NCBI GenBank assembly: GCA_000091165.1 | Contig: FP565575.1 | Location: 2,130,001-2,162,000 of the forward strand | From: Candidatus Methylomirabilis oxygeniifera | GTDB taxonomy: Bacteria; Methylomirabilota; Methylomirabilia; Methylomirabilales; Methylomirabilaceae | Reading direction: 5' to 3' | Length of the DNA stretch: 32,000 nucleotides | Shown here: piece by piece, positions 1 through 32,000 of the stretch | Position numbering within the stretch: the stretch's first letter is position 1 | How the letters are laid out: each line of letters opens with the position of its first letter | The notes under the pieces: model-generated | What the model was told of the DNA's origin: nothing | The model's input: the letters and a program-made list of their open reading frames with translations, nothing else | Databases searched by the model: none | Program-made: the position numbers and the translations under genes

Positions 1-47
1 TCGTGGACGACGAAACGCCGGACGTTCTTGGTAGCCGGCTTCAACAT
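1..47 (-). CDS. hypothetical protein, first 15 codons only (continues past window start)
   Basis: ATG at 47..45 reads MLKPATKNVRRFVVH to the edge. It lies 35 nt downstream of the stop of ORF 83..370 on the same strand. Too short to assign. Confidence 0.3.
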   Translation of the reverse strand, partial: MLKPATKNVRRFVVH

Positions 48-82
48 CTTTCCAGTTCCTTACGGTGGATGGATACGCCGGA

Positions 83-370
83 TTATGTCATACCTGAAGC
101 GGCATGCGTAAATGCTACGTGACAACCGGAATCGCTTGCCGCAACCAGGTCTGCGTAGTAGAGTACGGAAGCGAAAGCGAAACTGATGGCGAAGTCTGAC
201 ATGGGCAGGTGACAGTCTTCAGGAATGATCTCGTGTTGGTCGCTTCGTAACACCCCAGCCAACAGAATACCCAGATCGGCCGGCTGACCGAGGCGATGTT
301 TCAGCGCATGTTTGACGTGGCAAGGCGCTATCCGGGTAGAGACTTGGGTGAACAGACGGGATAACGACAC
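83..370 (-). CDS. hypothetical small protein (95 aa as drawn; start uncertain, internal ATG at 202)
   Basis: Open frame from the ORF track with no motif I recognise. It may form a two-gene unit with the partial ORF at 1..47. The 5' end would abut or overlap the divergent HAD gene. Confidence 0.3.
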   Translation of the reverse strand: MSLSRLFTQVSTRIAPCHVKHALKHRLGQPADLGILLAGVLRSDQHEIIPEDCHLPMSDFAISFAFASVLYYADLVAASDSGCHVAFTHAASGMT

Positions 371-377
371 AGCGGAG

Positions 378-1085
378 ATGGTCGGAACCGAATCCGGCTC
401 GCAGCGAGGAATCCTGTTGGATTTCGATCATACGCTCTTTGATACCGATCGCTTCTTCTGGGTCGATCTGAAGGCCGCCTTCGGTCAATTCGGCGTCTCC
501 GATGACGCCTGGGAGAAGAGCTATGCGACGATCTGGCCATCCGGGTATTCGCTGGCAAAGCATGTGGAGGAACTCGGCAGGCTGGGCGCTATCGCATCCG
601 CCTCCGTGGCCTCTGCAATGCACGCGACCCTCGAACGTACCTTTTCCAACCTGCGTCCGTACCTGTTCCCGGATGTTGTCGAGTTTCTGAATGCGGCGCG
701 TTATCGAGCGTTCGATCTGATCTTACTCTCCTTTGGCGACCCGGCTTGGCAAACCTATAAGGTGCAAGCCGCCGGGCTGATCCCCTACTTCACACAAATC
801 ATCTATACACCCCACGAAAAAGGGAAGGCAGGGATGCTCGCTACGCTCGCTCCGGCGTATTTGGAACTTCGTGCGATCGACAATAACCCGACCGACCTTG
901 ATGCCATGAAGACGTCGACCCCTCGTCTGCAGACTTATCTGATCTGTCGCGTAGACCCATCCGCAATAGAGAAAGCTGATCCATCGCTTCGGGAACGCTT
1001 CCGCGAGGCCGCCAGGTATCCAACCATCCCCTCCCGCTTGCCGCACCGGCAATGCCGGAGCCTGAATGAGGTGTCGCTTTCATGA
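378..1085 (+). CDS. HAD-superfamily hydrolase/phosphatase
   Basis: ORF 312..1085 carries HAD motif I, LLDFDHTLFDTD (DxDxT). ATG 378 places this motif at residue 15, as is usual for HADs; TTG 312 is the longest alternative. The stop overlaps the next start (ATGA at 1082..1085). Confidence 0.7.
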   Translation: MVGTESGSQRGILLDFDHTLFDTDRFFWVDLKAAFGQFGVSDDAWEKSYATIWPSGYSLAKHVEELGRLGAIASASVASAMHATLERTFSNLRPYLFPDVVEFLNAARYRAFDLILLSFGDPAWQTYKVQAAGLIPYFTQIIYTPHEKGKAGMLATLAPAYLELRAIDNNPTDLDAMKTSTPRLQTYLICRVDPSAIEKADPSLRERFREAARYPTIPSRLPHRQCRSLNEVSLS

Positions 1086-2104
1086 CCGAACTGATCGTCG
1101 CTACGGCGCCTACACGCATCGACTTTGCCGGTGGGACGCTCGATATCCCACCGCTTCACCTCTTCCACCAACCGGCGATCACCGTGAATGTCGCGATCGA
1201 TCTTGTCGCCCAGGTGACTATGACGAGGCGGCCGGGACGCGCAATCAGACTGACGGCAGCCGATCAACGGCGGCAACTGACCTGGTCATCGCGCGACAAG
1301 ATCGCCTGGACGCGCCAGCCGTTTCTGGAGATGCTGGCCAGGCTGGTCCGGTCACTCGCACCCGATACCGGTCTGGAAATCCGAACCGACTGCCAGGCGC
1401 CGGCCGGCGCGGGGACCGGCGGCTCTTCGGCGCTGGCGGTCGCAACGGCAGCGGCCCTGTCGGCGGCCGCAGGCCGGCCGCTCAACCGTAACACGCTGAT
1501 TGAGCACGCAAAGGCGATCGAGACCCAGGCCATTCGTGTCCCCACTGGCTATCAGGATTACTACGCCGCCGCCTATGGCGGCGCCAGCAGCATCGAATTC
1601 GGACTCACCGGTATTCGCCGCACCGCCATCGCAAAGAAGCCGTTTCTGGCGCAGCTTGAGCGGCATCTCCTGCTGCTCTACCTCGGCAAGCCTCGCTTCT
1701 CAGGCGCCAACAACTGGGACCTGTTTAAGCGCCACATAGAAGGAGATCGGAAGACTTTCGCCTTCTTCGATGCCTTACAAGACAACGCCCTCGCGATGCG
1801 GAATGCCTTCCTCCAAGAGGACCTGGCCGGTATTGCTCGTCTCCTGAACCGTGATTGGGAGACCAGGCGACGGGCGCTCCCTACCATGAGCAGCCCCACC
1901 ATCGACAGACTGATTCATTCCATGAAGCGGGCAGGTGCCTTCGGGGCCAGGGTCTGCGGTGCGGGCGGCGGAGGCTGCCTCGCTCTCATTATCCGGCCTC
2001 AAGCCAGGACGACACTCATCGCCATGGCCGAGGCCGCAGGCGCCAAAGGTCTGCCTTCCGTCATCAATACGCGAGGTCTGGTGGTGCATCGCAGCCAGAT
2101 ATAA
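1082..2104 (+). CDS. GHMP-family sugar kinase (HddA/fucokinase-like)
   Basis: 340 aa. The N-terminus has APTRIDFAGGTLDIPP and the GHMP ATP-binding motif PAGAGTGGSSALAVA is present. Translationally coupled to the HAD gene. Confidence 0.85.
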   Translation: MTELIVATAPTRIDFAGGTLDIPPLHLFHQPAITVNVAIDLVAQVTMTRRPGRAIRLTAADQRRQLTWSSRDKIAWTRQPFLEMLARLVRSLAPDTGLEIRTDCQAPAGAGTGGSSALAVATAAALSAAAGRPLNRNTLIEHAKAIETQAIRVPTGYQDYYAAAYGGASSIEFGLTGIRRTAIAKKPFLAQLERHLLLLYLGKPRFSGANNWDLFKRHIEGDRKTFAFFDALQDNALAMRNAFLQEDLAGIARLLNRDWETRRRALPTMSSPTIDRLIHSMKRAGAFGARVCGAGGGGCLALIIRPQARTTLIAMAEAAGAKGLPSVINTRGLVVHRSQI

Positions 2105-2347
2105 CTGCCTGATCGCCCGACCGTCACCTCCACCTTTACATTTTTTTCTTGCGTTACTCCAAAACCTTCGATACGGTAAAAGTACACAAGAAAGGAGGTG
2201 ATCCAGTGGGCTTACCGTTAACCATCTGGACATGTGAGGTGATTGTAACGTAGGCGTGTCCTCCTCACCGGATCGACTGCCTATGGATTTCGCCTGCGGA
2301 ATCCCAGCAGTCACCGAGCCCTGAAGCCTTGGTCTTGTCCAACCAGG

Positions 2348-2387
2348 CCCCGCAATGCTGTCGCGGGGAAGCGCTTCGGGGTTTTTT
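2348..2387. terminator. GC-rich hairpin plus T6/A6 run; putative bidirectional terminator between the kinase unit and the gsp cluster
   Basis: CCCCGC (2348-2353) pairs with GCGGGG (2363-2368) around a 9-nt loop. It is followed by AAGCGCTTCGGGG and TTTTTT (2382-2387). On the minus strand the A-run and hairpin directly follow the stop of ORF 2386..2781. Confidence 0.4.
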
Positions 2388-2781
2388 ATCTTATATCTAT
2401 ATCGAAACTCTCCTTCAGGCGCCGCATTGGTCCTTTCATCCAGCCGCTGCAACTACCCTTCTCCTCGCGGGCCCAGGTCTCGGTAAAGACATCGTACTCC
2501 ACCCAGTATATTCGGTTTTCGTAGAAATGGACCCGCAGGATCTCCACATGGCCCGGCTTTGCGCCCGGGGCCCACCGACCCCAGACCTCCTGCTTGAGGT
2601 CCATCGGTCCCTGCGAAGCAACGAGCTTTGATACCTGCTCCCGGGTCATGCCCGGTATGAGCGTCTGAAATGCTTGACGAGTTGGCGTAACTGCTGTCGG
2701 CACTGGCGCTTGCTGCGCGAAAGCCGGAACTGCAACGCTCAACATCACTGCCAGCAATAGCACGCTGGCTGCTCGGATCAT
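2386..2781 (-). CDS. secreted small protein with a BamE/SmpA-OmlA-like motif
   Basis: 131 aa. Sec signal MIRAASVLLLAVMLSVAVPAFA|QQ with no lipobox Cys. It contains LIPGMTREQVSKLVASQGP, which resembles the GMTxxQV..LG.P signature of SmpA/OmlA (BamE) domains. It is the last gene downstream of gspD on the same strand. Confidence 0.6.
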   Translation of the reverse strand: MIRAASVLLLAVMLSVAVPAFAQQAPVPTAVTPTRQAFQTLIPGMTREQVSKLVASQGPMDLKQEVWGRWAPGAKPGHVEILRVHFYENRIYWVEYDVFTETWAREEKGSCSGWMKGPMRRLKESFDIDIR

Positions 2782-2845
2782 GATAGCCTCCTTCCGCCTA
2801 AGTACGGTATTTGGTCAACACAATCTTCGATCTAAGATCCCTGAC

Positions 2846-5044
2846 CTACCATCCAAGACCATCTTTCCCCTTATCATCCAGCTTCGGCGCAAGTCCTGAT
2901 GGGGAGGTCGGCGACGATTGCATCAGCCGCTCCAGCGTTTCAACACGCTCCCTGAACCGCTTCGTGAGTGCCTGACCCTCCTCCGGCGAGGCAATGACGT
3001 GCGGCGTGATCAGGATAACCAGCTCAGTCCGAATCAGATCCTCGGATGTGTTCCGGAAGAGATAGCCAAGCAGCGGGATCGTGCTGAGAAACGGGATGCC
3101 GCTATAGCCTTTCGACTTGTCGGTTCGGATGATCCCACCGATCACCAGTGACTGACTGTCCTGAACAACGAGGGCCGTCTTAGTAGTCGTCTTGTTGAAA
3201 GAGGCACCGCCCTGAAGAGCATCCGGAACCTCGCCAGCAACACTCGTATTTTCTGTCTCAATGTCCAGGGTGACCAATCGTTTCTCATTGACGTGTGGTT
3301 TGATCTTCAGGATAATCCCAATGTCCTTGCGCTGAAATGTGCTGAAAACATTGGCGACATCGCTGGTCCCTACACTCTGTGTTCCGGTCGGAATCGGCAC
3401 CTCCTGGCCGATTTGAATGTTGGCCTCCTTGTTATTGGCGGTCAACAGGTGGGGGTTGGCTAACACCTCCACCTTGGTCACAGATGCCAGGTTGTTCAAC
3501 ACCAGGCGGAACTGTTCCTTGTCCACGAAGGTCGTAAATGTAAATCCGGAGGGCGGCGCTACTCCACTCGGGTTCTTGAAGGCAGCAATCGCTGCGGCCG
3601 CGGGACCGCCGTGGACACTCGACAGCATGATTGTCCCAGACCTCAACACCTGCTCAAGACTGAAATCGAAAGCATCGCTCAACGTGATCTGCGCCAGCAT
3701 CAGCTCGATCAAGACCTGTTTCGGGACGATATCGAGCTGCTTGATCGTGGCCTCGACGATTTCGTAGTTGCGCGGCGAGGTCTTGATGATCAACGCATTG
3801 GTTGCCTCGTCTGTAACGATGGTCACCTCGCCTACGACTTCTCCAGGCGCTGCCTCGGCACCGGTCGGCGGCACGGGGGCGGCGGGCGGCGGACCCGGGG
3901 CCGGCGGGGGTGGAGCAGTGGTTGTCGACGGTCCGCTCACGCCGGGTCTTGCGGGAGTCTGGCCCGGTCGAGTGCCAGGCGCTGCGCCCCGCACGAGATC
4001 TCGGCGACCGTACAGCGTATTCAGAGTATTTGCCAGGTCGGCAGCCTTCGCGTTCTCGACAAAGTAGACAAAGATCCGCTGGATATTATCGCGTTTGGTC
4101 GGGACATCGAGCGCCTTGATCGTTTCGAGTATCCGTTTGAGCGTAGAGTTGAAGCCGGCGATGATCAGGGAGTTGGTCTCCTTGTGGACGATCATCCTGG
4201 CGCCTTTACCTATCAACGACTGGACAATCTTTGAGGTCTCGTCGGCGGACAGATAGTCGAGCTGGACGACTTGGGTGGAATACCGCTCACGTTCCTCAAT
4301 GCGCTCTTTCCCTACCTGCACATCCTGCGGTTCCTGCTGGGCGACGGCGATCGGAACAATCTTGTAGTAGGAACCCTCCTTCACCGCCGCCAGGTTATTG
4401 ACTTCCAGTACAGACTCCATGATAGACAGAACTTCGCTGGACGGCACTCGAGTTGTCGTCCGCATCGTCACATTCGCCTTAACGCCGGGACCGATAATAA
4501 AATTGATCCGAGTAATGTCGGCGATGGATCGGAGGACCAACTCTAAATCGGCGTTGTCGAAGTTCAATGAGACGTACTGCGGCGCTTCAGGCTGTGGCGG
4601 CACTCCTCTCCCAGCCACACCAGGGCGCGCTCCTAATCCCGCCGAAGGGACAGGCGCGCCTTCCATCATTCCGGCCGATGGTACGGGAACAGGTTGAATC
4701 CCTATTTCCTTGGAGGGAGCGCCGCCTTCGGCCTCTTCGCTCTCTTCGGCGTCTTCTCCGCCGCCTTCGGCCTCTTCGCTCTCTTCGGCGTCTTCTCCGC
4801 CGCCTTCGGCCTCTTCCGCTTCCAGCTTCGACTCAACCTTTTCCGAACGCGCAGGCAGTGCGGCGACGACCGGAGCAGCAGGTGGAGGCGTTGGCGCTAT
4901 GGTCTCAGCCTTCAAAGGCGCCAGTTCCGCTTCAGCCCCGGAACGTCCAAACGTCTGCAGGGCGGTACAAGCGGGAAGGAATACCGCGACCGTTAAAACT
5001 ATAAGAAGAGCTCTTCGGGTAACCAATACTCTCTCCTTCCTCAT
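2846..5044 (-). CDS. gspD: type II secretion system secretin GspD (possible lipoprotein secretin)
   Basis: 732 aa. The secretin C-domain is recognisable (VLANPHLLTANNKEANIQIGQEVP ... GIPFLSTIPLLGYLFR), with N0-N3-like domains upstream. The N-terminus VAVFLPAC is lipobox-like. An alternative TTG start at 5026 has a better RBS (AAGGAG). Confidence 0.95.
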   Translation of the reverse strand: MRKERVLVTRRALLIVLTVAVFLPACTALQTFGRSGAEAELAPLKAETIAPTPPPAAPVVAALPARSEKVESKLEAEEAEGGGEDAEESEEAEGGGEDAEESEEAEGGAPSKEIGIQPVPVPSAGMMEGAPVPSAGLGARPGVAGRGVPPQPEAPQYVSLNFDNADLELVLRSIADITRINFIIGPGVKANVTMRTTTRVPSSEVLSIMESVLEVNNLAAVKEGSYYKIVPIAVAQQEPQDVQVGKERIEERERYSTQVVQLDYLSADETSKIVQSLIGKGARMIVHKETNSLIIAGFNSTLKRILETIKALDVPTKRDNIQRIFVYFVENAKAADLANTLNTLYGRRDLVRGAAPGTRPGQTPARPGVSGPSTTTAPPPPAPGPPPAAPVPPTGAEAAPGEVVGEVTIVTDEATNALIIKTSPRNYEIVEATIKQLDIVPKQVLIELMLAQITLSDAFDFSLEQVLRSGTIMLSSVHGGPAAAAIAAFKNPSGVAPPSGFTFTTFVDKEQFRLVLNNLASVTKVEVLANPHLLTANNKEANIQIGQEVPIPTGTQSVGTSDVANVFSTFQRKDIGIILKIKPHVNEKRLVTLDIETENTSVAGEVPDALQGGASFNKTTTKTALVVQDSQSLVIGGIIRTDKSKGYSGIPFLSTIPLLGYLFRNTSEDLIRTELVILITPHVIASPEEGQALTKRFRERVETLERLMQSSPTSPSGLAPKLDDKGKDGLGW
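4721..4816. repeat. 39-bp tandem repeat, about 2.5 copies, inside gspD
   Basis: Units 4721-4759 and 4760-4798 are identical, with a partial third unit to 4816. On the coding strand they encode EAEGGGEDAEESE x2.5, an acidic linker after the signal peptide. Confidence 0.95.
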
Positions 5045-5083
5045 ATTTGGCAGTTCAGCCCTGAGTCTCCACTACCATCTCCA

Positions 5084-5719
5084 TTACTGCTCCCCCTTCG
5101 TTGCTCGCTCCGCCGCTCTTCGCTGACGCATCTCCAGCCGCTCCTGCCTGCGTCTCTCAATCTCTCCGCTGTCGGGAGCCCCGGACTGAACGGCGACAGG
5201 CGCTGGCACATTGGCGGGAGTCGCGGCAGCAGACTCAATGGCCGCCTTTAGGGTAATCTCACGTACCGTCTCGCCGCGCTTGAAGATAACTCGATCCTCC
5301 TTAATTTCGGTAACGATCCCACCTGCCACCTCTTGACCTGTTGTATAGATATTCGCTTTTCCTTTATCGCTCAGGATGGCTCGACGCTCGTGGTCGACCA
5401 GAATGGTGCCGACTAGTGTCGGGAGAGGCGGCGGCGGCGGCGGAGCGCTGGACGGTTGTACCGGCATAGGCGGAGGCTGTTTGAATGGGTTCCTCTCTAA
5501 AAGAATATCGAACTGCGCCAACGGTGGGCGAGCGGTCGAGTTATAGGCGACAGCTTCTGCCTCTTGCAACGACCGTTTGGCAACCGGGCTTTGAATCGGG
5601 ACATCAGGAGCAACCCACGTCTTCGCGAGAGCCGCCGTGATCAGCACCGCAATGAGACCTAAAAGGAGGTTCAGTAGTCTAAGGGGGTTACGCACCGGCG
5701 CTTTTTTCCTCCAGTCCAA
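5084..5719 (-). CDS. GspC/PilP-like inner-membrane secretin-coupling protein
   Basis: 211 aa. It has one N-terminal TM helix (LLNLLLGLIAVLITAAL), a Pro-rich linker and a beta-rich domain (LVGTILVDHERRAILSDKGKANIYTTGQEVAGGIVTEIKEDRVIFKRG) typical of GspC-HR/PilP. It sits between gspM and gspD. The start (TTG 5719 or GTG 5695) is uncertain. Confidence 0.6.
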   Translation of the reverse strand: MDWRKKAPVRNPLRLLNLLLGLIAVLITAALAKTWVAPDVPIQSPVAKRSLQEAEAVAYNSTARPPLAQFDILLERNPFKQPPPMPVQPSSAPPPPPPLPTLVGTILVDHERRAILSDKGKANIYTTGQEVAGGIVTEIKEDRVIFKRGETVREITLKAAIESAAATPANVPAPVAVQSGAPDSGEIERRRQERLEMRQRRAAERATKGEQ

Positions 5720-6260
5720 GGGTATAGCCGCTAACTACAACGGTTACCTGCAACTCGGCGCCAATCCTTGGAAAAGAGGCGTTGACCTGGAGCTTGGGAA
5801 CGGTAAGCAGCTTTGAAGCACTCTCGATCTTGTACAGGAAATCACGGAGTTTCTTCAAGTCGGCGTTCAGAGAAAGTTCCACAGCGACCCGCGTAAATCC
5901 CTCCGCCTTGCTTGGCGCATGGATACTCTCGCTAACGATGGTCACTCCGCTCTCTCCGGCCATTTTGTGCAACATGGTCTGAAGATCGGCCGCTGCTAGC
6001 GTCAACTTCTCTCCTGGCAACAGTCGTTGTTGCAGTTGCTTGTACAACCCTTCCGTCTCGGCGAATTTCTTCTCGTATCGTCTCTTCCCATCCACTACCA
6101 GTTGGAAGCGTTCAAAAGCCTGAAGCTTTTCCTGATAGTCGTTTCGAACCGCCACCTGGTTTGAGATGGCTGGGATGATAGCGTAACTAATGATAAGGAA
6201 AGCAACTAAGGCGGCTCCACCACCCACGAGAAACCGACGCTCTCGAGAAGAGAAGGTCAC
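5688..6260 (-). CDS. gspM: type II secretion system protein GspM (PilO-like)
   Basis: 190 aa bitopic protein with an N-terminal TM helix, a coiled coil and a ferredoxin-like C-domain. GTG start overlaps the gspL stop (GTGA). Confidence 0.65.
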   Translation of the reverse strand: MTFSSRERRFLVGGGAALVAFLIISYAIIPAISNQVAVRNDYQEKLQAFERFQLVVDGKRRYEKKFAETEGLYKQLQQRLLPGEKLTLAAADLQTMLHKMAGESGVTIVSESIHAPSKAEGFTRVAVELSLNADLKKLRDFLYKIESASKLLTVPKLQVNASFPRIGAELQVTVVVSGYTLGLEEKSAGA

Positions 6261-7732
6261 GGCCGCTTCTCCTTCGCTCCGGCTCCTCGATTGCGCTCAG
6301 AGCTCGGTACAGATCTGGTCTCAAGGAGCGCCTTCAGTTGAAACTCTTGCCCCTCGGCGCCTCGCTGGGCCACCGGCGAGGTAAATTGGGCGTTTTCGAA
6401 GAGGGGAGACTGCTCCAGAATCGAGATCAAATCCGAGGCGGAACCGGGGATTGTGCCGCCGATCCGGGCTTCCCGTTTCTCGACTGAGAAGAGTGTCAGC
6501 ACCACTCCTTTCGGCAAGATTTGAACCAGTTCGCGCAACACGTCCAGCTTTCTGGTCTCATCCTGATCAATAGTCTGCAAGGTAGCGATCTGGTTTGCAA
6601 GCGTACCGACCTCACCCTTGAGCTGTTCCACCTTGGCCGCCTCAGTCTGTACGCGATGAAGTCTGGCGGTAAGATCGGCGAGATCTCGGCGCTCTCGAAT
6701 CGCACCATTCACCAGAAACACTAACCCCAGGGCGATAATAAGGGCCAAGAGCCGGAAGGTCATAGCGCGGTTCGGGTCTCGGCGAGGGGGAGCCAACTCT
6801 TTGGGGAGCAGATCGATATCGATCGGGAGCGGGACAAGTCCGTGCAGTCCAAGTCCGACGGCCGCCCCAAGGGAATGGACTGTCTGCGGATCTACGTTGT
6901 TGGCCTTAATCCGTCGGAAGGGGTGGAGGAACTCTACCTCAAGACCGGTCTGTTCAGCCAGGTGATGCAGCAGGTCTCCCTTGCCTGCACCCGTCCCAGA
7001 GAGAGAAATTCGTCCTGCACGCTCTCCGCCATCCACTTCAAGCTGGCCGACCAGTGCGGAAAGCTCCGAGACAAGCCGATCAAGCGGCGCAGCCTGACCA
7101 ATAGCAAAGTATTTAGTATATCGCAGGATCCCCTTGTTGGCCAGACCCAACTCCACCTCGCCGTTCCGAAGATCAATGACGGCCCTCAGGGATTCCGCGC
7201 CTCGCTCCTGGTTATAGAGGAGGGCGTTGAGTGACGCGAACGTCGAGACGCCAAGAGCGGTTGGCGTGATCCCCGCCTCCTGCAGTAGAGCGACGTGTCG
7301 ACCGATCTCCTCTTTTCTCGTTGCGGCCAACAGGACAGTAGCCTGTTCGGCATCGTGTGTCAGTACCTGAAAGTCGTACTGCGCCTCCTCAAGGGGGAAC
7401 GGAACATGTCGTTCAATCTCATAGTCCACGATCCCCTTCATTTCCTCTTTACCCACCGCCGGCATGCTGACCGAGCGCATAGTAACGAGACGCCGCGGCA
7501 GGCCGAGCGTTATGGAGGTGGGACGCTTGGGTAACCGAGTCACGAGGCCGGCCAGCCTCTCTTTAAGCACTCCCAGCCTGTCCTTCTCTTCAGCCGGTAA
7601 CGTCTCGATACCCCAATCGAGGAGCTGAATTCGCCCAAACGCCTTACTCAATAAGGCGTGACACAGTAGCCCACCCCGAATGTCGATACCCAAGCCGACT
7701 TTCGGTCTCGGGATCAGCTCATCGAGCTTCAT
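6257..7732 (-). CDS. gspL: type II secretion system protein GspL (PilM-like cytoplasmic domain + TM + PilN-like domain)
   Basis: 491 aa. An actin-like N-domain is followed by the TM helix FRLLALIIALGLVFLV and a periplasmic coiled-coil domain. The ATG overlaps the gspK stop (ATGA). Confidence 0.8.
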   Translation of the reverse strand: MKLDELIPRPKVGLGIDIRGGLLCHALLSKAFGRIQLLDWGIETLPAEEKDRLGVLKERLAGLVTRLPKRPTSITLGLPRRLVTMRSVSMPAVGKEEMKGIVDYEIERHVPFPLEEAQYDFQVLTHDAEQATVLLAATRKEEIGRHVALLQEAGITPTALGVSTFASLNALLYNQERGAESLRAVIDLRNGEVELGLANKGILRYTKYFAIGQAAPLDRLVSELSALVGQLEVDGGERAGRISLSGTGAGKGDLLHHLAEQTGLEVEFLHPFRRIKANNVDPQTVHSLGAAVGLGLHGLVPLPIDIDLLPKELAPPRRDPNRAMTFRLLALIIALGLVFLVNGAIRERRDLADLTARLHRVQTEAAKVEQLKGEVGTLANQIATLQTIDQDETRKLDVLRELVQILPKGVVLTLFSVEKREARIGGTIPGSASDLISILEQSPLFENAQFTSPVAQRGAEGQEFQLKALLETRSVPSSERNRGAGAKEKRP

Positions 7733-8895
7733 ACACCCCCCTGCCTCGGATCAAGGCTCCACAGACGCACGGAGAGTTTCGGTCGGCCGGACGTCCCCTC
7801 ATTTCGCAGGATGGCAGCTATACGAACCGTGAGCCTCGATCCCGTCATCCGCGCAACCGATTCGACCGAAAAATTCGATGAGGTAGCTTTGACAAGTGGA
7901 CCAAGACTGGCGCGGACTTGGCTCTGGCTATCGCGCCCCGACAAACCTGCGCAGCCGGCAGAAGTAAAGAGAACAGTGAGTTGTCCCACCGCATCTCCAC
8001 GAAATGGCTCCCCTGTCCGCCGGCTGAGGACACACTTCGTCTCTACGGCCGTCAGCCCAAGCGCCATCAACACGTCCGGACTTGCCGTATTGATATTCAC
8101 CTGACCGGTGCTATGGAGCGACAGGTGCTGCGCCACTCCAAGGTATTCGCCCGGCTTGAGATCCCGTTCCCACGGTAGCCGGGCTTCAAGCTCCGTCCGT
8201 CGTGGTTGGCTGGCAATATTGCCGTACAGGATTTCCTGGGTTAATCCTCTGATCAGGAGTAGTTCATCGATAGTTTCGAAGCCTCCGTTCTTCGCTCGGT
8301 ACGAGCTGGGGAGGGATAGGTAGTAGTCGTCCTCGGCGCCGCTCATACGATGAAGGTTATCGGTATCTCGCCAGTCCTGAATTGAATCAACGATAGTGGA
8401 CAGAAGCTTCTCATCCCTGACACCTGAGTTGGAAAACAATCGACGAAGCATCGCATCGTATTGGGGAGTTATCTGCCCATCCAGGGGAATCTTGCTCTCC
8501 TCATCCCTGACCGCTACCCAGTAATGTCCGCCGCCTAATGCCACGTTCTCATAGGCAGCCGGATTGGTATGCCAGCGCTCATTTAGAGCATCGTAGCTCT
8601 TCGAGTCGGGCGGGAGATCTCGATCGGCGTTGATGATCTCCGCAGCCGCCCGGTAAATGCCGGCCTCTGCCAAATAGTACGCCTCCGCTTTCTGTTTGAA
8701 GTTGCCCGCCGCAGCCAGCTCTGTACGCATCGAAAAGGTAAAGGTCGTAAATACGACACCTAGAAATGCCAGAATCCAGAGCACGACCACAAGCGCCAAT
8801 CCGCACTCACCAAAAAAAGAGGGTGTGGGGTGTGGGGTGTGGGGTGTGGGACCGAAAACTTGACGCTTGACGCTTGACGCTTGACGCTTCTTCAT
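7729..8895 (-). CDS. gspK: type II secretion minor pseudopilin GspK
   Basis: 388 aa. It has the GspK-type N-terminus G|LALVVVLWILAFLG, the DEESKIPL motif and a large C-domain. The only in-frame start upstream of the cleavage-type Gly is ATG 8895, which overlaps the gspJ stop. Confidence 0.85.
   Translation of the reverse strand: MKKRQASSVKRQVFGPTPHTPHPTPSFFGECGLALVVVLWILAFLGVVFTTFTFSMRTELAAAGNFKQKAEAYYLAEAGIYRAAAEIINADRDLPPDSKSYDALNERWHTNPAAYENVALGGGHYWVAVRDEESKIPLDGQITPQYDAMLRRLFSNSGVRDEKLLSTIVDSIQDWRDTDNLHRMSGAEDDYYLSLPSSYRAKNGGFETIDELLLIRGLTQEILYGNIASQPRRTELEARLPWERDLKPGEYLGVAQHLSLHSTGQVNINTASPDVLMALGLTAVETKCVLSRRTGEPFRGDAVGQLTVLFTSAGCAGLSGRDSQSQVRASLGPLVKATSSNFSVESVARMTGSRLTVRIAAILRNEGTSGRPKLSVRLWSLDPRQGGV
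8821..8850. repeat. heptanucleotide tandem array (GGGTGTG)x4.3
   Basis: Read directly: gggtgtg gggtgtg gggtgtg gggtgtg gg. On the coding strand this is (CCCACAC)n, encoding PTPHTPHPTP in the GspK leader. Confidence 0.95.
8859..8889. repeat. heptanucleotide tandem array (CTTGACG)x4.4
   Basis: Read directly: cttgacg x4 + ctt. On the coding strand this is (AAGCGTC)n, encoding KRQASSVKRQ at the extreme 5' end of gspK. Confidence 0.95.
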
Positions 8896-9731
8896 AACGT
8901 TCGTCCCACCTGTATCGGAAGGACCAGCGGCGGAAGGATCAACTCCCGAATCTCCCGCGATCTCGTCTGCCGAATCGTGAGAGTGAGCTCAACAGCCAAC
9001 GGTAAGCGATTAGAACCCTTCAAGGCGCGCAGACTAGAGGGAGATGGAACGATTCGAGATGGGGGAACAAGCATATCGTCCCTTGAAGGGTCCCACGAAT
9101 CGTGCCATGCGGGGGGGAGGTTTTCCTCCGACCTACCCTCCGGCACAAGGTACCGGAAACGTACCTCCGATATCCGCTCGTCAAGCAGTTTAGCCTGACC
9201 ATCAAGTACAGCCGATGTCGAACCAGCCAGGGGGTAGCTTGTCGTCGCCACCAGTCCCCGATCAGACTCCACAGTATAGCTCACGATTCTGACCATGTGG
9301 CTGAATGGCTCAGCCCCATAGATCTGCGGAAGGGTGGCGAATTCAAGAGAGTCGGATTTACCATGAAAGACCATGACATCCTTATCCTGCTCTTTCACGC
9401 GCAACGGGTAGATCATCGTCAGGTCTCGCGCCAGGGTATCGACAAGAGTACGATTACGCTGGCTCTCTTCCGCTCGCGCCTCCCCACCTTCCCACGATTT
9501 AACACCAATCTGGATAGCCCCCAGTACAGCAACGAAGATCAGGGCGACGATCGTCAGGGAGATCAGAAGCTCAAGCAGCGTAAACCCGGCTTCGCCGGAC
9601 GGCTCCGAGTGTTGAGTGTTGAGTGTTGAGTGTTGAGTTCGTAACTCGAAATGGTCTTCACTTAACACTTGGCACTTAACACTTAACACGTTCTTATTGG
9701 ACGACACGCGTCTGTCCCAACTTCTTTTCAT
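8892..9731 (-). CDS. gspJ: type II secretion minor pseudopilin GspJ
   Basis: Prepilin motif G|FTLLELLISLTIVALIF followed by a GspJ-size body. There is no in-frame start between the repeat arrays and the motif. Candidate starts are ATG 9731 (overlaps the gspI 3' end) or GTG 9689 (4 nt after the gspI stop). Confidence 0.8.
   Translation of the reverse strand: MKRSWDRRVSSNKNVLSVKCQVLSEDHFELRTQHSTLNTQHSEPSGEAGFTLLELLISLTIVALIFVAVLGAIQIGVKSWEGGEARAEESQRNRTLVDTLARDLTMIYPLRVKEQDKDVMVFHGKSDSLEFATLPQIYGAEPFSHMVRIVSYTVESDRGLVATTSYPLAGSTSAVLDGQAKLLDERISEVRFRYLVPEGRSEENLPPAWHDSWDPSRDDMLVPPSRIVPSPSSLRALKGSNRLPLAVELTLTIRQTRSREIRELILPPLVLPIQVGRTL
9607..9638. repeat. heptanucleotide tandem array (GAGTGTT)x4.6
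   Basis: Read directly. On the coding strand this is (ACTCAAC)n, encoding TQHSTLNTQHS immediately upstream of the GspJ prepilin cleavage motif. Confidence 0.95.
9659..9689. repeat. heptanucleotide tandem array (CACTTAA)x4.4 (second unit CACTTGG)
   Basis: Read directly. On the coding strand this is (GTGTTAA)n, encoding VLSVKCQVLS. It is an inverted copy (6 of 7 per unit) of the 9607-9638 array. Confidence 0.95.
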
Positions 9732-10224
9732 CTACTATCATTCTCAAGGTCTGTAGATTCACAGCCTTCTCTCCACGGCGGCCAGGCCAAGTCACGCGCA
9801 CCTTGACGCTGAAGAGCCGACCGGGAAGTTCCTCCGGTTGTTCGAGCGGCTGGATCTCCGACGCCCAACGGAATCCCCCACCGAACTCTCCTGCCTCGCC
9901 GGTGCTCGCAAGATTCCGCGCTGCGGCAACCTCGGCTATTTTCTGTCGAGCCAGCAGGACTGCTTGAGTGTACTCTTCGGACGCCTTCGCAGAGCGAACC
10001 CCAGCGACTAACAGTTCCACGGCCAGAGCAAACCCGACGCCAAGAATAGCCAAAGCGACGATAACTTCCAGTAACGTAAAACCGTGCGAGGTGCGACAAG
10101 AGCGGTAGGGAGTCCGAAGTGCGGGATCCAAGGTACAACGCGCCCCGAACCTCAAATCTCCCCGTTCCCCCCATTTGTAAATGGGGAGTCGGAGGATGTT
10201 GCACCTGGAACGATTCTCACGCAT
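9694..10224 (-). CDS. gspI: type II secretion minor pseudopilin GspI (start uncertain)
   Basis: Prepilin motif SHG|FTLLEVIVALAILGVG followed by a body of about 125 aa. The track ORF (to 10392) overlaps gspH and is too long. ATG 10224 overlaps the gspH stop by 8 nt and gives a 47-aa leader. In-frame TTG codons at 10155 and 10131 are alternatives. Confidence 0.7.
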   Translation of the reverse strand: MRENRSRCNILRLPIYKWGERGDLRFGARCTLDPALRTPYRSCRTSHGFTLLEVIVALAILGVGFALAVELLVAGVRSAKASEEYTQAVLLARQKIAEVAAARNLASTGEAGEFGGGFRWASEIQPLEQPEELPGRLFSVKVRVTWPGRRGEKAVNLQTLRMIVDEKKLGQTRVVQ

Positions 10225-10801
10225 TCTCTGCGGAACTGATGCGAACGAGCCCAACCGATGGATCCACAATAATTCGATAGCTTCGCCCTTTCTCATCGGA
10301 AAGGTCGATCGATCCACCCGTCGAACTCCCCTGCGGGAAGAAGGCGATGACGCCACGCTCATCAGGTAAAAGGGGACCAGTGGCGAGGACAACGGACTTC
10401 AGGCTTACGCCTGGCGGGAGGGAGCGAACCCGAGCCTGTCGAATCTGAGCCTGCCAAGGCTGTTCGGGGTCTTCCACCGTCTCCACCCGGTCTATACTGC
10501 TGAGACGCCCGACAATCCAGTCCGGACCTCTGAGCCAATAGCGATTGGTCTGTCGGTCGAGCACCACCTCCAATATATCCTGATTGGCGATCGCCTGCGT
10601 TCTGGCAAACCGACAGAGGGTCATAATATCCCTCGTCGCAGCCTTGAGCTGAGTCTGTCCGAATGATCGGCTGAAGGCCGGCGCAACGAGCACGGTTGCC
10701 AGCATAAGGATGAATAGGACGACGGTAAGCTCGAGGAGCGTGAATCCCCTCGTGCATTGTACTGTTCTATTGTTCAGCCTGGCTTCCCGCTTGTTTGACA
10801 C
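10217..10801 (-). CDS. gspH: type II secretion minor pseudopilin GspH
   Basis: 194 aa. Leader (GTG)SNKREARLNNRTVQCTRG|FTLLELTVVLFILMLA, followed by a GspH-like beta domain. Confidence 0.8.
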   Translation of the reverse strand: MSNKREARLNNRTVQCTRGFTLLELTVVLFILMLATVLVAPAFSRSFGQTQLKAATRDIMTLCRFARTQAIANQDILEVVLDRQTNRYWLRGPDWIVGRLSSIDRVETVEDPEQPWQAQIRQARVRSLPPGVSLKSVVLATGPLLPDERGVIAFFPQGSSTGGSIDLSDEKGRSYRIIVDPSVGLVRISSAENA

Positions 10802-11216
10802 TCTTCCAACTCACAACATCCTGATTCTCTCCGTCACCACCCGCTACGCCATCACCGCCATACGAGACAATATCGTAATCTCCATGCTCTCCTGGCGCCT
10901 TATAGGCATAGGCGTGAGTCCACGGATCAACGGGAAGCTCTTGTTTTTTCAGATAGGGACCATCCCAGTTCTCGACCCCGCCTGGATTCACGAGAAGTGC
11001 CCTCAGCCCTTCGTCGCTAGTCGGGTACCGACCAACGTCCAGTCGAAAATTGTCCAGGGCGGCGCCGAACAGTTCAATCTGAGCTTGTGCAGCCGCTTGC
11101 TTACCCTTTCCCACCCTGCCAAAAAGCTTCGGGCCCACTAAGGCCGCCAACAAGCCGATAATGATGATAACAACCAGCAACTCGATAAGGGTGAACCCAG
11201 CCTGATTACGGCGCAA
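10767..11216 (-). CDS. gspG: type II secretion major pseudopilin GspG
   Basis: FTLIELLVVIIIIGLLAALVGPK ... NWDGPYL ... DPW is the GspG signature. TTG 11216, 7 nt after GGGAGG, gives the canonical leader MRRNQAG|F. Longer alternatives are GTG 11273 and TTG 11279 (track ORF). Confidence 0.9.
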   Translation of the reverse strand: MRRNQAGFTLIELLVVIIIIGLLAALVGPKLFGRVGKGKQAAAQAQIELFGAALDNFRLDVGRYPTSDEGLRALLVNPGGVENWDGPYLKKQELPVDPWTHAYAYKAPGEHGDYDIVSYGGDGVAGGDGENQDVVSWKSVKQAGSQAEQ

Positions 11217-11339
11217 GGTCCGGCCTCCCGCTTCCTGCCATATCCGGATATCTTTAACCCGTCGAATGTCCACACTCAACTCCTTTTATTTGGATCCGCA
11301 CTCCATCTCTACGTCGCTTTCGTACCTCACACACCGTGC

Positions 11340-12566
11340 TTAGAGCGGGAGTTCATTGATACTGAAGATGGCAAGCAGCATCGACAGCACAATGAACCCG
11401 ACGACAAGCCCAAGAAAGAGGATCAGGATCGGCTCAAGCAGTGAAGTCAGGCGCTTGACTGTCCGCCGCACACGCTCGTCATAGGTATCGGCGACCTTGA
11501 TCAGCATCTCCTCGAGTTTTCCCGTCTCTTCCCCTACCTTCGCCATATGGATGGAAAAGGACGGAAAGGCGGCGGTAGCCCGCAGTGGGCCGCTGATCCC
11601 TTCGCCCCGTTTTACCCCCTCCTGTAACCTGGACATGGCGGCAACAATGACTCGATTCGCGATCGTCTCCTTGACGATAGAAACAGCCGCGAGTACCGGG
11701 ACCCCGCTTTGGAGAAGCGTCCCGAATGTCCTGGCAAAACGAGAGACCTCGATCTCCTGAATCAGGCGACCCAACAGAGGGAGCGACAATTTCAACTGAT
11801 CCCACTGCACCTTCCCCTGGTCAGTCTGTAAATAGACTCGAAACCCGATTCCAACAAGGCCAATCAGCCCCACAAATACCCACCAGTAACCGGTCGTGAA
11901 CGCGCTGATCGCCAAAAGTATCCTCGTCGGCAGCGGCATAAGCTGCTTCGTGTCTGAGAAGATCTGAGCAAACCGTGGGATCACGAAGTTCATCATGACC
12001 ACCACAGCACCGCCACCAACGAAGAGCAATAGAATCGGATAGATGAGGGCCGATGTTACTTCGTCCCGTACCGCCTTTGAGCGCTCCATAAACCCGGCCA
12101 GCCGTGAGAGGATCACCTCCAACACACCACTTGCCTCCCCAGCCTTGACCATATTGATGTACAGCCTGGAGAAAAGTCGTGGGTGTTTGGCCAGACCGTC
12201 GGCGAATGAATTACCCGCCTGGATATCAGTCAGAATGCTGCGAAGAATCGATCGAAACCGTTGGTTGTCGGTCAGGTCCAACAGAATCGCCAGACTCCGA
12301 TCCAACTCCATCCCGGCCTCGAGCAATGTCGCGAGCTGTTGCGTGAAGGCCAGAACATCCTGGGCAGATGGTCCCCTGGCAAACGTAGTCGGGAGCCGAG
12401 CAGCACTCGGTCTGACCTCCATTGTGCTACCGGGCTGTCCGATCTTGATCGGATAGTAACCGTTAGCTCTGAGCCAAGCCACGACCGCCCGCTCATCGGC
12501 AGCCTCCATGCTACCATGGACGATCTTGGCGGTACGATCAGTGGCGGTATATTGAAATGTCCCCAT
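11340..12566 (-). CDS. gspF: type II secretion inner-membrane platform protein GspF
   Basis: 408 aa with a duplicated GspF/PilC domain and three TM segments. Confidence 0.95.
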   Translation of the reverse strand: MGTFQYTATDRTAKIVHGSMEAADERAVVAWLRANGYYPIKIGQPGSTMEVRPSAARLPTTFARGPSAQDVLAFTQQLATLLEAGMELDRSLAILLDLTDNQRFRSILRSILTDIQAGNSFADGLAKHPRLFSRLYINMVKAGEASGVLEVILSRLAGFMERSKAVRDEVTSALIYPILLLFVGGGAVVVMMNFVIPRFAQIFSDTKQLMPLPTRILLAISAFTTGYWWVFVGLIGLVGIGFRVYLQTDQGKVQWDQLKLSLPLLGRLIQEIEVSRFARTFGTLLQSGVPVLAAVSIVKETIANRVIVAAMSRLQEGVKRGEGISGPLRATAAFPSFSIHMAKVGEETGKLEEMLIKVADTYDERVRRTVKRLTSLLEPILILFLGLVVGFIVLSMLLAIFSINELPL

Positions 12567-12613
12567 ACGCAGATGCTGTCTTTATTGACACCGAATAGCG
12601 CGGTAGGTTTACG

Positions 12614-12641
12614 ACTATAGCAACTAGCGATGCGCTGTCAA
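12614..12641 (-). promoter_or_regulatory. sigma70-like promoter upstream of gspF
   Basis: Minus strand reads TTGACA (12641-12636), a 16-nt spacer, then TATAGT (12619-12614). It lies about 48 nt upstream of the gspF ATG, inside the 192-nt gspE-gspF gap. Confidence 0.45.
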
Positions 12642-12649
12642 CACAAATC

Positions 12650-12699
12650 GGGCTCTACAAGTTGCGCAAATGGTTCGAAAAATAAAGCAGATAGAGCCC
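12650..12699 (-). terminator. 8-bp stem (GGGCTCTA/TAGAGCCC) with a 34-nt loop downstream of gspE; weak terminator or processing candidate
   Basis: Perfect 8-bp inverted repeat at 12650-12657 / 12692-12699, 60 nt after the gspE stop and just upstream of the gspF promoter. The loop is long and no clean U-run follows. Confidence 0.25.
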
Positions 12700-12758
12700 C
12701 TCCTATCCGCTGTGTTGATGAAGAGAGCATACGATCTCGCATCACGAAGTGACCCTAC

Positions 12759-14480
12759 TTACGCCTCCTCTTTCGTGACCCGCAGCAGGTCCTCTACTGT
12801 AGTCACTCCCTGCTCAACTTTCATCCAACCATCTTCCCACAGGGTATTCATCCCAAAAGCTATCGCCTTCTGCCGAATCGTATTCGAGTCGGCCTTCTCC
12901 AGAATCAGTCGTTGAATCTCTTCATTGATTGCCAAAAACTCGTAGATGCCGCTGCGCCCATGGTATCCGGTAAAATTGCAGGCGGCGCATCCTTTACCAC
13001 GAAACACCTGCAGCGCTCCATCGACTGCGGTTTTGATCCCCATTTTCCGAACCGCAGCCGCATCCAACCGGTACGGCTCCCGGCACTCGGGGCAGATGAC
13101 GCGAACCAGACGTTGAGCCAGGACCGCCACGAGGACGCTGGATACCAGGTAGTTTTCGATGCCCATATCCAGGAGCCGCGTGATGGCGCCGGGTGCATCG
13201 TTCGTGTGCAGCGTGCTGAACACCAGATGCCCGGTCAGCGCGGAGTGGATGGCGATGTCCGCGGTCTCTGCATCGCGGATCTCCCCAACCATGATAATGT
13301 CTGGATCCTGACGAACGATGGAGCGTAGGCCGCTGGCGAAGGTCAGACCGATCTTGGCCTTGACATGGATCTGGTTGACTCCCTGGAGCTGGTACTCCAC
13401 CGGGTCCTCAATCGTAATAATCTTCTTGTCGGCCGAGTTGATCTCGCTCAACGCCGTATAGAGGGTCGTCGTTTTGCCGCTTCCTGTCGGACCAGTCACC
13501 AGGATCATGCCATGCGGCTTTCTGATAAGCCGCTGGAATTGTAGGCGAATATCTTCGGGCATGCCCATGTCTCCTAGGCTCAGGAGAAGACTGCTACGAT
13601 CCAGGATTCGCATCACCACGCTCTCACCGTGTAGTGTGGGAACCGTGGAAACTCGGAGATCCAGGTCCTTGCCTAGGATCTGGAGCCTGATTCGTCCGTC
13701 CTGTGGAAGCCGTCGCTCGGCAATGTTCATCTTGGCCATGATCTTGACACGAGAGATCACGGCCCGTTGCAGCCGCTTGGGAGGAGACTCCTGGTCCAGC
13801 AGTACTCCATCGACCCGGTAGCGGATTCGAAATGTATCCTCGAACGGCTCAATATGTATGTCGCTGGCGCGGGCCTCTACCGCCCGGGTGATGAGCAGAT
13901 TGACAAGCTGGATGACTGGGGCCTCGGAGGCCAGATCGCGAAGGTGATCAACATCCTCGCGATCCTCGCCGGATCCTCCACCCTCCTCCTCGCTGTACCC
14001 CTTGACGATCTTCTCGATCGTTGTCTGACCATCACCATAATACTGGTCGATCGCCTCAATGATCTCCCGCTCGTTAGCGATACAGACGGTGATAGCGAGC
14101 CCGGTACTCAGTCGAAGATCATCCAGCGTATACGGATCGGTCAGATCGCTCATGGCAACGGTCAGCGTCCCATCCTTCATCTCAATCGGGAAGACCTTGT
14201 GCTCACGCAGGTACTTCGGCGACACCCGATCTCGGATCGGCACAGGTGTAATCGAGAGAGAGGCAAGAGAAAGGTAGGGAAGCGAATACTGCTTGGCGAG
14301 GGCCTTTGCCACGTCCTCATCGGAGGCATATCCAAGCTCTACGAGAGTCTCGCCCAACCGCTTGCCGATTTCCCGCTGGTGACTCAGCCCACGCTGGAGC
14401 TGCTCTCGAGTGACGGAACCCTCACGGATCAGGATTTCGCCGATCGGTTCACGTACTTCGCCGGCTTGCCGACTGCTCAT
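12759..14480 (-). CDS. gspE: type II secretion ATPase GspE with an MshEN-type N-terminal domain
   Basis: 573 aa. Walker A GPTGSGKTT, Asp/His boxes, and a tetracysteine CPEC...CAAC zinc motif. The N-terminus carries two 24-residue MshEN-like motifs. Confidence 0.95.
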   Translation of the reverse strand: MSSRQAGEVREPIGEILIREGSVTREQLQRGLSHQREIGKRLGETLVELGYASDEDVAKALAKQYSLPYLSLASLSITPVPIRDRVSPKYLREHKVFPIEMKDGTLTVAMSDLTDPYTLDDLRLSTGLAITVCIANEREIIEAIDQYYGDGQTTIEKIVKGYSEEEGGGSGEDREDVDHLRDLASEAPVIQLVNLLITRAVEARASDIHIEPFEDTFRIRYRVDGVLLDQESPPKRLQRAVISRVKIMAKMNIAERRLPQDGRIRLQILGKDLDLRVSTVPTLHGESVVMRILDRSSLLLSLGDMGMPEDIRLQFQRLIRKPHGMILVTGPTGSGKTTTLYTALSEINSADKKIITIEDPVEYQLQGVNQIHVKAKIGLTFASGLRSIVRQDPDIIMVGEIRDAETADIAIHSALTGHLVFSTLHTNDAPGAITRLLDMGIENYLVSSVLVAVLAQRLVRVICPECREPYRLDAAAVRKMGIKTAVDGALQVFRGKGCAACNFTGYHGRSGIYEFLAINEEIQRLILEKADSNTIRQKAIAFGMNTLWEDGWMKVEQGVTTVEDLLRVTKEEA

Positions 14481-14570
14481 TGTGCGATCCCTCTTGTGAA
14501 GACGTGCGATCTTCCGCTGCTCAATCAGCCACGCTAATCCTGGAGATTATTAGCCAAATGAGCTGCTGAA

Positions 14571-14600
14571 ATGATAGACCGGCCCGGAAGAACGTGTCAA
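14571..14600 (-). promoter_or_regulatory. sigma70-like promoter upstream of gspE
   Basis: Minus strand reads TTGACA (14600-14595), an 18-nt spacer, then TATCAT (14576-14571). It lies about 90 nt upstream of the gspE ATG. Confidence 0.45.
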
Positions 14601-14910
14601 GGACTTAACACCGCCCAACAACAAAGGTAGACAGCGCAACCCGTCTATCTGTTTATCATCAGCAAGAAACTCCCAGGCCCGCGTCATTGCGAGACAATAC
14701 CACAGCACATCCGCAGTCCTTCAGGACAACAAGGATGAGATTACCATCACCGTACCTGCCTGTGCGTGTCCGCGCGCAAACAGGATCCCACTGATCGCTC
14801 GCAAAGGCAGAGAATGTCCGATCTCTTTTTAGGCAGATCACATTCCCTTAACAGTTCGGGAATTCCCCCCGATAGATAGATGGCTCAATAAATCTGTCGA
14901 ATCCTCCAGC

Positions 14911-15105
14911 GTGTCGAAACGGTTCTGCAGCAACTGTATCGAGATAGACGTACGGTCCCGCATGGTCAATACGATGATCTTCCCGGGCAATCTGTATGAG
15001 CTAGAAGAGCTTAGCGACCTAACTGAGACTCACCTTGATTGCCGCTATTTGCACGCCTATGGAGGGGGGCATCCGGAATGTGAGTTGGGGATCGTCACTG
15101 CCTGA
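14911..15105 (+). CDS. hypothetical Cys/His-rich small protein (64 aa, GTG start)
   Basis: Open frame with coding-like third-position GC. The pattern CSNC ... C..LH.....HPEC could be a zinc ribbon. There is no RBS and no recognisable family. Confidence 0.25.
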   Translation: MSKRFCSNCIEIDVRSRMVNTMIFPGNLYELEELSDLTETHLDCRYLHAYGGGHPECELGIVTA

Positions 15106-15412
15106 AACGTCTCTGGAAAGGAAGTAGGAACGTATGAAGGCAATCGTCACGGGAGGTCAGAAGATACCCTCTACGAGGCCGACTCTCGCAAAGCACAAGC
15201 TGCTGTGGGATATTACCGCCCGATCCTCAGCAGGCGCCGATTAGCAAGGCGGATTGTTCCGGATTCTGTGTGGATGACAACCTCGCGCGAGACAGCGAGA
15301 CAGTTTGATCTCGCAAACACTGGAGCGCGATCTCACGTCCCTTCTGATCGACGCCGAGACGAGTCGTATTGACACCCCCCCTTTGCGCGGGTCGAGGCAT
15401 ACGCATCCGCCA

Positions 15413-16282
15413 TCAAGCGGGTGGCGGCCCTTCCAGGCCTGCCGCCGCGAAAGGAGAGATACAGAACCCTACGACATCCTCGCCTCCGTCTATCCCGATT
15501 ACGTTACCCGTCATCCAGTAGGTCTCCGGACGGCTCAAGACAACGAGGGCTGCGGCAATGTCCTCCGGCGTAGTCAGGCGGCCGGAAGGATTAATCTTTT
15601 GCGCGGTCTGTATGATCTCATGGTTGCCGGGAATCTTCCGGAGCGCCGGGGTATCGGTCACTCCTGCGCGTATCGCGTTCGCCGTGATCCCCAGGGGGGC
15701 CAGTTCCATCGCAAGTTGCCGAATGTGAGACTCCAGGGATGCCTTGGCCGCCGATACGGCCCCATAGCCTGACCAGACTCGCGTTCCGCCGGAGCTGGTC
15801 ATCGCGTACACCCGCCCACCGCGAACCATCAACTGTCGCATCACCAGATCCTGAACCCAATAGATGAGACTATGAGCCATGACATCCAGCGTCATATCCA
15901 TCTGGGCTTGGGTGATGGCGTCCTTGGGCGAAGGGGCGAGAAACGGCTTCAGGGTCCCGAAGGCGAGGGAGTGCAGCACCACCTTCACCGACGAGGGCTC
16001 CCCCCGATCGGCCAGTATCTTCTCTGCCTGATCCAGGACCTCGCGCCGCTTCTCCGGATCGGAGGCGTTGACATTGAAGAAAATCGCTTCCCGCCCCGTC
16101 TGCTTGATCCCGGTCACGATTCGCTCGACATTCGGCATGGTTGCCTTACGGTCCAGGTGTACGCCGAAGATATGCATTCCTGCTTCAGCCAGGGCAAGCG
16201 AGGCGGCCCCGCCAAAGCCGCTGGAGGCTCCCAGGATCAGGGCCCACCCCTGTAGCTCCGGACTCTGCGATAGTCTTGTCAT
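15413..16282 (-). CDS. SDR-family oxidoreductase, enoyl-ACP-reductase-like (Y-x6-K)
   Basis: 289 aa. Rossmann N-terminus ALILGASSGFGGAASLALAEAG and catalytic SGYGAVSAAK (Tyr-x6-Lys, as in FabI/FabL-type enzymes). Its start overlaps the stop of the upstream SnoaL-like gene by 4 nt. Confidence 0.8.
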   Translation of the reverse strand: MTRLSQSPELQGWALILGASSGFGGAASLALAEAGMHIFGVHLDRKATMPNVERIVTGIKQTGREAIFFNVNASDPEKRREVLDQAEKILADRGEPSSVKVVLHSLAFGTLKPFLAPSPKDAITQAQMDMTLDVMAHSLIYWVQDLVMRQLMVRGGRVYAMTSSGGTRVWSGYGAVSAAKASLESHIRQLAMELAPLGITANAIRAGVTDTPALRKIPGNHEIIQTAQKINPSGRLTTPEDIAAALVVLSRPETYWMTGNVIGIDGGEDVVGFCISPFAAAGLEGPPPA

Positions 16283-16758
16283 ACACTCCTCTGCGCGGCC
16301 GCGCTCGGCTTAAGCTGGTCAGAATAGGATGAGGACCCATATCCGCTCGCAGCCAGCACTCCTAGCTGGTGCATGAGCCCCAGGAAGTCATGCTGCGCCC
16401 ATCGCTCTACGATCTTCCCGTCCTGGAACCGGTAGATCACAATACCGGTCATCTCCAATCGCTTCCCGGTCGGCGGGATACCGAACAGTTCGCCTGTATG
16501 CAGTCCGGCTGCGGTCATTCGGACCACCACCAGGTCTCCCTCGGCAATCAGATCGTGGATAATAGGGTTGCCCTCCGGTGCCGCGGACGCAAACGTCCTG
16601 AACGTCTGCTTGATCGCTTCAAGTCCGGGCTTAAGACCGGGAATCGGCGGTGGATCGTGGTAGACAAGATCCGGGGAAAAAAACTCATCCATCGCCGAGA
16701 ATTTGAACCCTTCGGCGTAAAGGCGACGCACCACACGCTTGTTGTCTTCCGTCGACAT
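16279..16758 (-). CDS. SnoaL-like / predicted ester cyclase (NTF2-fold) protein
   Basis: 159 aa. NKRVVRRLYAEGF ... FSPDLVYHDP ... GKIVERWAQHDFLGLMHQLG is typical of the ester-cyclase branch of the SnoaL family. Confidence 0.75.
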   Translation of the reverse strand: MSTEDNKRVVRRLYAEGFKFSAMDEFFSPDLVYHDPPPIPGLKPGLEAIKQTFRTFASAAPEGNPIIHDLIAEGDLVVVRMTAAGLHTGELFGIPPTGKRLEMTGIVIYRFQDGKIVERWAQHDFLGLMHQLGVLAASGYGSSSYSDQLKPSAAAQRSV

Positions 16759-16901
16759 CTGATACCTCCTACATCGCTATTACATGCGCAGGGCTACGCA
16801 CCGCACCTATCCTGAGCCCGATCAGTCATTGTAGGTCGATTGTCAGTCAAGCAGAAAGTGTTTGGCAGGTCAAGCAATAAATATAGTTTGGGGGCCATGC
16901 G

Positions 16902-16930
16902 TTGACAACATGGATGCAGAAAGTTATGAT
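16902..16930 (+). promoter_or_regulatory. near-consensus sigma70 promoter for the ABM gene
   Basis: TTGACA (16902-16907), a 17-nt spacer, then TATGAT (16925-16930). Confidence 0.5.
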
Positions 16931-16980
16931 GGAGTCCGTGTGATTGACACAACGTGAACCGTCCTGCAGTGGAGGAAACG

Positions 16981-17289
16981 ATGATTGTCGTAGCAAACAG
17001 GGTACCTGTCACAAAAGGGTATGAACGGGAGTTTGAGAAGCGGTTCGACCACCGCTTGAGCGTCGTAGAACGCATGCCGGGATTTATCCGAAACGAGATC
17101 CTGCGGCCTATCCAGGGTGATTACTATATCCTCATGACCCATTGGGAGAGTCAAGAGACGTTTGAGGCCTGGACTCAGAGTGAAGAGTTCAAGCAGGTCC
17201 ACGCCAGCATGGCGCCTAAGGAGATGTGCCCCGGTCCCAACGGCTTCGAGATACACGAGGTCATCCTGGTGTCGGAGAAGAGGCCGTAA
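16981..17289 (+). CDS. antibiotic-biosynthesis-monooxygenase (ABM) domain protein, IsdG/HmoB-like
   Basis: MIVVANRVPVTKGYEREFEKRF ... PGFIRNEILRP ... YILMTHWESQETFEAWTQSEEF is an ABM ferredoxin-like fold signature. ATG 16981 follows GGAGGAAACG; the track start GTG 16954 is less likely. Confidence 0.8.
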   Translation: MIVVANRVPVTKGYEREFEKRFDHRLSVVERMPGFIRNEILRPIQGDYYILMTHWESQETFEAWTQSEEFKQVHASMAPKEMCPGPNGFEIHEVILVSEKRP

Positions 17290-17317
17290 GAGAGGGTGTA
17301 GGCGAGAGAGGGCTGGG

Positions 17318-19099
17318 TTAAGCCAGCGGTTGGTACTGCAACTCATAGAGTCGGCTGTAGATCCCGCCGTGAGCCAACAGTTCCTGGTGAGTCCCCTCTT
17401 CCCGAATCCGTCCTTTGTGCAGAACAATAATCCGATCCACAAATTGGATGGTCGAGAGACGGTGGGCAATGATCAGGGCGGTCCGCCCCAGCAGCAGCGT
17501 TTTTAAGGCATCCTGGATCAGCAACTCCGTGGCGGTGTCTACCGAACTGGTGGCTTCGTCCAGGATCAGGATCGGTCGGTCAAAAGCCAGGGCCCTGGCA
17601 AAAGAGAGGAGCTGACGTTCGCCTTGAGACAGCGTCGAGCCGCGCTCCTCTACTACGGCGCGGAAGCCCTCCGGCAACCGTTCGATAAAGTCGTGGGCGT
17701 GAACGCGCCGCGCCGCTTCGGCAATCCGTTCCTCAGAGACGGCGGGATCGCCAAGGCTGATATTGCGGGCGATATCTCCGGAAAACAAAAAGACGTCTTG
17801 TAGCACCAGACCTAGCTGTTGCCGTAACGTTCGCTTATCCCATTCCCGCACGTCAATCCCATCAATCCTGATGCTGCCGCGTTCCACATCGTAAAAGCGG
17901 CAGAGCGCCGAGATGATCGAGGTCTTTCCGGCGCCGGTGGCGCCGACTAAGGCCACTTTTTCACCGGGGGCCACCCGAAACGAGATCTCTCTGAGGACCG
18001 GTTCGCCGGCTGTGTAGGAAAGCCAGACGTCTTTGAACTCGATCTCGCCCCGCAGGCGAACGGGATGGGTGGGGACAGCAGGTTCTACCAGCGACTCATG
18101 TACATCCAGCAGTTTGAATACCCGTTCGCTGGACGCCATCGCGGCCTGCAGGATGTTGTACTTTTCCGCCAGGTCCCGGATAGGCGTGAAGAGACGATGT
18201 ACGTACTGGACAAAGGCGACAACGACACCGGGGAGGACCCGCTCGTCGAGGATCATGGCGCCGCCCGCCCAGAGCACCAAGCCGACAGAGATGGCGCTGA
18301 ACAGCTCAATGGATGGAAAGAAGACGGCGTTGTACTGGATACTCTTGAGCAGCGCGTCCCGATGCTGGGTATTGATCTCTTTAAATCGATTGAAGTGACG
18401 CGCTTCCTGACCGAAGGTCTGGACCGTAGCCATCCCGGAGATGCTCTCCTGGAGGTAGGCATTCATCCGGGCCAGAATTCGTCGGCTGTCGCGATAGGTG
18501 TCGCGCGCTCGTTTGCGATAGGCGGTTGTTGCGCGCAGCATGAACGGGAAGGTAATAAATGAGATCAACGCCAGGCGCCAATCCAACGCCAACATGGCCA
18601 CCGCCACCCCCACCAGCGTCAGCAGGTCGCCCAACAGCGCAATGACTCCCGATCCGAATAGCTCGTTCAGAGTCTCTATATCGTTGATGACCCTGGTCAT
18701 CAGTCGGCCGACCGGATTCTTATCAAAGAAGGCGAGGCCCTGTCGTTGCAGGTGAGTAAAGACCTGCGTCCTGAGGTCATGCATGGCCCGTTGGCCGGTA
18801 GACTGCATGGTATAGCTCTGAGCGTACTGGGATACGAATCCGACCAGTACGGTAATCAGGTAGGCCAGGACCGCAACGTTCAGACCGTGCAGGTCGCGCG
18901 CCGCGATGTAGGTATCGATAGCAACCTTGGTAATATACGGCCCGAGCAGTTGCATCCCTGTGGTCAGGAACAGGAGCAGGAGAGAGGCCACTACCCACAA
19001 CCGATATGGCGCGACGTACCTGAGTAATTGCCGTATCAGTCGGCCATCGTAGGCCTTACCCAGCAGTTCCTCATCCTGATGACCCTGCGCTTCCTTCAC
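17318..19099 (-). CDS. ABC transporter, fused permease/ATP-binding subunit (MdlB/MsbA-type exporter)
   Basis: 593 aa with six TM helices and an NBD. Walker A GATGAGKTS, signature LSQGERQ, Walker B ILILDEATS. Confidence 0.95.
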   Translation of the reverse strand: MKEAQGHQDEELLGKAYDGRLIRQLLRYVAPYRLWVVASLLLLFLTTGMQLLGPYITKVAIDTYIAARDLHGLNVAVLAYLITVLVGFVSQYAQSYTMQSTGQRAMHDLRTQVFTHLQRQGLAFFDKNPVGRLMTRVINDIETLNELFGSGVIALLGDLLTLVGVAVAMLALDWRLALISFITFPFMLRATTAYRKRARDTYRDSRRILARMNAYLQESISGMATVQTFGQEARHFNRFKEINTQHRDALLKSIQYNAVFFPSIELFSAISVGLVLWAGGAMILDERVLPGVVVAFVQYVHRLFTPIRDLAEKYNILQAAMASSERVFKLLDVHESLVEPAVPTHPVRLRGEIEFKDVWLSYTAGEPVLREISFRVAPGEKVALVGATGAGKTSIISALCRFYDVERGSIRIDGIDVREWDKRTLRQQLGLVLQDVFLFSGDIARNISLGDPAVSEERIAEAARRVHAHDFIERLPEGFRAVVEERGSTLSQGERQLLSFARALAFDRPILILDEATSSVDTATELLIQDALKTLLLGRTALIIAHRLSTIQFVDRIIVLHKGRIREEGTHQELLAHGGIYSRLYELQYQPLA

Positions 19100-20871
19100 G
19101 ACCTCGCCCCTCCATTATCGCTCAGGGCATCGAGTTCCCGGGTCAGCAACTGTCGACGATACAGGCGATAGTAGTAACCCCGTAAAGCCAGCAACTCTTC
19201 GTGACTACCCCGCTCCACAATTCGACCGTCCTTCAGGTACACGATCTGATCGGCCTCCATGACCGTCGAGATCCGATGGGAAATCAGGATGGCGGTCCGC
19301 CCGCGCATGAATCCTTTTAACTGCTCAAGGATCCGCTCCTCGGTCTCGATGTCCACGCTGGAGAAGGCATCGTCCAGAATCAGGATGGGCGGATTCTTAA
19401 TGATGGCGCGGGCCAAGGCGGTCCGTTGTTTCTGGCCGCCGGATAGCCTGACCCCCCGTTCACCGAGCAGGGTATCAAACTGATGCGTAAATTCCTGGAT
19501 GCTGGATGTCAGTTGGGCGAGATCGGCGGCCGTCTCCAGATCCTCCGATGTCGCGCCTCCATTACCGAACAGGATGTTATCCCGGATCGTCTCGGAGAAC
19601 AGAAAGATGTCCTGAGAGACAAAGCCGATGGCTTGCTTCAGGGTCTGTAAGGGCAGCTCACACAGCTCGATACCGTCGATAAAGATGGTTCCGGGCGGCG
19701 GCTCGTACAGGCGAGGCAGAAGACTCACCAGCGTGGTCTTGCCGGCGCCGGTCTCGCCGACTACCCCACACCAGGTGCCGGCCGGGATTGTGAGGGTAAT
19801 ACCTTGCAGGGTGAGCGGCGCATCAGGGGTATAGCGGAAGAAGAGATTGCGCAACTCGATCTCGCCGCGCACCTCTGAGACCTGGACGGTCCCAGGCACC
19901 TGATACCCGGCAGCCACCGGCGTATCCAGGATCTCCAGAAGGCGGGCCAGCGCGGCCGAGCCCCGCTGGTAGAGATTGATCACATATCCGATCGCCAGCA
20001 TAGGCCAGGTCAGCATGCCAAGATAGCCGTAGAAACCGACTAGTTCTCCGAGCGACATCGTTCCCATGGCAACCTTTCGCCCCCCGAGCCATAAGACGAT
20101 CGTGGCAGCCAGGCCAGACAGGACGGTCATCACCGGTGTCACATACCCCCAGCGTTTGACCAGATCGAGATTAAGGGCCCGATATTCCCGGCTCAAGTCA
20201 TCGAAATGCCGCTGCTGATTCTCCTCCTGCACATAGGCCTGGACGACGCGGACACCGGCCAGGTTTTCCTGGACAAATGTGCTGAGGGTGCTGAGATGCC
20301 GCTGGACGTCCCGATACCGGTCGAAGATGCGGTTGCCGATGAGGAGCACGAGGATGGTGATGCTGGGCAGGGGCAAAAGGCTCCACAGCGTCAGCCACGG
20401 ATCGATGACCACCATCAGCAGCAGGCTGGTCGCGATCGTGAAGGCGGCATCAATGACGGCCATGACCCCCATTCCCAACATCTCGCGGAAGGAGACCATG
20501 TCGTTAGTCAGCCGCGACATCAGGTCGCCGGTTTTGGTGTGGGTGAAGTAACTGAGCGGCAGGCGCTGCAGGTGAGCGACGATCGCGTTTCTGAAATCCC
20601 ACTCGATGTGCCGCGAGAACCCGAACAGGTGAGTCCGCCAGAAGTAGCGGAAGATGACCTGTACGCCGGCAGCCAGCACAATCAGCGCCGGATACTTCCA
20701 GAGCGTCACCGTCCGTTCCGAACCGGCGAGATAGGTGTCCAGGGCATCCTTGGTCAGCCACGGGATGGCTAGCCCGCCCACGTCGGTCACGATCAGCGCC
20801 GCGAGGCCGATGAACAAATAGCGCCGCTGCCGGTACAGGTACGGCCGTATGCGTCCGAACTTCTCGAAAAT
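19096..20871 (-). CDS. ABC transporter, fused permease/ATP-binding subunit (MdlA-type partner); probable non-canonical ATT start
   Basis: Walker A GETGAGKTT, signature LSGGQKQ, Walker B ILILDDAFS. The stop overlaps the partner start. The track start TTG 20817 truncates the conserved N-terminus (IFEKFGRIRPYLYRQRRY). The only RBS-backed start is ATT 20871 (GGAGG + 6 nt). Confidence 0.85.
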   Translation of the reverse strand: MFEKFGRIRPYLYRQRRYLFIGLAALIVTDVGGLAIPWLTKDALDTYLAGSERTVTLWKYPALIVLAAGVQVIFRYFWRTHLFGFSRHIEWDFRNAIVAHLQRLPLSYFTHTKTGDLMSRLTNDMVSFREMLGMGVMAVIDAAFTIATSLLLMVVIDPWLTLWSLLPLPSITILVLLIGNRIFDRYRDVQRHLSTLSTFVQENLAGVRVVQAYVQEENQQRHFDDLSREYRALNLDLVKRWGYVTPVMTVLSGLAATIVLWLGGRKVAMGTMSLGELVGFYGYLGMLTWPMLAIGYVINLYQRGSAALARLLEILDTPVAAGYQVPGTVQVSEVRGEIELRNLFFRYTPDAPLTLQGITLTIPAGTWCGVVGETGAGKTTLVSLLPRLYEPPPGTIFIDGIELCELPLQTLKQAIGFVSQDIFLFSETIRDNILFGNGGATSEDLETAADLAQLTSSIQEFTHQFDTLLGERGVRLSGGQKQRTALARAIIKNPPILILDDAFSSVDIETEERILEQLKGFMRGRTAILISHRISTVMEADQIVYLKDGRIVERGSHEELLALRGYYYRLYRRQLLTRELDALSDNGGARS

Positions 20872-20921
20872 CTTACGCCTCCGTATGTAGATGTAAAGGG
20901 ATCAGATCGGTCAATGACATG

Positions 20922-20949
20922 ATTGTACGTCAGTCCACGCCCCTTGCAA
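20922..20949 (-). promoter_or_regulatory. sigma70-like promoter for the ABC exporter operon
   Basis: Minus strand reads TTGCAA (20949-20944), a 16-nt spacer, then TACAAT (20927-20922). Confidence 0.45.
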
Positions 20950-21081
20950 AGGGCTTGTCGGGTTTCGGCAATCAAGGAGGGGTATTGCGGTGATGCAGTT
21001 GTAAGGCGGTGGCGGCGCGTGTAGCCTAGTTCGCCATGCTTCCCTTCAAGTCCACAAGAACTCTCGAATTTCGATAATCTG

Positions 21082-21384
21082 TTAGACGCTTTCGATATCC
21101 TCAGGAGCGCTCGGACGTTGCGCTCCATGCCATACGCCGACAATCCAAACCACCTTTCCCTTAGCACGATAGAAAAAACGATACGGCGCCACCACGACTT
21201 CACGTTGAGGAAGCTCTGGAAACTCCTGAATCACCCGGCCTGATTCCGGGAATTGGATCAGTCGAGTTAAGACTGTCTCCGCGCGTCGGCGGAACCGCAA
21301 TGCGGCCTCGGGTTTGTCGCGGCGGATATAGGCGAGAGCGGAAAGAAATTGAGTCCGCGCGGACGGGGTGAAGAGAATTTTCAC
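21082..21384 (-). CDS. parE: type II toxin, ParE/RelE family
   Basis: 100 aa. (GTG)KILFTPSARTQFLSALAYIRRDKPEAALRF ... YRFFYRAKGKVVWIVGVWHGAQ is the ParE/RelE fold signature. It lies 3 nt downstream of the antitoxin gene. Confidence 0.85.
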   Translation of the reverse strand: MKILFTPSARTQFLSALAYIRRDKPEAALRFRRRAETVLTRLIQFPESGRVIQEFPELPQREVVVAPYRFFYRAKGKVVWIVGVWHGAQRPSAPEDIESV

Positions 21385-21387
21385 CGA

Positions 21388-21663
21388 TCACTCTTCTGCT
21401 AATAATCGATCGGCCTCCGCCATCACGGTCTCCAGGTCGTACCCCTTCCCGGCAGCGATCTCCTTGTCCCCTTGTGCGAGAAGGCGAAGAAGCTGCCGAT
21501 CGTGCTCCGCCTTTTCGTAGGCGTCTGTGCTCATCATCACGGCTGCAGCCCGACCGCGTTGAGTGATGATGACCGGCTCTTTCCTGCCCTTGACGCGCTT
21601 GAGTACGCCCGCTGCGTCCTGACGCAGGTCAGTAATCGGAATGATATCCGGCACCTTGCCCAT
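21388..21663 (-). CDS. type II antitoxin, Phd/YefM family
   Basis: MGKVPDIIPITDLRQDAAGVLKRVKGRKEPVIITQRGRAAAVMMSTDAYE. ATG 21663 follows GGAGG + 8 nt; the track start GTG 21672 lies inside the RBS. Confidence 0.85.
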   Translation of the reverse strand: MGKVPDIIPITDLRQDAAGVLKRVKGRKEPVIITQRGRAAAVMMSTDAYEKAEHDRQLLRLLAQGDKEIAAGKGYDLETVMAEADRLLAEE

Positions 21664-21748
21664 TAGTCTCACCTCCTACGATACGTGTAAATGTATCATG
21701 GGTATCCTGTCGCAGCAAGGCGCTCAACAGTTTTTGACAGTTTTTGGA

Positions 21749-22804
21749 TTAATTCCAGACGCCGGGGATGGGGGTATGGCAGGTTGGGCAGGCGCCTGTT
21801 TCGAGGACGTTCTTGAAAATCGTATAGCCGCGGCGCTCGATCAGCAGGGTGCGGCAGGAGGGGCAGTAGGTGTTCTCGTAATGGCCGACACGGCCCGGCA
21901 GATTACCGACATAGACGTAATGCAGCCCGGACTGCTTACCGATCTCGGCTGCCCGGAACAGGGTGGCGGCACCCGTATTGGCATGGTCCAGCATCTTGTA
22001 GTCCTGGTGGAAGGCCGTCACATGCCACGGCAGATCGGCAGAAACGGACGCCAGGAACTCGGCGATCCGGGTCAGCTCTTTGTCGGAATCGTTAAATCCC
22101 GGCACAACGAGCGTCACGATTTCAACCCAGAACCGCTTCTCGACCAGCAGCGTGATCGTATCCAGGACGTTCTGGAGCACCCCGCCCAGCTTCCGGTAAT
22201 TGGCGTTGTTAAACCCCTTCAGGTCCACCTTATACAGGTCCACCCAGGGCTTCAGATAATCGAGTACCTCCGGCGTGCCGTTCCCGTTGCTGATATAGGC
22301 GGTCTTGAAGCCGCGCGCTTTGGCTACGCGGAAGATCTCAACCGCCCACTCGCTGGTGATCAACGGCTCATTGTAGGTGCTGGCGACCATCGGCGCACCA
22401 TACCGCTTCGCCATGTTCATGAGTTCGTCGGCCGTCACCAGCTCTGGTGGACTCACTGCGGCGGGATCGCGCAACGCCTGCGACGTGATCCAGTTCAAGC
22501 AGTACCCGCAGTGGAAGTCGCATCCCAGCATCCCGAAGCTTAAGACAAGCGATCCCGGAAGGGCGTGGAAGAATGGCTTCTTCTCGATCGGATCGACCTG
22601 CAGCGCCCCGACGTAACCAGTCGGAACCTTCAGGACACCCCCCTTGTTGAACCGGACCCGGCAGACCCCCTGGCGTCCTTCCGGAATCAGGCACCGGTGG
22701 CCGCACGCATAGCACCGCACCCGCTGATTGGGGAGCTTCTCGTATAACTCCCCCTCCTTGGTGAGTTGCGTCAACACCTCTGCCAGAGTCATTATGGCCG
22801 GCAT
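21749..22804 (-). CDS. amrS: AmmeMemoRadiSam-system radical SAM enzyme
   Basis: RVRCYACGHRCLIPEGRQGVCRVR ..., CDFHCGYCLNW (CxxxCxxC) and a C-terminal CPSC...CPTC pair match this PflA-like family. The start may be ATG 22804 or TTG 22825. Confidence 0.85.
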   Translation of the reverse strand: MPAIMTLAEVLTQLTKEGELYEKLPNQRVRCYACGHRCLIPEGRQGVCRVRFNKGGVLKVPTGYVGALQVDPIEKKPFFHALPGSLVLSFGMLGCDFHCGYCLNWITSQALRDPAAVSPPELVTADELMNMAKRYGAPMVASTYNEPLITSEWAVEIFRVAKARGFKTAYISNGNGTPEVLDYLKPWVDLYKVDLKGFNNANYRKLGGVLQNVLDTITLLVEKRFWVEIVTLVVPGFNDSDKELTRIAEFLASVSADLPWHVTAFHQDYKMLDHANTGAATLFRAAEIGKQSGLHYVYVGNLPGRVGHYENTYCPSCRTLLIERRGYTIFKNVLETGACPTCHTPIPGVWN

Positions 22805-22999
22805 GGCAATCCCTTCATGGAGCAATCGCTAGGCAACTCAACCTTCAATGACAATATAGCGCTCCGCCAGGCCTCCTACAAGCTGCAGCTCTTCCCGGTT
22901 TATCGCCTGTGGACAAAGAGCCGTTTTTCTGATCGCATCCGAGGATTCATTGACACCTCGGATCGCCTCGTTATAGAGTGCATCTACTTGTGAGCGGGC

Positions 23000-24775
23000 G
23001 TGATAATGATCGATGCCACGGAAGTCGTCGATGATCGTACGGGCGAGACGGTCCTGGAGGTCCCCCTCCGGGGTCGGCTGTTGCTGGACTGCTCCCTGTT
23101 CAACAAGGGAACGGCCTTTTCCGAACAGGAGCGGTGCGACTTCGGCTTGGTCGGCCTGCTGCCGTCCCACGTCAGCACCTTGGAGGGGCAGGCGACGCGG
23201 AGGTATGAGGAGTACCTGAAGAAGACGACGGCGCTGGAGCGTTTTCTCTTCCTCCGCGCCCTGCAGGACCGGAACGAAACGCTTTTTTACCGCCTGCTGC
23301 ACGACCACCTTACCGAAATGCTGCCGATCATCTACACCCCGGAGGTGGGAGAAGTCTGCCAGCGCTACAGCCATATTTACCACCGGTCTCGCGGACTGTT
23401 CATCTCCTACCCACAACGGCACGAGATCGACACCATTCTGGAAAACCGGCCGTATCGCCAGGTTGACGTCATCGTCGTGACTGATGGCGAGCGCATCCTC
23501 GGGCTCGGCGATCAGGGCGTGGGCGGAATCGGCATTTCGGTCGGGAAGTTGGCCCTGTACACCGTGTGCGGCGGGGTGAACCCAGGCCGGACGCTGCCCA
23601 TCGTGCTCGATGTGGGGACGAACAACCCGGAGAGGCTGGCGGACCCGCAGTACATCGGCTGGCAGCATGAACGCGTGCGCGGGCCGGACTACGACGCCTT
23701 CGTGGACGAGTTCGTGCAGGCTGTGCAGCGGCACCTGCCCGGCGTGCTGCTGCAGTGGGAAGACTTTGGAAAGGATCATGCCCGCACGCTACGAGACCGC
23801 TACCGCGACCGGCTTTGCAGTTTCAACGACGACATCCAGGGAACCGCGGCGGTGACCCTCGCAGCCCTGCTGGCAGGGGGGCGGGCCACCGGCTGTCCTC
23901 TGGTCAGCCAGCGCATCGTCATCTTGGGTCCCGGCTCGGCCGGAACAGGCATCAGCGATCTGCTGGTGGCAGCGCTGGTCCATGAAGGGTTATCCGAGGA
24001 TGAGGCCCGATCGCGGCTCTGGCTGGTGGGGCGCCACGGTCTGCTGCACACAGGGATGCGCGATCTCAACCCGGCTCAGCAGCGGTACCGCCAGCCGCTG
24101 GAGCGGCTCGCCGGCTGGGAGCGCGGGCCGGCCGGAGAGATTCCCCTGGCCGAGGTGGTGCGTCGCGTGCGACCGACAGCGCTGATCGGCGTGACCGGCC
24201 AGCCCGGCCTCTTCACCGAAGACGTGATCCGGACCCTGGCCCGGCAGGTTGAGCGCCCCATCCTCATGCCGCTCTCCAACCCGACGGCCCAGTGTGAAGC
24301 TTCGCCGGCAGACCTCGTGGCCTGGTCCGAGGGGAGGGCGCTGGTGGCAACCGGCAGCCCCTTCCCGGATGTCGCGTACCAGGGGCGCACCATCCCGATC
24401 AGCCAGTGTAACAACGCCTACGTCTTCCCCGGATTGGGCCTGGGTGTGATCGCTTCGGGGTCCCGGCGGGTCACGGACGAGATGTTCCTGGCGGCCGCCC
24501 AGGTCCTGAGCGACAGCGTGCCCCCACAGACGGGGCTCGACGCGCCCCTCCTGCCGCCGCTTGCAGAGATCCGCGCCCTCTCGCGTCGCATCGCGCTGGC
24601 CGTCGGACTCGAAGCCCAGCGCCAGGGGCTCGCCCCGCGAACCTCGCTCCAGGAATGGGAGCACCTGCTGGACGCCAGACAGTGGGAGCCGCGTTATCGC
24701 CCCATGCGTCCCCAACGTCGCCCGGCGGACCGACTCGGATTGCATCCGGAGAGCGGTTCGACTGGAGTGGAATAG
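23000..24775 (+). CDS. maeA: NAD(P)-dependent malic enzyme (oxaloacetate-decarboxylating)
   Basis: 591 aa. RGRLLLDCSLFNKGTAFSEQER, VVTDGERILGLGDQG, NDDIQGTAAV and ILGPGSAGTGI are malic-enzyme signatures. The C-terminus extends about 17 aa past the conserved W.P.YR end. Confidence 0.95.
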   Translation: MIMIDATEVVDDRTGETVLEVPLRGRLLLDCSLFNKGTAFSEQERCDFGLVGLLPSHVSTLEGQATRRYEEYLKKTTALERFLFLRALQDRNETLFYRLLHDHLTEMLPIIYTPEVGEVCQRYSHIYHRSRGLFISYPQRHEIDTILENRPYRQVDVIVVTDGERILGLGDQGVGGIGISVGKLALYTVCGGVNPGRTLPIVLDVGTNNPERLADPQYIGWQHERVRGPDYDAFVDEFVQAVQRHLPGVLLQWEDFGKDHARTLRDRYRDRLCSFNDDIQGTAAVTLAALLAGGRATGCPLVSQRIVILGPGSAGTGISDLLVAALVHEGLSEDEARSRLWLVGRHGLLHTGMRDLNPAQQRYRQPLERLAGWERGPAGEIPLAEVVRRVRPTALIGVTGQPGLFTEDVIRTLARQVERPILMPLSNPTAQCEASPADLVAWSEGRALVATGSPFPDVAYQGRTIPISQCNNAYVFPGLGLGVIASGSRRVTDEMFLAAAQVLSDSVPPQTGLDAPLLPPLAEIRALSRRIALAVGLEAQRQGLAPRTSLQEWEHLLDARQWEPRYRPMRPQRRPADRLGLHPESGSTGVE

Positions 24776-24909
24776 GCTGACACATGTGCAGCGTTTGCCG
24801 TCGTTCGCCTTCATACAAATTTCTTGTTAAGTGTCCGAAAAGGTTATAGAGTTTTGGGCAGCTTCAAGAACGACTGGTCGAGGTAGACTGATCAGCATGC
24901 ATAATAGTT

Positions 24910-25395
24910 ATGTGGACAGAAGTTCGGGTACGTAGCGTGGGACCAAGCGAGATTATCGGGATAGCCGGAATCCTCGTCGCCATCGGCACCTATTTTTCTG
25001 GCGTCAGGCATGGTAGGCGGCAGGAACACGCCAGGTTTGAGCACGACCGCGATCTCGAACGAGAAAGGCGACTCCACGAGCTGGCAGGAAAGGTTGCTGA
25101 CGAATACGTAGGTATGTCCCGTCGCAACTATGACCGGGGGCCACACGCGATGGCTACGCTCGGCCTTGACCAACTCGGCAGCGATGCCCTTATCAGGGAA
25201 GCCATTCACGAGATGTACGTTCGAAGTGGAAGCGACCCGTGGGCTGGCCAGGGCGGCCACGTCGATGATTTGGACCTCGTAGCTTTCTTCCGACACGTTC
25301 GTGAGAAGAAGGTAGACTTCTCCCACACTCAAGTCGAGAAGGTTGCTCAGGAGGTCAGAGCTGCAAGCGGTGCAAAGGGTCGGAAAGCCGTATAA
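24910..25395 (+). CDS. hypothetical N-terminally membrane-anchored protein (possible cassette ORF)
   Basis: 161 aa. A TM helix (IIGIAGILVAIGTYFSGV) is followed by a charged helical domain. The stop abuts the attC-like palindrome. A competing antisense ORF (24892..25332) cannot be excluded from composition alone. Confidence 0.4.
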   Translation: MWTEVRVRSVGPSEIIGIAGILVAIGTYFSGVRHGRRQEHARFEHDRDLERERRLHELAGKVADEYVGMSRRNYDRGPHAMATLGLDQLGSDALIREAIHEMYVRSGSDPWAGQGGHVDDLDLVAFFRHVREKKVDFSHTQVEKVAQEVRAASGAKGRKAV

Positions 25396-25492
25396 TTACG
25401 GCGTGCAGCCGACCGTCGGTGCGCCTTCGTTGCGGGCATCGTGCCCTGTGCGATAGTTGCGCGCCGCGGGCGGCTGACGCCGGGCGTTAGGG
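25390..25492 (+). other. attC-like imperfect palindrome (candidate integron cassette recombination site)
   Basis: CGGCGTGCAGCCG (25399-25411) pairs with CGGCTGACGCCG (25471-25482), 12 bp with one bulged G, and imperfect pairing continues inward. The 3' end GCGTTAGGG (GTTAGGG at 25486-25492) resembles an R' core. The R''-like GTATAAT is poor. Confidence 0.35.
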
Positions 25493-25516
25493 GTAAGAAA
25501 TGAAAAAGAGAGAGTC

Positions 25517-26008
25517 ATGAAACTGTTAGTCGCAATGATCTTGGTAGCCGTGCTTGGAGGCTGCGCAACCGCTTATCAACCGATGGGTGATACCGGCGGT
25601 TTCTATCACCAGAAAGTTGTAGAAAACGCCTATATCATTGGCTTTAAAGGTAATGGGTTCACAGACTCTCAACGGGCAAATGATTTTGCAAAACTTCGCG
25701 CCGCAGAAATTGGATCTAAGCTCGGCTTCACTCATTTCGTTATCGAAGGGACATTGGATAAATCAGGAACCCAGATGGTGGATATGGGAAGTACCACAAC
25801 CACATCTGGCAACGTCTATGGGTACGGTAATTCGGCATCCTTCTACGGCACAAGCAGAACAACGAGCAATACCATGCCGGTCTTTAAACCGGGAGTAGAA
25901 ATCGGAGTTCTGTATTCCGAAGGAGTCCCAGAAGGAAGGCACCTTGAAGTGTTCGTGATTCAAGATGTTATTAATGAACTTAAAGCCAAATACAAAATCA
26001 CTCCCTAA
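25517..26008 (+). CDS. lipoprotein, unknown function (low-GC cassette-like ORF)
   Basis: 163 aa. Signal MKLLVAMILVAVLGG|C has a lipobox LGGC. RBS-like AAGAAATGAAAAAGAGAGAG lies upstream. The gene is visibly AT-richer than its flanks and is followed by an attC-like palindrome. Confidence 0.8.
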   Translation: MKLLVAMILVAVLGGCATAYQPMGDTGGFYHQKVVENAYIIGFKGNGFTDSQRANDFAKLRAAEIGSKLGFTHFVIEGTLDKSGTQMVDMGSTTTTSGNVYGYGNSASFYGTSRTTSNTMPVFKPGVEIGVLYSEGVPEGRHLEVFVIQDVINELKAKYKITP

Positions 26009-26014
26009 CAACAC

Positions 26015-26071
26015 CATCAACTCGGACGTGCAAAAGCGCCGCTTCGCTCTGCTTTTACACGCCGGTTAGCG
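26015..26071 (+). other. attC-like imperfect palindrome (candidate integron cassette recombination site)
   Basis: 57 bp. CATCAAC (R''-like) is followed by arm 26022-26037, which pairs with arm 26051-26064, then GTTAGCG (R'-like). AAC 26019-21 pairs with GTT 26065-67. Two single-base bulges (T26022, A26026) and one mismatch; 13-nt loop. Confidence 0.4.
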
Positions 26072-26079
26072 CAAACGTT

Positions 26080-26187
26080 GAGGCTGTAGAAAAAGTCACA
26101 TGGATGCAAAATCAGTTTTCCTAAGTGCTTGATTTATCCCGGGTAGCATGCCACAAAAAGATGGATTCCGGGGTTTTCTACAGCCTC
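26080..26187. mobile_element. 108-bp foldback element with 14-bp perfect terminal inverted repeats (MITE-like or long attC)
   Basis: GAGGCTGTAGAAAA (26080-26093) and TTTTCTACAGCCTC (26174-26187) enclose an AT-rich 80-nt core. GTT flanks both sides (26077-79, 26188-90). GTTGGAT on the right fits GTTRRRY. Confidence 0.4.
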
Positions 26188-26357
26188 GTTGGATGCCATG
26201 CGGGGAGCGGCCGTGTCGTCCGGTGCGTCCCGCGCTCGCGTCGTGCATAGTTGATGGCGCAGGCCGAAATGGAGGGCGTGTCGCTTGACACACTTGATGA
26301 CCCTCTTGCCTGTGAGCGACTGGGACCATGATAGAACCGTGAATGACCGATGCCGGG

Positions 26358-26900
26358 TCTGTCCGGTACGACGGGTCACTTGAAAAGTACGGCACTGAAC
26401 AGGAGGGTTTGGTCATGAGTAGTGCGGTCGAATTGCCGAGCTTGGCACACGTCATCACGCGTTACCGCTTCGCGTACCTGATGACGACCAGCGCCAAGGG
26501 CGCGCCGCATGCGGTTGCGGTAGCCGCAGTGCTGCAAGGCGGAGACCTGGTCGTGAACGGGATCGGTCGCCGTAGCCGCGAGAACGCGCTGGCGCGGCCG
26601 GCCGTCAGCCTGGTCTGGCCGCCGCAATCCGAAGCGGACTACTCGCTGATCATCGACGGGCAGGCCGCCGTGACCGACGACTCGCTGCGGATCACGCCAA
26701 CACGTGCGGTACTCCATCGTTCGACGCGGTCTTCCGCGCCCAATGTATCGGGGGCCTGCGAATCCGATTGTGTGGAGATCGATCTCAGCCTCTCGTCCGA
26801 CAGGCCGATGATGCGGAGCATATGAATCGGTCGCCACTGAATCTGCCGGCTCACCCGCCGTCCGAACCGACGCCACTGCGCGGCGCGGCTCAACGCTGTC
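26358..26900. repeat. dispersed duplication copy 1 (PNPOx-like gene plus flanks), paired with 30636-31180
   Basis: By-eye alignment shows the same order and orientation. The encoded proteins differ at about 11 of 136 residues. Similarity starts at tctgtccgg and fades after ccactgcgcggcgcggc. Confidence 0.9.
26415..26825 (+). CDS. pyridoxamine 5'-phosphate oxidase-like (split-barrel flavin/deazaflavin-binding) protein, copy 1
   Basis: 136 aa from ATG 26415, preceded by CAGGAGGG. FAYLMTTSAKGAPHAVAVAAVLQGGDLVV...RRSRENALARPAVSLVW is consistent with the PNPOx-like fold. This assignment is from recall only. Confidence 0.6.
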   Translation: MSSAVELPSLAHVITRYRFAYLMTTSAKGAPHAVAVAAVLQGGDLVVNGIGRRSRENALARPAVSLVWPPQSEADYSLIIDGQAAVTDDSLRITPTRAVLHRSTRSSAPNVSGACESDCVEIDLSLSSDRPMMRSI

Positions 26901-26947
26901 GCTACAGGGAGCTTGACAACTGTCACGTGATGGATTACGTTTGATAT

Positions 26948-27229
26948 GTGATCAAGGGCTTCGCAGACAGACACACACAGGCATTGTTCGAGACCGGCCG
27001 GTCCAAGCGATTGCCGTCGGATATACTGCGTCGAGCGCGGAGAAAGCTGGAGTACATCGACTTGGCGACGCGTCTGGATGACCTTCTGGTGCCTCCGGGT
27101 AATCGACTCCACCAGCTCGAGGGAGACCGAAAAGGACAGTACGCGATTGCCATCAACGACCAATGGCGTATATGCTTCCGGTTTGTTGCCGGTGACGCTT
27201 ACGACGTCGAAGTGACGGATTATCACTGA
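26948..27229 (+). CDS. higB: type II toxin HigB (plasmid-maintenance killer protein family)
   Basis: (GTG)IKGFADRHTQALFETGRSKRLPSDILRRARRKLEYID ... NRLHQLEGDRKGQYAIAINDQWRICFRF is the HigB-like toxin signature. Confidence 0.9.
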   Translation: MIKGFADRHTQALFETGRSKRLPSDILRRARRKLEYIDLATRLDDLLVPPGNRLHQLEGDRKGQYAIAINDQWRICFRFVAGDAYDVEVTDYH

Positions 27230-27242
27230 AGTGAGGTGAGCA

Positions 27243-27557
27243 ATGGGCATTGCGAACACAAGGAATAAGGAGGTGCGGCCTATCCACCCGGGCGAGATGC
27301 TTCGGGAGGATTTCCTTCCCGACTATAGGCTCACAGTTTCGGGTCTCGCTCACGCGCTTGGCGTTTCACGCCAGACTGTAAATGAATTACTTCGTGAGCG
27401 CCGGTCGGTAAGTCCGGAGATGGCGCTCAGACTTTCGCGTCTGTTTGGCAACTCTCCTGAGTTCTGGCTGAACGCGCAGCGTGCGATCGATTTATGGGAT
27501 GCCGCCGAGGAGATCGGTCTGGAGGTTAAGCGGATCAAGCCCTTGGTCGCCGCATAA
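27243..27557 (+). CDS. higA: type II antitoxin HigA (XRE-type HTH)
   Basis: IHPGEMLREDFLPDYRLTVSGLAHALGVSRQTVNELLRERRSVSPEMALRLSRLFGNSPEFWLNAQ is the HigA antidote signature. It starts 14 nt after higB. Confidence 0.9.
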   Translation: MGIANTRNKEVRPIHPGEMLREDFLPDYRLTVSGLAHALGVSRQTVNELLRERRSVSPEMALRLSRLFGNSPEFWLNAQRAIDLWDAAEEIGLEVKRIKPLVAA

Positions 27558-27607
27558 CACCAGAAAAATACGTCACTGCAGTGCACCCAACGCACCTATT
27601 ACATGTC

Positions 27608-27730
27608 CTAGGTCTCCTCCAGATCGATCAAGGCCCGGATCATGTCCGTCTCGGTGATAATGCCGACGACCTTCCCGCCCTTTACCACCGGCAGCGCCCC
27701 GATCCGCCGATTGAGGAGCAGACGCGCCGG
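27608..27730 (-). pseudogene. relic 3' end of a CBS-domain gene (copy 1 of 3)
   Basis: Minus-strand translation ARLLLNRRIGALPVVKGGKVVGIITETDMIRALIDLEET* aligns with the C-terminus of the intact CBS gene at 31238..31651. There is no upstream coding continuation. Confidence 0.85.
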
Positions 27731-27759
27731 AAGCTAAACACTCCGGAATCACATTGGGC

Positions 27760-27787
27760 TTGCAAGGACCATAGTGCTACTATAGTA
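27760..27787 (+). promoter_or_regulatory. candidate promoter/operator of the Phd-ParE module
   Basis: TTGCAA (27760-65), a 15-nt spacer, then TATAGT (27781-86). A perfect 10-bp palindrome TACTATAGTA (27778-87) lies 9 nt before the ATG. No SD is present, so the transcript may be near-leaderless. Confidence 0.35.
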
Positions 27788-27795
27788 TTACTTTT

Positions 27796-28053
27796 ATGCG
27801 GACCGAACTCGTCACAACACTGAAGCGCCAGGCCACAGAGCTTCTCTCCGAGCTGGATCGGAACAAGGAGCCTATCCTCATTACGCAGCACGGCGTACCA
27901 AGCGCCTACCTTGTAGACGTTGAAACCTACGAGACCTTGCAGCATCGGATGAGCCTGCTCGAGGGAATCGCGCGTGGGGAGAAAGCTATTGAGGAGGGGC
28001 GTACGCTCACTCATGCGCAGGCCAAAAAGCGCATGAATCGATGGCTGAAGTAA
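27796..28053 (+). CDS. type II antitoxin, Phd/YefM family
   Basis: MRTELVTTLKRQATELLSELDRNKEPILITQHGVPSAYLVDVETYE. It overlaps the toxin gene by 13 nt. Confidence 0.9.
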   Translation: MRTELVTTLKRQATELLSELDRNKEPILITQHGVPSAYLVDVETYETLQHRMSLLEGIARGEKAIEEGRTLTHAQAKKRMNRWLK

Positions 28054-28361
28054 TTTGGACCGAGCCCGCGCTGAGCGACCTGGATGCCATCGCCGACTAC
28101 ATCGCATTGGACAATCCGGACGCGGCGAAGACGTTAGTCCGGAATGTATTTCGGCACGTGGGTCAGCTTGCTGATCATCCCAAGAGCGGTTCTAAGCCAC
28201 AGGAGCTCAAGGGGTGGCGCTACCGACAGATCGTCGAACCACCATGCCGGATCTTCTACCGGGAAGAAGGCTCACGCGTCTATGTGCTGCATGTCATGCG
28301 AGGCGAACGGTTGCTTCGCCCTTCTGTTCTTGTAACCCGCAGCGAGGTGCCGACCAAGTAA
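28041..28361 (+). CDS. parE: type II toxin, ParE/RelE family
   Basis: IWTEPALSDLDAIADYIALDNPDAAKTLV ... YRQIVEPPCRIFYREEGSRVYVLHVMRGER. Confidence 0.9.
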   Translation: MAEVIWTEPALSDLDAIADYIALDNPDAAKTLVRNVFRHVGQLADHPKSGSKPQELKGWRYRQIVEPPCRIFYREEGSRVYVLHVMRGERLLRPSVLVTRSEVPTK

Positions 28362-28412
28362 CGCCCAACTACTGGTTCCACGCGCCGTTCCTACCCCTCA
28401 CGTTGACCGCAC

Positions 28413-28548
28413 TTACGAAGCCTCCTCCAGATCGATCAAGGCCCGGATCATGTCCGTCTCGGTGATGATGCCGACGACCTTCTCATCCTTTAATACCGGC
28501 AGCGCGCCGATCCGTCGATTGAGCAGCAGGCGCGCCGCCTCGGCGGTA
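28413..28548 (-). pseudogene. relic 3' end of a CBS-domain gene (copy 2 of 3)
   Basis: Minus-strand translation PTAEAARLLLNRRIGALPVLKDEKVVGIITETDMIRALIDLEEAS* compares with PIADAARLLLNRRIGALPVVKESKLVGIITETDIIRALIDLEEAS* in the intact gene. It is about 90% identical to copy 1 by eye and clearly less similar to the intact gene. Confidence 0.85.
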
Positions 28549-28646
28549 GGAGCCGCGTTATCTGCCCATGCGTCCCCAACGCCGCCCGGGGATCGACTAT
28601 AGGGCGGCTGAGAAAGGCCGCCGAAGGTGGCAGCGTTTGTCGCGCC
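28549..28646 (+). pseudogene. relic 3' end of a malic-enzyme gene
   Basis: ggagccgcgttatctgcccatgcgtccccaacgccgcccggggatcgact matches 24685-24735 with about 6 differences in 51 nt. In the maeA frame it reads EPRYLPMRPQRRPG versus EPRYRPMRPQRRPA. A second patch, cagcgtttgtcg, matches 24789-24800. Confidence 0.7.
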
Positions 28647-28806
28647 AGAATCGTCTTGATCGGTTGGGCTAAATATGGGAGATTACAAACATATTCGTTG
28701 TTCAGAAGTGGAGTCGATTTGGGAGATAGGCCGCCGGCCTTTGTCGGTTTCAAATGCGGCTCACTTATAGTTCGGTGACAGAAGGAAACGGCGAAGGAGA
28801 ATCGAC

Positions 28807-29046
28807 ATGCCGATTATCGCTCGGTTCTACGGCATCCTCATCAAGTAAGAACACGGCGTCCCCCATTTCCACGCCATCTATGGGGCATTCAACGGTGTCT
28901 TCAACGTCCAGACACTCGAAATGATTGAAGGAGACATGCCCGCCCGTGCCGTAAAGATGGTGAAGGTTTGGGCGAAGAAGTACAATCGGGACCTGATGGA
29001 TATGTGGAAGACACAGAAATATCGACAGCTTCCCGGGTTGGAGTAA
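28807..29046 (+). pseudogene. DUF4160-family gene interrupted by an in-frame TAA at codon 14
   Basis: AAGGAG RBS, then MPIIARFYGILIK*EHGVPHFHAIYGAFNGVFNVQTLEMIEGDMPARAVKMVKVWAKKY... in one continuous frame. FYGI..., PHFHA and the rest match DUF4160 as I recall it. Confidence 0.6.
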
Positions 29047-29052
29047 GAGGGC

Positions 29053-29400
29053 ATGAAGAGCTACCCAAAGATTCAAAGCGTTCAGGTGCTTCCTGGCAAG
29101 AAACTTCGGGTAACGTTCGTCAATGGTGGTATCCGTCTTTACGATTGCCGTCCACTCCTGAAGGAAGAACCATTCAAAGCATTGCAGGACGATGCGCTGT
29201 TTTATCTCGCAAGAGCTGAAGAGCACGGTTACGGGGTCATCTGGAACGACGAAATAGATTTGGCAGAATCAGAAGTCTGGCTTCATGGGCGCACCGAACA
29301 AGGCATTGTAGCTGACCTGTCACGCTTGCATCGCCCTACCGTGAAAAGTCGCAAGGCGAGGTCAAGTGCGAAGGCGGGCGCAAGCGCGCCAGACGGCTAA
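29053..29400 (+). CDS. DUF2442 domain protein (usual partner of DUF4160)
   Basis: MKSYPKIQSVQVLPGKKLRVTFVNGGIRLYDCRPLL ... GYGVIWNDEIDLAESEVW. It starts 7 nt after the DUF4160 stop. Confidence 0.75.
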   Translation: MKSYPKIQSVQVLPGKKLRVTFVNGGIRLYDCRPLLKEEPFKALQDDALFYLARAEEHGYGVIWNDEIDLAESEVWLHGRTEQGIVADLSRLHRPTVKSRKARSSAKAGASAPDG

Positions 29401-29458
29401 ACGCTCCGTTCGGCACGCAATAGAAGGACGTCGCCTACAGGAGTTATGAGGGATCGAG

Positions 29459-29647
29459 ATGATCGAAAAGACGGTCAAGAGATTCGGTGTGGAAAAGGAT
29501 TCATCCATTAAGGAAGACCTGGCTTATTGGCTCAGCAAGACACCCCGAGAGCGCGTCGCCGCCATTGAATTCCTGAGAGGGCAATACCATGGAAGTTCAG
29601 CAAGACTTCAGAGATCTGCTCGAGTTACTCAACAAGAACGACGTTGA
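29459..29647 (+). CDS. small hypothetical protein (62 aa), putative partner of the downstream nucleotidyltransferase-fold protein
   Basis: GAGGGA RBS. KEDLAYWLSKTPRERVAAIEFLRGQY...RLQR resembles small proteins I recall seeing upstream of such NTase-fold genes. It overlaps the next ORF by 59 nt. Confidence 0.5.
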   Translation: MIEKTVKRFGVEKDSSIKEDLAYWLSKTPRERVAAIEFLRGQYHGSSARLQRSARVTQQERR

Positions 29648-30035
29648 GTACATCATCGTGGGAGCCTACGCGCTGGGATTTCATGGCGCCCCCCGCTACA
29701 CGGGCGACCTTGACGTCTTCGCGAAGCCCGAGCCTATCAATGCCAAAAACATCATGCGAGCCCTCCATGCATTTGGGTTTGGATCTGTCGGCCTGACAGA
29801 GGCGGATTTTGAACAAGAGGGCAGAGTCGTGCAGCTCGGATTTCCGCCGGTCAGGGTCGATATCATTACCTCGATCACCGGGGTATCATGGGAACAGGCC
29901 CGCTCGGGTAGGGTCCAAGGTCAATTTGGAGACTTGCCGGTACACTATATCGGCCGGGAGGACCTCATAGCGAATAAGAGAGCGTTGGGCCGCAAGAAGG
30001 ATCTTGCCGATCTGGAAGCTATCGGGGAAGACTGA
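29589..30035 (+). CDS. nucleotidyltransferase-fold protein (minimal NTase / DUF6036-like)
   Basis: 148 aa. FRDLLELLNKNDVEYIIVGAYALGFHGAPRYTGDLDVF has a G-x-n-DxD-like NTase core, with a C-terminal KRALGRKKDLADLEAI. Confidence 0.65.
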   Translation: MEVQQDFRDLLELLNKNDVEYIIVGAYALGFHGAPRYTGDLDVFAKPEPINAKNIMRALHAFGFGSVGLTEADFEQEGRVVQLGFPPVRVDIITSITGVSWEQARSGRVQGQFGDLPVHYIGREDLIANKRALGRKKDLADLEAIGED

Positions 30036-30282
30036 CCACTTGAAGGTGGGCGTGCCAAACATCGGGCTGGACACGGATGCGCAGAACGGCGTCCACGCAC
30101 TTATCAGCTCGGTTGTTCGAGGCCAGTCGGTCCACGCAATTACTGGCAGATAGACTGCTCGCCCCAACCTGGCCAAGGACGCGGCAACCCAAATCATGCA
30201 TGGCGTGTCACTGTCCATAGCAGGTGAGCTCGATTGGGATGCCGCAGCCTTCGCCGCGCCAATCGTCGTGAGGTGAAACACT

Positions 30283-30582
30283 ATGTCGAGAATGTCTAAG
30301 CGGCCCAGTGTCCGCATGCCTACTGCGGAAGAGGACACAATCATTACTGCGGCAGCCAAACGCGACCCCGACGCACAACCCCTTACGTCAAAGCAGTTGC
30401 AGGCCATGGTGCCGCTGAAAGCCCTGCGTGGTCGGCCGAAATCTGCGCACAAGAAGCTGCTCGTGTCCGTGCGCTACAGCCCCGAGGTTGTCGCCTACTT
30501 CAAATCCACCGGAGAAGGGTGGCAGTCGCTCATGGACAGCGTACTTCGGAAATACGTGGCACGCCATTCGCGTCACGCGTAA
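30283..30582 (+). CDS. brnA: BrnA-family antitoxin (DUF4415)
   Basis: DPDAQPLTSKQLQAMVPLKALRGRPKSAHKKLLVSVRYSPEVVAYFKSTGEGWQSLMDSVLRKYV matches the GRPk...K..vslR...v...fk..G.GWQt..n..Lr pattern of BrnA/DUF4415. Confidence 0.8.
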   Translation: MSRMSKRPSVRMPTAEEDTIITAAAKRDPDAQPLTSKQLQAMVPLKALRGRPKSAHKKLLVSVRYSPEVVAYFKSTGEGWQSLMDSVLRKYVARHSRHA

Positions 30583-30635
30583 GCAATGGGCTGAACCTAA
30601 CGGTTGATCGGACAGCCGCAAGCGCAGGTTGCGAT

Positions 30636-31180
30636 TCTGTCCGGCACGACGGGTCACTTGAGAGATACAGTACTGAACAGGAGGGTGTGGTCATGAGTAT
30701 TGCAGTCGAATTGCCGAGCTTGGCACACGTCATCACGCGTTACCGCTTCGCGTACCTGATGACGACCAGCGCCACGGGCGCGCCGCATGCGGTTGCGGTA
30801 GCCGCGGTGCTGCAAGGCGGAGACCTGGTCGTGAACGGGATCGGTCGCCGCAGCCGCGAGAACGCGCTGGCGCGGCCGGCCGTCGGCCTGGTCTGGCCGC
30901 CGCAATCCGAAGCGGACTACTCGCTGATCATTGACGGGCAGGCCGCCGTGACCGGCGAATCGCTTCGGATCACGCCGACGCGCGCGGTACTCCATCGTTC
31001 GGCGCGGTCTTCCGAGCCCGTTGTGTCGGGGGCCTGCGAATCCGATTGCGTGGAGATCGATCTGAGCATCTCGTCCGACAGGCCGATGGCGCGGGGAATA
31101 TGAATCGGTAGCCACTACACGTGCCGGCTCACCCGTCGTCCGAACCGACGCCACTGCGCGGCGCGGCGCAACTTTGTCGT
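30636..31180. repeat. dispersed duplication copy 2 (PNPOx-like gene plus flanks), paired with 26358-26900
   Basis: See copy 1. The two copies are the same length to within 2 nt. Confidence 0.9.
30693..31103 (+). CDS. pyridoxamine 5'-phosphate oxidase-like protein, copy 2
   Basis: 136 aa from ATG 30693, preceded by CAGGAGGG. About 92% amino-acid identity to copy 1. Confidence 0.6.
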   Translation: MSIAVELPSLAHVITRYRFAYLMTTSATGAPHAVAVAAVLQGGDLVVNGIGRRSRENALARPAVGLVWPPQSEADYSLIIDGQAAVTGESLRITPTRAVLHRSARSSEPVVSGACESDCVEIDLSISSDRPMARGI

Positions 31181-31237
31181 TTGAGGCTGGTCAGTCTAAA
31201 CAATTACTGCCAGATATAACGCTCGCCCCAATGACCT

Positions 31238-31651
31238 TTACGAAGCCTCCTCCAGATCGATCAGGGCCCGGATAATATCGGTTTCCGTGATGATGCCGAC
31301 CAGCTTCGACTCCTTAACAACCGGGAGCGCCCCGATCCTCCTGTTCAGGAGCAGCCGGGCAGCATCCGCGATAGGCGTTTCCGGCGTAACCGTGACCACC
31401 TTCTTGGTCATGATCTCCTTTACCTTCAATTTTTCAAGCAGGTAGTGCACCTCGTAGATGGACAGGCTTGTAGCAGGAGAGGGGCGCGCAAGTCGAAAGT
31501 CCCGATCGGTGACAATCCCCAGTAGCTTGCTGTTATCGGTCACCAGTAGATGTCGAATCCCCTTTTTCTTCATCATGTACAGCGACGCATTGGCCCGTTC
31601 ATCTGGACCGACCGTCACCAGCTTGGTCTGCATATACCGTTTTACCAGCAT
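31238..31651 (-). CDS. CBS-pair domain protein (intact)
   Basis: 137 aa with two CBS motifs (MQTKLVTVGPDE...GIRHLLVTD...LLGIVTDRD and IMTKKVVTVTPETPIADAARLL...IGALPVV...LVGIITETDI). Confidence 0.9.
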   Translation of the reverse strand: MLVKRYMQTKLVTVGPDERANASLYMMKKKGIRHLLVTDNSKLLGIVTDRDFRLARPSPATSLSIYEVHYLLEKLKVKEIMTKKVVTVTPETPIADAARLLLNRRIGALPVVKESKLVGIITETDIIRALIDLEEAS

Positions 31652-31711
31652 CGCTTCTCCTTTACATTGAGACGGTTCTCATCGCTATCCTGCTCGCATT
31701 CATCTCTGAGC

Positions 31712-32000
31712 TTATCTGCCCCGTAGGCGACGAACGATGGCACCCAGGCGCTGCATCGCGGCCGAGTAGGTCCCTGGCGGGATCATCGCATCGATCAGGA
31801 TTGTGGCTGCGACATCCAGCGCCTCCACTAAGGCCCGCTCAAGCTCCTCGGCTGTGCGAACGCGAACGGCGCGAGCCCCAAGGCTTTCGGCCAGCCGCAC
31901 ATAGTCGGGGGTCGGCAGGTCGTACGATCGAGCGGGTCCATCCATCGCGGCCAGCATGCCATGGCTGTGATTGTTAAAGAGGATGACAATGGCGTGCAGG
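31712..32000 (-). CDS. thiamine-pyrophosphate-dependent enzyme (acetolactate-synthase-like), C-terminal part; 5' end outside the window
   Basis: The frame stays open to the window edge. It reads ...LHAIVILFNNHSHGMLAAMDG...YVRLAESLGARAVRVRTAEELERAL, typical of the TPP-binding C-domain. Confidence 0.75.
   Translation of the reverse strand, partial: LHAIVILFNNHSHGMLAAMDGPARSYDLPTPDYVRLAESLGARAVRVRTAEELERALVEALDVAATILIDAMIPPGTYSAAMQRLGAIVRRLRGR

What the first reader, a model, noticed from the sequence alone, without database searches (positions are those of the whole stretch)
8821..8895. gspK leader is written in two abutting heptanucleotide arrays (frameshift-prone geometry)
On the coding (-) strand gspK begins ATG AAG (AAGCGTC)x4.4, then an 8-nt spacer, then (CCCACAC)x4.3. 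This gives MKKRQASSVKRQVFGPTPHTPHPTPSFFGECG before the GspK-type hydrophobic segment LALVVVLWIL.
No other in-frame ATG/GTG/TTG lies between the arrays and the Gly-Leu junction, and the ATG overlaps the gspJ stop (ATGA). So if GspK keeps a prepilin-type leader, both arrays are translated.
Seven is not a multiple of three, so gain or loss of one unit in either array changes the frame. That is contingency-locus geometry, placed in a segment that prepilin peptidase would remove, so the mature protein tolerates in-frame changes.
Caveats: about 4 copies is low for efficient slippage. An alternative leaderless start at the TTG encoding the Leu after the Gly would make the arrays intergenic. Cyanobacterial STRR-type dispersed heptamer repeats are another possible analogue.
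Basis: partly seen in the sequence, partly recalled or inferred. Interest (0 to 1): 0.7.

Follow-up and report, generated by a model that had tools for sequence, protein, structure and literature searches.

The report
Heptamer-repeat hairpin element inside pseudopilin leaders
The two 7-base repeat arrays at the start of gspK are real and translated, but they look like the two arms of a fast-evolving palindromic repeat element that sits in frame in the cleaved-off leaders of type II secretion pseudopilin genes across the Methylomirabilis group, not like an on/off switch.

Summary
The window is Candidatus Methylomirabilis oxyfera. gspK begins ATG AAG, then (AAGCGTC)x4.4, an 8-nt spacer and (CCCACAC)x4.3, followed by G|LALVVVLW.

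In 370 kb of related DNA, 109 of 114 period-7 arrays lie within 160 nt upstream of a prepilin Gly codon. All five pseudopilin genes are affected in one genome or another.

The arrays are translated:
- The start overlapping the gspJ stop is in frame with the Gly in 35 of 36 distinct gspK leaders (20-143 nt).
- Stop triplets are avoided on the sense strand only.
- The one in-frame TAA in the gspJ array is mutated to CAA.

Copy number does evolve: relatives 98% identical differ by exactly three units. No variant was found among seven M. oxyfera assemblies.

Array pairs are inverted repeats that pair much better on the antisense strand. Whole arm-core-arm elements recur at 88-95% identity in different pseudopilin genes.

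Best reading: a palindromic repeat-element family tolerated in a disposable leader. Its function, if any, is unproven. The phase-variation reading is not supported by this evidence, though read-level heterogeneity was not tested.

The parts
8859..8889 (-). gspK leader array 1, (AAGCGTC)x4.4, perfect. It starts 4 nt after the ATG and encodes K-R-Q-A-S-S-V-K-R-Q. It is the 5' arm of the element.
   Evidence: TRF; sequence; translation
8851..8858 (-). 8-nt spacer TTTTCGGT between the arms. It forms the loop of the antisense-strand hairpin.
   Evidence: fold
8821..8850 (-). gspK leader array 2, (CCCACAC)x4.3, perfect. It encodes P-T-P-H-T-P-H-P-T-P and is the 3' arm. It pairs with arm 1 only on the antisense strand, at 3 Watson-Crick plus 3 G.U pairs per unit.
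   Evidence: TRF
8893..8895 (-). gspK start codon ATG, overlapping the gspJ stop TGA (8892-8894). It is the same start used by array-less relatives, whose leader is MKRGGERG.
8797..8802 (-). GGA (Gly -1, 8800-8802) and TTG (Leu +1, 8797-8799): the predicted prepilin-peptidase cleavage site G|LALVVVLW. The TTG is the start used by the reference annotation (356 aa).
8812..8818 (-). T7 homopolymer run just after array 2 (codons TCT TTT TTT). One old assembly has T6 here, which is probably a sequencing error.
7729..8895 (-). gspK (388 aa including the 32-aa leader)
   Evidence: Pfam T2SSK_1st; homologues
9659..9689 (-). gspJ leader array 1, (GTGTTAA)x4.4. The only deviant unit (TGC CAA at 9669-9674) sits exactly where TGT TAA would be an in-frame stop.
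9607..9638 (-). gspJ leader array 2, (ACTCAAC)x4.6, perfect. It is the near-complement of array 1: 6 Watson-Crick pairs plus 1 A.C on the sense strand, which is G.U on the antisense strand. All Logan contigs break inside it.
9585..9587 (-). Gly -1 codon of GspJ (G|FTLLELLISL). The likely start is the GTG at 9705-9707, conserved in relatives where the upstream ATG is closed by a stop.
10150..10190 (-). gspI leader carries a different insert: a double-hairpin palindrome (CTCCCCATTTACAAATGGGGGGAACGGGGAG). Relatives of it also occur outside leaders and in other phyla.

Best explanation
The two arrays are the two arms of a short palindromic repeat element: an arm of tandem heptamers, a short core or loop, then an arm of roughly complementary heptamers. 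The element sits in frame between codon 2 of gspK and the G-E-C-G cleavage motif.

It belongs to a fast-evolving element family. In Methylomirabilis-group bacteria this family occupies the leader-coding segment of all five type II secretion pseudopilin genes (gspG, H, I, J and K).

Shown:
- The segment is translated from the conserved start that is coupled to the upstream stop.
- Only variants that keep the frame and lack stops survive.
- The encoded peptide is not conserved, but it is hydrophilic and basic.
- Arms gain and lose units, and are replaced, far faster than the rest of the gene changes.
- Whole elements are copied between the leaders of different pseudopilin genes.
- The arms pair well on the antisense (template) strand and poorly or not at all in the mRNA.

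Inferred:
- The leader is removed by prepilin peptidase, so the mature protein is indifferent to the insert. That makes the leader one of the few places inside this tightly overlapping operon where such an element can persist.
- Arrays grow by replication slippage. Arms are kept complementary by palindrome-templated repair or by copying of whole elements.
- Selection for a translatable, unstructured, hydrophilic leader has replaced U with C in the sense strand. This leaves A.C mismatches in the mRNA, which are G.U pairs on the other strand.

On this view the element is a tolerated passenger with at most a modulatory effect on translation. It is not a programmed on/off switch.
For: Association with leaders: 109 of 114 period-7 arrays in 370 kb of Methylomirabilis-like DNA lie in the 6.9% of sequence within 160 nt upstream of a prepilin-type Gly codon. 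No arrays of periods 5, 6 or 8-12 lie there (examples).

Insertion into a pre-existing leader: array-less relatives have ATG AAA AGG GGT GGG GAG CGC GGA, which encodes MKRGGERG|. The window keeps that ATG and the G-E-C-G motif.

Translation:
- 35 of 36 distinct junctions are in frame with no stops.
- 1 of 37 unit types carries a stop triplet on the sense strand (21% expected, p = 0.002), against 9 of 37 on the antisense strand.
- The single in-frame TAA in the gspJ array is changed to CAA.
- Sense-encoded peptides are more hydrophilic than antisense-encoded ones (Kyte-Doolittle -1.05 vs -0.13, p = 0.004; Leu 3.5% vs 12.4%).

Fast turnover:
- The window and L160 are 94% identical in mature gspK, but their leaders are 92 vs 68 nt and carry different arrays in both gspK and gspJ.
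- L105 and L093 are 98.3% identical, with leaders of 50 vs 71 nt.

Element family: arm-core-arm units of 95-126 nt are shared at 88-95% identity between different genes whose mature parts do not align beyond chance level (about 50% identity in a forced global alignment). For example, L096 gspI vs gspJ is 95% identical over 126 nt, with a sharp 5' boundary at the arm.

Inverted arms with strand asymmetry:
- 23 of 33 adjacent pairs are Watson-Crick plus A.C at all 7 positions on the sense strand; only 1 is Watson-Crick plus G.U at all 7.
- The antisense strand folds better in 29 of 30 distinct pairs, mean -50.4 vs -35.6 kcal/mol.
- Window gspK: sense -11 kcal/mol (z +1.2), antisense -34.2 (z -3.0). 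Window gspJ: sense -31.1, antisense -48.4.

Dispensability: 4 of 36 gspK junctions (20 nt, 7-aa leader; three more are only 38-43 nt) and 11 of 22 gspH junctions carry no insert.

Heptamer repeats as a recognised class in bacteria: PMC4692102 and PMC4679880.
Against: - Strict confinement to pseudopilin leaders, while hundreds of ordinary intergenic regions in the same 370 kb are empty, is not what a purely neutral passenger predicts. It needs either paralogue-directed copying or selection.
- The excess of A.C over transversion mismatches (about 42 to 6 at unit level) suggests that pairing on one strand is being preserved, which hints at function.
- Similar arrays upstream of pseudopilin genes in Desulfobacterota suggest recurrence beyond shared ancestry.
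- For the window's gspK pair alone, antisense complementarity of 6 of 7 including 3 G.U is only marginally better than chance (my estimate is about 0.09). Its reading as a hairpin rests on the family pattern.
- No transposase, target-site duplication or genome-wide census was obtained.
- Cleavage of such long leaders by prepilin peptidase is assumed, not shown.
Confidence: 0.55

Rival explanations
1. This is a selected cis-acting structure. The paired arrays form a strand-specific hairpin, in an antisense RNA or in the template DNA strand. Alternatively, they provide a deliberately unstructured stretch just after the start codon. Either way, they would tune or coordinate synthesis of the pseudopilins from one polycistronic mRNA.
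For: - Tight association with the 5' end of all five pseudopilin genes.
- The architecture is kept while the sequence is replaced.
- Pairing is preserved through G.U on one strand in 29 of 30 pairs.
- The first arm begins 4-12 nt after the start codon.
- The window's gspK mRNA leader is less structured than shuffled controls.
- Similar arrays lie next to pseudopilin starts in Desulfobacterota.
Against: - The element is patchy. It is absent from gspG and gspH in the window and from many relatives' gspK and gspH.
- No promoter-like or terminator-like site lies near the arrays on the plus (antisense) strand, and there is no Rfam match above noise.
- The strand asymmetry can also be explained by peptide-level selection against hydrophobic codons or against mRNA structure.
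- No expression data were available.
Confidence: 0.2
2. This is a contingency locus. Gain or loss of single heptamer units switches gspK (and gspJ) off and on in a subpopulation.
For: - A 7-nt unit lies inside a translated segment.
- Arrays are perfect, hence recently homogenised.
- Copy number differs between near-identical relatives.
- All Logan contigs break inside the gspJ ACTCAAC array, which could reflect copy-number heterogeneity in the reads.
Against: - Copy numbers are identical in all seven M. oxyfera assemblies retrieved, one contig being shared by 8 samples.
- There is no length variant in the 90% protein cluster.
- 35 of 36 lineage variants are in frame.
- Only 4-5 copies are present. 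By general knowledge of repeat slippage, that gives low switching rates.
- Two independent arrays in each of two genes would give mostly non-functional combinations.
Confidence: 0.1
3. These are ordinary dispersed heptamer microsatellites of the STRR or Xanthomonas type, with no special tie to pilins. They are seen here only because the sampled DNA is centred on the secretion operon.
For: - Heptamer repeats are over-represented in many bacteria and are often intergenic, variable and sometimes inverted (PMC4692102; PMC4679880).
- In Desulfobacterota loci, arrays also precede gspF, a Sua5-like gene and a PNPOx-like gene.
- Only the neighbourhood of the operon was sampled.
Against: In Methylomirabilis-like DNA, 109 of 114 arrays lie in 6.9% of the sequence, although each locus includes up to 10 kb of flanks with many intergenic regions. 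The 32-kb window has arrays nowhere else. Elements are copied between pseudopilin leaders.
Confidence: 0.1
4. The arrays are untranslated intergenic DNA, and GspK starts leaderless at the TTG (8797-8799), as in the reference annotation.
For: - The reference genome annotation calls a 356-aa protein from that TTG.
- GGTGAG lies 6 nt upstream of the TTG and could act as a ribosome-binding site.
Against: - Frame conservation in 35 of 36 junctions with leader lengths from 20 to 143 nt.
- Sense-strand stop avoidance.
- A conserved (E/D/Q)(R/C)G motif precedes the hydrophobic segment.
- Array-less relatives have a canonical 7-residue leader from the same ATG.
Confidence: 0.03

Closest known systems
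Cyanobacterial STRR sequences and other bacterial heptamer microsatellites (Xanthomonas GGGAATC, Nostoc GGGGAYT, Beggiatoaceae TAACTGA)
   Same: Tandem 7-nt units in short arrays. They vary in length and sequence between close relatives, sometimes occur as inverted pairs able to form stem-loops, and often lie close to start codons (PMC4692102, PMC4679880).
   Different: Those families have one or a few fixed unit sequences per genome and are mostly intergenic. Here at least 37 unit types occur. The arrays lie inside a translated, cleavable leader, keep the reading frame, and in the sampled DNA are tied to one gene family.
REP / REPIN elements (repetitive extragenic palindromes mobilised by RAYT transposases)
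   Same: Short palindromic elements present in several copies. Some relatives' elements have a core GTAGGGGCGACCCGSCGGGTCGCCCCTAC with the GTAG head typical of REPs. REPs inside operons are known to affect mRNA stability (general knowledge).
   Different: These elements are not extragenic, and their arms are made of tandem heptamers. The window's gspK copy has no GTAG core. No RAYT gene was seen, and genome-wide copy number is unknown.
Miniature inverted-repeat transposable elements (MITEs)
   Same: Elements of about 70-130 nt with inverted ends, a discrete 5' boundary, and near-identical copies at different sites.
   Different: No target-site duplication or partner transposase was identified. 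Copies were seen only at paralogous sites, so gene conversion between paralogues is an equally good route.
Simple-sequence contingency loci of Haemophilus, Neisseria and Campylobacter
   Same: A repeat whose unit is not a multiple of three, placed inside a reading frame near the 5' end.
   Different: Copy number is low, no within-species heterogeneity was found, all lineage variants are in frame, and there are two arrays per gene.
Long leader peptides of type IVb pilins
   Same: A prepilin-type leader much longer than the usual 5-10 residues (32 residues here, and up to about 95 in a relative's GspJ).
   Different: Type IVb leaders are conserved sequences of 15-30 residues. These are repeat-encoded, not conserved, and range from 7 to about 48 residues within one orthologue.

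Membership tests
Contingency (phase-variable simple-sequence) locus | Repeat with a unit not divisible by three, inside a translated region or promoter | tested here: met
   The 7-nt unit lies between the in-frame ATG and the Gly codon.
Contingency (phase-variable simple-sequence) locus | Copy-number heterogeneity within a strain or species, producing out-of-frame variants | tested here: not met
   All seven M. oxyfera assemblies are identical in the arrays. The protein cluster has no length variant. Read-level heterogeneity could not be tested.
Contingency (phase-variable simple-sequence) locus | Repeat number high enough for frequent slippage | tested here: not met
   There are 4.3 and 4.4 copies here, and the family median is 4.4. 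The threshold itself comes from general knowledge.
STRR-type heptamer repeats | Tandemly repeated heptanucleotides | tested here: met
   TRF finds period 7, and no other period is enriched.
STRR-type heptamer repeats | A few fixed unit sequences dispersed in intergenic DNA of heterocystous cyanobacteria | tested here: not met
   The organism belongs to Methylomirabilota. There are 37 unit types, and 109 of 114 arrays are in pseudopilin leaders.
REP / REPIN | Imperfect palindrome of 20-40 nt with a GTAG-type head | tested here: inconclusive
   It is present as the core of elements in L085, L091, L092, L094, L104 and L110, with variant copies in L016 and L107. It is absent from the window's gspK and gspJ elements.
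REP / REPIN | Extragenic location, high genome-wide copy number, and an associated RAYT gene | not testable with these tools
   Only operon-centred loci could be fetched. Within them, all copies are inside leaders. No transposase was found among the window ORFs scanned.
MITE | Terminal inverted repeats and multiple near-identical copies | tested here: met
   Arms are inverted. Copies share 88-95% identity in different genes.
MITE | Target-site duplication and a cognate transposase | tested here: inconclusive
   No duplication was recognisable at the L096 boundaries. The transposase was not searched for genome-wide.
Prepilin-type (class III) signal peptide | Basic leader ending in Gly, followed by a hydrophobic N-terminal helix | tested here: met
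   MKKRQ...GECG|LALVVVLWIL, and the same junction is conserved in about 90 homologues. N_methyl Pfam hits on GspG, GspH and GspJ.
Prepilin-type (class III) signal peptide | Cleavage by prepilin peptidase | not testable with these tools
   No peptidase A24 gene was found among the window ORFs scanned. Cleavage of a 32-residue leader is inferred.

The most novel reading that the evidence does not exclude
This could be a previously undescribed class of palindromic element whose arms are tandem heptamers. It would specifically occupy, or be selected in, the cleavable leader-coding segment of type II secretion pseudopilin genes in at least Methylomirabilota, with look-alikes in Desulfobacterota. 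It would stay in frame while forming a strand-specific hairpin in an antisense RNA or the template DNA strand, and that hairpin would control or coordinate pseudopilin production.
Probability: 0.2. Interest if true: 0.85.

Novelty: new variant of a known kind. Interest (0 to 1): 0.68.

Why it matters
It shows that a signal peptide that is cut off can serve as a permissive niche, inside an otherwise gap-free operon, for repeat elements that must obey a reading frame. That gives a natural experiment on what a prepilin leader tolerates: 7 to about 95 residues of arbitrary hydrophilic sequence.

It corrects gene starts in Methylomirabilis annotations. The reference calls GspK from the TTG and GspJ from an internal GTG.

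It extends the poorly understood excess of heptamer repeats in bacteria to a case with a clear genic association and a strand-specific pairing signature. That signature makes a regulatory or mobility function directly testable.

It also warns that repeat geometry alone does not identify a phase-variation locus.

Tried and rejected
- A protein search with an array-encoded peptide (inspected) was meant to learn which protein families carry such leaders. It returned only spurious ORFs in eukaryotic heptamer satellites and none with a pilin motif, so it was uninformative.
- An Rfam scan of 7500-11500 gave only sub-threshold miRNA-like hairpin noise on the gspJ pair.
- The promoter and terminator scan found nothing on the antisense strand near the arrays.
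- The mod-3 test at the gspG, gspH, gspI and gspJ junctions is less clean than at gspK (11/19, 19/22, 17/24 and 20/30 in the major class). Start-stop geometry is not fixed there, so I rest the frame argument on gspK.
- Integron attC sites were considered because of the sequence-diverse, structure-conserved, bottom-strand folding. I rejected this because the units do not fit the GTTRRRY/RYYYAAC core sites and the genes are a conserved operon.
- An omega-type repressor binding heptad DNA repeats was considered. I rejected this because the units differ between arrays in the same operon.
- An assembly artefact was rejected because the same arrays occur in assemblies made with different methods and years.
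- The 353-aa GspK variant (L165) looked like a possible frameshifted 'off' allele. It differs only by one-base losses in a C7 and a T7 run, which is most simply sequencing error.
- Literature searches for Methylomirabilis with heptanucleotide or tandem repeats, and for pseudopilin leaders with tandem repeats, found nothing relevant.
Full report
**Origin and gene context**

The exact 388-aa product of 7729-8895(-) is encoded on contigs named Methylomirabilis oxyfera (ENA ERZ24907703; NCBI GCA_009026205.1) and on several Logan assemblies. Pfam identifies a type II secretion operon on the minus strand: gspE, F, G, H, (I), J, K, a PilM/PilN-type gspL, M, C and D.

**The observation**

TRF reports two perfect period-7 arrays, at 8859-8889 (AAGCGTC x4.4 on the coding strand) and 8821-8850 (CCCACAC x4.3), 8 nt apart.

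- The ATG overlaps the gspJ stop (ATGA).
- It is the only in-frame start upstream of the Gly codon.
- The window holds three exact heptamer arrays of at least four copies and none of any neighbouring period. 300 Markov simulations gave none.

**A clade-wide feature tied to pseudopilin leaders**

GspK homologues from the Methylomirabilis group share the mature N-terminus (E/D/Q)(R/C)G|(L/M)AL(V/M)VVLWIL. Their leaders, however, range from 7 residues (MKRGGERG) to about 70, and many read like translated heptamers: NPKPETRNPK, RCEVRGARCEVR, FKVQGSKFKV.

I fetched DNA for 74 loci from species-representative genomes, 79 from metagenomes and six more by exact protein.

- In 370 kb of Methylomirabilis-like DNA, 109 of 114 period-7 arrays lie in the 6.9% of sequence within 160 nt upstream of a prepilin-type Gly codon.
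- No arrays of periods 5, 6 or 8-12 lie there.
- Every pseudopilin gene is affected in one genome or another. L014, for example, has pairs in gspG, gspH and gspI.
- In other phyla the enrichment is weaker (27 of 74 arrays in 5.6% of sequence). There, arrays also precede unrelated genes.

**The arrays are inserts within a pre-existing leader, and they are translated**

Array-less relatives have ATG AAA AGG GGT GGG GAG CGC GGA, with the ATG overlapping the gspJ stop. The window keeps that ATG and the G-E-C-G codons, with the arrays between them.

- Across 36 distinct gspJ-stop to gspK-Gly junctions of 20-143 nt, 35 have an ATG or GTG overlapping the stop and in frame with the Gly, with no internal stop. 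The exception, L089, has a separate ATG. With at least 17 different lengths all in one residue class, chance is excluded.
- Of 37 unit types, only one contains a stop triplet on the sense strand (21% expected, p = 0.002), whereas 9 do on the antisense strand.
- That one is the window's GTGTTAA array. Its only deviant unit reads TGC CAA exactly where TGT TAA would fall in frame.
- Sense-encoded peptides are more hydrophilic and more basic than the antisense reading.
- The reference annotation's TTG start (356 aa) is therefore very unlikely to be right.

**Dynamics**

The closest other strain, L160, is 94% identical in mature gspK. Its gspK leader is 68 nt with a degenerate GTTCRAG array, and its gspJ leader has a different array, (GGCAGGC)x4.4. 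L105 and L093 are 98.3% identical but differ by exactly 21 nt, three GTGCGAG units.

So unit number changes quickly, but only frame-preserving outcomes are seen.

Within M. oxyfera itself I found no variation.

- Seven assemblies have identical arrays.
- The only deviant, L165, differs by single-base losses in a C7 and a T7 run.
- The 90%-identity protein cluster contains no length variant attributable to unit changes.

Consensus assemblies cannot exclude minority variants. All Logan contigs break inside the ACTCAAC array, and I cannot explain that.

**Architecture**

Adjacent arrays are inverted repeats.

- In 23 of 33 pairs, every one of the 7 positions is Watson-Crick or A.C on the sense strand. 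Only one pair is all Watson-Crick or G.U. Random heptamers reach 5 or more Watson-Crick matches about 8% of the time.
- A.C on one strand is G.U on the other, so the antisense strand folds better in 29 of 30 distinct pairs (mean -50.4 vs -35.6 kcal/mol).
- In the window, the gspJ pair gives -48.4 (antisense) vs -31.1 (sense). The gspK pair gives -34.2 (z -3.0) vs -11.0 (z +1.2).
- For gspK alone, the complementarity (3 Watson-Crick plus 3 G.U per unit) is only marginal. I estimate about 0.09 by chance, so it is convincing only as part of the family pattern.

Between the arms, many relatives carry a core: either GTAGGGGCGACCCGSCGGGTCGCCCCTAC or AAGAGGGGAGGACCTCTCAGG.

Whole arm-core-arm units recur in different pseudopilin genes at 88-95% identity, although the mature parts do not align beyond chance level. 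L096 gspI vs gspJ, for example, is 95% identical over 126 nt, with unrelated 5' flanks. This is a repeat-element family, spread by transposition or by conversion between paralogous leaders.

The element is dispensable. Four of 36 gspK junctions are the bare 20-nt, 7-residue leader and three more are only 38-43 nt. Eleven of 22 gspH junctions carry no insert. The window's own gspG and gspH have none.

**Interpretation**

The best-supported account is a palindromic heptamer-armed element tolerated in a leader that is discarded after cleavage. It is shaped by selection for an open frame, a hydrophilic peptide and a weakly structured mRNA.

The strand asymmetry has three non-exclusive explanations that I cannot separate:

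- selection against hairpins in the mRNA, or in the lagging-strand template (the genes lie on the G-rich strand);
- selection against U-containing hydrophobic codons;
- selection for a hairpin on the antisense strand.

The excess of transition-type mismatches over transversions (about 42 to 6 at unit level), together with the strict association with leaders, keeps a functional reading alive. The phase-variation reading is weak, and the untranslated reading is nearly excluded.

**Comparison with known systems**

Heptamer microsatellites are a recognised but poorly understood class. Examples are Calothrix/Nostoc STRR, Xanthomonas GGGAATC and Beggiatoaceae TAACTGA. Such repeats are variable between relatives, sometimes inverted, and often next to start codons (PMC4692102, PMC4679880).

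Searches found nothing on such repeats in Methylomirabilis or in pseudopilin leaders.

What is new here:

- the in-frame residence in a cleavable leader;
- the diversity of units;
- the arm-core-arm element structure shared among paralogues;
- the strand-specific pairing.

Noticed in passing
They are complementary at 6 of 7 positions, and the one in-frame TAA is mutated to CAA.
   Followed up: yes
window 10150-10190 (-), also L009 ~9925-9970, L082 ~5930-5975 and 11986, L018 15979, L041, L075, L076: A different, double-hairpin palindrome (AAATCCCCCC..CCCCCCTTTnCAAAAGGGGGG..GGGGGGATTT; in the window CTCCCCATTTACAAATGGGGGGAACGGGGAG) sits in the gspI leader. Relatives of it occur in other leaders, outside leaders and in other phyla. 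It gives the peptide signature PPLxKGGxxGDL.
   Followed up: partly
L003-L006 and L165, position 1 (= window ~9635): Five independent Logan assemblies all start their contig inside the 32-nt ACTCAAC array of gspJ. A second genomic copy of this array, or copy-number heterogeneity in the reads, could cause this. It remains unexplained.
   Followed up: partly
L021 7657-9360, L027, L057, L069 9129-9225, L034 9952-9996, L041/L042, L023, L122 1411-1696: Desulfobacterota and other non-Methylomirabilis T2SS operons also have period-7 arrays next to pseudopilin starts. In L021 the array follows the ATG directly (ATG ATTCGAT ATTCGAT...). L122 has about 41 copies upstream of gspI, apparently untranslated. 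In these genomes arrays also precede gspF, a Sua5-like gene and a PNPOx-like gene.
   Followed up: partly
window 8797-8895 and 9705-9731: Public annotations disagree on starts. The reference genome calls GspK from the TTG (356 aa) and GspJ from the GTG at codon 9 (271 aa). The comparative frame evidence favours ATG 8895 for gspK. For gspJ it favours the GTG at 9705-9707, because L160 has a stop after the upstream ATG.
   Followed up: yes
L090 3394-3486 vs L114 729-821: Two gspK leaders are about 97% identical in sequence and equal in length, while the adjoining mature gspK is only 77% identical. This suggests recent transfer or conversion of the leader element between diverged lineages.
   Followed up: partly
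window 4720-4816: A perfect 39-nt tandem repeat (2.5 copies) lies within the 5' part of gspD (2846-5044, minus strand).
   Followed up: no
window 8812-8818 (-) and L165: A T7 run follows array 2 in the gspK leader. One assembly from an old run (SRR023516) has T6 here and C6 for a C7 run in gspJ, which splits the gene calls. This is probably homopolymer sequencing error.
   Followed up: yes

Follow-up and report, generated by a model that had tools for sequence, protein, structure and literature searches.

The paired arrays of tandem heptamers near the 5′ ends of gspJ and gspK in the T2SS (type II secretion system) operon of Candidatus Methylomirabilis oxyfera (phylum NC10) are best read, at a probability of roughly 0.55, as foldback repeats without an open reading frame (ORF), similar to the intervening sequences (IVSs) of 23S rRNA, that reside within cleavable prepilin leaders. 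Selection would keep these repeats open and in frame with the pseudopilin; they would have no dedicated host function, affecting translation as a side effect and occasionally inactivating their gene by frameshift.

The window, by which we mean the whole 32,000-nucleotide stretch of DNA analysed, carries the operon on its − strand in the order gspE (12759-14480), gspF (11340-12566), gspG (10767-11279), gspH (end at 10217, start not fixed, longest ORF 10217-10801), gspI (end at 9694), gspJ (8892-9731), gspK (7729-8895), a PilM/N-type gspL (6257-7732), gspM (5688-6260) and a secretin gene (2846-5044), with Pfam matches to T2SS J, K, G, PilM/N-L and secretin. The 279-residue ORF of GspJ is 100% identical to a Ca. 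Methylomirabilis database protein and matches PF07963 at residues 46-70 and PF11612 (T2SSJ) at residues 100-256. In keeping with a prepilin, it has a leader ending in G, followed by FTLLE and a hydrophobic helix (PF07963); this leader is 40-48 residues long, compared with the usual 6-10 (9 in locus L001).

The leader contains a pair of arrays that begins 4 nt past the TAA stop codon of gspI (9694-9696). Read along the mRNA, the 5′ (proximal) arm is (GTGTTAA)x4.4 at 9659-9689 on the − strand, the spacer or loop is 20 nt long (9639-9658, translated as EDHFELR) and the 3′ (distal) arm is (ACTCAAC)x4.6 at 9607-9638 (translated as TQHSTLNTQHS), after which the final leader codons (EPSGEA) and the G codon of G↓FTLLE (9585-9587) occupy 9585-9606. 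Two candidate starts of gspJ lie together with the gspI stop in the segment 9694-9731, namely GTG 9705-9707, where the database protein P0001 begins, and ATG 9729-9731. Both are upstream of the two arrays, and no in-frame ATG, GTG or TTG occurs between the second array and the G codon at 9585-9587, so that the arrays must be translated, as the preliminary description of this DNA had argued for at least the second of them. On the + strand, Tandem Repeats Finder (TRF) reports the same elements as (GAGTGTT)x4.6 at 9607-9638 (100% matches) and (CACTTAA)x4.4 at 9659-9689 (83%). Apart from these and the two arrays of gspK, the 32 kb contain no period-7 run of at least 17 nt, and if each base matches with a probability of 0.256, we calculate that about 1e-9 perfect period-7 runs of 30 nt are expected per window.

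The two arms of gspJ are near-inverted copies of each other. On the + strand, 9609-9638 pairs with 9660-9689 as an uninterrupted 30-bp helix of 24 Watson-Crick and 6 G-T/G-U pairs with zero mismatches, a long stem of terminal inverted repeats of the kind that typifies IVSs; on the − strand, which is the mRNA, the same pairing gives 24 Watson-Crick pairs and 6 A-C mismatches. Explicit pairing and TRF thus corroborate the arrays, coordinates and copy numbers of the preliminary description, together with its claim that pairing is perfect only on the antisense strand, and folding of both strands agrees: as RNA, the + strand of the cassette has a minimum free energy of −44.2 kcal/mol (z −6.2; 0/200 shuffles as good) versus −26.0 kcal/mol (z −3.3) for the − strand, and as DNA the corresponding values are −20.6 and −14.7 kcal/mol.

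These six positions have a direct counterpart in the reading frame. Tandem GTGTTAA units in this frame meet a TAA at the seventh codon, and the third unit of the 5′ arm is GTGCCAA, which makes that codon, the sole in-frame TAA, a CAA. Perfect complementarity to the first arm would call for units of ACTTAAC, a sequence with a TAA in it; the second arm instead consists of ACTCAAC units, so that the 3′ arm is the reverse complement of the 5′ arm save for one T-to-C change per unit, each of which removes a TAA. All six of the + strand wobble positions in gspJ coincide with T-to-C changes of this type, removing in-frame TAA codons from the mRNA.

The leader of gspK has the same layout, as had been claimed for it. 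Its start codon overlaps the gspJ stop as ATGA (8892-8895), an overlap that is kept in relatives with and without arrays; 6 nt past the ATG begins a first array, (CGTCAAG)x4.4 at 8859-8889, followed by a second, (CCACACC)x4.3 at 8821-8850, which is translated as PTPHTPHPTP and reads (GGGTGTG)n on the + strand (TRF, + strand: (GGGTGTG)x4.3 at 8821-8850 and (CTTGACG)x4.4 at 8859-8889). Farther upstream, the gspI leader contains a decayed cassette (10081-10200, − strand) consisting of a small CCCCATTTACAAATGGGG hairpin and degenerate CGCACYT heptamers (ending in ALRTPYRSCRTSH directly before GFTLLE), which is similar to the LRTSDFAPRTSH leaders of loci L084, L089 and L102.

The cassettes of the window belong to a family that is widespread among its relatives. 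When genome contigs were scanned with a full-length GspJ alignment, matches to the generic prepilin motif GFTLLELL dominated, and a single NC10 locus came out; the full-length alignment was replaced, for a scan of metagenomes, by one truncated to the conserved C-terminal part of GspJ, which added 38 loci. In the resulting 39 gsp loci, inverted pairs of heptamer arrays are found in the leader-coding 5′ ends of gspG, gspH, gspI, gspJ and gspK, and in most loci nearly all pseudopilin genes have such a pair at their 5′ ends according to TRF; no array of three or more copies was detected by TRF outside the pseudopilin 5′ ends in about 250 kb of NC10 loci. Arrays are present at 26/39 gspJ, 18/27 gspI, 13/22 gspH and 5/14 gspG junctions, and in gspK of the relatives they fall within the segment from about codon 3 to the conserved ERG↓LALMVVLW. 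Absence of the arrays from close relatives, to which the preliminary description had pointed as evidence against its proposal, is seen in L001, L101, L113, L114 and L117, whose operons are intact, while most relatives do carry arrays, of different sequences. Some leaders hold another foldback, made of a C-run and a G-run rather than heptamers. Loci of Desulfobacterota and Acidobacteria likewise have heptamer arrays a short way upstream of prepilin motifs; outside NC10, those of L002 are untranslated and those in the gspK leader of L030 are translated. A protein search with leader peptides only, aimed at cassettes in other gene families, gave one weak match.

The reading frame is conserved through the arrays. 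Of 67 array-bearing gspG, gspH, gspI and gspJ junctions, 65 keep the true frame open across the arrays, compared with 31 and 41 for the other two frames; 60/67 have a start codon at or upstream of the first array, and in 61/67 none is found past the last. The frame of gspK is intact in all complete cases, and the copy number at the gspJ/gspK junction differs by exactly 3 units (21 nt) between relatives. Because the frame is conserved in this way, programmed frameshifting and ribosome bypassing were rejected.

The same data bear on whether slipped-strand mispairing of the heptamers could switch the pseudopilin genes on and off, as in a contingency locus, for instance in evading phages that use the pseudopilus. 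A unit of 7 nt, not a multiple of three, within the 5′ coding region and with a copy number that varies between strains is what such a locus would contain, and phase variation of pilC via repeats in its signal-peptide coding region provides a known precedent. One genuine out-of-frame allele exists, in gspH of L098, where one 14-nt double unit has been lost relative to L097. Against this stand the 65 junctions that are in frame, leaving 1-2 of 67 out of frame in what are consensus assemblies, the shortness of the window arrays (4-5 units) and the redundancy of five switchable genes in one operon. Apparently N-terminally truncated homologues (P0011, P0104 and P0108, whose called starts follow G↓F) were considered as OFF alleles and rejected, for their in-frame leaders are open and the starts are gene-calling artefacts. 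Moreover, switching would leave the inverted complementarity, the PF05635 cargo of some relatives and the untranslated copies described below unexplained, and we regard it as an improbable account of the arrays.

What is kept is the frame and not the peptide. The arrays must be translated as part of a leader (example peptide: TQHSTLNTQHSEPSGEA) that is predicted, from its sequence, to be later cut off by prepilin peptidase. At the apex of some cassettes, the motif GGGGCGACCCG is read as VGATR eight times and as RGDP four times, and the GC hairpin GGGGCGACCCGCCGGGTCGCCCC, also apical, yields VGATRRVAPT or RGDPPGRPYT depending on the junction; since the same DNA is read in different frames, there is no peptide constraint. 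Loci with 94-99% identical mature-coding DNA differ in the unit family and in the length of their arrays, and between near-identical strains cassette length ranges from about 60 to 220 nt, with a strain-variable heptamer copy number that is a feature of IVSs and contingency loci alike. At least four unit families are found in the cassettes, those of NC10 including GTTTCGA/AACCCGA, GTTCCAG/AACCCGG and GTGCGAA/CGCACCC, and within one genome the same families recur at different junctions. Heptad iterons, that is, sequence-specific DNA-binding sites, were rejected on the ground that junctions of a single genome have different unit sequences. This pattern of turnover fits a dispensable, mutable and recombining DNA element and not a conserved regulator or a functional peptide.

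Placement and turnover also have to be weighed against a regulatory role of the hairpin in the mRNA, where it could couple termination to reinitiation, stall ribosomes in the manner of REP elements or block RNase III or exonucleases, and thereby set the ratio of major to minor pseudopilins. Such a role would suit the position of the first array, which begins 1-15 nt after the upstream stop codon (median 10 nt, often 1 nt) and in many NC10 loci has as its first base the G of an ATG overlapping the upstream TAA, as well as the conservation of an architecture whose sequence changes. It would also suit the sense folds, which are still very stable (mean −51.6 kcal/mol), and the fact that IVS stems are substrates of RNase III (PMC4990558). 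However, several NC10 lineages have the same operon without arrays, the range in length between near-identical strains is as wide as noted above, mismatches accumulate on the sense strand, where selection for an mRNA helix should have kept them out, and a cut by RNase III would part the start codon from its ORF. On this evidence a host regulatory hairpin seems unlikely, though not far-fetched.

The accumulation of mismatches on the mRNA is general. In 42 distinct two-array NC10 cassettes, the antisense strand is the more stable in 40 (mean −65.8 versus −51.6 kcal/mol for sense), and long-range G-U pairs number 231 on antisense versus 56 on sense; at junctions that lack arrays it is usually the sense strand that gives the better fold, with a margin of up to 24 kcal/mol. 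From the gspJ helix the preliminary description had inferred that any structure under selection would have to be that of an antisense transcript or of a DNA cruciform, and the perfect pairing of gspJ on the + strand only, the bias of the 42 cassettes and the folding of the gspK pair as + strand RNA only (−34.2 versus −8.0 kcal/mol for the mRNA strand) are what would be expected if the + strand acted as an antisense RNA hairpin or, in DNA, as a hairpin or cruciform. The gspK fold is nonetheless weak evidence, because by our own calculation about one in three random heptamer arrays can pair with a heptamer array composed of G and T only (at least 6/7 positions, wobble allowed), and it is further discounted because it vanishes under DNA parameters (no fold; −2.5 kcal/mol, z +1.8). 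Neither strand has a promoter-like or terminator-like site at the arrays, which also have no Rfam match; no sigma-70-like promoter was found in 8500-10500, for a consensus that may not be NC10's own. The wobbles of the window are explained by removal of stop codons, and the bias is absent from untranslated members of the same class of element: in 9 untranslated array pairs that flank PF05635 genes outside NC10, G-U pairs number 40 on sense versus 29 on antisense, and the sense strand is the more stable in most. The inference of the preliminary description is therefore not supported, and an antisense or cruciform function is very improbable.

Because the bias is found in 40/42 translated cassettes and is absent from the 9 untranslated pairs, the asymmetry is tied to translation; it looks like a footprint of translation and not of antisense function. 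On the translated strand, selection would favour G-to-A transitions in the 5′ arm and T-to-C transitions in the 3′ arm, both of which break the mRNA helix; they would remove stops, weaken structure by the start codon and turn Gly, Phe and Leu codons into polar ones, and each of them would appear as a G-U wobble on the other strand. One comparison is instructive: in L110 an untranslated first arm, GTGCGGG, is the perfect partner of CGCACCC, and translated first arms are GTGCGAA or GTGCGAG. Avoidance of stop codons was rejected as the general cause of the asymmetry, for it fits the window but fails for GTTTCGA/AACCCGA, in which neither alternative unit contains a stop. Since the arrays are homogenised, the antisense bias amounts to only about 5-6 independent changes at the level of the unit, and almost no transversion mismatches occur on the antisense strand, which translation does not fully account for.

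The link of the cassettes to IVSs comes from relatives of the window copy, which itself has no PF05635 gene, and may be inferred from the following comparisons. In Coxiella burnetii, the 23S rRNA IVS is a selfish element that carries an S23p ORF in its loop; RNase III cuts its stem, which consists of 28 bp of terminal inverted repeats, and it contains 2-3 copies of the tandem heptamer GACAGAT, the number differing from strain to strain (PMC4990558). In L092 and L110, a complete PF05635 gene lies between the first and second gspG arrays, in frame with GspG (E values 1e-25 and 5e-30). The window has no PF05635 match, and its gspJ loop measures only 20 nt; its gspG leader, however, includes a 15-residue stretch (VDIRRVKDIRIWQEA; 11229-11273, − strand) that resembles the N-terminus of the PF05635 gene in the L092 gspG leader, with 9/15 identical residues. 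A T2SS operon of Ratteibacteria (L046) has a PF05635 gene between (GACAGAG)x5.7 and (TCTGTCT)x5.4, arrays that begin directly past the stop codon of gspM. A further eight PF05635 loci (WOR-3; two genes of Nitrospira; two loci of Acidobacteria; Chloroflexi; two metagenome contigs) are without exception co-oriented inserts between operon genes with inverted tandem repeats of period 7-9 no more than 130 nt away; the inverted-repeat score exceeds that of all 30 shuffles in 7/9 loci. Altogether, inverted tandem 7-9-mers flank 11/11 of the PF05635 genes examined, in varied phyla. No literature was found that generalises this association of PF05635 with tandem repeats beyond Coxiella.

A wider generalisation can be entertained as a tentative possibility, at rather less than even odds: PF05635 (Avd-like) genes and their ORF-less derivatives might form a widespread class of operon-invading foldback elements with stems of inverted tandem 7-9-mers, of which the 23S rRNA IVS would be a special case resident in rRNA, and the copies of Methylomirabilota might have entered coding sequence, there to be neutralised by the proteolysis of prepilin peptidase instead of by RNA excision. 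If so, prepilin peptidase would release a whole PF05635 domain from GspG in L092 and L110.

For the arrays of the window, we thus favour an IVS-like foldback carried in the prepilin leader, which would work as follows. A cassette, made of two inverted tandem-heptamer arrays and a short loop, lies directly past the stop codon of the upstream gene and, because stop and start codons overlap in the operon, is inside the next gene, where it follows the start codon and is separated from the prepilin peptidase site by the last ~6 codons of the leader. Ribosomes would read through it, and the resulting peptide, with a period of 7 residues, would be discarded on leader cleavage; the foldback would be tolerated because prepilin peptidase removes the leader, and would persist there because the leader tolerates any open reading frame. 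By descent, the cassette would be an ORF-less relative of the S23p/PF05635 selfish foldback, probably also related to the paired inverted heptamers of Xanthomonas. Its arrays would grow and shrink by slippage and move between paralogous leaders by recombination; at a stop/start overlap they could hardly fail to affect translation, and a frameshift could switch the gene off. The restriction to pseudopilin leaders in the NC10 DNA sampled, with none in ordinary intergenic spacers, is not obviously expected of a purely selfish element and needs either a targeting mechanism or recombination between homologous prepilin 5′ ends.

Several consequences follow for the systems concerned. Prepilin leaders in the NC10 group reach 40-120 residues of translated, strain-variable repeat DNA, a length that bears on how far prepilin peptidase and membrane targeting tolerate N-terminal extensions, and a selfish foldback would survive inside an ORF by virtue of the encoded peptide being cut off afterwards. 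In addition to connecting heptamer repeats, the 23S rRNA IVS and stand-alone PF05635/Avd-like genes, the arrays make the origin and spread of IVSs testable outside rRNA. For annotation, they imply that gene callers mis-start cassette-bearing genes, as in the three proteins named above.

No description of heptamer hairpin arrays was found in the literature on T2SSs, in line with the preliminary description, but parts of the architecture recur in four known systems. REP elements are single imperfect palindromes that are untranslated, are present in hundreds of copies and are linked to RAYT transposases; like the cassettes, REP and BIME sequences form hairpins just past a stop codon inside operons, and REPs no more than about 15 nt from the stop reportedly affect the terminating ribosome and mRNA stability. 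Contingency loci based on simple sequence repeats, such as the poly-G tract in the signal-peptide region of Neisseria pilC, share a non-triplet repeat in a 5′ coding part that is cleaved off, where a change in copy number can frameshift the gene; unlike them, the present arrays are nearly all in frame and form complementary pairs, sometimes with a gene in the loop, and untranslated copies exist as well.

A closer resemblance in layout is offered by the heptamers of Xanthomonas, where about 70 convergent array pairs (GGGAATC) lie near the upstream ORF, vary between close relatives and have no known function (PMC4692102). Like these and the cyanobacterial STRR sequences (PMC4692102), the NC10 cassettes are tandem heptamers, often in inverted pairs capable of forming a stem-loop, that are located between co-oriented ORFs and nearer the end of the upstream one (the NC10 median being the 10 nt past the stop given above), and that vary greatly in length and sequence between close relatives. 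The Xanthomonas and STRR repeats are, however, mostly intergenic, G-rich (G4-forming) and of one dominant unit genome-wide, whereas in the DNA sampled the NC10 arrays comprise several unit families, lie inside ORFs with the frame kept and are confined to pseudopilin leaders.

With the 23S rRNA IVSs that contain an S23p/PF05635 ORF, in Coxiella burnetii and Leptospira (PMC4990558), the cassettes have in common a long stem of terminal inverted repeats, tandem heptamers at the ends with a strain-variable copy number, a sporadic occurrence among strains and a presumably selfish, dispensable nature; moreover, L092, L110 and 9 other loci hold a PF05635 gene in the loop between the arrays. The window copy differs in having no ORF and in residing in a T2SS leader instead of helix 25 or 45 of 23S rRNA, and whereas the IVS is removed from the RNA by RNase III, the window copy would be read by the ribosome and removed from the protein by prepilin peptidase.

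In two NC10 relatives, a complete PF05635 gene, encoding a 23S rRNA intervening-sequence (IVS) protein that is Avd-like, lies upstream of, and in frame with, the GspG prepilin cleavage site (L092 394-906 and L110 385-954). Cleavage of these fusion products by prepilin peptidase would free the PF05635 part as a cytoplasmic domain. A segment of the window's gspG leader (11229-11273, − strand) resembles the N-terminus of that PF05635 gene, and this leader, like those of L082, L101, L115 and L117, looks like what is left of the gene's N-terminal part (…IQRVEDIQAWQKA…).

Among the other leaders, that of gspI in the window (10081-10200, − strand) combines a small CCCCATTTACAAATGGGG hairpin with degenerate CGCACYT heptamers and appears to be a decayed cassette. 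Compared with its counterpart in L097 (1225-1347), the gspH leader of L098 (209-341) has an apical loop enlarged by 24 nt, has lost one double heptamer unit (−14 nt) and is out of frame; unless the assembly is in error here, it is the only clear candidate for an "off" allele. Higher-order in-frame repeats built from heptamer units, with periods of 28, 39 and 42 nt, occur in L100 (1690-1829), L095 (413-538) and L116 (114-231), where leaders reach ~120 residues. A second, not heptamer-based foldback family (C-run … G-run) occupies the same leader position as the heptamer cassettes in L081 gspJ and gspI, L083 gspJ, L112 gspI and gspJ, and L117 gspI and gspK, reading as PHPPxLPLGGGxxGG or PPTPPLQKGGTGG when translated. 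Within the window's secretin gene gspD, a perfect 39-nt tandem repeat (4720-4816) is present in 2.5 copies of 13 codons each.

On the + (template) strand, the second array of the gspK leader (window 8821-8850) reads (GGGTGTG)x4.3, with at least four GGG(G) runs separated by 3-nt loops, and is a canonical G-quadruplex motif of the kind studied in Xanthomonas and Nostoc heptamers; the mRNA strand consists only of C and A and is unstructured.

Heptamer arrays also stand immediately 5′ of pseudopilin genes in Desulfobacterota T2SS operons (L045 10014-10060, L055 9032-9064 and L069 9134-9163), with repeated Shine-Dalgarno-like units (AAGGTRG / AAAGGTA). The surroundings of PF05635 genes were examined at L046 (12367-12860), where the gene sits between inverted tandem repeats, and at loci within L122-L134. 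Of the 11 distinct PF05635 genes inspected, which span at least six phyla, every one is inserted in a co-oriented position within an operon, between its genes; RtcB, CODH/ACS, ilvBHC, glycosyltransferase and T2SS operons are among the hosts. Tandem repeats with periods of 7-9, inverted relative to each other, flank all 11. In L046 the repeat unit is GACAGAG, nearly the same as the heptamer of the Coxiella IVS, GACAGAT.

Follow-up and report, generated by a model that had tools for sequence, protein, structure and literature searches.

How did the 3' end of a CBS gene and the 3' end of a malic enzyme gene (maeA), both truncated, come to meet at positions 28548/28549 of the Candidatus Methylomirabilis oxyfera DNA analysed here (32,000 nucleotides, hereafter the window)? 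An earlier reading, made from the sequence only, took the meeting point for the novel joint of a tandem or Campbell-type duplication. In our opinion, with a probability of about 65%, it is the mark left when two diverged alleles of one genomic island recombined additively.

The joint and its repeats

The contact of the two relics is borne out by the sequence and its six-frame translation. The minus strand of 28413-28548 is a CBS relic, a 3' piece of 45 codons that reads ...PTAEAARLLLNRRIGALPVLKDEKVVGIITETDMIRALIDLEEAS* (asterisks denote stop codons), and from 28549 the plus strand reads EPRYLPMRPQRRPG..., a maeA 3' relic that extends to 28598 and is 95% identical to positions 2126-2167 of L007, a contig of the relative FeB_30. 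A chimeric open reading frame of 87 amino acids occupies 28413-28676 of the minus strand. When the window was compared with itself by BLAST, 28546-28598 matched 24682-24735, a plus-strand segment of the working maeA gene (position x), at 88.9% identity (E 3e-12). The CBS relic (28413-28550) matched 31238-31375 at 79.7% (E 5e-29). At the joint, the similarities to CBS and to maeA have about 5 nt in common. The same comparison gave a relic-to-relic CBS repeat, 27614-27729 with 28422-28537 (91.4%), and a repeat of a PNPOx-like gene, 26358-26901 with 30636-31179 (92.5%), which is indeed present once in each half as previously described. A "second patch" of maeA, reported along with the first, amounts to a 13-nt match (24788-24800 with 28630-28642) out of line with the first one; since 14 of 300 shuffles equal or exceed its score, it does not rise above chance.

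Both ends of the interval occur twice, in the same orientation and with a novel y|x joint, as in a direct segmental duplication. The topology proposed by the sequence-only reading, a partial direct duplication that begins within the maeA 3' end and stops within that of CBS (y), is correct. The tandem-duplication model explains this topology, but it fails as a duplication of a single interval, since the interiors of the two halves (24736-26357 and 28599-30635) have zero similarity in the self-comparison. At the joint itself (28541-28550) the sequence is GGCGGTAGG, a putative short, GC-rich, imperfect microhomology between antisense CBS and maeA, the parental sequences being presumed ones: maeA alleles have GGCGGTGGG in the alignment, while CBS alleles have GGCGAT (L088) or GCGATAGG (the working copy).

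No assembler created the joint, which is a true feature of the DNA: three independent long assemblies contain it, and so do short-read contigs of at least 14 runs. Positions 22001-32000 are 100% identical in ENA ERZ24907703 (a 976-kb contig) and in GCA_009026205.1, while two Logan contigs cross the joint, L178 (SRR023516; the same contig in 13 samples) with 28437-30734 at 100% and L179 (SRR22387949) with 28503-30287 at 99.9%. One may suspect that an assembler concatenated two strain haplotypes of a variable region, given that the genome derives from an enrichment culture and that short-read contigs break at repeats, for example at 31138. With the joint in read-derived contigs of SRR023516 and SRR22387949 and in two further assemblies, we consider the chance of this negligible; it would take one chimeric template common to all these data sets. 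GCA_009026205.1 annotates the relics as small CBS proteins, and short-read assemblies break in the region of the island.

The island and its relatives

Alignment with relatives delimits a variable island of 8358 bp (8.4 kb; 22886-31243), which extends from the radical-SAM gene to the last codons of CBS. Five relatives lack it (L191, L193, L088, L089, L090): from the CBS side their alignment to the window reaches 31244, from the radical-SAM side it reaches 22885, and about 40 nt of their own sequence lie between. In the closest relatives, which lack the island, CBS directly adjoins the radical-SAM gene. The same gap has a different filling in L087, a single island in the more distant relative FeB_30 (L007; in the order maeA, BrnTA, a 165-nt segment, HicAB, PNPOx, CBS) and a stacked one in M. 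oxyfera. The island is a horizontally acquired one, rich in toxin-antitoxin genes, and M. oxyfera carries two diverged alleles of it in series, together with an older CBS relic and a spacer relic. L007 is the single island-bearing relative in the comparison (n = 1), hence donor and recipient alleles are both unseen. Nested arrays of CBS relics occur, among all fetched CBS loci, in the M. oxyfera loci only; other double matches are the two CBS motifs of one gene.

The first half opens with the working maeA gene (23000-24775, plus strand; Pfam malic E 4e-72, Malic_M E 5e-94), which encodes 591 amino acids with 91% identity to the L007 orthologue. Its long C-terminal tail had been suspected to be a by-product of the duplication. 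This idea has to be given up: the tail of the single-copy L007 gene is also long, and the three alleles diverge after ...RPQR(R)P. Look-ups of the exact maeA protein and of the 28490-28753 open reading frame found nothing. Then follow the first PNPOx-like unit (26358-26901, with the gene at 26415-26825, plus strand; a weak Pfam PNPOx_N match below the curated cut-off), a HigB-HigA toxin-antitoxin pair (26948-27557, plus strand; HigB-like_toxin E 1.7e-18, HTH_3 E 8e-9), CBS relic 1 and a Phd-ParE unit (27750-28391, plus strand; Phd 27796-28053, ParE 28041-28361; Pfam E 7e-14 and 1.5e-19). The Phd-ParE unit is 91.3% identical at the nucleotide level, with sharp ends, to positions 2894-3535 of contig L183, which is a same-strand toxin-antitoxin array with repeats between its units; no CBS fragment was found beside the L183 unit.

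Behind the joint and its maeA relic lies a non-coding segment of the second allele (28610-28774), with 86.7% identity to L007 3117-3281; the L007 segment is separated from the end of maeA by a BrnTA pair. Cassette-like genes on the plus strand come next (28808-30035): a DUF4160-like pseudogene with an in-frame stop (28808-29049), a DUF2442 gene (29053-29400) and a DUF6036 nucleotidyltransferase gene (29589-30035), according to Pfam, as well as an open reading frame of 62 amino acids (29459-29647). The spacer relic (30105-30167) is 78.6% identical (E 3e-6) to 31176-31231, the spacer between PNPOx and CBS, and stops 6 nt before the expected position of the CBS stop codon. Its similarity ends on both sides, with no PNPOx remnant upstream and no CBS or BrnT remnant downstream. 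An orphan BrnA antitoxin gene (30283-30582, plus strand; Pfam BrnA_antitoxin E 3e-17) has no BrnT remnant upstream in six-frame translation. The second PNPOx-like unit (30636-31179, with the gene at 30693-31103, plus strand; protein cluster P0001) precedes the working CBS gene. The mismatches between the two PNPOx copies are unevenly placed, 4 within 26427-26653 and 37 elsewhere.

An Rfam scan of the window gave a sole match, Ms_IGR-5 at 2184-2390, which is unrelated, and a promoter and terminator scan with a composition profile was not informative. As regards uptake of linear DNA by competence or conjugation, the window offers no more than a T2SS/T4P-like gene cluster.

Descent of the CBS copies

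The working CBS-pair gene (31238-31651, minus strand; Pfam CBS E 1e-33) encodes 137 amino acids, 93-96% identical to the 139-residue proteins P0241-P0243, with which it has the signature PVVK[DE][SA]K[LV]VGIITETDIIRALIDLEEA in common. The body of the gene is native to the M. oxyfera clade, and its last codon and stop (S*) come from the island, at the junction GAGGAGGC|TTCGTAA. The junction GC|TTCGTAA is common to three different CBS alleles, and the working copy and relic 2 have an identical block of 25 nt at the CBS end.

Relic 1 (27591-27730, minus strand) comprises codons ~98 to the end and about 14 nt of native downstream flank, and shares 77% identity with the working copy and 91% with relic 2. 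It reads ...ARLLLNRRIGALPVVKGGKVVGIITETDMIRALIDLEET*DM*, which is the EEAQDM* ending of the 139-residue P0242 and P0268 altered by A>T and Q>stop; a look-up of P0268, in which a predicted QDM* donor state might have been seen, found nothing. Relic 2, the one at the joint (28413-28548, minus strand), comprises codons 93-137 with an AS* ending, is still recognized by Pfam CBS (E 2.8e-10), has no stop codon or frameshift, and differs by one amino acid from L087 over codons 98-135.

The differences between relic 2 and the working copy are distributed 6/1/17 over codon positions 1/2/3 (P = 2e-4 under a uniform distribution; P = 0.01-0.03 when third positions are taken to receive 45-50%), and neither relic contains a frameshift. 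Relic 2 differs by 12-15% from L087, L088 and L007 and by 21% from the working copy. In a tree of nucleotides 292-405, the working copy groups with the pair of the island-free L191 and L193 (75% bootstrap) and relic 2 with the pair of relic 1 and L007 (65%); the tree covers 114 nt and its support is moderate. Distances by thirds of the gene give a mere hint of a gradient. The phylogeny called for by the sequence-only reading places the relics with FeB_30 and the working 3' end with island-free relatives of M. oxyfera, and together with the 6/1/17 split it supports the suggestion that the second copy came from another lineage. The inserted DNA has the marks of foreign origin, and the relics are young and foreign, having diverged as working genes.

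These observations bear on the possibility that the interval from the maeA 3' end to the CBS 3' end was duplicated in situ by microhomology-mediated unequal exchange, followed by divergence, turnover of cassettes in one copy and later allelic replacement of the working CBS gene. Such an event leaves a y|x joint with short microhomology, and the two PNPOx copies are indeed mutual nearest relatives (92.5% to each other against 86-89% to L007, L167 and L174). Yet a relic decaying in place is expected to change evenly over codon positions, in disagreement with the 6/1/17 split and the intact frames, and relic 2 is nearer to three other lineages than to its supposed sister. With half interiors that share nothing and several more events needed to reach the present state, in-situ duplication seems to us decidedly unlikely. 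Descent of the halves as collinear copies of one interval is contradicted by the unrelated interiors and by the nearness of relic 2 to other lineages.

A nested series of layers

Together with relic 1 and the spacer relic, the joint forms a series of nested layers: going outward from the working CBS gene, one meets the spacer relic, then relic 2, then relic 1. Each layer has a different breakpoint (codons 93 and ~98 of CBS, and 6 nt downstream of its stop), and all are in or beside a GC-rich stretch.

This is relevant to site-specific capture, either of integron-like cassettes or by an integrative element that would target the CBS 3' end and supply a replacement 3' end each time. The island genes between maeA and CBS are all on one strand. 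Sharp ends mark the PNPOx and Phd-ParE units, which recur in unrelated contexts at 82-91% nucleotide identity, L183 has a same-strand toxin-antitoxin array with repeats between the units, and the GC|TTCGTAA junction recurs in three CBS alleles. On the other hand, no recombinase or integrase was found in the island, in the other scanned open reading frames of the window or in the annotated 10-kb flanks of L001 and L176. The difference in CBS breakpoints from layer to layer means that there is no fixed core site, the boundaries do not have the identical att core expected of an integrative element, and the Phd-ParE unit of L183 has no CBS fragment. Unit flanks and L183 repeats gave no attC-like folding (z from +1.3 to -1.4 overall). 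The PNPOx 3' flank, the flanks after HigA and ParE, and the spacer folded no better than shuffles (z -0.7 to +1.3), the L183 repeats gave z of 0.0 to -1.4, and the consensus fold had no end-to-end stem. Site-specific capture is therefore very improbable in our judgement. The integron idea, which had been prompted by the same-strand, sharp-ended units, was dropped for want of attC-like hairpins and an integrase.

How the alleles may have been stacked

Additive recombination would have proceeded as follows. In some Methylomirabilis lineages the gap between radical-SAM and CBS holds an island of maeA, a PNPOx-like gene and changing toxin-antitoxin modules, a variable core flanked by conserved "handles", namely the terminal ~50 nt of maeA and the terminal ~45 codons of CBS. 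In an ancestor of M. oxyfera, the island allele of another lineage would have recombined with the resident allele, by ordinary homology at one end and illegitimately at the other, at the GC-rich GGCG[A/G]T found at maeA codon ~566 and antisense CBS codon ~93. With one end homologous and the other joined illegitimately, the incoming allele would be added beside the resident one without replacing it, and the outcome would be the fusion of two truncated 3' ends, a foreign one of CBS and one of maeA.

In the version that we prefer, the donor was a linear, FeB_30-like fragment that ran from radical-SAM and maeA through PNPOx1, HigBA, relic 1 and Phd-ParE into the donor CBS. It would have been anchored by the long maeA homology, and the joining of its far end would have taken place 54 nt within the 3' end of the resident maeA. 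In that case the second half is resident DNA, and so is the working CBS. Such a process would be homology-facilitated illegitimate recombination (HFIR). The direction of the event, the side of the anchor and the microhomology are inferred. Possible anchors lie on both sides, radical-SAM with maeA on the one (about 2.2 kb, 89% to L007) and CBS with a gene for a TPP enzyme on the other (83-86% to L007 and L191). When maeA, CBS and the TPP-enzyme gene were followed for a breakpoint, their identity to L007 varied from 73% to 95% with no clear step. Relic 1 and the spacer relic testify to similar earlier events, which took place either in the donor or in the lineage of M. oxyfera.

Integration that is homologous at one end and illegitimate at the other is an established mechanism and has been put forward to explain arrays of displaced 3' ends (PMC5361080; PMC3240628). 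Nevertheless, some points speak against the preferred reading. A duplication of 54 nt at the anchor end is atypical for a one-ended mechanism. Further, the 92.5% identity of PNPOx1 and PNPOx2 against the 79.7% of relic 2 and the working CBS requires a gene-conversion tract or different histories of the segments.

The first of these points leads to the Campbell-type origin suggested by the sequence-only reading: a circle with one island allele, from x in maeA to y in CBS and closed illegitimately as y|x, would have entered the resident allele by a single homologous crossover. The final topology is identical. In E. coli experiments, true one-ended events were predicted to give deletions, whereas duplications of homologous segments came from single crossovers of circles (PMC3240628). 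Hence duplication of part of a homologous locus is the experimental signature of the circular route, which is favoured for a product of the duplication type, and the crossover could sit in the 25-nt block identical between the working CBS and relic 2. The difficulty is that gene order confines the crossover to the 135-nt CBS segment (80%) or the 54-nt maeA segment, although the 544-nt PNPOx homology (about 90%) would be a likelier place. A crossover there would have set the spacer and the CBS relic right after PNPOx1, which is not what we see. The circular route also requires an extra circularisation step. We thus regard the Campbell-type origin as possible in its topology, strained in its details and, on the whole, unlikely; a one-ended event on linear DNA, as in the preferred version of additive recombination, fits more simply.

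Implications

Stacking may have been selected rather than accidental. Every island allele has toxin-antitoxin pairs of its own. Since the swap of one allele for another would lose the resident antitoxins and be lethal, only additive recombinants, with the old modules as well as the new, would survive, and the conserved 3' ends of maeA and CBS would be a recurrent "stacking site". We consider this rather unlikely. If it is true, toxin-antitoxin islands are built up in successive layers that leave nested displaced gene ends behind, much as in the arrays of orphan immunity genes at toxin loci. If stacking is general, displaced 3' relics beside toxin-antitoxin clusters are a record of past invasions by other alleles.

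The locus also provides sequence-level evidence for DNA exchange between Methylomirabilis lineages that are about 15-20% apart, and it marks the gap between CBS and radical-SAM as a hot spot. In M. oxyfera, maeA belongs to the cargo of the island and not to the core genome, a point of relevance wherever the metabolism of this anaerobic methane oxidiser is reconstructed. Recombination between the two PNPOx copies, which lie 4278 bp from each other, could give rise to a deletion present in some sub-populations and not in others.

Comparison with known systems

Chromosomal integron arrays resemble the island in their small, same-strand, sharp-edged units, many of them toxin-antitoxin pairs, which are common to unrelated genomes. 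They differ in that no IntI, attC-like folding or R''/L'' pairing was found here and the repeats between units are gene relics. Microhomology-mediated tandem duplication likewise joins two interval ends head to tail at a few common bases, but here the interiors are unrelated and the relics have a signature of purifying selection and foreign affinities. As in Campbell integration, an insert lies between two copies of a homologous segment with a novel y|x joint; unlike it, no plasmid or phage functions and no circular intermediate were found, and the crossover would have avoided the longest homology, PNPOx.

HFIR, with its one-ended "anchor" mechanism, has been described in Acinetobacter, Streptococcus pneumoniae and Pseudomonas stutzeri (cited through PMC5361080 and PMC3240628). 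The M. oxyfera locus agrees with it in the foreign DNA beside a homologous anchor, in a second joint at what seems to be a short GC-rich microhomology and in the absence of a recombinase or a fixed site. It differs in that the process is read from a scar alone and that 54 nt (or 135 nt) of the anchor occur twice, while experimental HFIR events usually delete recipient DNA (PMC3240628). The donor here is also a diverged allele of the same island and not unrelated DNA.

The orphan arrays of Rhs, CDI and T6SS effectors are explained (PMC5361080 and references therein) by successive one-ended insertions of alleles from other strains. Here too a working gene is followed by nested displaced 3' ends with small genes of the addiction or immunity type between them. 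Unlike those systems, the displaced gene encodes a conserved CBS-pair protein of 137 amino acids and not a polymorphic toxin, it is the conserved part and not a variable domain that is displaced, and the intervening genes are self-contained type II toxin-antitoxin pairs on the opposite strand, non-cognate to the displaced ends. The event is of a known and ordinary kind, yet an informative one.

Structure of the joint

At 28548/28549 the broken end of a CBS gene on the minus strand abuts that of a malic-enzyme gene (maeA) on the plus strand. The sequence-only reading had proposed this, and translation, a Pfam match and self-comparison of the window all uphold it. The minus strand of 28413-28548 (relic 2) encodes ...PTAEAARLLLNRRIGALPVLKDEKVVGIITETDMIRALIDLEEAS*, the final 45 codons of a CBS-pair protein (Pfam CBS, E 2.8e-10), while the plus strand from 28549 gives EPRYLPMRPQRRPG..., the end of a malic enzyme. 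Self-comparison found four families of repeats. The maeA 3' end at 24682-24735 recurs at 28546-28598 with 88.9% identity (E 3e-12), which answers the concern that the match from 28549 onward could be due to chance; the claimed 'second patch' of maeA, on the other hand, is a 13-nt match that was equalled or beaten by 14 of 300 shuffles. The CBS 3' end of relic 2 (28413-28550) matches that of the working gene (31238-31375) at 79.7% (E 5e-29), and a third copy, at 27591-27742, has 91% identity with relic 2 and 77% with the working gene. The PNPOx-like unit is indeed present once in each half of the region, 26358-26901 and 30636-31179 being 92.5% identical.

The joint reads ...GCCGCCTCGGCGG|TAGGAGCCGCG... 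where CBS alleles have GGCGAT (metagenome locus L088) or GCGATAGG (working copy) and maeA alleles have GGCGGTGGGAGCC. Judging from parental sequences that are inferred and not observed, the crossover would lie in 4-6 nt of GC-rich, imperfect microhomology. The other CBS relic (relic 1) breaks off about 15 nt from the breakpoint of relic 2, within the same GC-rich stretch, and a copy of the PNPOx-CBS spacer at 30105-30167 (56-63 nt, 78.6% identical) breaks off 6 nt before the position of the CBS stop would be reached. Thus at least three nested layers are present and their breakpoints differ, which speaks against recombination at a fixed site. In the annotation of GCA_009026205.1 both relics are called as CBS genes, relic 1 as one of 37 aa and relic 2, together with the antisense maeA relic, as a chimeric ORF of 87 aa (28413-28676, minus strand).

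An assembly artefact, which had been named as a possible refutation, is excluded. The window from 22001 to 32000 is 100% identical to ENA ERZ24907703 ('Methylomirabilis_oxyfera_contig_6') and to GCA_009026205.1, so the joint is present in two further assemblies. More weight falls on the Logan contigs, which derive from reads: L178 (SRR023516; one contig shared by 13 samples) is 100% identical to 28437-30734 and L179 (SRR22387949) 99.9% identical to 28503-30287, and both cross 28548/28549. Other short-read contigs break off where the repeats lie (31138 is one such point), as is expected if the repeats are true.

The region is an island

In three metagenome CBS loci (L088, L089, L090) the radical-SAM gene comes directly after CBS, and the two genes are likewise directly adjacent in L191 (96% aa) and L193 (94% aa), whose CBS is closest to that of M. 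oxyfera. It follows that 22886-31243 is an island of 8358 bp. Its radical-SAM boundary lies just before GCTTGTAGG and its CBS boundary just past codon A136 (GAGGAGGC|TTCGTAA), so the final 'S*' of the working CBS protein is supplied by the island. CBS proteins of island-free genomes have 139 aa and end in QGT*, QGA*, QGS*, QDM* or REA*. A further locus, L087, carries a different insert in the same CBS-adjacent place; there (863-1199 and 1759-2178) the TPP-enzyme gene upstream of CBS is mostly deleted and different genes follow the CBS stop on the same strand as CBS, so the gap was filled differently. The radical-SAM orthologue beside CBS in L193 (1337-3820; 827 aa) contains an intein, to which Intein_splicing and LAGLIDADG_3 match weakly; the M. 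oxyfera gene is without one.

On the plus strand the island carries maeA (23000-24775), two ORFs with no family match (24910-26008), the first PNPOx-like gene (26415-26825), HigB-HigA (26948-27557), Phd-ParE (27796-28361), the maeA relic (28549-28598), a DUF4160-like pseudogene (28808-29049), DUF2442 (29053-29400), a 62-aa ORF (29459-29647), DUF6036 (29589-30035), an orphan BrnA gene (30283-30582) and the second PNPOx-like gene (30693-31103). On the minus strand of this part of the window are relic 1 (27591-27730), relic 2 (28413-28548), the working CBS gene (31238-31651) and the TPP-enzyme gene (31712 onward). The DUF4160-like ORF is interrupted behind codon 13 by an in-frame TAA (MPIIARFYGILIK*EHGVPHFH...), and its DUF2442 partner is intact; an intact pair is found in locus L183 (2261-2768). 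The BrnA antitoxin gene has no BrnT toxin gene upstream, the 250 nt there containing the relic copy of the PNPOx-CBS spacer instead. No recombinase was found in the island, among the ORFs that were scanned in other parts of the window or in the annotated 10-kb flanks of loci L001 and L176. Further off in the window, a type II secretion/type IV pilus-like cluster (2846-14480, minus strand; secretin, T2SS C, PilM/N, T2SS K, J, F and E ATPase) might have a bearing on DNA uptake, and between the GHMP-kinase and secretin genes of this NC10 bacterium there is an Rfam match to the actinobacterial sRNA family Ms_IGR-5 (2184-2390, plus strand; 62.6 bits, E 8e-12).

Among species representatives the sole close maeA relative (91% aa) is L007, from Methylomirabilota FeB_30. 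Its locus is single-copy, in the order radical-SAM, maeA, BrnTA, a 165-nt segment (86.7% identical to window 28610-28774), HicAB, PNPOx, CBS, TPP enzyme. It had been suggested that the long maeA tail may be a by-product of the duplication. We disagree: after the W.P.Y motif homologues have 7-13 residues, M. oxyfera 25, the relic frame 36 and single-copy L007 already 18. The last three share ...RPMRPQR and diverge beyond it, hence the variable region starts inside the last maeA codons in every allele, whether duplicated or not.

The relics are foreign and young

Were the relics decayed copies of the resident CBS gene, their differences from it should not keep the mark of selection, and this reading is rejected. 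Between the working copy and relic 2, 24 of 114 nt differ in codons 98-135, and they fall 6/1/17 on the three codon positions (P = 2e-4 when tested against an even distribution, and still 0.01-0.03 if half the change arose on a selected branch). Relic 2 has no frameshift or stop codon and differs from L087 in one residue; relic 1 shows only A>T and Q>stop changes in an 'EEAQDM*'-type ending. The affinities are also foreign. Relic 2 is 12-15% diverged from L087, L088 and L007 and 21% from the working copy, and a neighbour-joining tree places the relics with L007 (65% bootstrap) and the working copy with island-free L191 and L193 (75%). In addition, the signature PVVK[DE][SA]K[LV]VGIITETDII is common to the working copy and the proteins P0241-P0243. 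From frames, distances and tree, the relics are recently inactivated CBS pieces from other lineages, and the proposal that the second copy came from a different lineage was largely right.

A synonymous CTG>TTG change is unique to the two relics, which have 1 difference in 48 nt over codons 120-135, as against 9 in 66 nt over codons 98-119. This points to mutual relatedness or gene conversion and suggests a mosaic or conversion history. The 41 mismatches between the PNPOx copies are likewise uneven (4/227 nt in 26427-26653 vs 30705-30931, 37/317 elsewhere; Fisher P = 5e-6), which suggests that 26427-26653 is a conversion tract; the underlying divergence would then be about 11-13%, close to that of the maeA patch.

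Mobile units

Together with about 27 nt on its upstream side and about 95 nt on its downstream side, the PNPOx-like gene behaves as a discrete unit (26388-26904 and 30674-31181). Copies with 82-88% nt identity are found in three further contexts: next to a UPF0236 transposase (L167, 5014-5530), amid IS and integrase debris (L170, 6653-7158) and on a plasmid-like ParA/resolvase/ParDE contig (L174, 4324-4801). Protein homologues of at least 70% identity come from Burkholderiales MAGs. A groundwater contig, L183 (GCA_900218215.1), has a unit 91% identical to that of Phd-ParE (27750-28391), set in a one-strand toxin-antitoxin array of BrnA, HicB, DUF4160-DUF2442, Phd-ParE and RelE. Since both units recur elsewhere, an integron was considered. 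The units of L183 are separated by repeats of about 165 nt (1996-2172, 2801-2896, 3507-3672), two of the three opening, directly behind stop codons, with GCCCAAC or CCACCAAC and all three ending in GTTCGAC, GTTCGGC or GTTAGGT. No attC-like folding was found in these repeats or in the unit flanks of the window, and no integrase was found in the stretches scanned, so the integron hypothesis failed.

Origin of the joint

The joint is a real and well-supported recombination scar, of a type of event already known. Apart from the 'second patch', the structural part of the sequence-only reading was largely right; what we add is that the whole region is an island, that the scar is one among nested layers, and that the relics are foreign and young. 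The proposal that the entire interval was duplicated in tandem holds for topology, a partial direct duplication, but fits the history less well. Addition of a foreign allele explains the joint better than duplication of the resident one, because the interiors of the two halves are unrelated, the relics carry a signature of purifying selection and foreign affinities, and the island is mobile among lineages.

Three routes yield the same product, and we favour the first. A linear donor fragment would be anchored by homology in radical-SAM/maeA, and its far end, inside the donor CBS gene, would be attached by illegitimate joining at a point 54 nt inside the 3' end of the resident maeA. Under this route the native working CBS stays as it was, a single FeB_30-like donor accounts for both relics, and the anchor is 2 kb long. 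Against it, experimental one-ended events were predicted to delete recipient DNA, and E. coli duplications arose from single crossovers of circles (PMC3240628). We rank lower the mirror image, anchored in CBS and the TPP-enzyme gene, which gives the same joint but requires a donor of the M. oxyfera clade that already had an island. Also ranked lower is a circle closed at the CBS|maeA joint and integrated by a single crossover, since this crossover must hit homology of 54 or 135 nt while missing the 544 nt of PNPOx homology, where it would produce another gene order than the one observed. As for the favoured route, one-ended integration has been put forward to explain how T6SS and Rhs loci came by their nested arrays of displaced 3' ends and orphan immunity genes (PMC5361080), and these arrays are the closest described pattern to the nested relics of M. 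oxyfera.
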